This document shows, piece after piece, positions 1 to 64,000 of a stretch of DNA of 64,000 nt; position 1 is the stretch's first letter, and every line of letters starts with the position of its first letter. The notes under the pieces were generated by a model, which saw nothing but the letters and a program-made list of their open reading frames with translations, was not told where the DNA came from and did no database searches. The translations under genes and the position numbers were made by a program. This DNA is from Stegostoma tigrinum (Eukaryota), in NCBI RefSeq assembly GCF_030684315.1, contig NC_081396.1:9601628-9665627 (forward strand), given 5' to 3'.

Positions 1-1391
1 ACGGTCATGATGCTTTGTAACATTTCTGAATTAGATGTTTAAAGCAGGGTACTCGAATATGTTAAGGAGAGAGAGACACATATTCTTGATACGGTTATGT
101 CGAGATTAATTAGGATTGAAGAGAATGTGAATAATCAGACCATCCATTATAGACGAAATTATGGAGAAGGCTTGACCAGCCGGCTGGCGAGCTTCTGCTC
201 TAATTGGGATTTCTGTCTGCACAAATGACAGCAGCCGCATTGAACTGAACTAAAAATCCTGTTGAGAGTCATCCTACTAAATCGAATCCTGTCAACTTGA
301 AAAATGCGCAAGTCAGACCGGACAAGTACACAGGCGTTTAGCTGCTCTGTGATAGATTGATCATCGCTGAATGTGCTTGTTCTGAACTGATTAAAACCAC
401 ACTGAATGTAATTGACCCGAACTGCGCGTTAAAAACTTAGTGGACATTACCGAAGGCCAGGAAGCATCAGAGAGGGGCATGAAAAATGACGTTTTGGGAA
501 GGGGTCCTTGCCCGAAACGTCAGCTTCCCTGTTCCTCTGATGCTGCCTGGCCTGCTGTGTTCATCCACACTGTGTTACCTCCAGCACCGCCCATCATTCC
601 CGCACAATGCTTGGAGGAGCAGGAAATTTGACATCTTCAGAAATTCAGAAAAAAGTGTCCCGACACAAAACCTCAACTTCCTTGCTCCTCTGATGCTGCC
701 TGTTCCTGTGCATTCCACCAGCTCCCCACTGTGCTATCTCTCAGTCCAGTATCGGCAGTTCTTGCTGTCTCTGAACATTACTGAACTTGCATTTCCCTCT
801 GTAGGTGTAACTGTCCTGAATATCTAAGTTAACAGCGACATCAGATTTCTGGATCGAATTTATCCACACCGAAAGTAACCAAAGTCGGGCTCAATGTCGC
901 TGATGCATGAAAGTGCTATGAACTGGACCCGGATTTGGCAACACAGTACATACCGCGATTAAACAGGCCCTGACTATGGATTTAGCCATGCTGAAGCCTA
1001 GAGGGGTCAAGTGTATCGAAATGTGTGGGGCTAATCTTATCTTGGAATAAACACACGGAATATTTCTCCCCGAAAGTGTGCCAGTTTATTTTTGTTTCCC
1101 CTGCATGTACAGATGTTAAACATAACATTTTGACACCGAATACAACTGTTCTACGCTGGACCTCTTCACGCACTGGTCTCAAAATGGCAACGAGCTGACT
1201 GAGGTACTTGGGAAGAAATGGACCCGAGCACAACTAAGATGACAAAGCTTCACTGCAATGTCCACACGGAATATAATTGATCGGACTTCACGATTTGAAC
1301 CTGTTTCAAATCACCTCCCATATGGGTAATGATCATCTTGAACGAATAATGGCCGTGATGCGGTGGTGCAGTGTGGACTGAGCGTGGACAA

Positions 1392-1574
1392 GGTCAGAAG
1401 TCACATGACACCAGGTTGCCATCCAACAGGTTCATTTGAAATCGCAAGCTTTCGTCAGCGCTACTACTTCTTTGGATCGACACACTCCACCGGACAAAGG
1501 AGCAGCGCTTGGAAAGCTTGTGTTTTGAAATAAACTTGTTGGACTATAACCTGGTGTCGTGTGACATCTTGACC
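1392..1574. repeat. Fold-back (inverted repeat) element, Penelope-derived
   Basis: Arms ggtcag-agtcacatgacaccaggtt...caagctttc and gaaagcttg...aacctggtgtcgtgtgacatcttgacc; centre resembles ctgacgaaggagcagcgctccgaaagc. Confidence 0.75.
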
Positions 1575-1776
1575 CTGACCGAATATTGATATAGAGTGAC
1601 AAGGTTGCCTGCATTTTCTGTGGGGAGAAAAGAATCAGAGGTAAACTTTGGCCTGAACGAATACCCATAGTTCTTTTTTTTATAAAATAGAGAAATATGA
1701 CTGGGATCATTCTTCAGTCTGTGTGTATTTCAAAACAGCCAGGTGAAACGTGTTATTTTTGACAAAATACAAACCT

Positions 1777-1876
1777 CATCTGAGCAACAGCTGAAATACT
1801 GTTTGCTACAACCAAATTAATGTACAACATTGAAAAAAGTAATTATCTCCCTGGAGCACAGAACCACACATAAATA
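1777..1876 (+). promoter_or_regulatory. Putative core promoter of GPCR copy 1: E-boxes, homeodomain + EBF-like site, TATA-like box
   Basis: CATCTG 1777, CAGCTG 1788, TAATTA 1840, TCCCTGGAG 1848, CATAAATA 1869; same order and spacing upstream of the other two copies. Confidence 0.55.
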
Positions 1877-1924
1877 TTATCTTCTTTCAGTGAAATGCAG
1901 AGCCGATCAGAGTTTCTAATAGAG

Positions 1925-4900
1925 ATGCACGCAATACTGACAGGTCCACTGTTTAATGTTTATTATCCTGTCCTTGCAGCAGTCGGAGTTCCTGGTAAAT
2001 CGTTGCAGTTCGTTTGTAGCTGCATGAAAAACGGATCAGACAAATTAATTCTCTCACTTTCCCAGGAGCGGTGCTACCATTGCAAATATGATTCTTCCCA
2101 TTTACTGGATTTGAATTTCAAAGATCAGCAGTGTCAGACACTTTGTTGAAATAATATGACTTCTCTGACAGGATCGTTTTACTTTCAACGTTTTTATTCT
2201 GAATTATTATTTTGTGATTTCTTCAGTTTGTTGACATAGATTCGTGGTATCAGTGCTCTGACTTCTCCCCGTTATCAAAATATGTCTCACAGGTCATTCC
2301 TGGCTGAGCAAGCATTTTATGTCCACAGTTCGTTGCCCTTGACAAGGTGGGTTCGAACTGGCTCAGTGAACCACTGCAACATATTTGCTATCGGTAGTTC
2401 CACAATAGTGTGCGAAAGGCAGTTCTGGGGCTTTGACAGAGTAGCAATGAAGGAAATTTGATACAATGGCTGACAGAAGAACTGGGTGTTGGTGTTACCT
2501 CGTCCTCCTTCCTGGTATTTGTCGTGAGTTTGGAAGGAGCAGTCCAAGGAACCTCGGTAAATATCAGAAGTGCAGAATACCAGAAGTGCACCGCCCCGCC
2601 CCCACCACCCCCCCCCCAACCCCACACACCCCCCGCGGCTGGCCTTTTACAGCATTGCATCCCGGGTGACCTCAAGTACTTGTCAACTTTATGGTGCACA
2701 AGATTCATTCGCCACGTTCCATTTTATCACCAAATTGTATAATTTCTCCTAGTTACTGGTATCACCACAGAACACCAATTCATTTCTGATGCATTATTTG
2801 CAGAATACTGTGGGTAAATCAATTTTTATTCATCACAGTGTTCTAACCAGCTGGCAAAGTCTCGGACGATTCGAATGATGAATGTGATTATCGCATGGAG
2901 TGCAGAAAATCTGCACCAGCAACACTTTTCAATCTCTCTTAATATTTATTTTCATCAACTTTAGAAGCTTCTGATTTTCAATTGACCACATCATGAGAAA
3001 CATGATCATTGGTGCTTGTCGTGGAATATGATACAGAATGAGGTGCTGCAAATTAAGAGACACATTCTCCTAATCTGACTCAGTCATTTGGAATATCTAC
3101 AAGGAATACACTTTAACTGTGGCAGGGCGAGGGATGAGGGACGCTAGAACTGTATAAAACTCTGCTATGTTAACATCCAGAGCATTGTATGCAGTCTCGA
3201 GTCAATGTTATAGGAAGGATGTGATTGCACTGAAAGAGGTAGAAAGATCATTTACCAGGATGCTGTCTGGGCTGGAGTTTTAATTATAAAGAGAGATTGG
3301 ACAGATGGGATTGCTTGTCTTCAATTCGCGGACAATGTTGAAATATATACAACCATGAGGGCACAGACAGGCTAAGTAGAAAGAAATGTTTCCCCTTCAT
3401 GGAAATATAAGTAAAAGATGGGTTGGTGGTCTTGATTTAAAACAAGGAGATTTAAAGTGATCTGAATATTTTCATTATTTTGATTGGCAGTTGGAATTTG
3501 AATTTCATTTCCTGTCATGGCGTTACATGCATAACGTCTCATAAACATATAAGAAGTATTTAGATGTACACTTGCGATGCCAGGCCATAAAAGGCTGCAA
3601 GTGAAGTAATGGAAAATGTGATTGTTTATGACTCGTAAAAACTCAATGGGCGAGGGGCCTTTTTTCTTCTGTTGACCTCAATGACTCTATAACTCGACAA
3701 TGAAATGCTGGTGCATGGTCATGTGAAGAGTCTCGTCTCACCATTGCATTCCACAAAAAGAAAATTGCTTTGGCAATGTCTACAAACTAATCCTCTAGCT
3801 CCTCTCTCTCCTGACAAATGTCTTGTAATTTTTGAGCCAGTTTACTCTCTCTTGCTTGAAATGTGTATTGGATTCTTGAAAGTATCGATTTAGATTTGGT
3901 TATCAGATACAGGCTGTGCCCCTGTTCATGTCAATGACTACGATGACATTGTTACTTATCCCATTTAATGTCTACTTCATTGTTGTTTTATTTTATTCCC
4001 ATTTGAAATGTGCCATTTCCTTATTTTCTCTACTTGGGATCCCATTATATTACATTGCTACCTAATTAGCCCAGCTCATTTATAAAACGAATGAACATTC
4101 AAAATGGAAAACCAATTTAATAAAATGTAATGAATCATTGAAGGCTATAATTAAACCTCAAATATTGAAGTTACACTAGAATTCTGTTGCATCGATAACT
4201 AAATTACAGGTAGAAGAAATAATTTGCCTGAATTCACTGTGGCCTTATAAACAGATGTGCTTCGTATCCTCTCTCCCCTTCTCTTTCCCTCTACTACAGC
4301 TAACGTGGTAGTGATTGTGATCCTGTCACAAAGAAGATGTGGTCTCTCTTAATGCATCAATTGTTATCTGGTGTCCATCGTGGTGGCAGATCTCTTGGTG
4401 GTGGTTACAGTTGTTATACTAAACAGGACTGCTGGAATTTATTTTCCTTTAAGTTTCCTATCTATCACACCACTGTGAAGTCTACGTTCTGCCTGAAATT
4501 ATGCAGCCCATGATGCTACTGCCTGGTTAACAGTCGCTTTCACATTTGACCGATTTGTGGCCATTTCTTGCCAGAAGTTAAAAATAACATATTCCACTGA
4601 GAAAATGGCAGCATGGAACATAGGAATTATCTCTGCTGTTACATGTATAAAAAATGCCTTCTTCTATTTTCAATATGAACCGATGTACATGATTAACAAC
4701 ACGCCCTGGTTCTGCAGCATAAAAATAAGTGTTTATACATCATCTGCATGGGCTGCATATGACTGGATTGTATTTATTTTCACACCTCAACTTCCATTTA
4801 TTCTGATTATACTTCTCAATGCTCTTACAGTCAGCCACATTCTAGCCACGAATCGGTCCTGCGAGAGAATCCGGTCTGGAGCAATGCAGAGAGTCAGAGT

Positions 4901-5209
4901 GATCCAGAGATGGTGAAGCAGAGGAAGTCCATTGTCTTACTCTTCACTATCTCGGGTAGTTCTGCCCTGTTATATTTGTGACGTTTTATATGGATCCCAT
5001 ATGTCTGATTTGCAAATGTTATTTACACTTCAGTTTCCAATTTCAGCAATTCGACATTTATCATCCAAGAAGCTGGATTTATGCTTCAGTTATTAAGTTC
5101 CTGCATCAACCCCTTTATTTATGCTGGCACCCAGAGTAATTTCAGAACAGAGTTACGAAATGGATTGAAATATCCAATGAACCTCTTCATGAAAGTATTT
5201 AAAATATGA
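1925..5209 (+). pseudogene. GPR139/GPR142-like GPCR pseudogene (exon 1 1925-1994, exon 2 4300-5209)
   Basis: Exon 1 reads MHAILTGPLFNVYYPVLAAVGVP+G followed by donor GTAAAT; acceptor ctactacag|CTAAC at 4299/4300. Exon 2 is colinear with the intact paralogs (FDRFVAISC, PWFC, SSCINPFIYAG) but has in-frame stops TAA 4350, TGA 4476 and TGA 4494 and a frameshift near 4870-4920. Confidence 0.9.
3090..3690 (+). mobile_element. Decayed CR1 3' fragment in intron of GPCR copy 1
   Basis: ctgtataaaactctg...gagcattgtatgcagt...tttaccaggatgctg, the CR1 RT C-terminal signature. Confidence 0.65.
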
Positions 5210-7261
5210 AAAGTAGCATCATTTAACATGGCATTTATATTGGCATATGTCTTTTATTATCTCATGCCACACATAGATCTCTTTCATTCGGTATTCTATT
5301 TCATGTAGCAACCTAAAAATAAATAAAGAACTCTGCATTAAAACATAAATCAAAAACTATTCTCATTTAGTTTGTAGCACTCTTGAATTTTGTTTACTTT
5401 CAACTAATGCCTTTCCTATGAGTTCAAGGATGCAAATTGTGCGAGGTGAGAAAGCAGTAATCATTGAGAGTGACTGAAAAGGATAAAAGTAATTGTACAT
5501 TCTTATTTCCTGAAAGAGGGCAGACTCTTGGAATAGTCCATGACCTGGACGGCCTATACCATGATACACAGCTACGTGCAGTCCCATGATGCTGAACCAG
5601 ATGTTCGGGCATTTGTAGCCATGATGCTATCTCTAGAGATAATAGGAACTTCAGATGTTGGAGAATGTGAGGTAAGAAAGTGTAGAGCTGAAAGAACACA
5701 GCAGGCCAAGCAGCATCTTAGGAGCAGAAAAGTTCATGTTTCGGGCCGAGACACTTCATCAGAAATGGTAGAGGGGAGAGGGTTCTGAATTAAATAGGGA
5801 GAGGCGGGAGGTGGATCAAAGATGCATAGAGGAGAAGATAGATGGAGAGGAGGCAGACAATTTCTCTAGTGGTATGTCATCATGTTCATGTGACTATTCA
5901 CCCATAACTCCAACAGCTTTCCAAAGGAATGGTTATTGATTTCGTGGCCCTTTCAAACTGCTCAAGGCAGTCTCTTCTTCTCTCTTTAGAATCTGAAACA
6001 AATTCATTCCAATTGTGAAAATAATGGGTGGAAGAAGTGGTGAAAGTTTCAAAGTTCACCCCGAGAGCTGTATCCCCTCATCATATATGGATAGAAAGTT
6101 TCATCATTTTACTGCCCTTGTTTGTCTCCTGAAGATGGTGAGCAGGGTAATACAGCACCAGGCAGAACTGCCAATGCCCCCTTAAACGACGGCCAGTGTC
6201 TCCACTTTCTGATTCCTGTTGTAAATACTCAATACTTGGAAAAGTGCCTAACCCGACACGCACACATGAACACCTTGTTCAGAGAGTGCCACCCTATCCC
6301 ATCCATTACACCATGTACTTTCAGAGTCCTCAGCAATGGCCTGACCATGAGATTTTGCAAACCATACCTACCCAGAACAGAACACAGCAATAATGTTCAG
6401 ACCTTTTTTTAACTACAAGCTATTTGATGACTGATTAATTCTGTGAGTTTGTTTATTTTTTTAATGTAGGGAAGAAGGGGTGAAAACTTGTAATTTATTA
6501 GCACTCCAAAAATTCCACTGACTTCAAAGTATTTGTCAAGTCAGAGAACAATGGTGAAAGAAAAAAATCACAGGCCATTTACGATTCCTATGATGTTATT
6601 TAGGCATCAATTAATTTTGTATATCCCTGCAAATTCTTTAGAAGTCAGAGGATATTCAGAAAATAGTTATCAAATGGGCTGGATTATCGATTGAGAGTAA
6701 TTGTTAAAATTATTTAAACTTTGAAAATACGAGCATCTGACATAAACTGTATGTTCTATCCAAAAATGAATTCTACAAGCTAGCCCCAGTTTCCCTCCTT
6801 ATTAAAGAAAAAGCTTTGTTACCAGGATGCAGTCTCTATTTTTTTTTAATTCTTACCCAGTTCTTTAATTGACTCGCATAAAATTAATACAACTCAAATC
6901 CCCACTGCCCAATCTTTAAATAGCTCAAAGGAAACTTTCATATCTCCTGCTTCTTCGCTTAGGTCTGGTGGCATCACAACGGAAGTCGCTGGACACCAGC
7001 TTACAATGTGGAAGCAGTGTATAATGACATGTCAAATGTGTACGACATTGACAGCTGAGCAGTGCATCATGATGCCTCAAGTATGGTTCCAGCATGTAAC
7101 CATTCAGAACTGACTGCAAAGAGGTCACAGCTGCCTTACCAGTTTATGGCATTTAGACATTCCTACTCTCCTGACAGCTCACCTTATGTGAAGGAACAAT
7201 TTCTTCATTCTTATTAAACACATTCAGCTTAATATTGCCGTGTGCAGTCATCTTTCCATTT

Positions 7262-7620
7262 TTTTTTTCTTTATTCATTCATTCAACGAGGGCATGGCTG
7301 GGTGGCCAGCATTTATTACCCATCCCAAATTGCCTAGAGGGCAGTTAAGCGTCATCCACATATGTGTCTGGAGTCACATGTAGGCCAGACCGAGTAAGGA
7401 TGGCAGCTTCCTTTTCTCAAGTACATTGGTGAACCAATGGGCTTTCCTGACAATTAAGAATGGATTTGCAGCCATCATTAGATTCTTACTTCCAGATATT
7501 TTATTGAATTAAATTCCACCATATGCTGTGGCAGTATTCAAACTTCAATCCCCAGAACATTATCTGGGTCTCTGGATTAACAGACCAGCAATAGTAACAT
7601 TAGGCCATTGCATCCCCCAG
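7262..7620 (-). mobile_element. Second tRNA-headed SINE family
   Basis: Minus strand gcaatggcctaatg...gtttgaatac head and taataaatgctggcc...gaatgaataa tail; related copies at ~30630-30810, 35710-35940 and 57088-57300. Confidence 0.6.
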
Positions 7621-8329
7621 AGGTAAACGTTACTGATCATTTTCCAGCACTGCAGATAAAAACATGGTTGTACCATGAAAAACAACGGTACACCAAGGCT
7701 TTAATTTGAAAGATGTGTGCTGTAGGAAAGAAAAGAAAAGAGAAATTAGGCATTTTTACAGAGAACATAGAACAGCACAGCACAGGAACTGATCTTTCAG
7801 CATACAAATTTATGCCAAGCATGACGGCAAAATGAGCTAATCCCTTCTACCTGCTCTTGGTGCATACCTCTCCATTCTTCTGGCAGCGCATTCTAGATGC
7901 CTATCACAGGCATGCACCTCACAGCTCCTTTGAATTTTCCGCACTCTCACCTTATATGCACACCACATGTATGACACAATTTAATTCTGTGAAAAAGACT
8001 TCTCAAGCAGAAAAATTTGGTAAACAACGCTTTCTCATTTTACAATGGCTAAAATGTACCTTCAGGCTGAAGGCAGATTAGTGAAACCTGTGTTTAAGAT
8101 TAAATTCAATACAATTTAAGGTCACATTTTTGGGCATATTTCCCATTTCATCATTGAAGATAATTTTGATTGCTTCTGAAATTAACTTCCATGAATATTC
8201 ATGCTATTATTAAACTAAAACAGATCAAGCTTCTGGAAGAAGATTGAGTGGCTTTTTTGTCATTAACCTTAATCTGGACAATCAGGGCTTGACACTATTG
8301 ATGAACTGATGTATCATTACCTTTAAACA

Positions 8330-11300
8330 AAAATGAATGAGAACACTTTTTTACTTTGCAAAGGAAAGCTGTTGAAACTGGCAGACAAGCCAGAGTCGGG
8401 GTGCCTCTGTCTGTGAGAAAAGAAGAGGTGATTACAGCAACACCTTGACATTTAAATTTGCTGGAAATGTGATCTGAATCTTTAGAAATGGCTAGAATTC
8501 AATTGCAAATAAGGGGAACCGAAACAGTTTGAATTGCAGTTAAAACCAGATGTAAGAGAAATGGAAAGAATTGGCCTGGGAGAATAAAAAGAAAATGAGA
8601 GAGAGGCCCTAGCAGAAGAAAACTAGAAACAGCAAGAGTTTCAACTTTGGAAGTTGGCAATTAGACAGGAATGGTGACTTAAAAGTGTGGAGGTGAAGCA
8701 GGAACATAGGCTTAGTGAGAAGGGTAGTGCGGATGAGAAAACCTATCATAGCCAAAGGGCTGGTGGGGATCTGGTTAAACATGCCCAAGTATTGCCTAAG
8801 TTTGTTGAGAAGGATATAGCAGCCTGCAGATGTTCCAGGAAAATAAAGAGGGGCCGCGGTCATATGTACGTTGAGTTTGAACGGACCAAACAAAGTGTGA
8901 GTGATAGAAATTGACAAAAAGAGAAGTTTTCAGGCGCTTAAGGTAAAGTAGATCTCATTGAAGATGCCAAAGGTTGCTTACCACAGGGTAAAAAAGAAAC
9001 CCATGAGGAGGGAATGAGAAACTAAAAACCTTGGGTGTTTTCACAGCAGTAAACTACGCCATATGAAGTCACTGTGTTGTTGGTTGAGAGAAAGCTCTGG
9101 CAAGGCAGATGTAGGAAAACAGGATAAGCCAATGAATTTTGTTACAGTGCGAAAGGTAACTACCATGGAGGCTAAAAAGCCTCACCAGTATCTACAACCT
9201 GGTCAGAATTTGGTTGAGACAGAAGTATCAGATCTTCTTAAACTTTTTACTTGCAAAGGTAATGTTTACTCGCATAAGCCAGGAGCAGCAGGTAAAGAAA
9301 ACTTGGTTTTACGTTTTGGCTTGGTTTTTACTTCCTCACTATTGACCTCCGACTGGTAATTCATGTGCTACCCGCAACACCTCCTTTCTGGAACCCTCTG
9401 GTTCATTAAGAGATTAAGAGATATAGGATCATGTGAATCTTTGTTCCTGAGAGACGAGGAGATATGTAAATCAGGAAGACTATTGCCATAAAACGTGGAA
9501 ATATGTGGAATTTATGGAGACGAGAAGCGCTCCATTATATTAAAGTGAGGTTGGAGTGTCTGGTGAAAAGTGGAGAAGTGGTGGTAGGAGGACTGGAGGA
9601 ACACAATTTGTCCTTGGTAACATTTTTACTGGATCACAGGTCGGAGTGCTGCTGACTGTGTTTGAAAAGCCAGGGGGAAATCAAGCAACTGAGGTATTAC
9701 CGGAAGTATATCCTGGGATTTTTGCGGACTGTGTGATAATGAGATTACAAAGCCATCAGGTGAAATAAGAGGTGAAATCAACGAATCAAAGATAAGGAAG
9801 TTGAGGTATAATTAACGGAAACTATGTTTGATTGAATGGTTTAGAAAAAGCAAGAACAGGTGAACGACAAAGTGGGTATCTTTAGTCCAGAGAAATTAAC
9901 TGGGTTACAACAGAAAGGTGTAAAACTGAAGCAATTGAATCAAAAAGTGGGCACAGAAGAAGTATCTGTGATTATTCCTGAATGTTATTATCATAATGAT
10001 TTCTAAGGGAGAAAATGGAGACCATCACATATTCAGGCAACGAGTAATGGGCAGAAGGTAAATTGTATTTCCAGAGGGTTCCAGAAAGGAGGTGTTGCGG
10101 GTAGCACATGAATTACCAGTCGGAGGTCAACAGTGAGGAAGTAAAAACCAAGCCAAAACACAAAACCAAGTTTTTAACTGGCCTGGCCTGCAAAAAGATG
10201 TAGTTGTATTTTGCCAGATGTCACACATGCCAGGTATTGTAAAATCCCAGACAATGATTAAAAAAAACACCTTTAAAGATCTATTTCTGCATTCAAGGAA
10301 GCTTTTACAAGGGTCTTAATTGATTGCACATAACCCATACCGAAAACAATAAGTTGGAATCAGTATTTGTTGACAATAATGGATGTGTCCAATAGATTTC
10401 CAGAAGTCTTTATACAATATCACAGCTAAATGGATTGTAAAAGTGTTACTCGAATTTTTCAACAGGTATGGACTGCCCATTGAGATACAATCAGATGATG
10501 GTTCAAATTATATATTAAAATTGTGCAAGGAAGTTATGAATAGCTTAGATATTGAAAAATTCAAATACATTGTGTCCCATTCAGAATCGGAAGGAGTGCT
10601 CGAAAGGTGGTATCGAACATTAAAGACCATGTTAAGTACTTATAATCAATAATATCAAGATAACTGGGACAAAGAAATTCTATGTGTACTTTTTTCCACG
10701 AGAGATGAATCAACCAAATTCAGTCCATTTCAAATAGTTTTTGGGCATGGGGTGAGAGGAATGCTGAAACTAATTATGGAGAAATTGGTGATTCAATGTT
10801 AAGAGACCAATTATTTGGGCTATCTGTCAAATTTTAGTCAACAAGTAAATCGAGTTGGGGTGTTGGTGAGATAGCATTTAAAAGTAGTAAAGTATATGAT
10901 GAACCAGGAAGCAGACAGGAAATCAAAAATTCACAGTTTTGCGAATGAAGATAAAGTGTTCGTGTTACTTCGAGTGACAAGTGATGCTTTAAAAACGAGT
11001 TTAGTGGACCTTATCAAATCAAAAGGAGGTTGAGTGAGTTGAACTATTTGATTAGGAATACAGATAGGAAGAAGTCACACAGAGCGTGTCATGTGAATAT
11101 GCTCAAAGGGTAATTTGATTGGAAAGGAAAGCAAAAGAGAATATGTGATCAGAGATAATGGGAACTGCAGATGCAGAAGAATCCAAGATAACAAAGTAAG
11201 GGACTGGATGAACACAACAGGCCACCCAGCATCTGAGGAGCACAAAAGCTGACATTTCAGGCTTAGCCCCACACTTTGTTATCAAAAGAGAATATGTGAC

Positions 11301-12990
11301 TAGTTTAGGACACAGAGTGAAGAACCAAGCTCAGATGAGTATGAATTGGATGTTCCTCAAATTAAATTGGACATTAAGCATGTTTTCAAAATTTGGCATA
11401 AATTATTGAGTTACCTTCCAGAGGAAAATCAAAATGGCCTGAAAGACAGATTGTTATTGCATTAGGGGATGTGTGGGCAAGTGCTGGTAAGCACTAATCC
11501 AATTATGCATGATGCAGTTATTGGAAATGCTGTTCCAGTTCAGCAACATTCTTGTAGACTTAATTTTCTAATGTTGGCACAGGTTTAAAAAGAGATAGAA
11601 TGCATGCTCCCAGACGAATTAATTGAAGTCAGTTGCTGCGACTGGAGCTAACCCATAGTAATGGTGAAAAAACCAGATCATACCCAATGATTAAATATAG
11701 ACTATCACAAGGTCAATACAAAGTCTGATTCATATCCAATTCCAGATTTGGAAGAATGTATTTGAGGAGGTGGGGCAAGCAACTTGTATTTCAAAGTTGA
11801 TCTTCCACAGAGGATAGTGGTAGGTATTATTATCTGAAAGAAAGAAGCCAATCCGTAACATTGAATGGTCTATACCAATTTAAAGTCATGCCATTATGTA
11901 TGAGAAATACACCAGCCACATTTCAGAAATTACGTTCAAGACCTGGTGATGTTTAGTCACCCATGGAAGGAACATTTGCAGCATTTATCAGAATTATTCG
12001 ATCAACTTCAGGAGACAGACTTGGTGACAAACCTGGCTAAGAGAGAACTCACCAAGGCACAAGTCACATTCCGAGGTGACGTAATTTGACGTGGCCAGGC
12101 AGCCTCACAGAATGCGGGAAAAGTGATACTGGGGAGTTTCCCATATCATCAATGAAGCGAGCAGAACTCTGATTCCTGGGATTGAGTGGGCTTTATTGCA
12201 AATTTGCACCAAATTTATCAGCGCCATAGCTCCACTGACTGACTTATTGGAGAAGTGCAGAAAGCTTCAGTGCACACCAGACTGTCAGAAGACATTTGAC
12301 AGACTGAAAGCTGAGTTAACCACTGTCTCAACATTTGCTACACCTAATGGCATAAAGCCATTCAAGGTGGACATGGTTGCAAGTGATGTGAGTCTAAGTG
12401 CTGTACTCTTGCAAGAAGACAATGAGAGGATAGAGAAACCCATCGGATAATTATTTGGGAAACTGAATATTCATCAACAGAAATATTTCATGACTGAGAA
12501 ACAGACTTTTAGCTTGGTGTTGGCGTCTCAACATTGCAACACTTATGTTGCCAGTAATGTGTCTGAGACAGTTATATATACTGATCATAAAACATTTCAG
12601 TCTTTGGAGAAATTTATGGACGAAAATTCCAGACTGTTTCAATGGACTTATTGCTGCTGCCATTCAGTTTGAAAACTATGCACATCGCAGGATGAGAACA
12701 TATAATTGCTGATGCATTGTCATGACTTGGATGAAGAAAATGGAAGGCGTTCAGTGGCAGGATAAATGGGCTGAAATACATGTTGCAGTGAACTTTTGCA
12801 GGCTGAGAGTCAATGCAATATATATGTATTGAGTAAGAATATGGGTTTTATAATGAAGCCATCATTGTACGTTTATAGTTCATTTTTTTCAGGGGGTGGG
12901 TATGAACTTGCTGTCGTTTTGGAAAGGCTATTTTGTCCTGGGTTTTTTGAGGAGAGGTTGTAAAGGAACAAAGCTTGAGGACAGTGACAG
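8330..12990 (+). mobile_element. Decayed Gypsy LTR retrotransposon with Gmr1-type order (gag-PR-integrase-RT-RNase H)
   Basis: Integrase core YGLPIEIQSDDGSN...SEGVLERWYRTLKTML (10383-10652) lies upstream of RT (W S * PIVMVKKPD ~11640) and RNase H (KPFKVD..ASDV.L.AVLLQED..IEKPIG 12350-12450); purine tract agggggtggg at 12891 before a probable 3' LTR start. Confidence 0.85.
11149..11282. mobile_element. Short Penelope-derived repeat inserted in the Gypsy relic, ~17-bp TSD
   Basis: caaaagagaatatgtga at 11132-11148 and 11283-11299. Confidence 0.85.
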
Positions 12991-13024
12991 CCCTTGGCAT
13001 CAAGGCTGCATTTAACTGAGTGAT

Positions 13025-13925
13025 TAATGATTCTGAGAAAAACTGACATCAATGGCTATCAAGGGGGAAGCTGACTGCTACTTGGAGTCATACCTGGCAC
13101 AAAGGAAGATGGTCACAGTCGTTGGTTGTGGGAGGTGTGGTGGGGGGTGTTTGGCCGATCATCTCAGCTCCAGCGTATCACCTCCAGAGTTCCTGAAGAT
13201 GACATCATTGACTCAACCATCTTCAATTGCTCCTTCAATAACCTTCTCCTCAATGGAGCATTGGAAGTGGGAATGCTGGCCAATTATTGTACAACCTTCA
13301 GCACGAGTCATACACAGATACTGTAGCAGCCCATGTTCAAATATAACAAGATCAGGACAATATTCAGGGTTGGGCTGACAAGTGGCAAGGAGTATTTGCA
13401 CCTCACGCCTCTCCATCATCTACAGGAAACAAATCAAATGTGTGACGAAATGCTCCCCATTTGCCTGGATGGGTGAAGTTTCACCAACACTTAGGAAGAT
13501 TGACACCAACCAGGACAAAGATCCCTGCTTGATTGGTATCACATCCACAAATATCCACTCCCTCCTCCACCCACTCTCAATACCAGAAGGGCATACTATC
13601 TAAAATATGCACTGCAGAAATGCACCAAAGATTCTTAGACAGCACTTTGCAAACCTTCCATCATTTCTATCTGGAAGGATGGTGGCAGCTCACATCCTTG
13701 TGGAAACACAACCGCCTCAAAAGTTCCATCCCAATCGATTCACCGACTTGGGATAGAAATAAGTCAGTGTCACTGGGTAAAAATTCTGGATTTCTCTCCC
13801 TCACACTATTGTGGCTTGACCCACAGGACGTCGATGGCAGTGGTTCAAGTAGGCACCTCACCACCACCTTCTCCATTTCAGCTCGTGCCGTGTAATAAAA
13901 GCTGCTCAGCCAGCAATGCCAATTT
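13025..13925 (+). mobile_element. Old CR1/L2-like LINE 3' fragment (RT C-terminus and tail)
   Basis: LESYLAQRKMVTVVG and RT-like remnants ending in an aataaa-gctg-cagccagc tail; related pieces near 2310-2480, 39930-40210, 42890-43030, 50760-51210 and 56460-56830. Confidence 0.6.
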
Positions 13926-14674
13926 CTCACAACATTTTTGTTGAATCATCCATTAATGAGAAAACATCTTTCATTAGCCCAGAGATTTTCATTTATTTAG
14001 TTCTGCATTCTAGCATGTTCTCCTACTGTCACACTCTACAAGCTCTGCTGTCAACGATTTTGCAAATCACAAAGAAACATTAGTACAATCGCAAAAAAAT
14101 AATGTCTTCACAATTTTTGATATTGAGCAAAGATGTCATGACTCGTACTGTTAATCAGCTATCAACTTCCACAATTCTGCTGTGCATTGTGCAGTATTCA
14201 TCAGGCTTGAAAAGGTAATTAGCATGGAACATTTAGAAATTCTGCCTGACACATCAGGTGAACCTCAGTGGATTCATAAGTTTGGCAAGCAGTTTAAATT
14301 AATTAATTGTTATATCCCCGATTAAACCAGAATGCGGGAATTAAAATAAAAGATTAACTGAGTTGTTCGATCAACACAGTTATTTAAGTGTCTTCAGTCC
14401 ATCTCGTTTAAATATGTACAGTTGGCTTCAGCAACAGGAGTCCCTCTTTCGGATGCAACTGGCTATGCGCTCGCAGTTAGATTCTAAATTGAAACTTCAT
14501 GGAAATTACTGATGGTAATGTAGAAAGTCTCTTAAATACTCATGACTTCAGAAATATGCAAAGATTACAAGCTTGAGGGTGGCAGTATCTAGAGGGCAGT
14601 AGAACATTTTCATCATTTGAAAATATGAAAATTTATTATTTATTTTAATGTACGTGACTGAATATCTGAATGCA

Positions 14675-14810
14675 ACAATCGGAAGTGTTGGATGTGAGTT
14701 TGCTCGCTGAGCTGGAAGGTTCGTTTTCAGACGTTTAGTCACCATTCAAGGTAACATCATCAGTAAGCCTCCGACGAAGCGCTGGTGTTATGTCCCGCTT
14801 TCTATTTTTC
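14675..14810 (-). mobile_element. Penelope terminal-repeat remnant, third family, with degenerate hammerhead
   Basis: Minus strand CTGATGA-T-GTTACC-ttgaat-GGTGAC-(T)AAACGTC. Confidence 0.55.
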
Positions 14811-15522
14811 ATATATAAATATTCTATTTATAAATCGGAAATATATTGCTCACGTTGTTCAGCGCCGTGATGACAAATTTAGACATTAGTAAAGTCGTGA
14901 AATACCCGGCAGAAACACATTTTCATCTGTTGCTCATTTTTAAAATGATTCTTCACCACAAACTAGTGAACGAGGAAGTTAGCTTCCAATAACAAATCAA
15001 AGCTGACACTAAATAATCTTAATATAATCAACATGAAAGCGTTTCCACAATGGGATTCCGTTCTGATTATCACAGTCCGTTCAAAATCTCCAAAGTTCAG
15101 GATAAGTGTACAAGATATCAAAAAACACTTTTGAGTTTGAAACATTTCCTACTGAATGGAACTCAGATTGTTGAAATAATCCACCTTAATGATCCTGTGA
15201 GTTACTTTGAATTATTAAGTTTATTAAGTCAATATCACATTTTCAATATGAAAATATTTTTCATTCTCATGGATTCTTACGCTCTGGCTCAACTTTTATT
15301 CTGAAAATGAAGCTACAACGAATCTATTATATTTGAATTGACAGATTGGTCAGATCTATGAGCTGGGAACAAACCTGTTGTACTGTTTGTGTCTGTGCTA
15401 TTGCCGTCAGTGCTGTCAGGGCTTTGAGATCAGGAACCTGCGTGAATGGCTGAAAACCTTTCACTTCTGTCTCCTGCATCTCAGAGACTTTATGCCCTTT
15501 TGCAAAAACACTTTTACCTCAC

Positions 15523-15672
15523 GGGCGGCACAGTGACTCAGTGGCTAGCACTACTGCCTCACAGCACCAGAGGCCCAGGTTTGATTCCAGCCTCAGGCAA
15601 CAGTGTACATGGAGTTTGCACATACTTCCCATGACTGGGTGGGTTCCTTCCGGGTGCTCTGGTTTCCACACT
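15523..15672 (+). mobile_element. HE1-type tRNA-derived SINE (5' part)
   Basis: ggcggcacagtgactcagtggctagcact...ggtttgattcc: Pol III A/B boxes. Confidence 0.75.
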
Positions 15673-17099
15673 GTGGGGACTCTGTGCTCATTCTATAAAA
15701 GACATCTTGACCAGGTGCCAATTTGACCCAAAATGAGATTCCCAGTCAAATTGTAAGAATAATGTGTCGGACTTTTGATTAGTTGTTGGCAGTAATAAAT
15801 CTACTTTGGGGTTGATTGCTTGCTTAAGTAAGATAAAGCTGAGCATTTAATCTGTGACCTGTCATGTTTCGTGGCACAATGTAGAAACCTGAGCTATACT
15901 TGCTATTTGAAAACCTATTGCAGGCTCTTAATATTACGGACAAGGAGCAAAATAAACCTCAAATGTATTCATGCGTTTCAAGCACAGCAGGCCATTTAGT
16001 GCAGAGCAATTAGAAAGGGAGTTACATTCTTGTGATCCACTGACCGCAAATTTACAGCAACACAGCTCCCAGTGTGGCTGGGTTATGTCCAGGGATGAAA
16101 TATTACAGTGACATGGTTCCCATGCAAATTCTATCCTTGTCCTCCTCGGTGCTAGAATTTTTGAATTTTGAAGACATCAAAGAAATCTTGAGTAATTGTT
16201 GAAACGTAACTTTCGTAGCACAGAATTTGCATGGGAGCATTGGTGTTGCAAGGGATTGATGATAATATAGCTGAACGTGAATGAAACAGATGGGCTGAAT
16301 TATGCTCGGTAGTGTCGAGCTCATTCTCCTCGGGTTCTTGTGGTGCAGTGGTAGCCTAGAGAGTCACACAGTGACAGGAGCATAAACAAAGGAGTGAGGT
16401 ATTAAGCCTTAGCCGCTCAGTCTATAAAGGACATTTATCTTGGGACATATTTCTGTCACTATTCTCCAGCTTCAATTCCTTCCTCTCATCCAATTTCACC
16501 CATTCAACTCTACAATACAATCTCACCCATGAGGCCTGGGGACATTTTACAGTCTCGTAATGTATTTGCTGCATCTGCTCATTCTCAGAAAACTTCATAT
16601 CAACAATTCATTTGAATCTTAATGCCGTCCCTTATTTGTGAGTCTGTGTCCAGGCTTAGCGGTTTTGAAATGCTTGATTCTCAATTTGAAAGAACACAAG
16701 AACTAGGAGAACGATAAATAAATCAATCCCTCAAGCCTATCCACTATTTATTGTGATCATGGGTGTCTCATCTCAGCCTCAGTTCTACTTTTCTGCCTCC
16801 TCTTCATAAACTTTCGCTCTGTTGAAAACCTATCTCCACAGATCGACTCAACACCTTGGTGTAAACCATCCTCTGTACTGGTTAACGCCACAGATTCATG
16901 TTGCTTTGAGAGAAATAATTTCCCCGCATCTCTATTTTAATTCTGCTGCATCTTTCCCTAAAACTATGATTTCTCATTCTAGATTGCCACGCAGAAAGAA
17001 ACATCCCTTCCATTTATTCTACCAAGCCCCTTCAGATTCTTGGATTCAATTATATCGATCATCATTTTTAGCTATTATATTCAATAAATATTGATTCCA

Positions 17100-17985
17100 C
17101 TTTTTTCTTTTAAATAGGGGTCCTACGTAATCAACCAAGACGCTTGTAAAAGGTGCCTCAAATGTGTGAGTGAGAACTAAAGGTGCTGGCTTTTATCACT
17201 GCCTGATAGATCTGGCAAAACTCAACCCCGTGTTGATGCAGTCCAGGCCAAAAACAAACAGTCTTTTTGGATTTTGGCTTAAGTTTTCTTTACTCCTAAA
17301 TTATCTCCTTCTGGTATTTCATGTGCGACCCTCAACACCTCCTTTCTATAACACACTAAGAATACAACTTGATGGACTTCTGCCCATTTGTCATCTGCCT
17401 GAGAATGTCATGATTTCCATTTCCTCATCAATACTTTATTTCTAAGGTGGTAACATTCTGGGATACACTCAGGTTCTTCTTCTGTTATGTGTCTCCTTAT
17501 ACAACTGCTTTACGTCTGCATCTTCTTGTTATAATTAAACTAACCTCTTCGAAGTAAAAATATCCAGTTTGGCCTCCGACTGTTCTTGTCTTCTTTGCCT
17601 AACCATTTGATCAAACATTGTTCCTGACAACTGATCGTCAACTTCCCTATCTTTACTCCTTGATTCCTCCTACTGTTTCAACTTGCGTCTTTGTGACATT
17701 GTTACCACACAGTCAGGAAAAATCCCAGGATATACTCCCTGTAACATATCAGTTGTGTCATGTTCCAAAGGCTTCTCCACCACAGTAGGCATCACTGCCA
17801 CACCATCCAGCAATATCATTACCATGGATGAACGATATTTCCAAAACCAAGAATATCTCTATTATTCCCACTACAACTTCACCATTGTTAACCGGACTCT
17901 CCAACATCACCCAGTACAACAGAACATTGCTCTTCTCATCATGAAAGACTGACATGTTCCCATATCACTTAAAATTTTAAATTCT
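17100..17985 (-). mobile_element. Second fragment of a related Gypsy element (protease region to integrase start)
   Basis: Reverse complement resembles 9520-10340 (gtatatcctgggattttt-c-gactgtgtg) and encodes FEAPFTSVLVDYVGPL. Confidence 0.75.
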
Positions 17986-17987
17986 TT

Positions 17988-20180
17988 ACCTGCTCCTCCT
18001 GGTATATACGCGATACACGATGCTGAGGGGGCCGTGGATGGTTCGTTTAGCAATTTGGTCACACCGCAGATTAGGATTGCTGAGGGGAATAGCGAATGAG
18101 TGATCAAAAGGCAGAGGAAGAGCAGGAAGGCAGTGCAGGTGTCCCCTGCGGTCATCTCCCTCCAAAACAGGTATTCCGTTTTGAATACTGTTGGGGGAGA
18201 TAGCTCACCAGAGGAAGGTAGCAGTAGCCAGGTTCATGGCACCATGCCTGCCTCTGCTGTACAGAAGGGCGGGAAAAAGAGTGGAAGGGCGATAGTCATT
18301 GGGGATTCAATTGTAAGGGGAGTAGATAGGCGGTTCTGCGGTCGAAAACAGGACTCCTGAATGGTATGTAGCCTCCCAGGTGCACGGGTCAGGGATGTCT
18401 CCGATCGGCTGCAGAACATTCTGAAGGGGAAGGGCAAACTGCCAGTTGTCGTGGTGCATATAGGCACCAACGATATAGGCAGAAAACGGGATGAGGTCCT
18501 ACATGCAGAATTTAGGGAGTTAGGAGCCAAGTTAAAAAGTAGGACCTCAAAGGTAGTAATCTCAGGATTGCTACCAGTACCAAGTGCTAGTCAGTGCAGA
18601 AATGAAAGAATAGCTAGGATGAATGCGTGGCTTGAGGGGTGGTGTAGGAGGGAGGGGTTCAGATTTTTGGGACATTCGAACCATTTCCAGGGAAGGTGGG
18701 ACTATTACAAATTGGACGGTCTACACCTGAACCGGACTGGGACCAATGTCCTTGGGGGTGCTTTAGCTAATGCTGTGGGGGAGGGTTTAAGCTAGTGTGG
18801 CAGGGGGATGGGAAGCAAATATTGGACAGAAAAGAGGTAGAAACGAAAGCCTGTAGGGAACTAGATAATGGAGTCAGTGTGACTAAAGGGAATAGTAGTC
18901 GGGGAGCAGATGATGAACACAAAGGAACAGGTGGTCTGAGGTGCATTTGTTTTAATGCGAGAAGTGTAGTAGACAAGGCAGATGAGCTTAGGGCTTGGAT
19001 CGGTACCTGGAGGTATGATGTTATTGTTATTACTGAGACTTGGTTGAGGGAAGGACATGACTGGCAACTAGTTGTCCCAGGATATCGGTGCTTCAGGCGG
19101 GATAGAGAGGGAGGTAAAAGGGGTGGAGGAGTTGCAGTAATGGTCAAAGACGATATCACAGCCGCACTGAAGGAGGGTCCCATGGAGGACTCAAGCAGTG
19201 AGGCAATATGGGTAGAATTCAGAAATAGGAAGGATGCAGTAACAATGCTGGGGCTGTGCTACAGGCCTCCCAACAGCGAGCGTGAGATAAAGGTACAAAT
19301 ATGTAAACAGATAATGGAAAGGTGTAGGAGAAACAGGGTGGTGGTGATGGGAGATTTTAATTTTCCCAACATTGACTGGGATTCACTCAGTGTTAGGGGT
19401 CAAGACGGAGCAGAATTTGTAAGGTGTGTCCAGGAGGGTTTTCTATACCAGTATGTATGTCGTTCAACTCGGGAAAGGGCCATACTGGACCTGGTGCTGG
19501 GGAATGAACCCGGCCAGGTGGTTGATATTACAGTAGGGGAAGACTTTGGAAATAGCGACCACAATTCCATAAGTTTTACAAGACGCATGGACAAGGATAG
19601 GAGTGGTCCTAAAGGAAGAGTACTAAACTGGGGGAAGGCCGACTATACCAAGATTCGGCAGGATCTGAGGAATGTAGATTGGGAGAAACTGTTTGATGGT
19701 AAATCCACATTTGATATGTGGGAGGCTTTTAAGGAGAGGTTGATTAGCATGCAGGAGAGACATGTTCCTGTGAACATGAGGAATAGAAAAGGCAAGATTA
19801 GGGAGCCATGGATGACAGGTGAAATTGTGAGACTGTCCAAGAGAAAAAAGGAAGCATAAATGAGGTCTAGGCGACTGAAGACAGATGAAGCTTTGCAAGA
19901 ATATCGGGAATGTAGAGCAAATCTGAAAAAAAGGATTAAGAGGGCTAAGAGAGGACATGAGATATTGCTGGCAAACATGGTTAAGAAAAATCCCAAAGCC
20001 TTTTATTCATATATAAAGAGCAAGAGGGTAACTGGAGAAAGATTGGCCCACTTAAGGACAAAGAAGGGAAGTTATGCACTGAGTCAGAGAAAATGGGTGA
20101 CATTCTTAATGAGTACTTTGCATCGGTATTCACCAAGGAGAGGGACATGACGGATGTTGAGGTTAGGGATAGATGTTTGC
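17988..20180 (+). mobile_element. CR1-clade LINE 5' half: ORF1 SGNH esterase + ORF2 AP endonuclease, truncated before RT
   Basis: ORF1 IVIGDSIVR...PGAR...HIGTND...DGLHLN (stop at 18358); ORF2 CFNARS, ITETWL, RRDR..GGGVA, YRPP, MGDFN, LDL, SDH (18795-19859). Confidence 0.93.
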
Positions 20181-21793
20181 TTAGTCCAGCTCTCACAACA
20201 TATTTACTTTCTTGGCTGGGAGAAGATTGCTCCACACCTCTGTCTGAACCTCACTTCACAAAACCACACCTCATAAAGCTGTAATATCATCACATTGAAG
20301 CGTCCATTTAAATAGTTCAGAATAGTTTCTGTAGCAGTGGTAACAGTTTCTCTGGGACATTGTTTATTGTTCTCCTTTCTCTCTGATTTTCTTTGCATTT
20401 ACAGTTGCAATTCTCCTACTCAAACATTATCCAAACATGTCTTTGACATCTTGTTGCAATAGCTGTTCCTTTGATTTAGCAGTGTGAAGCCTATTTCACT
20501 TTACCTCCCGCTGTCCATTCTAACGGTGTCATTTCATTTTGTTAACTTCCCACCTCTGCCTCTTTCTCTTGTTCACAAACCATTGAAGTGCTAACACAGT
20601 TTTTGTTGTCTGCAGAGGCTGCTGAATGTTTCCAGCACGCACTCTTCGTATGTCAGATGTTAACAACTGGTGTTACTTTTTGCTCGTTTCTCCAATCCCA
20701 GCATTCTGCTTGGCCTTTCATCATTCTTCAACTCATAACATGGGCTGTGATCTGCAATCTGTGCCTGGAGTTGGATTACTGATGGAGCTTCTTTATCAGT
20801 TTAGAGTGGCTTCAAGTATCGCAGTAATTTCAACAGTTTCCTGCTCTCCTCTTATGTTTGCAATGGAAAGAGATCTCCAGGAATGGCAGCAGTCAAAAAA
20901 ACCTTAGTGGTTGGAGAGATATACAAAATGGTAACTCTGAACTAAATGAACATCCACGCAGAAAGAAGGGTACAAATTAAGACCAGCAACTAACTTCTTA
21001 GAGCTTTTTGAGGAGGTGGTGGCGAGAGTTGATGAGAGCGAAGCAATTGATGTGAAGGACATGCACTGGGAGTGGGGCTGTGCTTCCAAGACACCAAAAT
21101 GGCTGCGTGTGCACAGTACTCCCTGCTGGATATTAACCTGAGTCTGGTCTATGGATAAAGCTGAAATGAACGCTCGGCTGGAGGAGATGTAGTATTTCTC
21201 CTCCCAGTAGACTGCCCACCCAAATTTTCTTGTGGAGCTTGGAATTGAAATCCCTTATGTCCCTTTGGATGGAGACAAACATGAGCAACGGTTTGTCATT
21301 CACAAAACTCGGAACGGCATATTTCATCACAGCAATCATTACCCAAATGTTGGAGGGAGAGAACTGTATATCATTACGTTGTGGGCTTAACAGGAGATAT
21401 TCAAATTATCCCTTAGTTTTCCTGCTCCTCTGATGCTGCTTGGCCTGCTGTTTTTCATCCAACTTCACACCTTGTATATCTCAGACTCTCCAACATCTGC
21501 AGTTCCTCCTATCTCTGATACACAAAGTATCCCTGATTGTGGAAGCCTTACGTGATTGCTGGGTTGTGGATGGAGCCCGATTCAATTCAAGGAGAATCAA
21601 CGCAGAAAGGTATTCCCCATATGGGGGCTGCCTTTTCAAACCGTGTGCACAAAGGAATGGGATGGAATGGAATAGGATAGGATGATACACGCGTGCATTC
21701 TCATGAACAATACAGGGAAATGTTTAACAGGTTGCCCAACTGCTACGATGACAGACGTCATACGTAATGAAAACAATGCAAAATTAAGACAAA

Positions 21794-21952
21794 AATAATG
21801 GGAACTGCGGATGCTGGAGAATCCAAGATAACAAACTGTGGCTGGATGAACACAGCAGGCACCTGAAGGGTCTAGGCCCGGAACGTCAGCTTTTGTGCTC
21901 CTCAGATGCTGCTTGGCCTGCTGTGTTCATCCAGCCACAGAGTTTGTTATCT
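21794..21952. mobile_element. Short fold-back Penelope-derived repeat, 14-bp TSD
   Basis: aaaattaagacaaa at 21780-21793 and 21953-21966. Confidence 0.85.
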
Positions 21953-22394
21953 AAAATTAAGACAAAGTTCATTACAGTTGACAGCTCCTGGGCTCGGGGA
22001 AAGTAACGATAGAATACCCTGAAGATGCATTTAGGAGAAGACCACCAATCCTGGGCGACGCTGCCTGCCCGAGCTGCTGGAACATCTGGAAGCTGAAGAC
22101 AAAAAAGACTTCCACATGGCGATGAGGCTGCCACACTGGGCCAAGACCACATTTCTCCTCCTTCACACTCCCGGGTCTAACAGCAGACCTCGGGCTTCAG
22201 CCTACACTGCGGATCAGGGCCAGGGGAGCCAGCCCAGGGCCCTTCTCTCATTCTCTGGGAGACCTCAGGCTCTGGTCGGAGCCGTATTCAATTGGCCCTG
22301 GCGTTGCTACCAGAGGCCTTCCCCTTTACCTGTCACTCTCTGGGTTTGAAAGGAAAGGGAGAAAAATACAAAGAAAAAAGATGTGAAAATAAAT

Positions 22395-22910
22395 GGACGT
22401 GCAGCAGCTAACGAAATACGAATGGATATAAAAGCTTAGCAGGTCTGGCAGTGGCTATGGAGGGAAAGCATAGCAAATATTTTGGGTACAATGGCTCTTC
22501 AGAATTGGTTATATCTGGGAAAAGTTTGGTTCTTACACTGGGAGTGGACGTGGAGATGGAGCTCAGGCAAAGAGAAAAACAATTTGGCACACAAAAGAAG
22601 GGGTAAAGGTCAGCCCAAACGCTAATGGGGACCCTCAATAGGTGACAATGGGTTGTTTGTGGTGACAGACCATGTGATGACAATGCCTGTTCTGTGGGAT
22701 TTGGGATTACGACATGGGGGCAAGTGCTCGTACCTCAAAAGTTACTGATCCCAATGTTGAGGCCAGATGGACACAGAGTTCCCAAGCAGAAAATGAGGTG
22801 TTATTGCTCTTCCAGCTTGAGTGGAGCTTCGCTGGAACTCTGCAGCTATCCAAAGACACAGATGTTGGCCAGGGAGCAGGATGGTGTCTTGAAATGGCAG
22901 GCAAACGTGG
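22395..22910 (-). mobile_element. Decayed Penelope-like 3' fragment
   Basis: Resembles the reverse complement of 54700-55200 (caagctggaagagcaa..cacctcattttctgcttgggaactctg). Confidence 0.6.
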
Positions 22911-23436
22911 ACTGATTCAGAGAACAAGTGACCAAAATGGAGCTTTGTCGACATCAAGATTAAAAGCTGTCAAAACATGAATACATGTACCTGGAGCCAT
23001 TCTGTCCAGCGCCATCTCCTGACATCTGGACCATGTCTACTGACGAAGGAGTGCCTATTCAACCTTAACCCCTCGCTGGTATTTGAGGTACTCCTCCTGA
23101 TTTAATTGCTTTTTCTGATTATATTATCCTGAAAAATATCAACATACTTACTTGTTTTCTTTTAGTAACGGGTAATGAGTTACTGCCCCTAACGAGTTGG
23201 AATCAATGTAACTTCAAAGTTTTTAAAATAGATATTCACGTTATTGATTACTTTTTTTCTCCCTGGTGGAAAACTTATATGCAACGGAGTGAACATTTCC
23301 CTCTTTAACTAAAACCAAGTTCCAGGCATTTAGTCCCAGAGAAAGGAAGAATAAAAACAAACTGAAACAGCCATTCTCACAAACAGATGATAACTGACAA
23401 TGTAACAGAAATATCCAGGCAAAACAAAACTGTGTC

Positions 23437-23705
23437 AGAGATAAAAGGAATTGCAGATGCTGGAGAATCTGAGATAACAATGTGTGGAGCTGGGTAAACA
23501 GAGCAGGCCAAGCAGCATCAGAGGAGCAGGAAGACTGACGTTTCAGGACTTGACCCTTCTTTGGAAATGGACTCTTTCTGAAGAAGCGTCTTGGCCTGAG
23601 ACGTCAGCCTTCTTTCTCCTCTGATGCTGCTTTGCCTGCTGTGCTCATCCAGCTCTACACCTTCTTATCTCAGATTTTCCAGCATCTGCAGTTCCTACTA
23701 TCTTC
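23437..23705. repeat. Fold-back Penelope-derived repeat
   Basis: Two head-to-head copies of the agataa..ggaactgcagatgctggagaatc unit. Confidence 0.8.
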
Positions 23706-24410
23706 GAGAACAATTCTTATCAGGATGTCATTCCTTGTGAGCGAGTGCAGATCCAACGGGAGCAGATCAATGTAGCTGTACTGAACTCCAGTTTTCTAGG
23801 ATGACAGATGGCTAGAATTAATCTGGTGACACAGGAAATTGAGACTGGCTAACCTGACGATGTGGATGCAGAATATAACTTTCTGGAGCAAAAAATAATC
23901 ACTAAATTCACACCCACTAAAGAGAAAAGAAGTCAGGAACAAATGTGAGGGTGCAGGACTGTATGTGATCGTGATGAATGCAACAGTGAGTACTGCAACT
24001 ACCCACATGAAATATAACAACGCACAAATAGAACAATATGCGAATACCTTTGTGGACAGAACATAACTCTATTTCACCATATCTGTATGTAATACGTCCG
24101 CAGACCCACGTATTTAAAATGGATGTCCAGTCTCAGAGAGGTTTAGCGTTGTACCTGATGAGTCATTGCAACAGTCCTACATTTATCAGAAGTGAGGTTG
24201 CATTGATTACATTTTTTCTGAAACTATTTACATTTGTGAGCACACTACGTCATAGTATGATACTGATGCTTTGTACAGACACAAATAGATTGGTCATTGT
24301 ATTTTTGAGAAAATGCACAAGTTTGCTATTCAGTCATCTCTTGGTTTTACAGTTTATTACCATATCAAACCTCATGAAAACAAAAATATTTCCTTACATC
24401 CCACAAAATC

Positions 24411-24505
24411 CAGCAGGCAGCAGATGCACCAATCTTATTGCGAAATTGACTTCTGAAAAATACCCACCTAATTAACTCCATGGGACATGGCATTAGGTAT
24501 AATTA
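24411..24505 (+). promoter_or_regulatory. Putative core promoter of GPCR copy 2
   Basis: CAGATG 24421, TAATTA 24469, TCCATGGGA 24477, TATAATTA 24498, 57 nt before the ATG. Confidence 0.55.
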
Positions 24506-24554
24506 TCACCAACCTTCAGTGAATTACGCAATGTGCTCAGATCTTCTGGCAGAA

Positions 24555-24624
24555 ATGCACGGAATACCAAATGGTCTACTGTTTTCCATCTACTATCCCA
24601 TCATTGCAGTTATTGGGATTCCAG
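24555..24624 (+). CDS. GPR139-like: GPR139-like GPCR copy 2, coding exon 1 (MHGIPNGLLFSIYYPIIAVIGIP, phase-1 donor)
   Basis: 70-nt exon homologous to those at 1925 and 58631; donor G|GTTATG; splices in frame to 26353 restoring GIP-A-NL of TM1. Confidence 0.85.
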
Positions 24625-26352
24625 GTTATGTTTTGTACTTACTTTCTTGATAGTATATTTTCTTTGCTCTAGCTTGTCTGAACTGTCCTCTTACACAAAA
24701 TCATTTCCCACCTTAATACCATTAGTTCATCATTTAGATGAAAGAATCTACCAAATGGTAACAGTTTCTCTGCATGAGGAGCGCAATTTTCTTCTTGAGT
24801 ATAGTTACATAACCACTTTCACAGGGAGCATTTTTCTTATGTTATTAATTTCATCCCTTTTGAGTTGTAATATCTTGTGACACTGCTGTGCCATTGTGTT
24901 ATTTATATTTTCTTTATTTATGACTAACTCCTCAACATGTGTATAAGGTGTGATTTCTATTCCCATTGTTTTTGTATGAAGTTTTCTTCTTCTTATTGCA
25001 GTGCAAAGACATTCCCTATTGTATTACTGCCAACGCTGTTGTAGTCAAGTCATGCAAAGATATTATAGTGTAAATGAAAGTTTACTGAGCCATTGGCGCT
25101 GTTGCTGTTGGCAAATCCTTCATTCGTTCACACAGTGTAACTCGGGTCTCACTGTGTCATTGATAGGGTTACTGTACGTGGTTTATCTTACAATTATCAT
25201 TCTAAAAATATTGCTTTCTTACATGGCTGATACAATTTAAGTAGGTGATTAACAAACAGTTGTCAGCGTATGATGTTGTGTTATTCTCAGAATATTCTGT
25301 GTGAAATACCATAATATTATCGCAGAATCAATGAAGAATTATTGTGTCATTCACTTTGTGAATGCGTGATGTTACAAAAAATGATTTTTTAAAAAGCGAG
25401 GTTGAAGTACTGACAAATTCCTTACTAGATCTGACATATGAATTTTCTGAAGAGACATTATTCAGTATAGGTATGGTTGTAGCTATAAATTCAATCAGCT
25501 CTTGTCATTGACTGTGAAATTGTAACAGTCCATACATTTTAGAGCACGCTACCTTTTCTTCTCAGTCTCTAAGATGCACTGTTTGAATCTACTTCTCCAC
25601 GTTCACAAGATCTGCTGCTAATGGTGTAAGACTGACAACTGTTGAGAGTCAGATTTTCCTCTGCTACCAGTACCTAACAATATGGTACACTCTTACCACC
25701 TTCAGTGCTTTTTCCAAGTTGAGTGAGAAGCCATATCTGGCAGCTTCTCTGAAATGGATGGTGTAATACTTTTATTTCCATAGCGTGAAGTTAATCAAAT
25801 GTACAAGGATTGCACACCAGCGCTGATGAAGATACTTCATTCCTGAATCAGAACACTTCCTCTGTTACTTCTGATGGTTCGAGAGAAGATCCATTTCACT
25901 TTAAAAACTGAGGAGCTCTGAATTGTCAGTGGCCCTGACTGGCATCTACCTTCTGATATCCCTGCTGTGTTGATGGAAAATTTGGTTTGATGTTCATTGT
26001 TTCTCTATTTAAGCATTAATCCAATCAAGTTGACTGATAAGTGCCACAACAGTGATTGGTTGTACAGTAACACATTGGAATGAATCACATTTATTCACAA
26101 TGGCACATAATTTTGGTTAATTACAGTTTCCCAATATATTATTATGCACCTTCACATATTCTATAATTCTTTGTTCATTCAACTTTCCTTGCATATTCAA
26201 TTCGACTGCATTGCCTTGTGTGTTTTTGAAACCATACTGTTTTTGTTCATATCTCATTGGAAATCTCTCCATCTCACTATTGTTATTGTACATAATTTCA
26301 CTCTCTCTCTCTCTCTCTCTCTCACCCCATCCCTGCCTCCTTTTTATTACAG

Positions 26353-27263
26353 CTAACCTGATTGTGATTGTGATCCTGTCTCAAAGAACATGCGGTCTCG
26401 CTGGGTGCATCACTTATTACCTTGTCTCAATGGCAGCGACAGATCTCCTGGTCATAGTTACAGCTGTCCTATTGAACCGGATTGCTGGGATTTATTTTCC
26501 GTTAAGTTTCCTTTCCATCACCCCATTGTGCAGTTTGCGTTCTGCCCTAATTTATGCATCTACAGACAGTTCTGTTTGGTTAACAGTCACTTTTACCTTT
26601 GACCGATTTGTCGCCATTTCATGTCGAAAGCTGAAAATAAGATGTTGCACTAAGATGATGGCAGCACAAGTTATAGGAATCATCTCTGCCTTGAGTTGCA
26701 TAAAAAATGCCTTTGTATATTTTGTGTATGAACCTATGTACATAATTAACAAAACACCATGGTTCTGTAGCATAAAATTAGTATTTTACACATCACCTGC
26801 ATGGGCTGCATATGACTGGGTGCGACCCATTGTCACCCCTAGTCTCCCATTCATTTTGATTATATTGTTCAATGCTCTGACTGTCAGACATGTTCTAGCA
26901 GCCAATAGAGCCCGCAGGAGAGTTCGAGCTCAGAACAATGGAGAGCACCAGAGTGATCCGGAGGTGGAGAAGCGGAGAAAGTCAATTGTTTTACTTTTTG
27001 CCGTCTCCTGCAATTTCATTCTACTCTATTTACTGTTCATGGTAACTATCATCTATGTTCGAATTGTTGATTTTACTTATTTCTCAGGTTCAGATTCTAG
27101 TGAATCAACATTTCTTCTTGAGGAATATGGATTTATGCTTCAGCTTCTGAGTTCCTGCATCAACCCATTTATTTATGCAGGAGTACAAGTGAAATTCAGA
27201 GCAGAATTATTAAATGGTGTGAAATATCCATGGAGGTTATTGCATAAGTCACTCAAATTGTGA
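26353..27263 (+). CDS. GPR139-like: GPR139-like GPCR copy 2, coding exon 2 (spliced protein 326 aa, intact)
   Basis: Open frame with 7TM pattern: ANLIVIVILS (TM1), YLVSMAATDLL (TM2), TFDRFVAISC (TM3), PWFC (ECL2), LPF (TM5), SSCINPFIY (TM7); acceptor ttattacag after a (CT)n tract. Confidence 0.92.
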
Positions 27264-27659
27264 CCAGAGATTCACAGACTCACAGTGTGTTACAGCACGG
27301 AAACAAGCACTTCAGTCCAACTTGTCCAGGCTGATGAAGCCTCCCAAAATAAAGCAGACCCATTTGCATTTGGCCTATGTCCCTCTAAACCTTTCCTATT
27401 CATGTATTCTTTCTCTAAGATTGATCAGTGAATGATCTCAGTCCTTTTATTTTCAGCTGTCTTGGCCATATGGTCACAAATGCATCCTTATGAGACTTCA
27501 TGGCACTGGTGATCACTGTAAAGTGATGTCAAATAAGCATCCAAATGTTATTCCACAAAATGACACTATTCTGCCCATTGTGCCAGCGCTGATGTTGCAA
27601 GTGGACGTTTTGATTTAGAACCATTTTCTTACCATTTCCCCGTTAGCCCACCATTACTG

Positions 27660-28100
27660 TATCTAAATAATCATACAATGTCCAACTCATTGCCACAAAG
27701 TGCATTCCAGAACTTGACAACTAGCTACATTATGAAATATCACTTCCTCGACAGCATTTGTTCTATTTGCAAGTTACCTTTAATCTTTGTCCTCCCATTC
27801 ACTGTCTTGCATAAGTGGAAACAGTTTATACCTATCTTTCAGCCTCAATCTCACATGATTTTCAAATCACCTATTTGCACTCTTTACAACCTTGTCTCCT
27901 CCAAGGAAAATTGTCTCAATTTCTCCAATCTCACTTTTAAACTGAAACTCTTCATCCATGGAAATATTTTTGTAGATCGCTGCTGCATTCGCTTCAATGC
28001 ATTTCCATCTTCCCTTAAATGTCCACAACTGTACAAAATACTTCAGCTGATGTCTAACTAATGTCTTATCAAAATGCAGCATTATCTCCTTTCTCCTGTT
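27660..28100 (-). mobile_element. Decayed CR1 3' fragment
   Basis: Minus ORF LHFDKTLVRHQLKYFVQLW. Confidence 0.6.
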
Positions 28101-31100
28101 GTCTCTGACTGAGCTAATAACAACTCCTCGGCTAGTTTATGATCTGTTAATAAAATATGAATAACAAGCAATTTCTCATTTCATTGAATTATGAAAGAAA
28201 ACATTTAAAAATATCTTCCGCAAGACAATTATGTGGCTCTACTTTCTTACTACTTTCTGCTCCCATTTCTCAGTCATTCCACAGAAAGTAATAATAAAAC
28301 AAAAGGCGCAATGTGAATCCATGTCCGTTTACATTATTGCAATTGAATTTTCATTCTGCAAAGACCAGCGTCAGAGTGAGATGGAAATAGGAGCTCTGGG
28401 TGGAATTGGTGTTGCTGATGATGAATGTCAAATTGAAAACGTGGCATCTGCCGACTGCTGTGTTGAATTGGACCATCATTAGATCGATTGTATGGTGAAC
28501 ACCAGTGGTCATTTCACACTTCAGTGGAAGAAATTGGAGCAGGAAATGAGTATTCCATGAATTCACTAACATGTGTTTCTTAATTATCAGCAGATTGTGA
28601 AAAATACATTCTCACTGTTTATTTCTTTGCAATTTTAGAAATTTGACATATTTAAATTGACAACTATTGCCTCACTCACCTTCAACGCCTTACCCATTCC
28701 ACTAGGAACACGTCCAAAAAACAATAACTTGTCTCAAAGGGACCTTTAAGATGTGTGCTATTAAAGATTCCGTTGAAAAAAGAGTAAAGATGAATACGTG
28801 AAAATGCAATCCCATAATTATCTCATCAAGATCTTCCTGATATTACACTTTATCTCAATTTTGTTGTGAGATCTGAAATATGTTGTACCCTGATCCTGCA
28901 TCTAATTGCTTTGAAATATTTACAATTCTAACTTTTTTCAATCTTGATTGTTAGGCTGACATTTGACAATACTTGAATTGGACGAGGCTGTCAAAGAAGT
29001 TACTATGTGGGACCTGAATGGGCATCATCAGCGCAGTTGTTCTAAAATGGTTTTCTCAACTCTGCATGTAACTCTGCTGAACACAATATGTAAGAAAATG
29101 TTGGCAATACAAAGGAGACCAGAGAACATCTGTAGAGAGGGAATGACAGTGAAGTCGTCAATGCTCCTTGCTGCTCCCAGAATGCTAACTGTCCCCATTC
29201 AGTCTTACCCTACTGAATTAATGGTGGTGACATTTATTGTGGAGACATGGGAAAAGTTTAATCCCACCCACTGCAGACACATAGAGTCATAGAGTCATAC
29301 AACATAGAAACAGACCGTTTGGTCCATTTCATTTGCGCTGAAGAGACATCCCAATATCACATAGCCTCACTTGTCAGCATGTGGCCCATGTCCCTCTCAA
29401 GCCTTCCTATTCATACACCCATTCACTTGCCTTTTAAATGCAGTAAATATACCCGCCTCTACCGCTTGGTCTACCAGCCAGTTCCACAGCCGCATCAACC
29501 TCTGTGTGAAAAAGTTACCCTTCAGGTCTTTTTTTAAAAACCTTTTCCCTTAAGCCTATGTCCTCCAGTGTTCGACTCCCAAGCCCTGCCCCTAATGACT
29601 TTGTGAACCTCCAAAAGGTCACATCTCAGCCTCTGATGCTCCAGTGGAAAAAAAATCCCAGCCTATTCAGCCTCTCCCTGTAATCCATATATCCGAGTAG
29701 CAGCTCCATCCTTCAACCAGGGCAGTCACTCCTTGAACTCAACTATTCTGACTGTCTGGAAGGTGGAGGTTCCAATTCACAAATTATGGGAAGGGAGAAT
29801 TGTGAAATGTAGCACATCAGAGTCAATCATCTAGCAGCTTCAAGAAACAAGAACTGCCTTGACTGCTTGGGTCCCACGGGATTGTTCTCTTCCATTTCTG
29901 GACCCAGAATTTTGAATGTTTCACAAAGTGGGAGACTGGGATTGCTGGTTTGCTTCCTTCCAAATTCCCATCTGATAACAGAATTTTTTTTCAAAATCTC
30001 ATCACATTTCTAAGTCTGGCTTGATGTCCAGGGAAGAGGTTTTGTGGAAAAATTCTAGAGATTGGGATTGTTCTCTTCAGAGAGAAAATAAATTCATGAG
30101 AGTTTTCATGGGGTTGTTTATCAGGATGGAGACGTTCTACGTTGTTGGCGGAATTGGTGCATGATAGGCGCCAGGATTCAATGAGGGTGGAACATAAGGA
30201 TGAGAGAGCAAACCATCTCCAATGTCGAGAGTCAAGAATTGGATAACTGGAACTGAAGATCGTTTAGGAAAGATAATCTGTTATCTCTATTTGAATTTAT
30301 TTGCTTATAACCATTGTCTAAATTGTTACAAATAACCTTAAACTGGAACAAGGTGCAGTGAGGTACATGGGTAAAACCTTTCCTAGTCTCTAGAGTTTCG
30401 TATCAGTGATAAATGTCAAGCAAGTATCTGTTAAGCTCCCTGTTGTCAAAGCAGCTGAGTACAAGGGGAGAAGTTGGATTTCTCTCTCTCTCTCTCTCCC
30501 TGGAACGAGTTGAAAGAAGATTAAATGCCTATGAAAACGCAGAACAATTCCAAGAGGATTCAGCACAGAAAGCGGTAAATTGGCCTGAAGTGCTAGTTTG
30601 AGAGGTAACTTTTTGATTAAATTCATTAACAGGAGGATGGTATCGCTGCCTGGGCCAGCATTAATTATACACCCCTAATTGCCCTAACGTTAGTTAAGAG
30701 CAAGGACATTGATTAGAAGTCACATGTCGGCCAGACCAGCAAAGGATACCTGTTTCCTTCCCTAAGGACATTAGTGAGCCAGATAGGTTTTTCCCCAGAT
30801 ATTTGATTCAGGGCCATCATGTAGTCAAAACACTTGACTGATATTGGCACTGAGTTAGTACGTAAAGTATGATAAGGATCCCATTCCTCATGCCTTTAGG
30901 ATGTTCTTTCTTCACGAAGGATTTGATGCACCAGAGGCGACAGTGACATCCCCATCACTTATTGCCCATCCCCAGATGCCCCTGAGTAGATGCTGAGCAG
31001 CATTTTCGAATAAATTGATGACTTGTGATTTCTCCTTGTCCGTCAGTCCTTTTCAAGTTCGATCACAGACCTTGCCTGCTGCTTGTTTTACAAATTGACT

Positions 31101-32842
31101 CTTGATATTATGATCAGAACCTTGCAGATACTTAGCAGTTCGGATGGCATCTGTTGAGAGAGGAACAGAGCTAATGTTTCAGCTCAATTACCTTCCATCA
31201 GAACTGTGGAAAGTGAGAGATCTTGGAGGTTTCAAACAATTTCTCAGAGAGGGAAAGGAGAGAGGAGAAAAGAAGGAATAACGCACGGTCCTTGATAGGT
31301 GGAAGACAGGAGAGATTCGATAACAAAAGGGAAAATCGTAAATGGCAGAAGGAGATGAGAATGGAAGAAAAAAATTAACACAGGTTGATTGAAATATTCT
31401 AGACCAATGAGATCTCTCTGCTGAGGGGTGTTTTACTTCCTAGTTCACTTGCAGAACATTTCTGTTCCATCGTGAAAACTCAATCCTTAGCTTCTGTTTC
31501 AGTGAATAAACATTTCATTGAGCAAAACATCACAGTCCACATAAGCAGAAGAAACGAACCGAAAATACTTGCTACATGGATGATGTTTAGGGTTAATTCA
31601 ATAGTTTATTTCCTTCGCCTTCTGAATCTGTTCAATACGTTCTGGATCCTCTCCAACGGGGGTAGAACCCCGTTCTTACCATTCTTATGTCTCCCATTCT
31701 ACCCTTCAATAATCCTTTACTATTATTATGTTTGAAGAAAAATTTACATTTTGTTTTTGCACAGCCTGCCATCTTTTCCTTATGCTTCCTCTCAGCTTTC
31801 TTTATTTCAGCCGTAGCGTCTCTCCATCATTTCAGGTATTCTTCCTGATTTAATTTTTTTCTGAGTAAATTATTTCGATAAATATCAACACGTTTACTTT
31901 TTTTTCTGTTAGTATCATGATATTGAAGGGAAAGCTGAGATAATCCAGCCATAACTCTTTGGCTGCTTTTTAGATCGAATTCGTTCAGCAGTTCTCCAAT
32001 GCTGTATCAGGTGCTTGGAATTTTCGTTGGCTTTTCACAGTTAAATTGAAATCTGTACGACAATGTTGTTCTGTCAATAATTTCATTACACTAATATTTA
32101 AAAATGTCTGGCCTAGACCCTTCTTCAAAAGTCAGCTTTCCTGCTCCTATGATGCTGCTTGGAATGCTGTGTTCATCCAGCTCTACACTTTGTTATCTCG
32201 GATTCTCCAGCATCTGCAGTTCCTACTACCTCTGCACACCAGACGTGCTCATCCACCATTCCAAGTCTTTTCACAACGTCAAATTCCTTGTGCTCAACAT
32301 TAAGAAGCTGGAGGCAGTTTATTCCTGCACGGTTTAAGATCACTTACAATTCTCACATGACACAAAATTGTAAACAAATAGCCTCAGCTTACATACACAG
32401 AATCAACAAAAACATTTTAAGAGAATTTTACATATTTGACATTCTTCTGCAACAACGTTGCAAAAATTTCTCCTGCAAAGTCATCGGCATGTCGCAGACA
32501 AGCAGCACCTTGCAAATTCAACTCCAGACCATGAGTGGGCTGTTCTCTTGGACTGTGTGAACCAACTGCTCAGAAGAATCGGAGCTAATTCCTGCAGATG
32601 CTGGAGTCTGTGTTGAAAACAAAAGTCACAGCGAGTGAGGCAGCATCCATGGAGAGAAAGCAAGCTAAATTTCGAGTCTAGACGATTCTTCATCAGAGCT
32701 GAAGAGCATCAAAAGGGTCGAAAGCGGTTTCGGTTCCAGAGAAAAAATGCTCCAGAAGTACGATGTGGTTTGATGTGAATCCGCATTTTATGATCAAAAA
32801 TATCTTATTGTAAACACAATTTAATGAGTCAGCTTCTCAGCA

Positions 32843-32870
32843 CTGAAGAAGGGTAATACCCGAAACGTTA
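32843..32870 (+). ncRNA. Minimal hammerhead ribozyme motif, second family
   Basis: CTGAAGA-A-GGGT-AAT-ACCC-GAAACGTTA inside a Penelope-type terminal repeat. Confidence 0.6.
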
Positions 32871-33999
32871 ACTGCTCAGTGCCTCCAGATGCTACCTGAC
32901 TTGCTGTGCTCTTCCAGTCTCCTGCTGGTCTGACTTTACTGTAAACTTCGGACTTGAATTCTACCTGGATTTCCCTCAACATTAAATACATTGTTCATGA
33001 ATCAGCATTAAAAAAATCTTGACTTTTACTTCTGTGTGGATTGTCATTCACAGTAGATGAGAAACTATCTACCATTGTCACGTTGATTACTGATGACGAG
33101 ACCTCAACTTGACAACGCTCCTAACACTGTAGTCACAACCAGTACTGTTATCATTTCTATCTGATAAACCTCAGAAACGTTGAAGATTAACAACGACATT
33201 CAAAATAGATACGCTTTGTTTTAGAAAATATACGAGAAGCCGGCTTCCTGTGAAGGCTCGGCGATAATTTAAATGATAAGTTTGTCTTTCTCTTCCAAGT
33301 GAGAATGGTCAGAAAGCAGATATTCATGAGTTATTAGGGCAGCTTGCTTTCCAGGCCTGTCAGAAGCTTTACATCAATACATTGTTTTCGCCTTCGATTT
33401 TAACATCGGCATTGGATCAATCACCATTAACCTCTGGAATGTGTACAAAAATGCTGGGTTATTTTTGCAATATTATTCCCTTTTCCTCATGCGGATACCG
33501 AGGCGAATGATCCGATTCTGTAACTCTGATTAGACTTTTTCTTTTGCTTCCAATATTTTCAACAAGAGAATCAGGGAAGTAGCTCTCCCCTTTTATTGAA
33601 ACTGATTAATTATTCTGTTAACTCTGTGGCAAAACTTCAATTGAATTTCTACAGAGTGTTAAAGCGAAAGATGCAATTGGATTTCAAATGGATATTAGTA
33701 TTTATTATTCCCGTCAGACTCATGACAGATAAGTATTTAAATTAATAGATAATTGAATTAAATTAGTAGTTCATTGATAATCATTAGTAGTTCAAATTTA
33801 CTTCTTCTTCAGTCCTCCTGCTGAAATAATCATATTTGCAATGATATTTTTAAATGAGTAAGGAGCATTGTGTATCCAATTCGATGTTATTTCGTTAATT
33901 TAAAGAGAACAGCAAATGAGAAGATGCAGGGAGGAAATCCGTAGATCAAATTAGTAGATAATTTTATAAAATGAACAAATGAAGCCATAGTCTGGGCAA

Positions 34000-34445
34000 A
34001 AGTGAAGGCAATCAGGATTGTTTTCCTTGTTTCAGAGTTCAGACAAATGAGAAGAAGTTTCACGGAGACTCATAAAATTCCAACAGGACTGCAAAGGGTA
34101 GGTGCGTGGAGGATGTTCCCGAAGGTGGGTGTGTCCAGAAGCATGGGTCACAGTCTGAGGATTCGGAGCAGACGATTTAGGATGAAAATGAGAAATTTTC
34201 TTCACTCAAAGAGCGGTGAGCCTGTGGAATTCATTACCACAGGAAGCAGTTGATGCCATAGCATTGAATGTATTCAAGAGGCGACTACACATCGCACTTG
34301 GGGCGAATGCTTTCAAAGGTTATGGGGAGAAATCAGGATTAGACTATTGAGTTGGACGATCAGGGATGATGGTGAAGGATGGCTGAACAGAGCCCGAGGG
34401 GGCGAATGGCCTCCCCCTGCTCCTATCTCCTATATTTTCATGTTC
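34000..34445 (+). mobile_element. CR1 3' end fragment
   Basis: ORF FRQMRRSFTETHKI..GL.RV...MFP.VG.SR..GHSLRIR and tail gaatggcct..cctgctcctat. Confidence 0.75.
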
Positions 34446-36177
34446 CTAAAGAAGAAGCCTAAAAGCATAAATTCACAATGAAGAGAGTAGAGAGGTACAA
34501 AATGCAAGCAAGGTAACAAATGAAGCTTGTGTCTTCATATCAAGGGGGCGGACATACATCCATAGATGTGCAGATTAGGTGGAAATGGGCATTGACCACA
34601 GTATCCAGACATGTGCAAGAAAGGTGGGGTAGCCTTGGGAAGTGCAGGATTGCTGGAATAAGGAGGGCCTGAGTTGGATTTTCATCAGGGGGTCGGTGCA
34701 GACTCGGTGGACCGAATGACCTCTTTCAGCACGGTAGGGATTCTCTGATTATATGAAGTCATGAAAGTCAAACCTTATTTGTGTGGAGCCCTTTGATCAA
34801 TATGTTTATTCCCTTGTTGAACTCTGTGCAACACACTCCAGCAATGCATTTGTTTTTTGCACAACACAAATCATCAAAACAAAAATTGGAATAGAATGTT
34901 AATTTATGGGCAGAAAGGCACGCAAAGGATGAAGAATTGTGGACTCTCTCACAACTAAAGTGCCTCTGATTCAAGAATATTCGGGATATTATGTGTTGTG
35001 GTTTCGGATGTGCAGATCAGAAGCAGGCAAATCATCTAAAAAGAGAAGTTGCGGAGTTGATTATGTCAAACAGGACCTTCCACTCAAATTTCTTCAGCTA
35101 TCTCACATTTTCCCCTAACTCTTCTGGCCTCCCACATAATCTGAAACACCTTCCTTGTATTGATTTCACGAAACTGGACAGTAATCAGAAGACATTCCAT
35201 TGTAAACTATCAGCCTTCTCCAGAAGAGAGACATATGCTGCTCCACCTTTCAGTTCGGTCTGAACTCAACTCGTGTGAAATTTCTGAAGCAGGGTACCAA
35301 CCCAAAACGTCAGCTTCCCTGCTCCTCTGAAGCTACTTGGGCTGCTGTGTTCCTCCAACTCCACACTGTGTTATCTCTGACTCCAGCATTGGCAGCTCTT
35401 ACCATCTCTGAGTGAGAACAACAGTGTCTCTATTGAAAGCAGGGCTGTTCGCACAGCTCCAACATTTTACATCATCGCTTCAGAACAAGAGCTCTGCTTT
35501 TCAGTTACTTTCCAACAGATATACCTGGAGTTCAATGTTTGTCTGAGAGTGATCTTGCTAAGCCGCGTCGTCAATTTCCACATGACCATACATTAAGATT
35601 CCTTTGTCCTTAGCCCTCTTAAGATTTATATTTTTCAAGGAGCATGTGATCTCTACATACTTAAAAACAAACTTACATCAGTACATACCGATAAATATTG
35701 ATTTTTTTAAACATCTGGAATTAAGAGTCGAATGATAACTATGAATCCGTCGTCTATTATCGGAAAATCCTATCCGGTTCACTAATATCTGTTAGGGAAC
35801 ACAACTGGCATCGTTACCTGGTCTGGAATTTATGCGACTCCAGACTCACAGCAATGTGGTTGGCCCTAGAGTGCCCTCTGGTCAATGAAGGATGGGCAAC
35901 ACATTCTGGCCTAATCAGCGTCACCCTCATCTTGTGAAAACTGTTTTTAAATTGCCAATGGTCGGTCCCTTTTGTAAGATTTTTAATCTCTGTTTTGGCA
36001 ACCTTGTATCCTAACTGACACATCATGGGATATTGCAGAGTGGGTGTAAGCTGCAAATCAACTGTGAATGAATTAGACTTGGAGCAGGTCTGAGAAGTTG
36101 GAAGTTACAAACATGCTCCTGTACTTCTGGGATATAAATATGAAATGGCACGAGTTTCGTTTTTGCTTTATCCGCAG

Positions 36178-36470
36178 ATTATATTGTATATTACTGGTGA
36201 AGAGGTAGTTGAGCAATCATTCCCATCTCAGGATCCGAGTGAACGGAAGATTATATCAAAACACTGTCATGCAACCATCTCATTCTCTGCGGGATACTGG
36301 TTCGTGCCAACTCCGAATCACAGCCCAAAAATGTTGGTCATGGTGGCGGGAAGCGAAACAGTGAATAATGGCAGATTTGGAGCAGTCAGTCGAAGTGAAG
36401 AGAACAGCAGCTCTCTGATAATATCGATCTTACATCCAACAGACGCTGGAACCTACTTTTGTGAATTACT
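36178..36470 (+). other. Antigen-receptor variable (V) gene segment, most like TCR alpha/delta V; functional status uncertain
   Basis: Open V-set domain: EEVVEQS...HC(B strand)...YWF(C strand)...GRF...SSSLII..L.PTDAGTYFC, ending directly at an RSS heptamer; polypyrimidine/CAG acceptor ends at 36177. Confidence 0.85.
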
Positions 36471-36509
36471 CACAGTGCGGAAACGAGCGACAGAGTCCGT
36501 ACAAAATCC
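36471..36509 (+). other. Recombination signal sequence, 23-bp spacer
   Basis: CACAGTG (36471-36477) + exactly 23 nt + ACAAAATCC (36501-36509; 8/9 to ACAAAAACC), 8 nt after the conserved Cys codon. Confidence 0.92.
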
Positions 36510-36969
36510 TCGCCTGCTGTGAATATTCTGTATTTTGAGTAAAATATCTGAGTAAGTATAGTAGAACGTCGGATATGGATAACGCAAATCGGGTGATATT
36601 CTCTCCAGACAAACTGTTATATCGATCCTGATGCAAATTAAAACCGGGCTATATTTCGATTGTTGTCAGTTTGTTAGTGAATAATCTGTGCGTACAACAA
36701 TTATCAGCAGTTAACTGATGTCGTTCCCCTGAACCTGCATTTGGGGCCTGAGGTTTACACTGGATTTTTAAATGATACAGGAAAACTGCTCGAAGCAGGG
36801 ACCAGCATTTCAGCTGCATCAAATGTACTCAAATGTCATGCTGAGCCTTGCATTTCCTCGGGGGATATTCCTGGGGAAATTATACCTTGACGTTGGAAGC
36901 ACTGTAGTCCATTCAGACAAGTAAAATGGCTCGTTTCATGTGAGTTGAAATCGACTTACATTTCAATCC

Positions 36970-37619
36970 AAGATAATAAAAATGTGAGGCTGGATGAACA
37001 CAGCAGGCCAAGCAGCATCTCAGGGGCACAAAAGCTGACGTTTCGGGCCTAGACCCGTCATCAGAGAGGGGGATGGGGTGAGGGTTCTGGAATAAATAGG
37101 GAGAGAGGGGGAGGCGGACCGAAGATGGAGCAATGGGAGAGAGATTCCCTGAGGTTTGTCCGGAGGGAGGAGGGTAACTTCTTCAGGTTAGGCATCCCTG
37201 GAAGAGGCTTCGCAGTGAGGTTAAAATTGTATCAGAGATAATGGGAACTGCAGATGCTGGAGAATCCAAGATAATAAAAATGTGAGGCTGGATGAACACA
37301 GCAGGCCAAGCAGCATCTCAGGAGCACAAAAGCTGACGTTTCTGGCCTAGACCCTTCATCAGAGAGGGGGGTGGGGTGAGGGTTCTGGAATAAATAGGGA
37401 GAGAGGGGGAGGCGGACCGAAGATGGAGCAATCTCTCCCATTGTTCCATCTTCGGTCTGTCTCCCCCTCTCTCCCTATTTATTCCAGAACCCACATCCCA
37501 TCCCCCTCTCTGATGAAGGGTCTAGGCCCGAAACGTCAGCATTTGTGCTCCTGAGATGCTGCTTGGCCTGCTGTGTTCATCCAGCCTCACATTTTTATTA
37601 TCTTGGATTCTCCAGCATC
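36970..37619. mobile_element. Penelope-derived insertion with two tandem and one inverted terminal repeat, 13-bp TSD
   Basis: TSD tacatttcaatcc at 36957-36969 and 37620-37632; two minus-strand repeat units 298 nt apart, then a plus-strand copy. Confidence 0.88.
37508..37540 (+). ncRNA. Minimal hammerhead ribozyme motif (Penelope type)
   Basis: CTGATGA (37510) + A + GGGTC-TA-GGCCC stem II + GAAACGTC; related copies at 37036-37063(-), 37334-37361(-), ~45602-45630(-) and, degenerate, ~45986(+). Confidence 0.65.
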
Positions 37620-38369
37620 TACATTTCAATCCTTTTGGTTCAGTCAGTTGGCCATGCATTTATTGAGATTTTTAAACAGAACATCGAACAGCACAGCACA
37701 GGGGCGGACCCAGCGGTCAAGGATGTTGTGCCAAACATGATGCCAAATTAAACTAAACCCATCTGCCTGACCTTGATCCATACCCCTCCATTAATTGCAT
37801 TTTCATTTGCTTGTGGAAAACTACCTTAAACGTCCTGTTGTATCTGCCTCCACCACTGCCCCTGGCAGTGCTTTCCAGTCTCGTACCACTCACTGCATTG
37901 AAAAAAGCCTTGTCTCTCAAATCTCCTTTCAACATTCCCCCTTCATCTTAAATGGTTGCCCCTTGTATTAGAGAAATAACGGGCACCATTCAATGAAAGG
38001 AAAGATAACAAGGTGCAGAGCTGGATGAAAACAGCAGGCCAAGCAGCATCAGAGGAGCCAGAACACTGACTTTATGGGCCTAGGCCCTCCTTCAGAAGGA
38101 AAAGTTTGGATAGGACACATGCACAGTAACTGGTTCTTCGACACGGCAATGCAAAACAATAGTTAAGACAATCAGGTCATTCAGGCAGTGTCTTTCTTTG
38201 GCAGGAAGACTTGTGAATTATTTCATCAGCAGAGACTGTAATGGTATTAAATAACTCCACTTGTTAATGTCAATATCAGTAGGCACTTTTCATTTGTAAC
38301 TTTGCAGTGTATTACTAAACAGAGGAATGGTTAGAATGAGAAGCATATGTATCACGATCAAGTCCGTCA

Positions 38370-39660
38370 CCTCCTCCCAAAAATCTTCCTGGAAAAGTGC
38401 TACCCCGATACCAATTCTATCACCTCTGCCGCATCTGCTACCAGGATAAAGCATTCCACTCCCATGCATCTCAGATGTCCTCGTTTTTCAAAGACCACAA
38501 TATCCCCCCAGCAGTGGTCGAGAACATCTTGAAACGTGTCTCCCGCATTTCCCACAGCTCATCCCTCACACCCCGTCCCCGCAATAACAACCATGAAAGA
38601 ATTCCCCTCGTCCTCACGTACCGCCCACCAACCTCCAGATCCAGTGCATCATCATCCAACACTTCCATGATCGACAATCCGACCCCACCACCAAAGACAT
38701 TTTTCCATCCTCACCTTGGTCTCCTTTCCGGAGCGACCACTCTCTCCATGACTCCCTTGTCTGCTCCACACTCTTCTCCATCCCCACCATATCTGGGACT
38801 TTTCCCTGCAACCGCAGGAAGTGCTGCTCTTGCCCCCACACCTCCTCCCTCACCACGTCCCAGGTCCCAAGAAGATTTTCCATATCAAGCAGATGTTCAC
38901 CAGCACATCTGCTAATGTGGTATACTGCATCCACTGTACGGGTAGTGGCCTCCGCTACATCGGGGAAACCAAGTGGAGGCTTGGGATCCACTTCGCAGAA
39001 CACCTACACTCCTTTCGCAATAAACAACTGCACCTCCCAGTTGCAAACTATTTCAACTCACCCCCCTGTTCCTGAGATGACTTGTCCATCCTGGGCCTCC
39101 TGTCATGCCACAACAATGCCACCTGAAGGTTGCAGGAATAGCAACTCATATTCCGCTTGGGAACCCTGCAGCCCAATGCTATCGATGTGGACTTCACAAG
39201 CTTCAAAATGTCCCCTTCCCCCACCGCATCCCAAAACCAGCCCAGCTCATCCCCGCCTCCCTAACCGGTTCTTCCTAACACCTATCATCTCCTCCCACCT
39301 CAGGCCCCACCACATCTCCTACCTACTAACCTCATCCCAACCCCTTGAATTGTCTCTCCTCCCTGGACTGACCTATCCCCTCCCTAACTCCCCACCAGCA
39401 CTCACCTCTACAGGCTTCATCTCCGCATCTTTAACTTGTTTGTCTCTTCTCCACTTATCATCTCCGTTATGCATACTCGATCCGCACCCCCCCCTTCTCT
39501 CGCTATTTATTTCAGAACACCCTCCCCCATTTCAAAGGAATGGTCCAGGCCCGAAACGTCAGCTTTCCTGCTCCTCTGCTGCTCCTTGGCCTGTTGTGTT
39601 TACCCAGCTCTAGACCTTGTTATCACGGATTCTCCAGCATCCACAGTTCCCATTATCTCT
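38370..39660 (+). mobile_element. Penelope-like retroelement 3' half with GIY-YIG endonuclease
   Basis: FTSTSANVVYCIHCTGSGLRYIGETKWRLGIHFAEH (38821-39075), followed by the cccgaaacgtcagc...gttcccattatctct terminal repeat. Confidence 0.88.
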
Positions 39661-40479
39661 CCGATTCACATTCTCCCTGACCAATCTGCATCCCGGTTTC
39701 CGGATTAGCAATGCTCCCACCGCTTTTGACTCCCATTGCTTGGAGGACTGGTCGCTTTCGTTTGTTCCGACAGCCCCGTCCTCATCCATGTCTCCCTTTC
39801 TGTCTCTTGGTCCAGATCAACTGTCAATCATCAGTGAGTTGCAACCGTGACCAGGGGGTGCATGCGCGGTCTTCATTTTTTTCTCTCTCTCTCTCTCCAT
39901 TCTACCCCCACTCTCTGAGATCTCCTGGTTGTTGGATTTCACCTTCTCAGCTCCGCAAATGTTGAGAGCCAGTGGGACGGGAGGCCGGGCAATGCAGGGG
40001 CATCTTGTGGGGGTGCGGGTGCGAATCAAACATGCTATTCTGTGTTGTATGGTGTTGAGCTTGTGGAGTGTTGTTGGGTCTGCTCTCACCCAGGTTAATG
40101 GAGATTTCAATTACACTCCTGACTTGTGCCTTGAAGATGCTGGACAGGCTTTGGAGAAACTGGAATTGTTCTCCTTACTGCAAAGCATGATTCAAGGGAT
40201 ATTTGACTGATGCACTTACTAGAGAATTTTAAAAGTTTTCTTGATTACCAGATCATTATATATTTACAAGTGACATATTTCGGATTTTGTGAATGATTTA
40301 AGGACAAATCTTTTTGCAGTAAGTGCTAATGAGCTGGAACAAAACTTCCCTGTTCAAGTAAACATCCAATTGTCTTTTAAATGTTGCAACTGCACCTGCA
40401 CCCACTGGCAGTCCATTCCACACACAAACCCCTCTGTGTGAAAGACGTTGCCCCTCATTGGTAAGTCTACAACAGAATA

Positions 40480-41005
40480 GTTTGGTGGAGGGAGGGGGCA
40501 TTCAAAAAGGAGTGGGGAAGAGGACAGATCCAACATGTACCTTTGAGAAGGAAGTGTAGGAGCAATACGTTCAGAGAACCCTGGATGTCTAAGATAGCTG
40601 AGGACTGGATAAAGAAGAGGAGTAGGGCTTCTAGCAGCTCTGAAGGCAGCAATTCAGCTGTGGCCTGAGTGGAACACAGGAAGTGTATGAGGGAACTGAA
40701 AGCAATTATAACAGCAAAAATGGGGCATGAGTGAGGACTTGCGAGCAGGTTGAGGGAGGATCCTAAGGTATAATAAAAATCCATTAAAGGGAAGAGGTTG
40801 ACCAGGGTAAGAATAGGGCACATGAGAGACCAATGGGGAAACCTGTGAGTGAAGCCACAGGTTATTGGAAGGGCGTTGAGTGAATATTTTTCTAAAGTCT
40901 TCACTCTGGAAAAGGAGAGCATAGGTACAGAATTCAGGAAAATGGAGGTGAGAAACATACACAGTATGACAGAAGAAATGATAAGATATTGGAGGCTCTG
41001 TCAGG
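40480..41005 (+). mobile_element. CR1 ORF2 internal fragment
   Basis: agagaaccctggatg...gaatatttttctaaagtcttcact is homologous to 19780-20160. Confidence 0.65.
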
Positions 41006-41009
41006 CTTA

Positions 41010-41840
41010 AAAAAAGACAGAGCCTCTGTCTATCTCTTTCTTGAAAGCATCCAGAGAGTTGGCCTCCACTGCCTTCTGGGTCAGAGCATTCCATATGTCC
41101 ACCACTCTCTGGGTGAAAAAGTTTTTCTCAACTCTGTTCTAAATAGCCTACTCCTTATTTTTAAACTGTGTCCTCTGGTCCTGGACTCACCCATCAGCGG
41201 AAACATGCTTCCTGCCTCCACAGTGTCCAATCCCACAATAATCTTAAACGTCTCAATCAGATCCCCTCTCATCCTTCTAAACTCAAGAGTATACAAGCCC
41301 AGTCGCTCCAATCTTTCAACATATGATAGTCCCGCCATTCTGGGAATTGACCTTGTGAACCTACGCTGCACTCCCTCAATAGCAAGAATGTCCTTCCTCA
41401 AATTGGGAGACCAAAACTGCACACAATACTCCTGGTGCGGTCTCACCAGGGCCCTGTACAGCTGCCGAAGGACCTCTTTGCTCCTATACTCAATTTTTCT
41501 TGTTCTGAAGGCCAGCATGCTATTAGATTTCTTCACTACCTGCTGTACCTGCATGCTTGCTTTCATTGACAAGAACACCTAGATCTCGTTGTGCTTCCCC
41601 TTTACCTAACTGGACTCCATTGAGATAGTAATCTGCCTTCCTGTTCTTGCCACCAAAGTGTATAACGACACATTTATCCACATTACTGCATCTGCAATGC
41701 ATCTGTCCACTCACCTAGCCTGTCCAAGTCACCCTGTATTCTAATAACATCCTCCTCACATTTCACACTGCCACCCAACTTTGTGTCATCAGCAAATTTG
41801 CGAATATTACTTCTGATGCCTTCAATATATATAAATGTAG
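41010..41840 (-). mobile_element. Relatively young CR1 3' fragment nested among older CR1 pieces
   Basis: ORF 41081-41578: QLYRALVRPHQEYCVQFWSP...RRFTR...RGDLIETFK...TRGH. Confidence 0.9.
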
Positions 41841-41859
41841 ATGAAAATGTAGGAGGGAA

Positions 41860-42860
41860 TGTGAAGCAAATTTGCAGATGACACCAAAAGTGGCAGGTGC
41901 GTGCAATGAACTGCCAGCAGTGGCAGTGGAATCAGATACATTGGGGACATTGAAGCAACTCTTCGATAGGCACATGAATTATAGTAAAATGTAAGGTGTG
42001 CAGGTTAGTTTGATCTTAGTGTCGGATAATAGGTTGGCACAATATCATTGGCTGAAGGGCCTGTACTGTACTGTTCTATGTTCTAAGATTGGTAGAATAG
42101 TGAACAGCGAAGATAATGGTTGTAGGCTGCAGGAAGATATAGATGGGTTCTTCAGATGGGTTCACCACTGATAGATGGTATTTAACCCTGATAAGAAAAA
42201 GATGAAAGAGTATTTCCTGAATGGCAGGATGTTAGGTAGCTTAGAGGAACAAAGGAATTTTGGCGTAATTATTCACAGATACCTGAAGTCAGCAGAGCAT
42301 GTGAATGGATAGTTAAGGAGACATGCAGTCATCATTTGTGGCATGGAGTATAAAAGAAAGGAGGTAATGTTGGTGGTGTATAGAGAGCTGGTTAGGCCAC
42401 AGCTGGAGCTCTGTGTGTCAGTGTGGTCACTTCGCTGCAGGAATGATCTGATTGTGTTAGAGGGACAGAAGAGGTTCACCAGCATGTTGCCTGGGCTGGA
42501 GAAATTGAGTGAAAAAAAAGATTAGATAGGCTTGACTTGTCTGCTTTCGAGCAGGGAAGGCTGCCAGTAGGACATGAGTGAGGTGAATTAGATTGTGAGG
42601 AGTAGGGACAGGGTGAATAAAGGTCAGTTGTTCCCTTTGGGTGAAGGGTCAATCACAAGAGGGCACGCTTTTAGGGGAAGGGACAGAAGTTCAAAGGGGA
42701 TTTGGGGGAAACTATCTTTCACACTCAGTGGGTGGTGGGAATCTGGATTGCACTGCCTGGGAAAGTAGTGGAGACTGGAATCCTTATAACCGTTCCTAAA
42801 ACAAAAAAAAATGGACGAGTATTTCAAATATCATAACTTTCAAGGATATGGGACGAGTGC
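41860..42860 (+). mobile_element. CR1 RT/3' fragments (rearranged)
   Basis: aaatttgcagatgacaccaaa (KFADDTK) at ~41868; YRELVRPQLELCVSVWS at 42343-42525. Confidence 0.75.
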
Positions 42861-43152
42861 AATTCTCCAGCAATTTCTGTTTTTGTTGCCAGGTCCCAGC
42901 TGCAGAAGGAGAAGATAATGCTTGACCTTCTTGAATCACAGCAGCCCGTGTGGTCAAGGTGATCCCACAGTTGTGTAAGGAAAGGAGCTTCAATTTCTTC
43001 CCCCCGTGATGATGACGGGACAATGATAGATGTCTACATTAATTGCAACAACTTGTATTTGTATCGTACCTTTAGCATAATGTTCCAGTTATTTCACAGA
43101 AATGCTATAAAGCAACATTTCAGATGGAGATTTTGCAAAGTTTCTACTTCGT

Positions 43153-43562
43153 AGATTCAAAGAATCCCTACAGTGTGAAATCTGGCCATTCGGCCCAACA
43201 TGTCCACACTGCCCCTCGGAACAGCCAGACCCCTCTCCCACTGTATTCCTGTAACCGTGCATTTCCCCTGGCTATTGCACCTAACCCGCACACCCCTGAA
43301 AACTGTGAGCAATTTAGCGTAGCCAATCCAGCTAACCTGCACAGCTTTGTACTGTGGGTGGGACGCTCCAAGGTTCGGCGTTGGGCCAAAGGCACTGTTT
43401 CCACGCTGTAGGAATTCTATGACTCTGTGGGAAGAAACTGGAGCCCCCAGAGGAAACCCACACAGACATTGGGAATGTGCAAAGTCCACGCTCACAGTCA
43501 CTCAAGGGTGGAATCGAACTCGGGTCCCTGGCGCTGTGAGGCAGCAGTGCTGACCAGTGACC
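43153..43562 (-). mobile_element. HE1-type SINE with internal inverted piece
   Basis: ggaatcgaactcgggtccctggcgctgtgaggcagcagtgct is the reverse of the SINE head. Confidence 0.75.
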
Positions 43563-43813
43563 GTCCATCCTATGGCTTTGTAAAAACACTCTCGCATCTT
43601 TCTTCCCTCCAGACTTGCATGAAGCTTGGAATCTTGTAAAGGCTTAGATTCGGTGGCACTGACTGTTTCCTGAGGGACAGGAGTAAATCTATTCAGTTTT
43701 TATGACAATCTGCTCGCGTTCATTGTCACTTTTGCCTCGTACTGACCTCACCTGTCATTGTATTTCTGTGGGCTCTCTCTGACTCATGTTCTCTGTTTTA
43801 AGTCATTTTCACA

Positions 43814-44950
43814 GGATCTGAAGAGAATCTACATGCAGAAAACTCCAACGAAACACCACACCAGGTTGCAGCAGAATCACCCAGGTTGGAGTTGTCTGAA
43901 ATGCCATCGGATTCTGACCATGGAAGGAAAAAGCGCTGTTTGCAGTGGAGAGGAACTATACATGTGTTCTGTGTGTGGACGAGGTTCCAGCCAACCAGCT
44001 GGTCTGCCAACACACACATGCACTGGCCGTTGGGTGAAACCGTGGAAATGTGGGGACTGTGGGGAGAGATTCCGGTTCCCATCAGAGCTAGAAACTCACT
44101 GGCGCACTCACACTGGGGAGAGGTCATTCACCTGGTCCAACTGTGGCAAGGAATTCATTAATTCATCCAACCTGTTCAAACATCGACGAGTTCACACTGG
44201 GGAGGGACTGTTCACTTGCTCCGATTGTGGGAAGAGCTTCTGGCCTGCAGACACACCAATGTGTTCAAACTGACCAGAAACCTTTTCAATGCTCAAGTTG
44301 TGGCAAATGTTATAAAATCTCCTGGGAACTGATCTCCCACCAAAGTGTTCACACTGAAGGGAGGCTGTTCAGCTGCGCTTGCTGTGGAACTGGGTTCAAG
44401 ATGTCGTCGGATGTCACCGTACACCAGCGAGTACACACTGGAGAGAGGCCATTCAATTGTATCCAGTGTTGGGTAAAGTTCACCCGCTCGTCCAACCTGC
44501 TGAGACACCAGCGTGTTCACACTGGGGACAGGCCATTCACTTGCCCCCACGGTGCAGGAAGGGATTCGCTCATTCATCCAAAATACTGAGGCACCAAAGA
44601 TCTCACACTGCAGAGAGGCCATTCATCTGCCCTGAGTGTGGGAAGGGTTTCACCCAGTTAGTCAGCTTCCTGAAGCATCGCAGTACTCACACTGCAGAGA
44701 GGTTGTTCACCTGTTCTGAGTGCGGGAAGGGATTCACTCAGTCATCCCGCATGTTGGTACATCAGCAACTTCACACCGGGGAGAGATCTTTCACGTGCCC
44801 TGAGTGTGGGAAGGGACTCACTCAGCCATGCATCCTCCTGAAACACAGGCAAATCCACCCCGGGGAGAGACCCTTCACCTGATCGGAGTGTGGGAAAAGA
44901 TTCACTCGGTCATCCCATCTCCTCTGACATTAGCAAATTCACAAATAACA
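43814..44950 (+). pseudogene. C2H2 zinc-finger array, frameshifted (probable pseudogene)
   Basis: Repeated CxxCGKxF...HxxxHTGERPF units spread over three overlapping frames (43758-44273, 44143-44589, 44379-44882), with lost cysteines and a stop at 44880. Confidence 0.85.
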
Positions 44951-45503
44951 GTAGTGATTTTAATTTATGCTAATCACATCCAGGACTGAGTGATAGGCAT
45001 TTCTCTGTCTCTGCTAATGTTAACAACTCCAAGTGAGTTGTAGAGGTTAATATTCTCAACCAAGTTAAAATAAATAGGCTTTATGTTAATCACAGAGTGT
45101 GTTTTTTACAATATCACAAACACAAATTATTCCCTTTTGAAGTGTCCTCCCTGTCCACTATCTTCCTATCACCAAATCCAACAGCAAATATGAGGTACTC
45201 ATGGAGTTTCTTTGCCATGAAGTCACAGAGATATACAGCATGGTAACGATTCCTTGAATCCAACTCATCCATACCGACTAGCTGTCCTAAACTAATCTGG
45301 TCCCATTTGCCAGCATTTGACCCATATCCCTCTAAATCCGTCCTATTCATGTCCCCATCCAGATGACTTTGAAATGTTGTAACTATACAAGCCTGAACCA
45401 CCACCTCTGGAAGTTCATTCCGTGCACACACCACACTCTGTGAGAAAACATTCCCCCTTAGGTCCCTTTAAAATCTTTCCCCTCTCAACTTAAACCTATG
45501 CCC

Positions 45504-46076
45504 GGGATAATGCGAACTGCAGATGCTGGAGAATCCAAGAGAACAAAGTGTGGAGATGGATGAACACTGCAGGCCAAGCAGCATCTCAGGAGCACAAAAG
45601 CTGACGTTTCGGGCCTAGACCCTTCATCAGAGAGGGGGATGGGGAGAGGGTTCTGAAATAAATATGGAGAGAGGGGGAGGCGGACCAAAGATGGATAGAG
45701 GAGAGTATAGGTGGAGAGGAGAGTAGAGGTGGGGAGGAGATAGGTCAGTCAAGTGAGGACGGACAGGTCAAGGAGGCGGGATGAGGTTGGTAGGTGGGAA
45801 ATAGACGTGTGGCTTGAGGTGGGAGGAGGGGATCGGTGAGACGAACAACAGGTTAGGGAGGCGGGTCCCTGCAACCCAATGGTATCATTGGGGACTTCAC
45901 AAGCTTCAAAATCTTTTCTCTCCATCTTCGGTCCGCCTCACACTCTCTCCCGATTTATTCCAATTCCCTCTCTCCATCCCCCTCTCTGATGAAGGGTCTA
46001 GGCCCAAAACATCAGATTTTGTGTCCTGAGATGCTGCTTCACCTGCTGTGTTCATCCAGCTTCACACTTTATTATC
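45504..46076. mobile_element. Fold-back Penelope-derived insertion in a CR1 tail, 12-bp TSD
   Basis: aaacctatgccc at 45492-45503 and 46077-46088; host CR1/HE1-type tail spans ~45215-46215 on the minus strand. Confidence 0.85.
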
Positions 46077-46236
46077 AAACCTATGCCCTCTAGTTTTGGA
46101 CTCCTCTACCCTGGAGAAAGGACTTTGACTATTCACCCTGTCCATGCCCCTCATGAATGTACAAATCATTATCAGGGCATCACTCAGCCTCCAATGCTCC
46201 AGGGAAAATAACCCTGCTTTTGTTTCTTTTTTTGAA

Positions 46237-46540
46237 AGAAATCAGTGTGGAAATGGGCCCATTGTCCCAACAAGTCCACACTGGCTGTCAGAGTACCCAC
46301 ACAGACCCCTCCCCACAAAAAGCACCGAAACTACAACTCCCTGAACACAACAGGCAACTTAGTATGACCAATCCACATAAGCTGCACATCTTTCGACTGT
46401 GTGAGGAAGCTGCAGCACTCGGAGGAAACCCCATGCAGATACAGGGAAAATGTGCAAAGTCCACACAAGCGGTTGCCTTGAGGCTGGGATCAAACCCAGG
46501 TCCCTGGCACTGTGAGGTAGCAGTGTTAACCACAGCGCCT
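46237..46540 (-). mobile_element. HE1-type SINE
   Basis: Same head and body as 51230-51517; another decayed copy at ~48400-48636. Confidence 0.75.
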
Positions 46541-48057
46541 GTTCAGCGTCTCCCTACAGCGCAAACCCTCTCAACCTCACAACAACTTTGTAATTTTTTT
46601 CTGAACACTTTCAAGTTTCATAACATGTTTCCTCGCAAGGAGAACCAAAGAGATGAGCATGGACAATGGTTTGGGATGTGGAGGGAGAACAAGTATGATG
46701 GTAGAATGGACAGGATCCAGTCTTCTCCCTGCCTATCCAAAAAAACTTCTTGGCTCATTTCTTCTCCAGAGCCCCCAACCCCAAACTCGCATTTCCCAAC
46801 TCTTTCAGATTTGTTCTCCCTCTCCACTTGGCTCATTCTCTCTCATTTCCCCCCCCCCCCCACCCCCCGCCCCAGTTCATTCACCACTCCACACCTCCTG
46901 CATTCACTTCTCCCCACACCACTTCTATGGTTCATTTCTTCCCCTTTACAGTATGTTCGTCTCAAAAATCACCTGCCCCAATTCCTCTTTCTCCCCACTG
47001 ATGCAACTTCAGCTGAGAGTTAGTGAATGAAGAGGGCAGATCTTAGAATGAACACAGTGGATGAACAGGAATTGGTGAGGAAGACGTAATAGACAGCAGA
47101 GGTTTTAATGATCTCATGTTTCTGGATGAGAGTAGTGTGAATGTGAGAGGTTGGTCAGAAGTGTGTTGGAATGTTCAAATCTAAAGGCAAGATGGTCATG
47201 GTTGAAGGTTTCAGCTGTGTATGGCGTCGGGTGATGTTCTGGCAATTGAAATTCCTGATATTTGCGATGGTGTGGAGATATGACACCAAGATGATGCAAA
47301 GTCCTCAGTTCCAAGGGAGAGAAATGGATTAAGTACTTCAGGAATGGATTTTGTCACAGTGACTGTCATAGCATTGAACATCCCAATTCTTAATTGGAGA
47401 AAAATTCTGCTCATCTAGTACTGAATCTGGGTTAAGCAGGTCAATAATTTAAAAACAGTGCAGAAACGTTGAAGGTTGGTGTGAGGCAGAGCTGACACTG
47501 TCAGCGTATATGCAGAAACTAACGCAGTGTTTTTGGACGATGTCACCTAGTGACAGCATGTAGATGAGAAATATGAGGGACTGAGGATGGATCCTTGGAA
47601 GATACCAAGTTTGAGGACGTTGGAGTGCAATGACTGAAATTTCTGAAGAAAGGTCTTAACCTGAAACGTCAGTTTTCCTGTTCCGCAGTCAGTGCCTGGC
47701 CCGCTGTGTTCCACCAGCTCCACACCGTGTTATCTCTGACTCCAACATCAGCAGTTCTTACTATCTCCTCATGGAAATGGACAGGGGTTTTCAAGGTCCA
47801 TGGGATCAAAGGTTACTTTTTTCCTAAGGATTGATGGTGATGATGGAGTTAAACGTGAGTCGGACCAGAAGAGAGAGAATCAGTAACCAAATCATTAAGA
47901 AAGAGGAGTTGGGTGGCCCATAGTTTCGTGAGAATAGAGTCAAGGGTTTAGATGAGCTTTGGATATGATGAAAGAAAGAAAATCAGAGAAAGATGCAGGA
48001 AATGAGGAACATCGGAGGCACTGTGGCCTGGTGGAAGGGAGGGTTAGGGTTAGGAGA

Positions 48058-48213
48058 TGGAAAATTGCAGTGTTCACAAAAATAACACACCATGTAAATA
48101 TCCAGACAGTGGGCAGTGCTTTAAAAGTTATGGGGTTCTGATTACCAGTCAGTTGATGGTGTCACACTTCTGAGAAACCATTGAGATGCAGTCACTGTGG
48201 CTCTGTGTTCAGG
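48058..48213 (+). repeat. Inverted duplicate of zinc-finger remnant 48801-48962
   Basis: Its reverse complement matches 48801-48962 (cctgaac-cagagccacagtgactgcatctcaa...ccactgtctggatatttacat...tgcaattttcca). Confidence 0.85.
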
Positions 48214-48649
48214 ATTAGATGGAGACAGGGGTCAGGGAAAACCCGTCAATTGGAACATATTCATGTCACATACATAAAAATCTGACAAATTGTTGAACAC
48301 TTCACTAATTCATCTCATTTTTATCCAATGTATTACCATCCACAACTGAATTTGAGGTTATTAACACCCATGAAACTCATCTAAGTGTGCCTTGATCAAA
48401 GAATCCCCATGGTGTGGAAACAGGCCATTCAAACAAGTGAGTTCAACCCAACCCTCCAAAGAGCATTCCACCCAGACCCAACCCTACACCCTATCCCTGA
48501 ATTTGCAATGGCCAATCCACCTAACTGCACATTTTTGGGCTGTCGGGGGAAACCCACACAGATAGTTGCCCTCAACTAGGATCAAACCCATGTACCTGAC
48601 GCCGTGACACAGTGTGGTAGCCATTGAGCCACTGTGCTTCAGTACTGCA

Positions 48650-49330
48650 CCATGCAGAAAAGCTCAATCACTGTCCAGCTTGTGAATGTTCTGGTGTCTC
48701 AGTTGGTTGGATAGACATGTGAATCCCTTCCCATCCACTGAGCATGTTAACATCTCTCGCCAGTGTGAACTCATTGACGTTCAGTGAATTGGGATGATTG
48801 CCTGAACCCAGAGCCACAGTGACTGCATCTCAAAGGTCTATCAAAAGTGTGACACCATCGAATCCCATAACCCCATAATCAGAACGCCATAACGTTTAAA
48901 GCACTTCCCACTGTCTGGATATTTACATTGTCTGTTATTCGAGTGAACATTGCAATTTTCCAAAATATGGAATGACTTAATGAATTCGTTCCCACAGTCA
49001 GAGCAGGTGAATAGTCTCACCCCAGTGTAACCTCGCTCGTTTATTATCAGGCACGATGAGTTGTGAAATCCCTTCCCTCACTCAGGGCAAATGAATCACT
49101 TCTGCTCCTAAATGCACTGGTGTCGAGCAAAGTAAATAGATTTGCTGAACTTGGTCACGCAGTAAGAGCACCGGAATCAGTGAGAACATAGTAATACGAC
49201 AGCAGCTCCAAGGAACTTTGATACCACTTTCCACAATCTGAGCATTTAAAAGGCTTGACAGGTGTGGTGACTGAGTGAATCCCTTGCCACATTTTGTAGA
49301 GCCTCCCCACCATATGAAATCGTTCGACCC
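48650..49330 (-). pseudogene. Highly decayed C2H2 zinc-finger array
   Basis: Reverse complement shows repeated cacactggxgaga / ttcacctgctctgactgtgggaa / gggaagggattcac finger-linker codons; no long ORF. Confidence 0.7.
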
Positions 49331-49339
49331 AAATATTGA

Positions 49340-50295
49340 GAAGTTCCTAAGCAGAAAATAAGGTGTTGTTCATCCAGCTTGCACTGTGATGCACCAAAAC
49401 TGAGAAAACAAGATGCATAGAAATGGCAAGCAGCTGGAGGGTAGTGTTCTTATTTAGGAACAGTGCAATATGTTGTGCAAAGCAATCAGCCAATCCACGT
49501 TTGGTCTTGCCAGTGTAAAGGAGGCTTCATTGCCAGCAACAAGTGGAGTGGCCCAAAATGCAAGAAGTGCACATAAACCAAAGCCTCACCTGGAAAGTGT
49601 TGGGCCATGGACAGTGAGGAAGTGGCAGTGCTTGGGCTTGTGCTATGAGGGTGGTGAAGGAGTGTCAGTATGATGGAGAGTGGGACACGATGTCATAAAG
49701 AGAATGCATCCTGTAGAATGCTGACAGCAAGTGGAGGTGTAGATCTGAGACAAAAAGGTGTCGAGCCAAACAGGCCAAGCAGCATCAGAGGAGCTGGGAA
49801 ACTGACGTTTTGGGTCAAGACCCTTCTTCAGAAATGGGGCACGGGAAGGGGATTCTGAAATAAGTCGGGAGAGAGCAGGAGGTGGATAGAAGATGGATAA
49901 AGGAGAAGGTAGGTGGAGAGTAAACAGACAGGTCAAAGAGGCAGAGTTGGAGCCAATAAAGGTGAGTGTAGGTGCGGAGTGAGAGAGGGGATAGGTTGGT
50001 CCAGGGAGGATGGACAGGTTGAGGGGGTAGAATGAGGCTAATAGGTAGGAGATGGAGGTGAGGCTTGAGGAGGGGAAGTGGATAGGTGGGAGGGCAGGTT
50101 AGGGAGGCGGGTACGAGCTGGGTTGGTTTTGTGATGTTGTTGGGGGAGGGGAGATTTTGAAGCATGTGAAGTCCACATTGCTACCATTGGGCTGCAGGTT
50201 TCCCAAGATAAATGGGAGATACTGTTCCTTTAACCTTCGGGTGGTATAATTTTGGCACTACAGGAGGCCCAGGATGGACATGTCATCCGAGGAAT
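49340..50295 (-). mobile_element. Penelope-like 3' fragments
   Basis: 49745-50295 is a reverse complement of 39080-39620; older GIY-YIG-like remnant at 49340-49730. Confidence 0.75.
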
Positions 50296-51229
50296 GGGAT
50301 ACAGCGTGGCACTAACCTGTTGCCATGTACAATAAACCTCCAATCTCTGATCATATCCAGTTCAAACTTTTCCATCAAATTCCTCAGGTCATTGTCATGT
50401 AACTTTCTATTTTTTTTCCCCAGAAAATGTTACGATTTGAATGAAGTGTTGAATTCGGAAGCCTCGTTCCAATTAAATTGTGGAGAGCTATTTTTGCTGA
50501 CTCAAAGTGAATCAAAGAACTTTTGTCGCATAGAATGAAGGCAATCGACCCGTTATGCCTGTGTGGTCTCTGAACAGGGTTTCAATCCTTATTAGACAAT
50601 AAGGTCATAAGGCGTAGGAGCAGAACTGGACAACTCAGCCCATTCAGTCTGCTCCACTGATATATTATGGATGATGTGCTTTTCAATGCGTTCTCTTGCT
50701 ATCTTCCTGTCTCTTATAAATCCCTATTGAATTGAGTCATGCCAAGTAGGTTTCGCTGGTTGGATTTGTATTAATTGCCCATGCTCATAAGGAAGGGGGT
50801 ATCAAGATTTTGACGTGGCTACTGAAAAGAGAAGCTTCAATAGTCCCAAATAAGGATGGTGCATGTCTTGGTGGAGAACTTGTATGTGGTGGTGCTGACA
50901 TAAATCTTCTGCTTTGCCCTCCTGGGGTTTGAGGTTATTAGTTTAGAAGTTACTGTCTCAAGAACTTGGTGGGTTAGTGCAGTGTACATTATAAATAGTG
51001 CTGACTGCTGCCGCTATGTGTCCATGTTGGATGGCTTTCAGGTCAAGTGGGCTATCTGGTCCTGAGAATTCAAGCCTCTTGAATATCATGCGAGTTTCCC
51101 CCAACCAGGGCACTCCTGATTGAAGCCTTTTAAATGGTGGAAGACTTCGGCAATTGAGGAGAACAAATATGCTCCGTGTCATTCCCAGCTTCTGACACAC
51201 TATTTAACATTTGAGATGACATTAGACTA

Positions 51230-51517
51230 GATTCCCTACAGTGTGGAAACAGGTCCTTCGGCCCAAAAGCCTACATCACCCTTTGGAGCATCCCACCCAA
51301 ACCCATCCCCATCTAACCCACACACCCCTGAACAGCATGGCCAATCCACCTGCCTGCACATCTTTGGATTGTGGGAGGAAACCGGAGCACCCGGAGGAAA
51401 CCCAAGCCGACGTGGGGAGAATGTGCAAACTCCGCACAGATGGTTGCCCGAGGCTGGAATCGAACCCGGGTCCCTGGTGCTGTGAGGCTGCAGTGCTAAC
51501 CACTGAGCCACCGTCCC
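51230..51517 (-). mobile_element. HE1-type SINE, near full length
   Basis: Minus strand acggtggctcagtggttagcactgcagcctcacagcaccagggacccgggttcgattcc...cctgtttccacactgtaggga. Confidence 0.85.
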
Positions 51518-51957
51518 GACACAATGTTGATAATGGTGTATTCAACAACGGCAATTCCACTAAGTGACACGGGGAAATGGTTAAAATCGTCTTTTGCTGT
51601 AGATGGCTATTGCCTGTGGCTTATTTGGCAGAAATGCTGCACAACCCGATTCAAAAGGTTTTCACTCAAACAAAGTCAAAATACCGCCGATGCTGGAAAT
51701 CAGACATAAGAAGAGAAAATCCTGTAGAAACTCAGCAGCACTGTGCAGAGAAAATAGTTTTTCCTGACTTTGTGTTATCCCTTTTTCTCAGTAAAGATTC
51801 CACCTGCACAACCTCAACACCCATCGTTGATGGCATAGTTAGCTCCATGGGACGCATTTTACACACTGCTTTCTCGCCCCTTCCCCTTCTTCCCAGAATG
51901 AGGCCAGCGTTCCCTTTGTCCTCACTTTCCACCCGACCTGTCTCTGTAATCAAAGGG

Positions 51958-53140
51958 ACATAGACGCATACAGCAGGGAAACAGGCTCTTCAGCCCAACT
52001 CATCCAAACCGGCCAGGTTTCCCGTAATAAACTGGTCCCATTTTCCCTCAAAAACTTCCTTATCCATGGAGCCGTCTTTTAAATGCTGTAATTGTTATCG
52101 CCTCTACCACTTCCTCCAACTGCTCATTCTAGTTAAGCACCACACTCTGTGAGAAAAAATGCCCCTCAGATCCCCATTAAATCTCACCTCTCTCAGCTTC
52201 AACATCAGCCCTCTTGTTTTGGACTCCCTGGCCCGAGGGAAAAGACATTGGCTATTCACCTTCTCTGTGCTCGTCATCATTTTATAAATCTCTTTACTGT
52301 CACCCATCAGCTGCAGAGAAAGAATTTCCAGCCCATCCAGCCTCTCCTTAAACCTTCCAGTCTTGGTAACAACATCATAAAGCCTTTTTGTACCCTTTCC
52401 TCTTTAATAACACCCTACCGATAGACGAGTGATCAGAATTGTGTGCAGTAACTCAAACGTGGCCTTATCTTGTAGAGCTGCAACATGATGTCCAAACTCC
52501 TCTACTCAATGCTCTGACCAATGCAGGCAAATGTGCCAAATGCCCTCTTAACCACTCTGTCTACCTGTGATGCCACTTTCAAGGAACTATTTACTTGCAC
52601 TGTTAGGTCTCTCTGGTTGACGACACTTTGCAGGGTCTGATCATTAAATGTAAGTACTACCCTGGTTTGCCTTACCAAAAATGCCACTTCCCATATCTAT
52701 CTGAATCAAACATCATCTGCCATTCTTTGGTCTCCTGGTCCAGCTGATCAAGATGCCTTTGTGATCTTAGGTAACCTTAATCACTGTCCACTGTACCATC
52801 AATTTTAGAGCCACCTCCAAACTTACAAACCATGCCTCCTTTATTCTCATCCACAATGTTTGCATAAATAATAATCAACAATGGAGACAGCACCAATCCT
52901 AGCAGCATATTACTGCTCACAGGTCTCCAGTCTGAAAGACAACCCTTCCACCACCCGCTTCCTCCTGCTGTCAAGCCAATTTTGTATCCAATTGTCGAGC
53001 TCGTTCTGGATCTCATGTGGTCTCACCTTACGAACCAGTCTGTCTTCGGAGATCTTATTGAAGACCTTGCTGAAGCCCATGTAGATCATGTCTATAGTGC
53101 TGCCTTCATCTCGCTTGGTTGGTCACCTCTTCAAAAAGCC
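51958..53140 (-). mobile_element. CR1 RT C-terminal fragment with 3' tail
   Basis: Minus ORFs SDWRPVSS..LG..LS PLL, QRDL.VQVNSSLKVASQVDRVVKRAFG, KTRG..LK. Confidence 0.85.
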
Positions 53141-53894
53141 CAAAGCCATCCTGACCATCCCTGATCAGGTCTTGTCTCTGAAGGACCAAAGGATCATTGT
53201 CTGCCATTTCCTCCATCGCCAGCAGCATGTTACCACTGAACAGATCTACACCAACATCAGCGGAGGCTTGGGCACCACTTTGCGGAATACCTATGCTTGG
53301 TTTGCATCAAACAACTGCACCTCCCAGTTACGAGCCATTTCAACTCCCCATCCCTAGAAATGAAGTCACGTAAATTTGTCCTCGATGTTGTGTCCAGTTG
53401 GATCACTGCTTAGCACTCTAGTTTATCATCCACTGTGAATTTCAAGATGAAAACTCGATAATGTAGTCATAAATTGTGTTGATATCATTTGGAGAAGCTG
53501 TTTTGTCCTCCACGTGAGCAGTCAAAATACAGTTGTCTCCAAACTGATTCAGAGAGCTGCTACTTTCTGCAGTGTCATTCTCACTTCTTGATGCTAAAAT
53601 GTCCTCAAGAGCAAGTCGCCCGTTCAGAAAGTTCCAGCACTCAAAATGCTTAAAAAATCGTTTTCCTCAAGACCTCAACAAGTGAAAATACTGTCCCTGC
53701 ATCTACATTGTCAAACTTTTATTCAGGTGAAAGAAAGATTTCTCTTATCATACTTCTCATAGATCACAACTTGAAAGAAAGAAAGCCTTGATTCACAAAT
53801 TTCAGTTCATATGATCCTCCTGCTATCACTCTCACTGTGGATATGATGTCATTTTTGTGGTAAGGAAAGCAATACTGTACAATACTGTACAAAC

Positions 53895-55222
53895 TGGTCT
53901 ATCTCTGGCTCCTCCCTTCCTTTCCTCAACATTTCTGATTCCATTTCTGGGAATAGACTGGCCACTAATATCCATTACAAACCCACCGACTCCCACAGCT
54001 ACCTGGGCCATACATCCTCACAGCCCACTTCCTGTAAAAACTCCATCTCAGTTTCTCAGTTCCTCTGTCCCCATTGGCATATATTCAGATGAGGCCAACT
54101 TCAACAACGGAGCCACCGAAATGTCCACATTCTTCCTCAACCGAGGATTCCTCAGCTCCGTTTTCGACAGAGCTCTCAATCGGGTCTGACCCATGTCCCG
54201 CACTTCCTGCCACACCCCTGCTCTTCCCTCCCTCAACAGCGATAGGGCTCCCTTCATTCTCACCTACCATCCCACCAGCATTCACATCCAGAAGATCATC
54301 ACACGCAATTTCTGCCACCTCCAGTGAGATGCCACCACCACACGCATATTCCCCTCCCCTCCCTTGTCTGCCTTCCGCAGGGACCATTCCCCTCCAGGAC
54401 AGCCTGATCCACACTTCCTTCACCTCCAACACCTCGCCACGGCCCTCCAGTACATTTCCCTATAACCAGCGAAGGTATAACACCTGCCCATTTACCTCCT
54501 CCATCCCCAGTACCCAAGGGCCCTAACATATCTTCCAGTTAAAGCAACATTTCACCTGCACTTCCAAGAATCCCGTCGACTGCATTCGCTGCTCACAAGC
54601 TGGTCTCCTCTATCTTGAGGAAACAAAGCGGAGACTTGGCAACCGCTTCGCAGAACATTTACATTCTGCTCGCAAAAAAGACGCTGAACTACCTCTTGCC
54701 TGCCACTTCGATGCACCACCCTGCTCTCAGGCCAACATCTCTGTCTCTGGCTTGCTACAGTGTTCCAGTGAAGCCCAACACAAGCTGGAGGAACAACACC
54801 TTATCTTCTGCTCGGGGACCCTGCAGCCCTCTGGACTCAATATTGATTTCAATAATTTTAGGGCCTAAACTCTCGCATGTCCCAGCCCCTCACCCAACAC
54901 CAGGCCTTGTTACCACATAGCCTGCCATTACACACACCCTGTTGTAGTCACTAACAGTGCCCATTAACAATTATTCATCCTCCCAACCTGATCGTTCGCA
55001 ACTCCTTTGTCTGTCCAACTGCCTTTCTCTCTCTTTGAGCTCTATCTTTTTGTTTACTCCCAATTCAAATCAACACCCTATTTTCTGCATGTAAACTGAC
55101 GTTTTCCGAGCCATCCTCACTTCTGAGGAAGCGTCACCATACTGGAAACATTAACTCTGTTTTCTCCTCCACAGATGCTGCCAGACCTGCTGTGTTTTTC
55201 CAGCTACATTGTATTTGATACT
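53895..55222 (+). mobile_element. Second Penelope-like element (RT C-terminus + GIY-YIG), different subfamily
   Basis: SSLPFLN...NIHYKPTDSHSYL, then CIRCSQAGLLYLEETKRRLGNRFAEH; terminal ctgaggaagcgtcac...gaaacattaac repeat. Confidence 0.82.
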
Positions 55223-55253
55223 GGACCAGCTACTCTGGGTGTGTCCTACAAAT

Positions 55254-55570
55254 GGGGCAGCATGGTGGCTCAGTGGTTAGCACTGCAGCCTCATAGCACC
55301 AGGGACCTGGGTTCAATTACAGCCTCAGGCTGTGTGGAGTATGCACAATCTCCCCATGTCTATGTGGGTTTTCTCCACGTGGTCCAGTTTCCTCCCACAG
55401 TCCAAAGGTGTGCAGCCTAGGTGGATATGCCATGCTAAATTACCCATAGTGTTCAGGGATGTGTAGATTAGGTGGGTTAGAGGGGGATGGGTCTGGGTGG
55501 GCTGCTCTGAGGGTTGATGTGGACTTGTTGAGCTGAAGGGCCTGTTCACTCACTGTGGGGATTCTGTGAT
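55254..55570 (+). mobile_element. HE1-type SINE
   Basis: ggcagcatggtggctcagtggttagcact...gggttcaatt. Confidence 0.82.
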
Positions 55571-55748
55571 CTGTCTTAAATGGGAAGAGTTTCTGATTAG
55601 TGTTTCATGGTAGTTTATACTTTCTTAAATTGTCATGTGAAATAAGGTTTTAAAGGGAGTATAGCGTGAAAGCAGTTTATGTGTAACATGAGATGGAACA
55701 GAATATGCTGCAGTGTACATTACTTTTTATGTTAATTAATACTACTTT

Positions 55749-56370
55749 TCACTTCTCAAATATTTTAATACAGTTTGTGGGATATTTCATTGCAATATTA
55801 ATCCAGTTCTGAATTCAACATGGGGGCCAGTATAATTTTTTTTTAAAAGTGAAGAAGGAGCTTAAAAACTGAACCATAAATCCAATTTCTTGGACGACAA
55901 ATGTAGAATAGCTGACTTTGTAACCTCGAGTATAGGTAACGTTTGTGAGTTGGGCACATTAGATCCAAAATAAATTGCAAATATAATAGGATGATATTAT
56001 CTGAGATGGTGAAGAGTAAATCAATCGACATTTTCTGCTTCACCATCTCTGGGTCATCTATATTCTTTCCGTTGCTCCAAGACCAGACATTCCTGTAAGA
56101 TCTATCGATCGTTAGCATATGTTTGGCAATGAGCAGTAAAATCAGAATAAATGGAAGTAGAGGTGGTAAAATGAATGCAACTCAGTATGGCTCATGTAGG
56201 TGATGTATAAACAATTAGATTTATGCTGCAGAACCAGGGTATGTTGTTAATTACGGACGTCGCGTCCTATTGAGAAAAATACAACAAGGCATTTTTTTTC
56301 CTGCACAGGCCAAAGTGAAGACGATTTCTAAAATAAACTGATCCATCTTCGCAGTGCAATTTCTGATGGC
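55749..56370 (-). pseudogene. Inverted, 5'-truncated GPR139-like pseudogene fragment (TM4 to C-terminus)
   Basis: Minus-strand translation has DPEMVKQKMSIDLLFTISDNIILLYL (cf. DPEVEKRRKSIVLLFAVSCNFILLYL) and PWFC; the 3' end gaaatatccc...tgaaaagtag parallels copy 1; several frameshifts. Confidence 0.8.
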
Positions 56371-56859
56371 CCAAACATCAGCTTTCCTGCTCCTCTGATG
56401 CTGCTTGGCCTGCTGTGATCATCCAGCTCTACACCTCGTTATCCCACTTTTGTGTCAAGTGCTTTCACTCTCCTCTCGAATTCAGCTCTTTTGTCCATGT
56501 TTGAACCAAGGCTGCAATGAGATCAGGAGCCGAGCAGCCCTGACAGGGCGTCATTGAGCAGGTTGTTGCTGAGCAGGTACTGCTTGGATAGCACTGTTGA
56601 TGAGATATTCCATTGCAGACGATCAACTGTAGACAGATTGGCCGGTAATTGGTCAGATTGGATTTGTCCTGCTTGTTGTGTACTGGACATACCTGAGCAA
56701 TTTTCCAAATTGTCGGTGAGATGCCACTGTTGCATCCTTACCTAACAGCTTGGCTTGAGGCGCGGCAGATTCTGGAGCACAAGACCTTCATTACAATTAG
56801 TGGAATATTGTCAGGGTCCATAGCTTTTGCCTCCAACTGTAACCTTCAAGCACTTTGCG

Positions 56860-57430
56860 CAACCTGAAGTTGAAGAAGGTGTTTCATCAAGGTTGTTTCT
56901 TTGCACAACTGACTTTTGATGTTGCGCACTAGCGCCTTGTTGAAATCAAGTTGACATGAATTGTTGAGAAACAAATCACGTTAAAATTCTGTTGATGGAC
57001 AGATTCACAGGTGCATCAGCGTTGTAGTATTCAAGCCAGCCTGTATCTGCATTCAACGTGAACAGCTGTTTAGTGACTCCAATACACTAGCAGTCGCTAG
57101 TGGTATTATCGCTGGACTATTAATTCAGAGACGTGGGTTCGGACAGTGGAACTTGATTATTTTTAAAAGAAAGGCTAAAATTAAGAGTCTGATGATGACT
57201 GTAACTCCATTGTCAATTGTTGGGGGAAAAAAATCATGTGGCTCACTACTGTCCTTCAGGAACGGAATCTGCCATCCTTCCTCGATCTAGCCCACATCAC
57301 TCAATGACATCTGGAAATCCGTCGATCTCGCCAGCAAAAATACACAAAAATTGTGCTTCCATAGCTGGAGTAGATTCCATATGCAGTGCCAATGCCTTAA
57401 CATGAGATCTTTGGCGATATTAGGCTGCTG
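56860..57430 (-). pseudogene. Degenerate cadherin-repeat remnant interrupted by a SINE
   Basis: Across frameshifts: ESTPA..GSTIFV..AGEIDGFPDVIE / IGVTKQLFTLNADTGWL / SATSKV..NNLDETP, in cadherin motif order. Confidence 0.4.
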
Positions 57431-57839
57431 TCTGCCTGAACGAGATACAAATCAGAAGAGACTACTCATAACACTGTGTGATGAATTTTCGAGCAATAAG
57501 CAGGAAAAAGTATAATTTGCAAAAACGGCTCATGTTTGAATGCTCACATGGACTTGTCACAAAATATTTATGAAATTGCAGACTGAAATTGACAAGAAAA
57601 CGAAGAAATTTAAAAGATTTTCCACAAGCATCAGTCCAGAACTGCGTTCCAACATAAATGGTTGAAGAATAAAAAAAATTCAATATATTTGCATCTATCC
57701 AAAAAAATGTAGTTATTGACTGAATAATCATTGTTCTTTGTCTGCTTCTAGAAACTTAAGGATTGCAATTTAGAAATTTGAAAAGGATACTGAAGAAAAC
57801 ATTTCACAAATTTTTAGCAGAAATGATTATGGTATTTGA

Positions 57840-58210
57840 TACTATGGTACAAAAACAAGGCAAATGTTATGTTGGCCTTCATAATAGATGGATAGCATAA
57901 GAGCACAGGGATGTCTTTCTGGCTTTGTACAGAGTCTTGGTGAGACCACAAGTGTATTTTGGCTATGCAGGGAGTGCAACGAATGTTTACCAGGCTGATT
58001 TTGGCAGGACTGACCTGCAAAGAGGAAGTGGATCAGTTAGAACTATACTTAATGGAGCTGAGAAGAATGAGGGGGAATCACTTAGAAGCTTAGAGCATTC
58101 TCACAGGAGTGGGCAGGGTTAACACAGAAATGGTATTCTGCATGACCAGGGAGTGCAGAACCAGGGTATACTCCAAGAGCTGAATGATCTATTCCTGCTC
58201 CTATTTTCTC
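57840..58210 (+). mobile_element. Decayed CR1 3' fragment
   Basis: YRVLVRPQ motif and attcctgctcctatt tail. Confidence 0.6.
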
Positions 58211-58481
58211 TGGTTCTGTGGTGAGTGACCACTGGATGAGGAGGCCACATCGCGCCTGCTCTGTGGTTACATGTACTGAGGCAGAATTTGGCTGCATTTT
58301 CCATGAAGGGATAATTTTCTAATCGCGGCCAGCAGTGAAAATAAATGCTTTGGTCTTATCTCTATCTCCAGGCAGTCACCGTTTCTATAATGAAATGCTA
58401 GTGGGACGGCTGTGGTTTCAGTGTACTTCACTATTAGACGTATGGCAAAGGGAAATATTTCATCCATCAAAACATAAACAT

Positions 58482-58579
58482 CAGCTGGCAACAGATGCGC
58501 ACTGCTGTTTGTTACAAGCACTTCAGGAAAATTTAACGAATGAATGAACTCCCCCGGAGCATGGAGGGTGGTATAAATA
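58482..58579 (+). promoter_or_regulatory. Putative core promoter of GPCR copy 3
   Basis: CAGCTG 58482, CAGATG 58492, GAATGA 58542, TCCCCCGGAG 58550, TATAAATA 58572, 59 nt before the ATG. Confidence 0.55.
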
Positions 58580-58630
58580 TCACCAATGTTACACTGAAAT
58601 TCTGAACGGAGATCAGACTGTCTGATAGAA

Positions 58631-58700
58631 ATGCATGAAGCACTAGAAGGTTTGCTGTTTGCCATTTACTACCCCATCATTGCAGCTATCGGAGTTCCTG
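58631..58700 (+). CDS. GPR139-like: GPR139-like GPCR copy 3, coding exon 1 (MHEALEGLLFAIYYPIIAAIGVP, phase-1 donor)
   Basis: 70-nt exon with consensus donor G|GTAAGT, homologous to the other two first exons. Confidence 0.88.
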
Positions 58701-59425
58701 GTAAGTTACTGTGCCTTGTTAGTGACAGCTCGAATGATGGGTAAACAACAGCCAATGAGACATTTCATTAGAACCGCTTCTCCACGTTTCAGGTACCCTG
58801 TCTCCAATTCAACATCTTCTCATTACCCCCCTTGCCAACATACTGGATTTTGTTTAGGTGCGATTTTTTTTACCATCAAATTCTCATGACTTCGGAACTT
58901 CAACCTCATAATCTCTCCCACTTCTCGCATTTTGACAAAATTTGGAGGGATTAATCTGTAATTTCTCCCAAGTTATCATGTCTACTTCAGAATCTAAATC
59001 TCAAGGTTTCATCATATTGCACCTGTAATTTGACAATTAGCAGTATTCTGTCTCCCGAGACGTGAACAATTTCATTGTTCCAATTCTATGATTCTACAGT
59101 TTAGACCTCAGCAGATAAATGTAGTAGAGATGCACCAAAGGCCCGCTTCCTGTGGTGAATCGGCACAATGTTACCATGGCGTCAAATCAGTTCTGTTCTG
59201 GCATTGACTATGTTCTTATGGGTAAATGAATGAAAACTTTACTGTTGTGCAAAATGGTTCTGAGTGGACACTGAAATTTGAGTACTCTCATCACGTTGCG
59301 AATTACGCCCTCTTCCATGGGTCGCTTCAACTGTGAATAAGTTGTCCTATTCTTCACAGAGTGCAATTGTAGATTTGTTGCTGCTCTGCCAACTGCAGGA
59401 GAAGAAGGACCATGAATTAAATTGA

Positions 59426-59587
59426 TAAACTGCTGATGCTGAAGTGAGAGGTAACACAGTGTGGAGCTGGAGGAACACAGCAGGCCAGGCAGCATCAGAA
59501 GAGCAGGAATCCCAGCCCAAACCATCAGCTTTCTTGCTCCTCTGATGCTGCCTGGCCTGCTGGGTTCCACCAGCTCCACACTGTGTT
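59426..59587. mobile_element. Short fold-back Penelope-derived repeat in GPCR copy 3 intron, 14-bp TSD
   Basis: atgaattaaattga at 59412-59425 and 59588-59601. Confidence 0.85.
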
Positions 59588-59739
59588 ATGAATTAAATTG
59601 AGATATGTTGACCATAGAATAATGTCTGACTGAATTTAAGTTAAGAAGATGTTAGAAGGGACAGTATATGACACCGAGATAATGACCAAATCTATATTTT
59701 TCAATCAGCCTGTTTGTCCGCACTTGATTGCATTTCAGT

Positions 59740-60040
59740 ACAGTGGTTCAGTGGTTAGCATTGCTGCCTCACAGTGCCAGGGACCCAGGTTCAATTCCAA
59801 CCTCAGTTGTCTGTCTGCGTGCAGTTTGTACGTTCTCCATCTGTCTGCGTGTGTTTGCTCTGGTTTCCTCCCACAGCCCAAAGATGTACAGGTTAGGTGT
59901 CCATAAAATTTTCCATATTGATCAGGGTGGTGCATAATAGATGGGTTATAGGGGGATTTGTCTTGCGGAATGTTCTAGGGGTCGTGTGGACTTGCTGACC
60001 CAAGGAGCCTGTTTCCACACTGCAGGCATTCTTTGATTTC
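59740..60040 (+). mobile_element. HE1-type SINE in GPCR copy 3 intron
   Basis: cagtggttcagtggttagcattgctgcctcacagtgccagggacccaggttcaattcc. Confidence 0.8.
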
Positions 60041-60125
60041 TGTGCCCACCTTATCTTGAGACGGAACTTGAATCCAACTTTTCCCACCCAAGATAACGAA
60101 ATAACCACTGCAAGAAAGACCTCAA

Positions 60126-60320
60126 TTGCCAGACGCTCAAAACAACATAATGCAACAAGAGGATGGCAATGCTTTCCATAGGAATCGTGATGAAATTAAG
60201 CAGCATTTTTAAAAAATGTGTATTTTACAATATGAACCGAGGTTCGTGGTAAAACATATACCCGGGTTCTGTAACTTAAAAGATATATTTTTCACGTCAT
60301 TTGCACGGGTTGCATATGAT
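60126..60320 (+). pseudogene. Degenerate partial duplicate of copy 3 exon 2 inside its own intron
   Basis: Aligns by eye to 62469-62663 (tatgaaccgagg-t-cgtggtaaaa...ggttctgtaac-taaaagatatatttttcacgtca). Confidence 0.85.
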
Positions 60321-60504
60321 TCCAACATAAGCATTGTCATCGTTATGTTTTGATACATCACTGGTTATGTGTCAGGGTTTCTGTTCCCAGTATCTATGAC
60401 TCAAGTCTTCAGTGTGGTTCTCCACAATTCCATTCGCTGTTGCTAATGGTTCTTTAATGACTGATTTCTGTTCTTTTTCTTCCTCTCGCCACCCAGAAAT
60501 GCTT

Positions 60505-61410
60505 AGCCACCATCAATACGAAGGTGGGTCATGTTCTGGACAGTGCGGAGGGCTGTTCTAGGTACCAAAGGGACATTGATAGGATGCAGAGCTGGGCTGA
60601 GAAGTGGCAGATGGAGTTTAACCCTGAAAAGTGTGAGGCAATTCATTTTGGAAGGAAAAACTTGAAAACAGAATACAGGGTTAATGGAAAGATTCCTGGC
60701 AGTGTGGATGAGCAGATAGATCTTGGGGTTCATGTTCACAGTTCCCTGAGTGCTGCCACACAGGTGGACAGAATTGTCAAGAAGGCGTATGGTATGTTAG
60801 CTTTCATTGACAGAGGGATTGAGTTCAATTGCCCAAAAGTTGTGCTCCAGATCTACAAAAGTCTGGTTTGGCCACATCTGGAGTATTGCGTCCAGTTCTG
60901 GTCACCTCATTACAGGAAAGATGTGGAAGCATTGGAAAAGGTGCAGAGGAGATTTACCAGGATGTTGACTGGAATGGAGGGAAGGTCGTGCGAGGAAAGG
61001 TTGAGACAGCTGGGGCTTTTCTCTTTAGAACAATGAAGGATGAGAGGCGACTTGGTAGACGTGTACAAAATGATCAGAGGTATAGATAGAGTAGGCAGCC
61101 ACAGACTTTTTCCTTGGGTAGAGGTAGCTCGTACGAGGGGGCATAGTTTCAAAGTGAGTGGAGGTAGAAAAAGGGGAGATGTCAGAGGTCGGTTCTTTGC
61201 TCAGAGAGTAGTAGGGGCGTGGAACGCATTGCTGCAGAGGGTAGTGGAGTCGATCTCATTAGGGGCATTTAACTGGCTATTAGATAGCCATATGCATTAT
61301 AGCAGAAGGTAGAGGTGGAGGCGAGATAGACATTAATTTTAGGGTAAAATTTCGGCACAACAACTTCGGCCGAAGGGCCTGTACTGTGCAGTACTGTTCC
61401 ATGTTCTAAA
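60505..61410 (+). mobile_element. 5'-truncated CR1 LINE in intron of GPCR copy 3
   Basis: WAEKWQMEFNPEKC...DLGV...LEYCVQFWSP...RGDL...TRGH; tail gaagggcctgtactgtg-gtactgttc-atgttcta. Confidence 0.92.
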
Positions 61411-62199
61411 TTTCATCTTTGTCACATTCTCCACATTGAGTTAAATCCTACAAATCGTAGCATTGCCCATAGCTTCTGTCCACAGATTGTTGCTTCCAAT
61501 ATCCACTCAACATTGAAGTTAATTGCTAATCCAGACAGTGCAGCACCTCTCATTTGACTTCATTGTAAAAGCGCTTTTCGCTGTCAGCACCTCGCCATCT
61601 GCTGTTGTAGTCTGTCCACTCGACACCTACCAATCCCAATTTATTGTTCGGTGCTGTGGCTCAAATTTACATCTGAGCTCTACCTAACATGTCCTTATCC
61701 AATTCGAAGATAAAAAGACATTGTCATTTTGCATTCATCTTGATCTGAATATTTTTCTGAGCATCTTCACAGCTGACATTTCCAACAATGAATCATTTTA
61801 CAATAGTTTGGTGAATGCAATCACTTTGGAGGTGCAGCCTGACATATTCAATTTGCATGTTGATTTACTTGCTTATTGTCGGTTATCCTGTGTTTAGTTA
61901 TTCGATACCTTTATTTTTGCAACGTTCTGCAATGGTCCCAAGTCAGCTTTGTCTTCTTCACTGTTAGAAGTCATTAATTTTGCATTATAATGGCATTTAG
62001 TTGGTGTACTTTCTCACCTGGAAGCCACTTTCTCATCTGGATCAGTAACTTTAGATAGCCTATGCATAATTTACACTTGAGTTTTACGACATGAAACCTT
62101 CAAATTCACAAAGATTCCATTAAATAAAAGTGACTTCTTTTGGGAGTAAAATCTGTAATATTCATCTGCTCTCTCTCTCTCTCTTTCTGTCTATTACAG

Positions 62200-63125
62200 C
62201 TAACCTAGCCGTTATTGTGATCCTGTCTCGGAAAAGGTGCGGTATTTCAGAATGTATCTCTTATTACTTGGTGTCAATGGCGGTGTCAGATCTGCTGGTC
62301 ATAGTGACAGCTGTCATATTAAACCGCATTGCTGGGATTTACTTCCCGTCTAGTTTTCTCTCCCTCACACCAGTGTGCAGTGTGCGTTCTGCGTTAAATT
62401 ATGGATTTATTGATAGCTCTGCCTGGATAACAGTCGCTTTCACTGTTGATCGATTTGTAGCCATTTCTTGCCAGACCCTCAAAGTACCATATTGCACCAA
62501 GAGGACGGCAATGCGTTCTGTAGGAATCGTGATCACATTAAGCTGTGTAAAAAATATATTTGTGTATTTTACATATGAACCGAGGTACGTGGTAAAAAAA
62601 ATACCCTGGTTCTGTAACCTAAAAGATATATTTTTCACGTCAGTTGCATGGGTTGCTTATGACTGGGTTCGTTCAATTTTAACCACTTGTCTCCCATTCA
62701 TTCTGATTTTACTGCTCAATGCTCTGACCGTCAGGTACATTCTAGAGGCTAATAGAGCCCGCAGGAGACTCCGGACCCAGAACAATGGAAAGTATCAGAG
62801 TGATACAGAAATGGAGAAGCGGAGAAAGTCAATCATTTTGCTATCTGCAATTTCAGGCAGTTTCATTCTGTTCAATGCACTATACTTTATCACTATCCTG
62901 TACGTCCGCATCGGGAATCTTACTTATGCCTCGGATTCCGACTTTAACAATCTCTCTTTTGTTCTCAATGAAAATGCATTTACGCTTCAGTTTTTGAGTT
63001 CCTGCGTCAACACATTTATTTATGCTGGAACTTTGAGTAAGTTCAGAGCCGAGTTAAAGAACGGGGTAGAGTATCCATGGAGACTGTTCGTCAAAGGAAA
63101 TTCGGTTTTTGAAAGCAGGAAGTAG
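62200..63125 (+). CDS. GPR139-like: GPR139-like GPCR copy 3, coding exon 2 (spliced protein 331 aa, intact)
   Basis: Open frame ANLAVIVILS...YLVSMAVSDLL...TVDRFVAISC...PWFC...LPF...SSCVNTFIY; acceptor ctattacag|CTAAC at 62199/62200. Confidence 0.92.
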
Positions 63126-63580
63126 AGAGATAACATAACGCTATTTTCAATACACTAGTAATCCAGCAATTCAAGACGAATATTAGGAAACAGGCCCTTT
63201 GTCCCAACAAGTCCACACCGACCCTCAGAGCATCTCACGCAGAACTATTCTTCTATAACCCACCTAATCTACACATCTGAACACCATGAGCAACTCAGCA
63301 TGGGCGATCCACCTGGCCAGTTCATCAGTTGAAACCTGGCTATTCTGTCAAACTGGTCTTCACTGTATTATATAAATGCGACAAATTAATTGTCAGTTCT
63401 ACAACCCCCTCATTACGAGGGAGCCGCAGTCGCCAATTTGACACTATTACCTGAGCTGTCTGGGTTCTTGTAGCGTTGATTTCATGTACCACCTACTCCA
63501 GAGGTCATCGGCTTAGGCATAGATCCCCACCTACTCCAGATGCGTACAGAAAGATTTATAAACAGGTTGATTGGAAAATA

Positions 63581-63782
63581 AGAGATAACAAGGTGTAGAG
63601 CTGGATGAACAAAGCAGGCCAAGCAGCATCGTAGGAGCAGGAAGGCTGACGTTTCGTGCCAAGACCCTTCATCGGAAAATCTGATTTTCTGAAAAAGGGT
63701 CTAGGCCCGAAACGTCAGCTTTCCTGCTTCTCTGATGCTGCTCGGCCTGCTGTGTTCATCCAGCTCTGCACTTTGCTATCTG
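63581..63782. repeat. Fold-back Penelope-derived repeat
   Basis: Inverted pair of the gctggatgaac-cagcaggccaagcagcatc unit; further single copies at ~500-775, 5630-5860, 21415-21520, 32100-32235, 35280-35410, 38000-38095, 47640-47770 and 56370-56445. Confidence 0.8.
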
Positions 63783-64000
63783 TGAATGTATGTTGCCTAT
63801 TTATGCCGAAACGTGCGTGCACCTCTCGTTACTTCGTCAGTGCGCTTGACACAGTCAAAGTATTCTTCTGATGCGGTCCTCTTTCATTTTCTCCACTTTC
63901 TCATTCTGTGCTTCAGATTTCCTCATTGAAAAGAGGGGAACGTGAAAGCTTGGATTTCTGTCAAAATTCAGCCATCAAAAGTTATACGAAGTATCACTGA

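What the first reader, a model, noticed from the sequence alone, without database searches (positions are those of the whole stretch)
24411..24505. Olfactory-receptor-like promoter module (E-box + homeodomain/EBF composite + TATA) conserved upstream of all three GPCR copies
Seen: each first exon is preceded by the same ordered motifs at near-fixed spacing. Copy 1: CAGCTG 1788, TAATTA-tc-TCCCTGGAG 1840-1856, CATAAATA 1869. Copy 2: CAGATG 24421, TAATTA-ac-TCCATGGGA 24469-24485, TATAATTA 24498. Copy 3: CAGATG 58492, GAATGA-ac-TCCCCCGGAG 58542-58559, TATAAATA 58572. EBF-like site to TATA is 21, 21 and 22 nt; TATA to ATG is 56, 57 and 59 nt. I could not align the introns by eye. Established: adjacent Lhx2-type homeodomain and Olf-1/EBF sites characterise vertebrate olfactory receptor promoters and enhancers. 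Inference: these receptors may be expressed in olfactory neurons. Alternative: EBF1 plus E2A E-boxes is also a B-cell code, and V segments lie nearby.
Basis: partly seen in the sequence, partly recalled or inferred. Interest (0 to 1): 0.82.

Follow-up and report, generated by a model that had tools for sequence, protein, structure and literature searches.

The report
Shared promoter of shark orphan-receptor genes
Three neighbouring copies of a shark-specific orphan receptor gene keep the same roughly 180-base promoter in front of their first exon; it loosely resembles the switches of smell-receptor genes, but nothing yet shows where these genes are switched on.

Summary

The three two-exon GPCR copies share an alignable block from about -180 to the ATG; introns and other flanks do not align. 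Copy 1 is a pseudogene.

- **Conservation.** Taken whole, the block is no more conserved than 4-fold codon sites: 80/171 against 23/59 invariant, p=0.19. The motifs were picked after the fact and my alignment was anchored on them.
- **Olfactory reading.** This is weak. Against a published O/E consensus, copy 1 has 1 mismatch, copy 3 has 2, and copy 2 (the finding's own site) has 3, which is background level. Copy 3 has no TAAT core within 190 bases. A fixed TATA box is not typical of OR promoters, and the juxtaposed Lhx2/Ebf motif marks OR enhancers, not promoters (PMC5318403, PMC5608512).
- **Expression.** No RNA run was found.

Best reading: an inherited TATA-type promoter whose activators are unknown.

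The parts
24381..24554 (+). Copy 2 proximal promoter plus 5'UTR, the block alignable with copies 1 and 3. It contains E-box CAGATG 24421-24426, TAATTA 24469-24474, C-rich/O/E-like element 24476-24485, TATAATTA 24498-24505, and the conserved 5'UTR blocks CAGTGAA 24517-24523 and TCAGA near 24536-24540. An upstream in-frame ATG lies at 24531.
24555..24624 (+). Copy 2 exon 1, coding part: MHGIPNGLLFSIYYPIIAVIGIP plus the first base of the next codon. Donor GT at 24625-24626.
   Evidence: Of the 120 shark homologues fetched, 86 begin with this MH... peptide.
26353..27263 (+). Copy 2 exon 2: an intact 7tm_1 receptor body after acceptor ...TTACAG, with the stop codon ending at 27263.
   Evidence: (PF00001, E=9.3e-21)
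1746..1924 (+). Copy 1 promoter plus 5'UTR: E-boxes CATCTG 1777-1782 and CAGCTG 1788-1793, TAATTA 1840-1845, the best O/E-like site TCCCTGGAGCA 1848-1858, and CATAAATA 1869-1876.
1925..1994 (+). Copy 1 exon 1 (MHAILTGPLFNVYYPVLAAVGVP). Donor GT at 1995-1996.
4300..5209 (+). Copy 1 exon 2, a pseudogene: 5 in-frame stops and one frameshift relative to copy 2.
58451..58630 (+). Copy 3 promoter plus 5'UTR: tandem E-boxes CAGCTG 58482-58487 and CAGATG 58492-58497, GAATGA 58542-58547 (no TAAT core), TCCCCCGGAG 58550-58559 (one extra C relative to copies 1 and 2), and TATAAATA 58572-58579.
58631..58700 (+). Copy 3 exon 1 (MHEALEGLLFAIYYPIIAAIGVP). Donor GT at 58701-58702.
62200..63125 (+). Copy 3 exon 2, intact 7tm_1 receptor body.
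   Evidence: (E=2e-20)
55857..56296 (-). Decayed fourth copy: exon-2 fragments in three reading frames. No recognisable promoter or exon 1 was found for it.

Best explanation
The finding is the proximal promoter of a shark-specific orphan class-A GPCR family that NCBI auto-names 'probable GPR139'. Each tandem copy inherited it when the gene duplicated.

Anatomy:
- A TATA box lies 56-59 bases before the ATG.
- This should place the transcription start about 25-30 bases downstream of the TATA box (inferred), giving a 5'UTR of roughly 25-30 bases.
- Exon 1 is very short, encoding 23 residues. An intron of 1.7-3.5 kb follows, then the receptor body.
- Upstream of the TATA box lie an AT-rich element abutting a C-rich CTCC..GG element (about -86 to -70) and one or two CAGCTG/CAGATG E-boxes (about -150 to -134). 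These are the likely activator sites.
- The promoter is AT-rich and is not a CpG island, as expected for a tissue-restricted gene.

What is shown: the sequences, their order and spacing, their excess conservation over neighbouring promoter bases and over 4-fold codon sites, and the cross-species conservation of the last ~20 bases of the 5'UTR.

What is inferred: that this block is the active promoter, the position of the start site, and every transcription-factor assignment. The factor identities remain open. A bHLH plus homeodomain plus O/E-type combination is compatible with the sequence but is not diagnostic.
For: 1. Gene models. Exon 1, a GT donor and a conserved acceptor are present in all three copies. 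Of the 120 shark homologues fetched, 86 start with the same MH... 23-residue peptide. The ATG is therefore the family's start codon, and the block lies directly upstream of it.

2. Homology is limited to about -180..-1.
- Local alignment against random window segments gives z=6.3-7.2 for the bins -60..-1 and -180..-121 in copy pairs 1-3 and 2-3. Nothing appears beyond -180.
- The best ungapped 60-base diagonal is 39/60 in the promoter for pairs 1-2 and 2-3, against null maxima of 32-33. Introns and upstream regions stay at null level.
- Three-way invariant columns: 74/189 to 80/185 in the promoter, against 11-18% in five noncoding controls aligned the same way.

3. The duplicates are old. For copies 2 and 3, dS=0.88, dN/dS=0.26 and 4-fold identity is 44/83.

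4. The motif columns stand out: 20/30 invariant, against 23/59 at shared 4-fold sites (p=0.012) and 60/155 elsewhere in the promoter (p=0.004; block permutation p=0.008). The TATA window is the single most conserved 8-column window (7/8).

5. Composition. GC is 36-42% and CpG observed/expected is 0.30-0.63 around the three starts.

6. Cross-species 5'UTR. Seven gene models of other sharks read through the 5'UTR in frame. All 7 end in [LV]-x-E before MH, and 6 of 7 have Ser three residues earlier, matching the window copies RSEFLIE / CSDLLAE / RSDCLIE.

7. A contig of the same organism's DNA runs lies on 24100-24602 at about 85% identity (76 other letters and 2 gaps in 503 bases). A younger paralogue therefore carries the same upstream region.

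8. I could not check that note.
Against: - No transcript evidence exists. The run search returned 4 holders, none on record as RNA. When laid, they covered intron and exons alike, as DNA would. The start site is therefore unmapped.
- As a whole, the promoter is not more conserved than 4-fold sites (80/171 against 23/59, p=0.19). Its non-motif columns are at 42% (p=0.39). Much of the block may simply be neutral sequence that escaped large insertions and deletions.
- Copy 1 is a pseudogene, yet it carries the best-looking O/E-like site. This argues against strong current selection on that element.
- Three sequences, post-hoc motif choice and an anchored alignment all inflate the statistics.
Confidence: 0.62

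Rival explanations
1. The cassette works like odorant-receptor control DNA: an Lhx2-type homeodomain protein and an Olf/EBF dimer bind the adjacent TAATTA and TCC..GG elements, with neurogenic bHLH factors on the E-boxes. They switch these receptors on in olfactory sensory neurons, possibly one gene per cell.
For: - Copies 1 and 2 have TAATTA two bases from a TCC..GG element. In copy 1 this element matches the published O/E core string with 1 mismatch. Only 16 such sites occur in 64 kb, and copy 1's is the only one of the 16 with a homeodomain-like site close beside it (8 bases; one other has one 29 bases away).
- O/E and homeodomain sites within a few hundred bases of the start are the recognised signature of OR promoters (PMC12547500, PMC3247239, PMC5318403, passages read).
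- CAGCTG-type E-box matrices were mildly enriched in mouse OR promoters (PMC3247239, table text).
- The family behaves like a chemoreceptor family: 1181 proteins with E<=1e-3, tandem arrays, and 2 intact plus 2 dead copies in this window.
- The promoters are AT-rich and lack CpG islands.
- Sharks have very few canonical ORs (PMC11979771, passages read).
- GPR139 itself is proposed to be activated by L-Trp and L-Phe (PMC5103216, abstract as shown in the search listing). That amino acids are classic fish odorants is recalled, not checked here.
Against: - Copy 2 is the intact gene with a 91% whale-shark counterpart, yet its O/E-like site has 3 mismatches; 96% of random 180-base windows do as well. 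Copy 3 has 2 mismatches (45% of windows).
- The O/E-like columns are 5/10 invariant, no better than 4-fold sites at 39%.
- The half-site register shifts between copies, and copy 3 has a 1-base insertion.
- Copy 3 has no TAAT core from -197 to the ATG.
- OR promoters usually lack a TATA box (PMC5318403).
- The juxtaposed composite is an enhancer feature, reported as enriched relative to OR promoters (PMC5608512, PMC12547500).
- In catshark, the 50 most abundant and specific genes of the brain + olfactory epithelium library included no GPCR (PMC11979771, passage read). Sparse receptor genes would rarely reach such a list, so this is weak evidence.
- No RNA data are available.
Confidence: 0.17
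2. A lymphoid code. The E-boxes (E2A/HEB) and the EBF-like site drive expression in B or T lineage cells, in keeping with the genes lying among TCR-type V segments.
For: - A V-set ORF lies at 36145-36522, between copies 2 and 3 (PF07686, E=6.6e-6).
- Earlier notes of this scan report the family interleaved with TCR V segments over megabases.
- CAGCTG/CAGATG E-boxes are conserved (5/6 columns).
Against: - None of the three promoters has an octamer within 400 bases.
- The EBF-like site is weak in 2 of 3 copies.
- The promoter profile finds nothing near the V segment: only the three GPCR promoters score, and the next hit has E>1.
- Follow-up notes on other windows judged the V/GPCR interleaving to be passive co-amplification (not checked here).
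- Linkage alone is not evidence. OR genes also sit beside the mammalian TCR alpha/delta locus (recalled).
Confidence: 0.05
3. No selected motif grammar. The similarity is what remains of common ancestry in a short stretch that escaped large insertions and deletions. At most the TATA box and the Kozak-proximal 5'UTR are functional, and the factor names are pattern-matching on AT-rich DNA.
For: - Whole-promoter invariance (80/171) does not differ from 4-fold sites (23/59, p=0.19). Non-motif columns are at 42%.
- Pairwise promoter identity is 56-66%, against 53-59% at 4-fold sites.
- The pseudogene copy is as well preserved as the intact ones (lineage counts: 28, 32 and 16 private changes for copies 1, 2 and 3).
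- The composite pattern with up to 2 mismatches occurs 4 times against 1.45 expected, and 7 of 100 shuffles reach 4.
Against: - Motif columns are 20/30 invariant (p=0.012 against 4-fold sites).
- The conserved blocks are discrete, and the TATA box sits at a fixed distance from the ATG.
- The 5'UTR is conserved across shark orders in 7 of 7 read-through models.
- A second set of paralogues is reported to carry the same cassette (s1-881653, unchecked).
Confidence: 0.15

Closest known systems
Mouse odorant-receptor proximal promoters (O/E plus homeodomain sites; Young et al. 2011 PMC3247239, review PMC12547500)
   Same: AT-rich, non-CpG-island promoters of a large tandem GPCR family. An O/E-like and an AT-rich homeodomain-like element lie within 100 bases of the presumed start. 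CAGCTG-type E-boxes are present.
   Different: - A strictly positioned TATA box is present here, whereas OR promoters usually lack one (PMC5318403).
- The O/E match is good in only 1 of 3 copies, and the TAAT core is absent in 1 of 3.
- The coding region is split by an intron after 23 codons, while OR coding regions are single-exon (recalled).
- The receptors are 7tm_1, not the OR family.
- Expression is unknown.
Greek Island composite Lhx2/Ebf motif (Monahan et al. 2017, PMC5608512; PMC11643329)
   Same: The homeodomain hexamer and the O/E-like element are juxtaposed, 2 bases apart between TAATTA and TCC. In the mouse composite the two motifs are described as 1 bp apart.
   Different: - The mouse composite marks intergenic enhancers and is reported as enriched relative to OR promoters. 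Here the elements sit 21-22 bases upstream of a TATA box.
- A letter-level comparison was not possible: the logo is a figure and the probe sequences are in closed supplements.
Subfamily-conserved V1R promoters (Stewart and Lane 2007, PMC1955453, abstract read)
   Same: Tandemly duplicated chemoreceptor-type genes whose promoter regions were copied with the gene and remain alignable among paralogues, while the other noncoding DNA diverges.
   Different: The V1R blocks are about 1 kb with mapped start sites. Here only about 180 bases are alignable, and no start site is mapped.
GPR139 (solved structures 7VUG and others)
   Same: Class-A receptor. GPR139 is the only solved chain aligned over nearly the whole exon-2 product (residues 1-283).
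   Different: The similarity is only remote (E=5e-6, 29 bits), and a CCR2 chimera scores higher on a partial stretch. The NCBI name 'probable GPR139' is an automatic label, not demonstrated orthology.

Membership tests
OR-type promoter (O/E + homeodomain) | O/E site matching the published consensus within a few hundred bases upstream of the start | tested here: inconclusive
   Tested against TCCCYNGRGAR, the core of the V$NOLF string printed in PMC3247239. Copy 1 has 1 mismatch, copy 3 has 2 and copy 2 has 3. The background fraction of 180-base windows holding such a hit is 3.8%, 45% and 96% respectively.
OR-type promoter (O/E + homeodomain) | Homeodomain (TAAT-core) site close to the O/E site | tested here: inconclusive
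   TAATTA is present in copies 1 and 2 at the aligned position. Copy 3 has GAATGA and no TAAT core from -197 to -1.
OR-type promoter (O/E + homeodomain) | AT-rich promoter without a CpG island | tested here: met
   GC is 0.36-0.42 and CpG observed/expected is 0.32-0.63 over -500..+500.
OR-type promoter (O/E + homeodomain) | Usually TATA-less, or TATA not tightly tied to the start (PMC5318403) | tested here: not met
   All three copies have a TATA-like octamer at 56-59 bases from the ATG. It is the most conserved 8-column window (7/8).
OR-type promoter (O/E + homeodomain) | Expression in olfactory sensory neurons; occupancy by Lhx2/Ebf | not testable with these tools
Greek Island composite enhancer motif | Stereotyped juxtaposition of Lhx2 and Ebf motifs | tested here: inconclusive
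   The TAATTA-NN-TCC arrangement is present in copies 1 and 2. The reference logo and probes were not readable, being in a figure and closed supplements of PMC5608512.
Greek Island composite enhancer motif | Located in intergenic enhancers rather than promoters | tested here: not met
   The element lies 21-22 bases upstream of the TATA box and 78-81 bases before the ATG.
TATA-box core promoter | TATA consensus about 25-35 bases upstream of a mapped start site | tested here: inconclusive
   The TATA sequences are present and conserved. The start site is not mapped, as no RNA is available.
B-lineage E2A/EBF/Oct promoter | Octamer ATGCAAAT together with EBF and E2A sites | tested here: not met
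   No octamer occurs in -400..-1 of any copy (octamer string recalled). The EBF-like site is weak in 2 of 3 copies.
GPR139/GPR142 receptors | Clear sequence relationship to GPR139 | tested here: inconclusive
   7tm_1 domain E=9.3e-21. GPR139 chains score only E=5e-6. No tree was built.

The most novel reading that the evidence does not exclude
The cassette is the family-wide switch of a hidden, very large chemosensory receptor family of sharks and rays. On this reading, hundreds of orphan class-A receptors, distantly akin to the amino-acid-sensing GPR139, are expressed sparsely in olfactory neurons under an Lhx2/EBF/bHLH logic older than the split of cartilaginous and bony fishes. That would explain how sharks smell with almost no canonical OR genes.
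Probability: 0.13. Interest if true: 0.9.

Novelty: new member of a known kind. Interest (0 to 1): 0.4.

Why it matters
A promoter copied along with tandem gene duplicates is ordinary. What gives this one some value is the gene family it belongs to.

- The family is large: 1181 proteins with E<=1e-3, and 119 of the best 120 are named as shark proteins.
- I found no paper about it: searches for GPR139 + shark, GPR139 + expansion + olfactory, and cartilaginous + orphan + GPCR + tandem + olfactory + expansion.
- Sharks are known for a tiny canonical OR repertoire (PMC11979771).

A short, well-defined promoter block gives a concrete handle for experiments. It can be scanned across all paralogues, tested in reporter fish, and used to design probes and 5'RACE primers that would settle where the family is expressed.

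Tried and rejected
- **Orthologous and paralogous DNA from other sharks.** A metagenome scan with an exon-1 pattern found 0 stretches. A metagenome scan with the exon-2 protein gave 79 pattern matches, none confirmed by tblastn. No phylogenetic footprinting was therefore possible.
- **RNA evidence.** The run search listed 4 runs, none on record as RNA. When laid, they covered intron and exons alike, as DNA would. One search's table of other letters shows 40 of 724 rows. In 24314-24527 it lists differences at 24324, 24349, 24364, 24392, 24393 and 24463, none inside the four motifs. Because the table is truncated, I draw no conclusion from that.
- **A fourth promoter for the decayed minus-strand copy.** nhmmer with the promoter profile finds only the three known copies; the next hit has E>1.
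- **Residual homology in introns and further upstream.** None was found above the null. Neutral sequence at about 53% identity would be undetectable by these tests, so the flanks do not prove constraint on the promoter.
- **Other factor readings.** A forkhead-like TGTTTGY occurs at -125 and an RFX half-site at about -143, each in copies 1 and 3 only (motif strings recalled). A Runx-like AACCACA in copy 1 only and a GATA-like TGATAG in copy 3 only were read by eye. None is shared by all three copies, so I rejected them as shared elements.
- **ORFs overlapping the promoters.** 24038-24475 (+) and 58267-58665 (-) have no counterpart in the other copies and are taken as spurious.
- **Joined model.** The joined exon-1 + exon-2 protein was never built or searched.
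- **Species.** The best hit is 91% to whale shark. Earlier notes of this scan call the genome zebra shark. I did not verify this.

Full report
**Observation.** I read the three regions directly.
- Copy 1: CAGCTG 1788, TAATTA 1840, TCCCTGGAG 1848, CATAAATA 1869, ATG 1925.
- Copy 2: CAGATG 24421, TAATTA 24469, TCCATGGGA 24477, TATAATTA 24498, ATG 24555.
- Copy 3: CAGATG 58492, GAATGA 58542, TCCCCCGGAG 58550, TATAAATA 58572, ATG 58631.

The stated spacings are correct: 21/21/22 from the O/E-like start to the TATA box, and 56/57/59 from the TATA box to the ATG.

**Gene context.**
- Each module precedes a 70-base coding first exon (23 codons plus one base, GT donor). An intron of 1.7-3.5 kb follows, then a second exon holding a 7tm_1 receptor body.
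- Copy 2 (exon 2 at 26353-27263) and copy 3 (62200-63125) are intact. Copy 1 (exon 2 about 4300-5209) has 5 in-frame stops and a frameshift. A fourth, decayed copy lies on the minus strand at 55857-56296.
- A search with exon 2 alone found 1181 proteins with E<=1e-3 among 3537 candidates. Of the best 120, 119 are named as shark proteins, mostly 'probable G-protein coupled receptor 139'. The top hits are 91% to whale shark and 82% to epaulette shark.
- True GPR139 is only a remote relative (E=5e-6 against the solved chains).
- Of the 120 fetched proteins, 86 begin with the same MH... 23-residue exon-1 peptide. The two-exon layout and this ATG are therefore family-wide.
- I did not build or search the joined two-exon protein.

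**How far the similarity extends.**
- Local alignments scored against random window segments show homology only in -60..-1 and -180..-121: z=6.3-7.2 for copy pairs 1-3 and 2-3, and 1.1-1.2 for pair 1-2. [quoted passage not shown] Almost nothing appears beyond -180; two isolated pair-bins reach z~3 (pair 1-3 at -400..-301, pair 1-2 at -700..-501).
- The best ungapped 60-base diagonals reach 39/60 in the promoter for pairs 1-2 and 2-3, against null maxima of 32-33. They reach 31/60 for pair 1-3. Upstream and intron segments stay at null level.
- With the same aligner, three-way invariant columns are 74/189 (unanchored) or 80/185 (anchored) in the promoter. The controls give 34/187 and 36/201 in intron ends, 38/215 and 24/228 further upstream, and 31/212 in the 3' flank.

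**Neutral benchmark.**
- Copies 2 and 3 have dS=0.88, dN/dS=0.26 and 4-fold identity of 44/83.
- At 59 4-fold sites shared by all three copies, 23 are invariant (39%).
- The promoter as a whole (80/171 ungapped columns) is not above that (p=0.19). Its non-motif columns are at 42% (p=0.39).
- Within the promoter, motif columns beat the rest (20/30 against 60/155, p=0.004). In 20000 random placements of blocks of the same sizes, P=0.008.
- By element the invariant counts are E-box 5/6, homeodomain hexamer 4/6, O/E-like 5/10 and TATA 6/8.
- The most conserved 8-column windows are the TATA box (7/8), then GATCAGA and TGAAAT in the 5'UTR, the TTAaCTCC junction and the E-box (each 6/8).
- These figures rest on three sequences, on motifs chosen after looking, and on an alignment I anchored on them. 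I treat them as moderate support, not proof.

- I used the O/E core string printed in Young et al. 2011 (PMC3247239, table text). Copy 1 has 1 mismatch; 16 such sites occur in the 64-kb window on both strands, and 3.8% of 180-base windows hold one. Copy 3 has 2 mismatches (45% of windows). Copy 2, the finding's own coordinates, has 3 mismatches (96% of windows).
- Against the 10-base EBF palindrome (recalled), each copy has 2 mismatches. The best register differs by one base between copies 1 and 2, and copy 3 carries an extra C.
- TAATTA is exact in copies 1 and 2. There are 22 TAATTA in the window. Copy 3 has no TAAT core anywhere from -197 to the ATG.
- The conserved core is really AAT.A.CTCC..GG..CA.
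- The E-box block is the best upstream element: tandem CAGCTG/CAGATG 10-11 bases apart in copies 1 and 3, and a single CAGATG in copy 2.
- No octamer is present in any copy.
- The composite pattern, allowing up to 2 mismatches, occurs 4 times in the window against 1.45 expected; 7 of 100 shuffles reach 4.
- Of the 16 good O/E-like sites, copy 1's has a homeodomain-like site 8 bases away; one other (46195) has one 29 bases away, and the remaining 14 have none within 40 bases.

**Outside evidence.**
- The run search found 4 holders, none on record as RNA. When laid, their contigs cover intron and exons alike. One contig lies on 24100-24602 at about 85% identity, which indicates a younger paralogue with the same upstream region.
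I could not fetch promoters of other paralogues or species.
- Indirect cross-species evidence exists for the 5'UTR only. Seven shark gene models read through it in frame. All 7 end in [LV]-x-E before MH, and 6 of 7 have Ser three residues earlier, as do the three window copies.
I could not check it.

**Literature (what I saw).**
- Passages of PMC5608512 and PMC12547500: OR promoters are enriched for O/E and homeodomain sites, but the juxtaposed composite motif is enriched in Greek Island enhancers relative to OR promoters.
- A passage of PMC11643329: the two motifs are 1 bp apart in the composite.
- Passages of PMC5318403: OR promoters are AT-rich and usually lack a TATA box.
- Table text of PMC3247239: O/E sites are about 7-fold enriched and TATA is not enriched.
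- Passages of PMC11979771: catshark canonical ORs are few and not olfactory-specific, V2Rs dominate, and the top 50 genes of the brain + olfactory library include no GPCR.
- Abstract of PMC1955453: V1R promoters are conserved within subfamilies.
- Searches for the family itself found no paper describing it.

**Mechanism and rivals.**
- Most likely (0.62): this is the inherited TATA-type proximal promoter of the family. E-box and AT-rich/CTCC elements act as activator sites, and the factors are unknown.
- The olfactory Lhx2/EBF reading remains possible (0.17), but it rests mainly on a pseudogene's site.
- A lymphoid reading has almost no support (0.05).
- The view that only the TATA box and the 5'UTR matter, with the rest being residual ancestry, cannot be excluded (0.15).

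**Verdict.** The kind of thing is known: a promoter co-duplicated with tandem receptor genes, as in V1R subfamilies. The interest lies in the undescribed family it belongs to. Supplements that might bear on the composite-motif comparison (PMC5608512, files 2 and 7) were closed.

Noticed in passing
window 36145-36522 (+): An ORF with an immunoglobulin V-set domain (PF07686, E=6.6e-6), ending in ...YFCELL, lies between GPCR copies 2 and 3. Earlier notes of this scan (s1-881701) call it a rearranging TCR-type V segment with a 23-RSS.
   Followed up: partly
window 36855-36878: Two overlapping near-consensus O/E-type palindromes (1 mismatch each to the published core) lie about 330 bases downstream of the V-set ORF. 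No homeodomain-like site lies within 40 bases.
   Followed up: no
window 55857-56296 (-) and 60231-60320 (+): A decayed fourth receptor copy lies on the minus strand, with fragments in three frames. A separate 30-residue exon-2-like piece lies inside the intron of copy 3.
   Followed up: partly
window 23439-23703, with more than 20 related pieces across the window: A 265-base element is about 81% identical to its own reverse complement and is repeated many times in the window (for example 63572-63781, 39527-39660, 37223-37357). It looks like a hairpin-forming short interspersed or MITE-like repeat.
   Followed up: no
window 43758-44882 (+): Overlapping ORFs in several frames are full of C2H2 zinc-finger linkers (HTGERPF type). 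This is probably a frameshifted or multi-exon zinc-finger gene inside the receptor cluster. One whale-shark model (P0103) fuses zinc fingers to a receptor of this family.
   Followed up: no
window 18361-19859 (+), 41081-41578 (-), 60524-61036 (+): These ORFs look like LINE pieces by eye (endonuclease-like and reverse-transcriptase C-terminal-like stretches); no domain search was run. One sits in the intron of copy 3.
   Followed up: no
window 24531-24554: Copy 2 has an in-frame ATG 24 bases upstream of the family start codon. It gives MCSDLLAE before MHG, and the whale-shark model P0001 starts the same way (MCSELLAE). It would lie almost at the cap if the TATA box sets the start site.
   Followed up: partly
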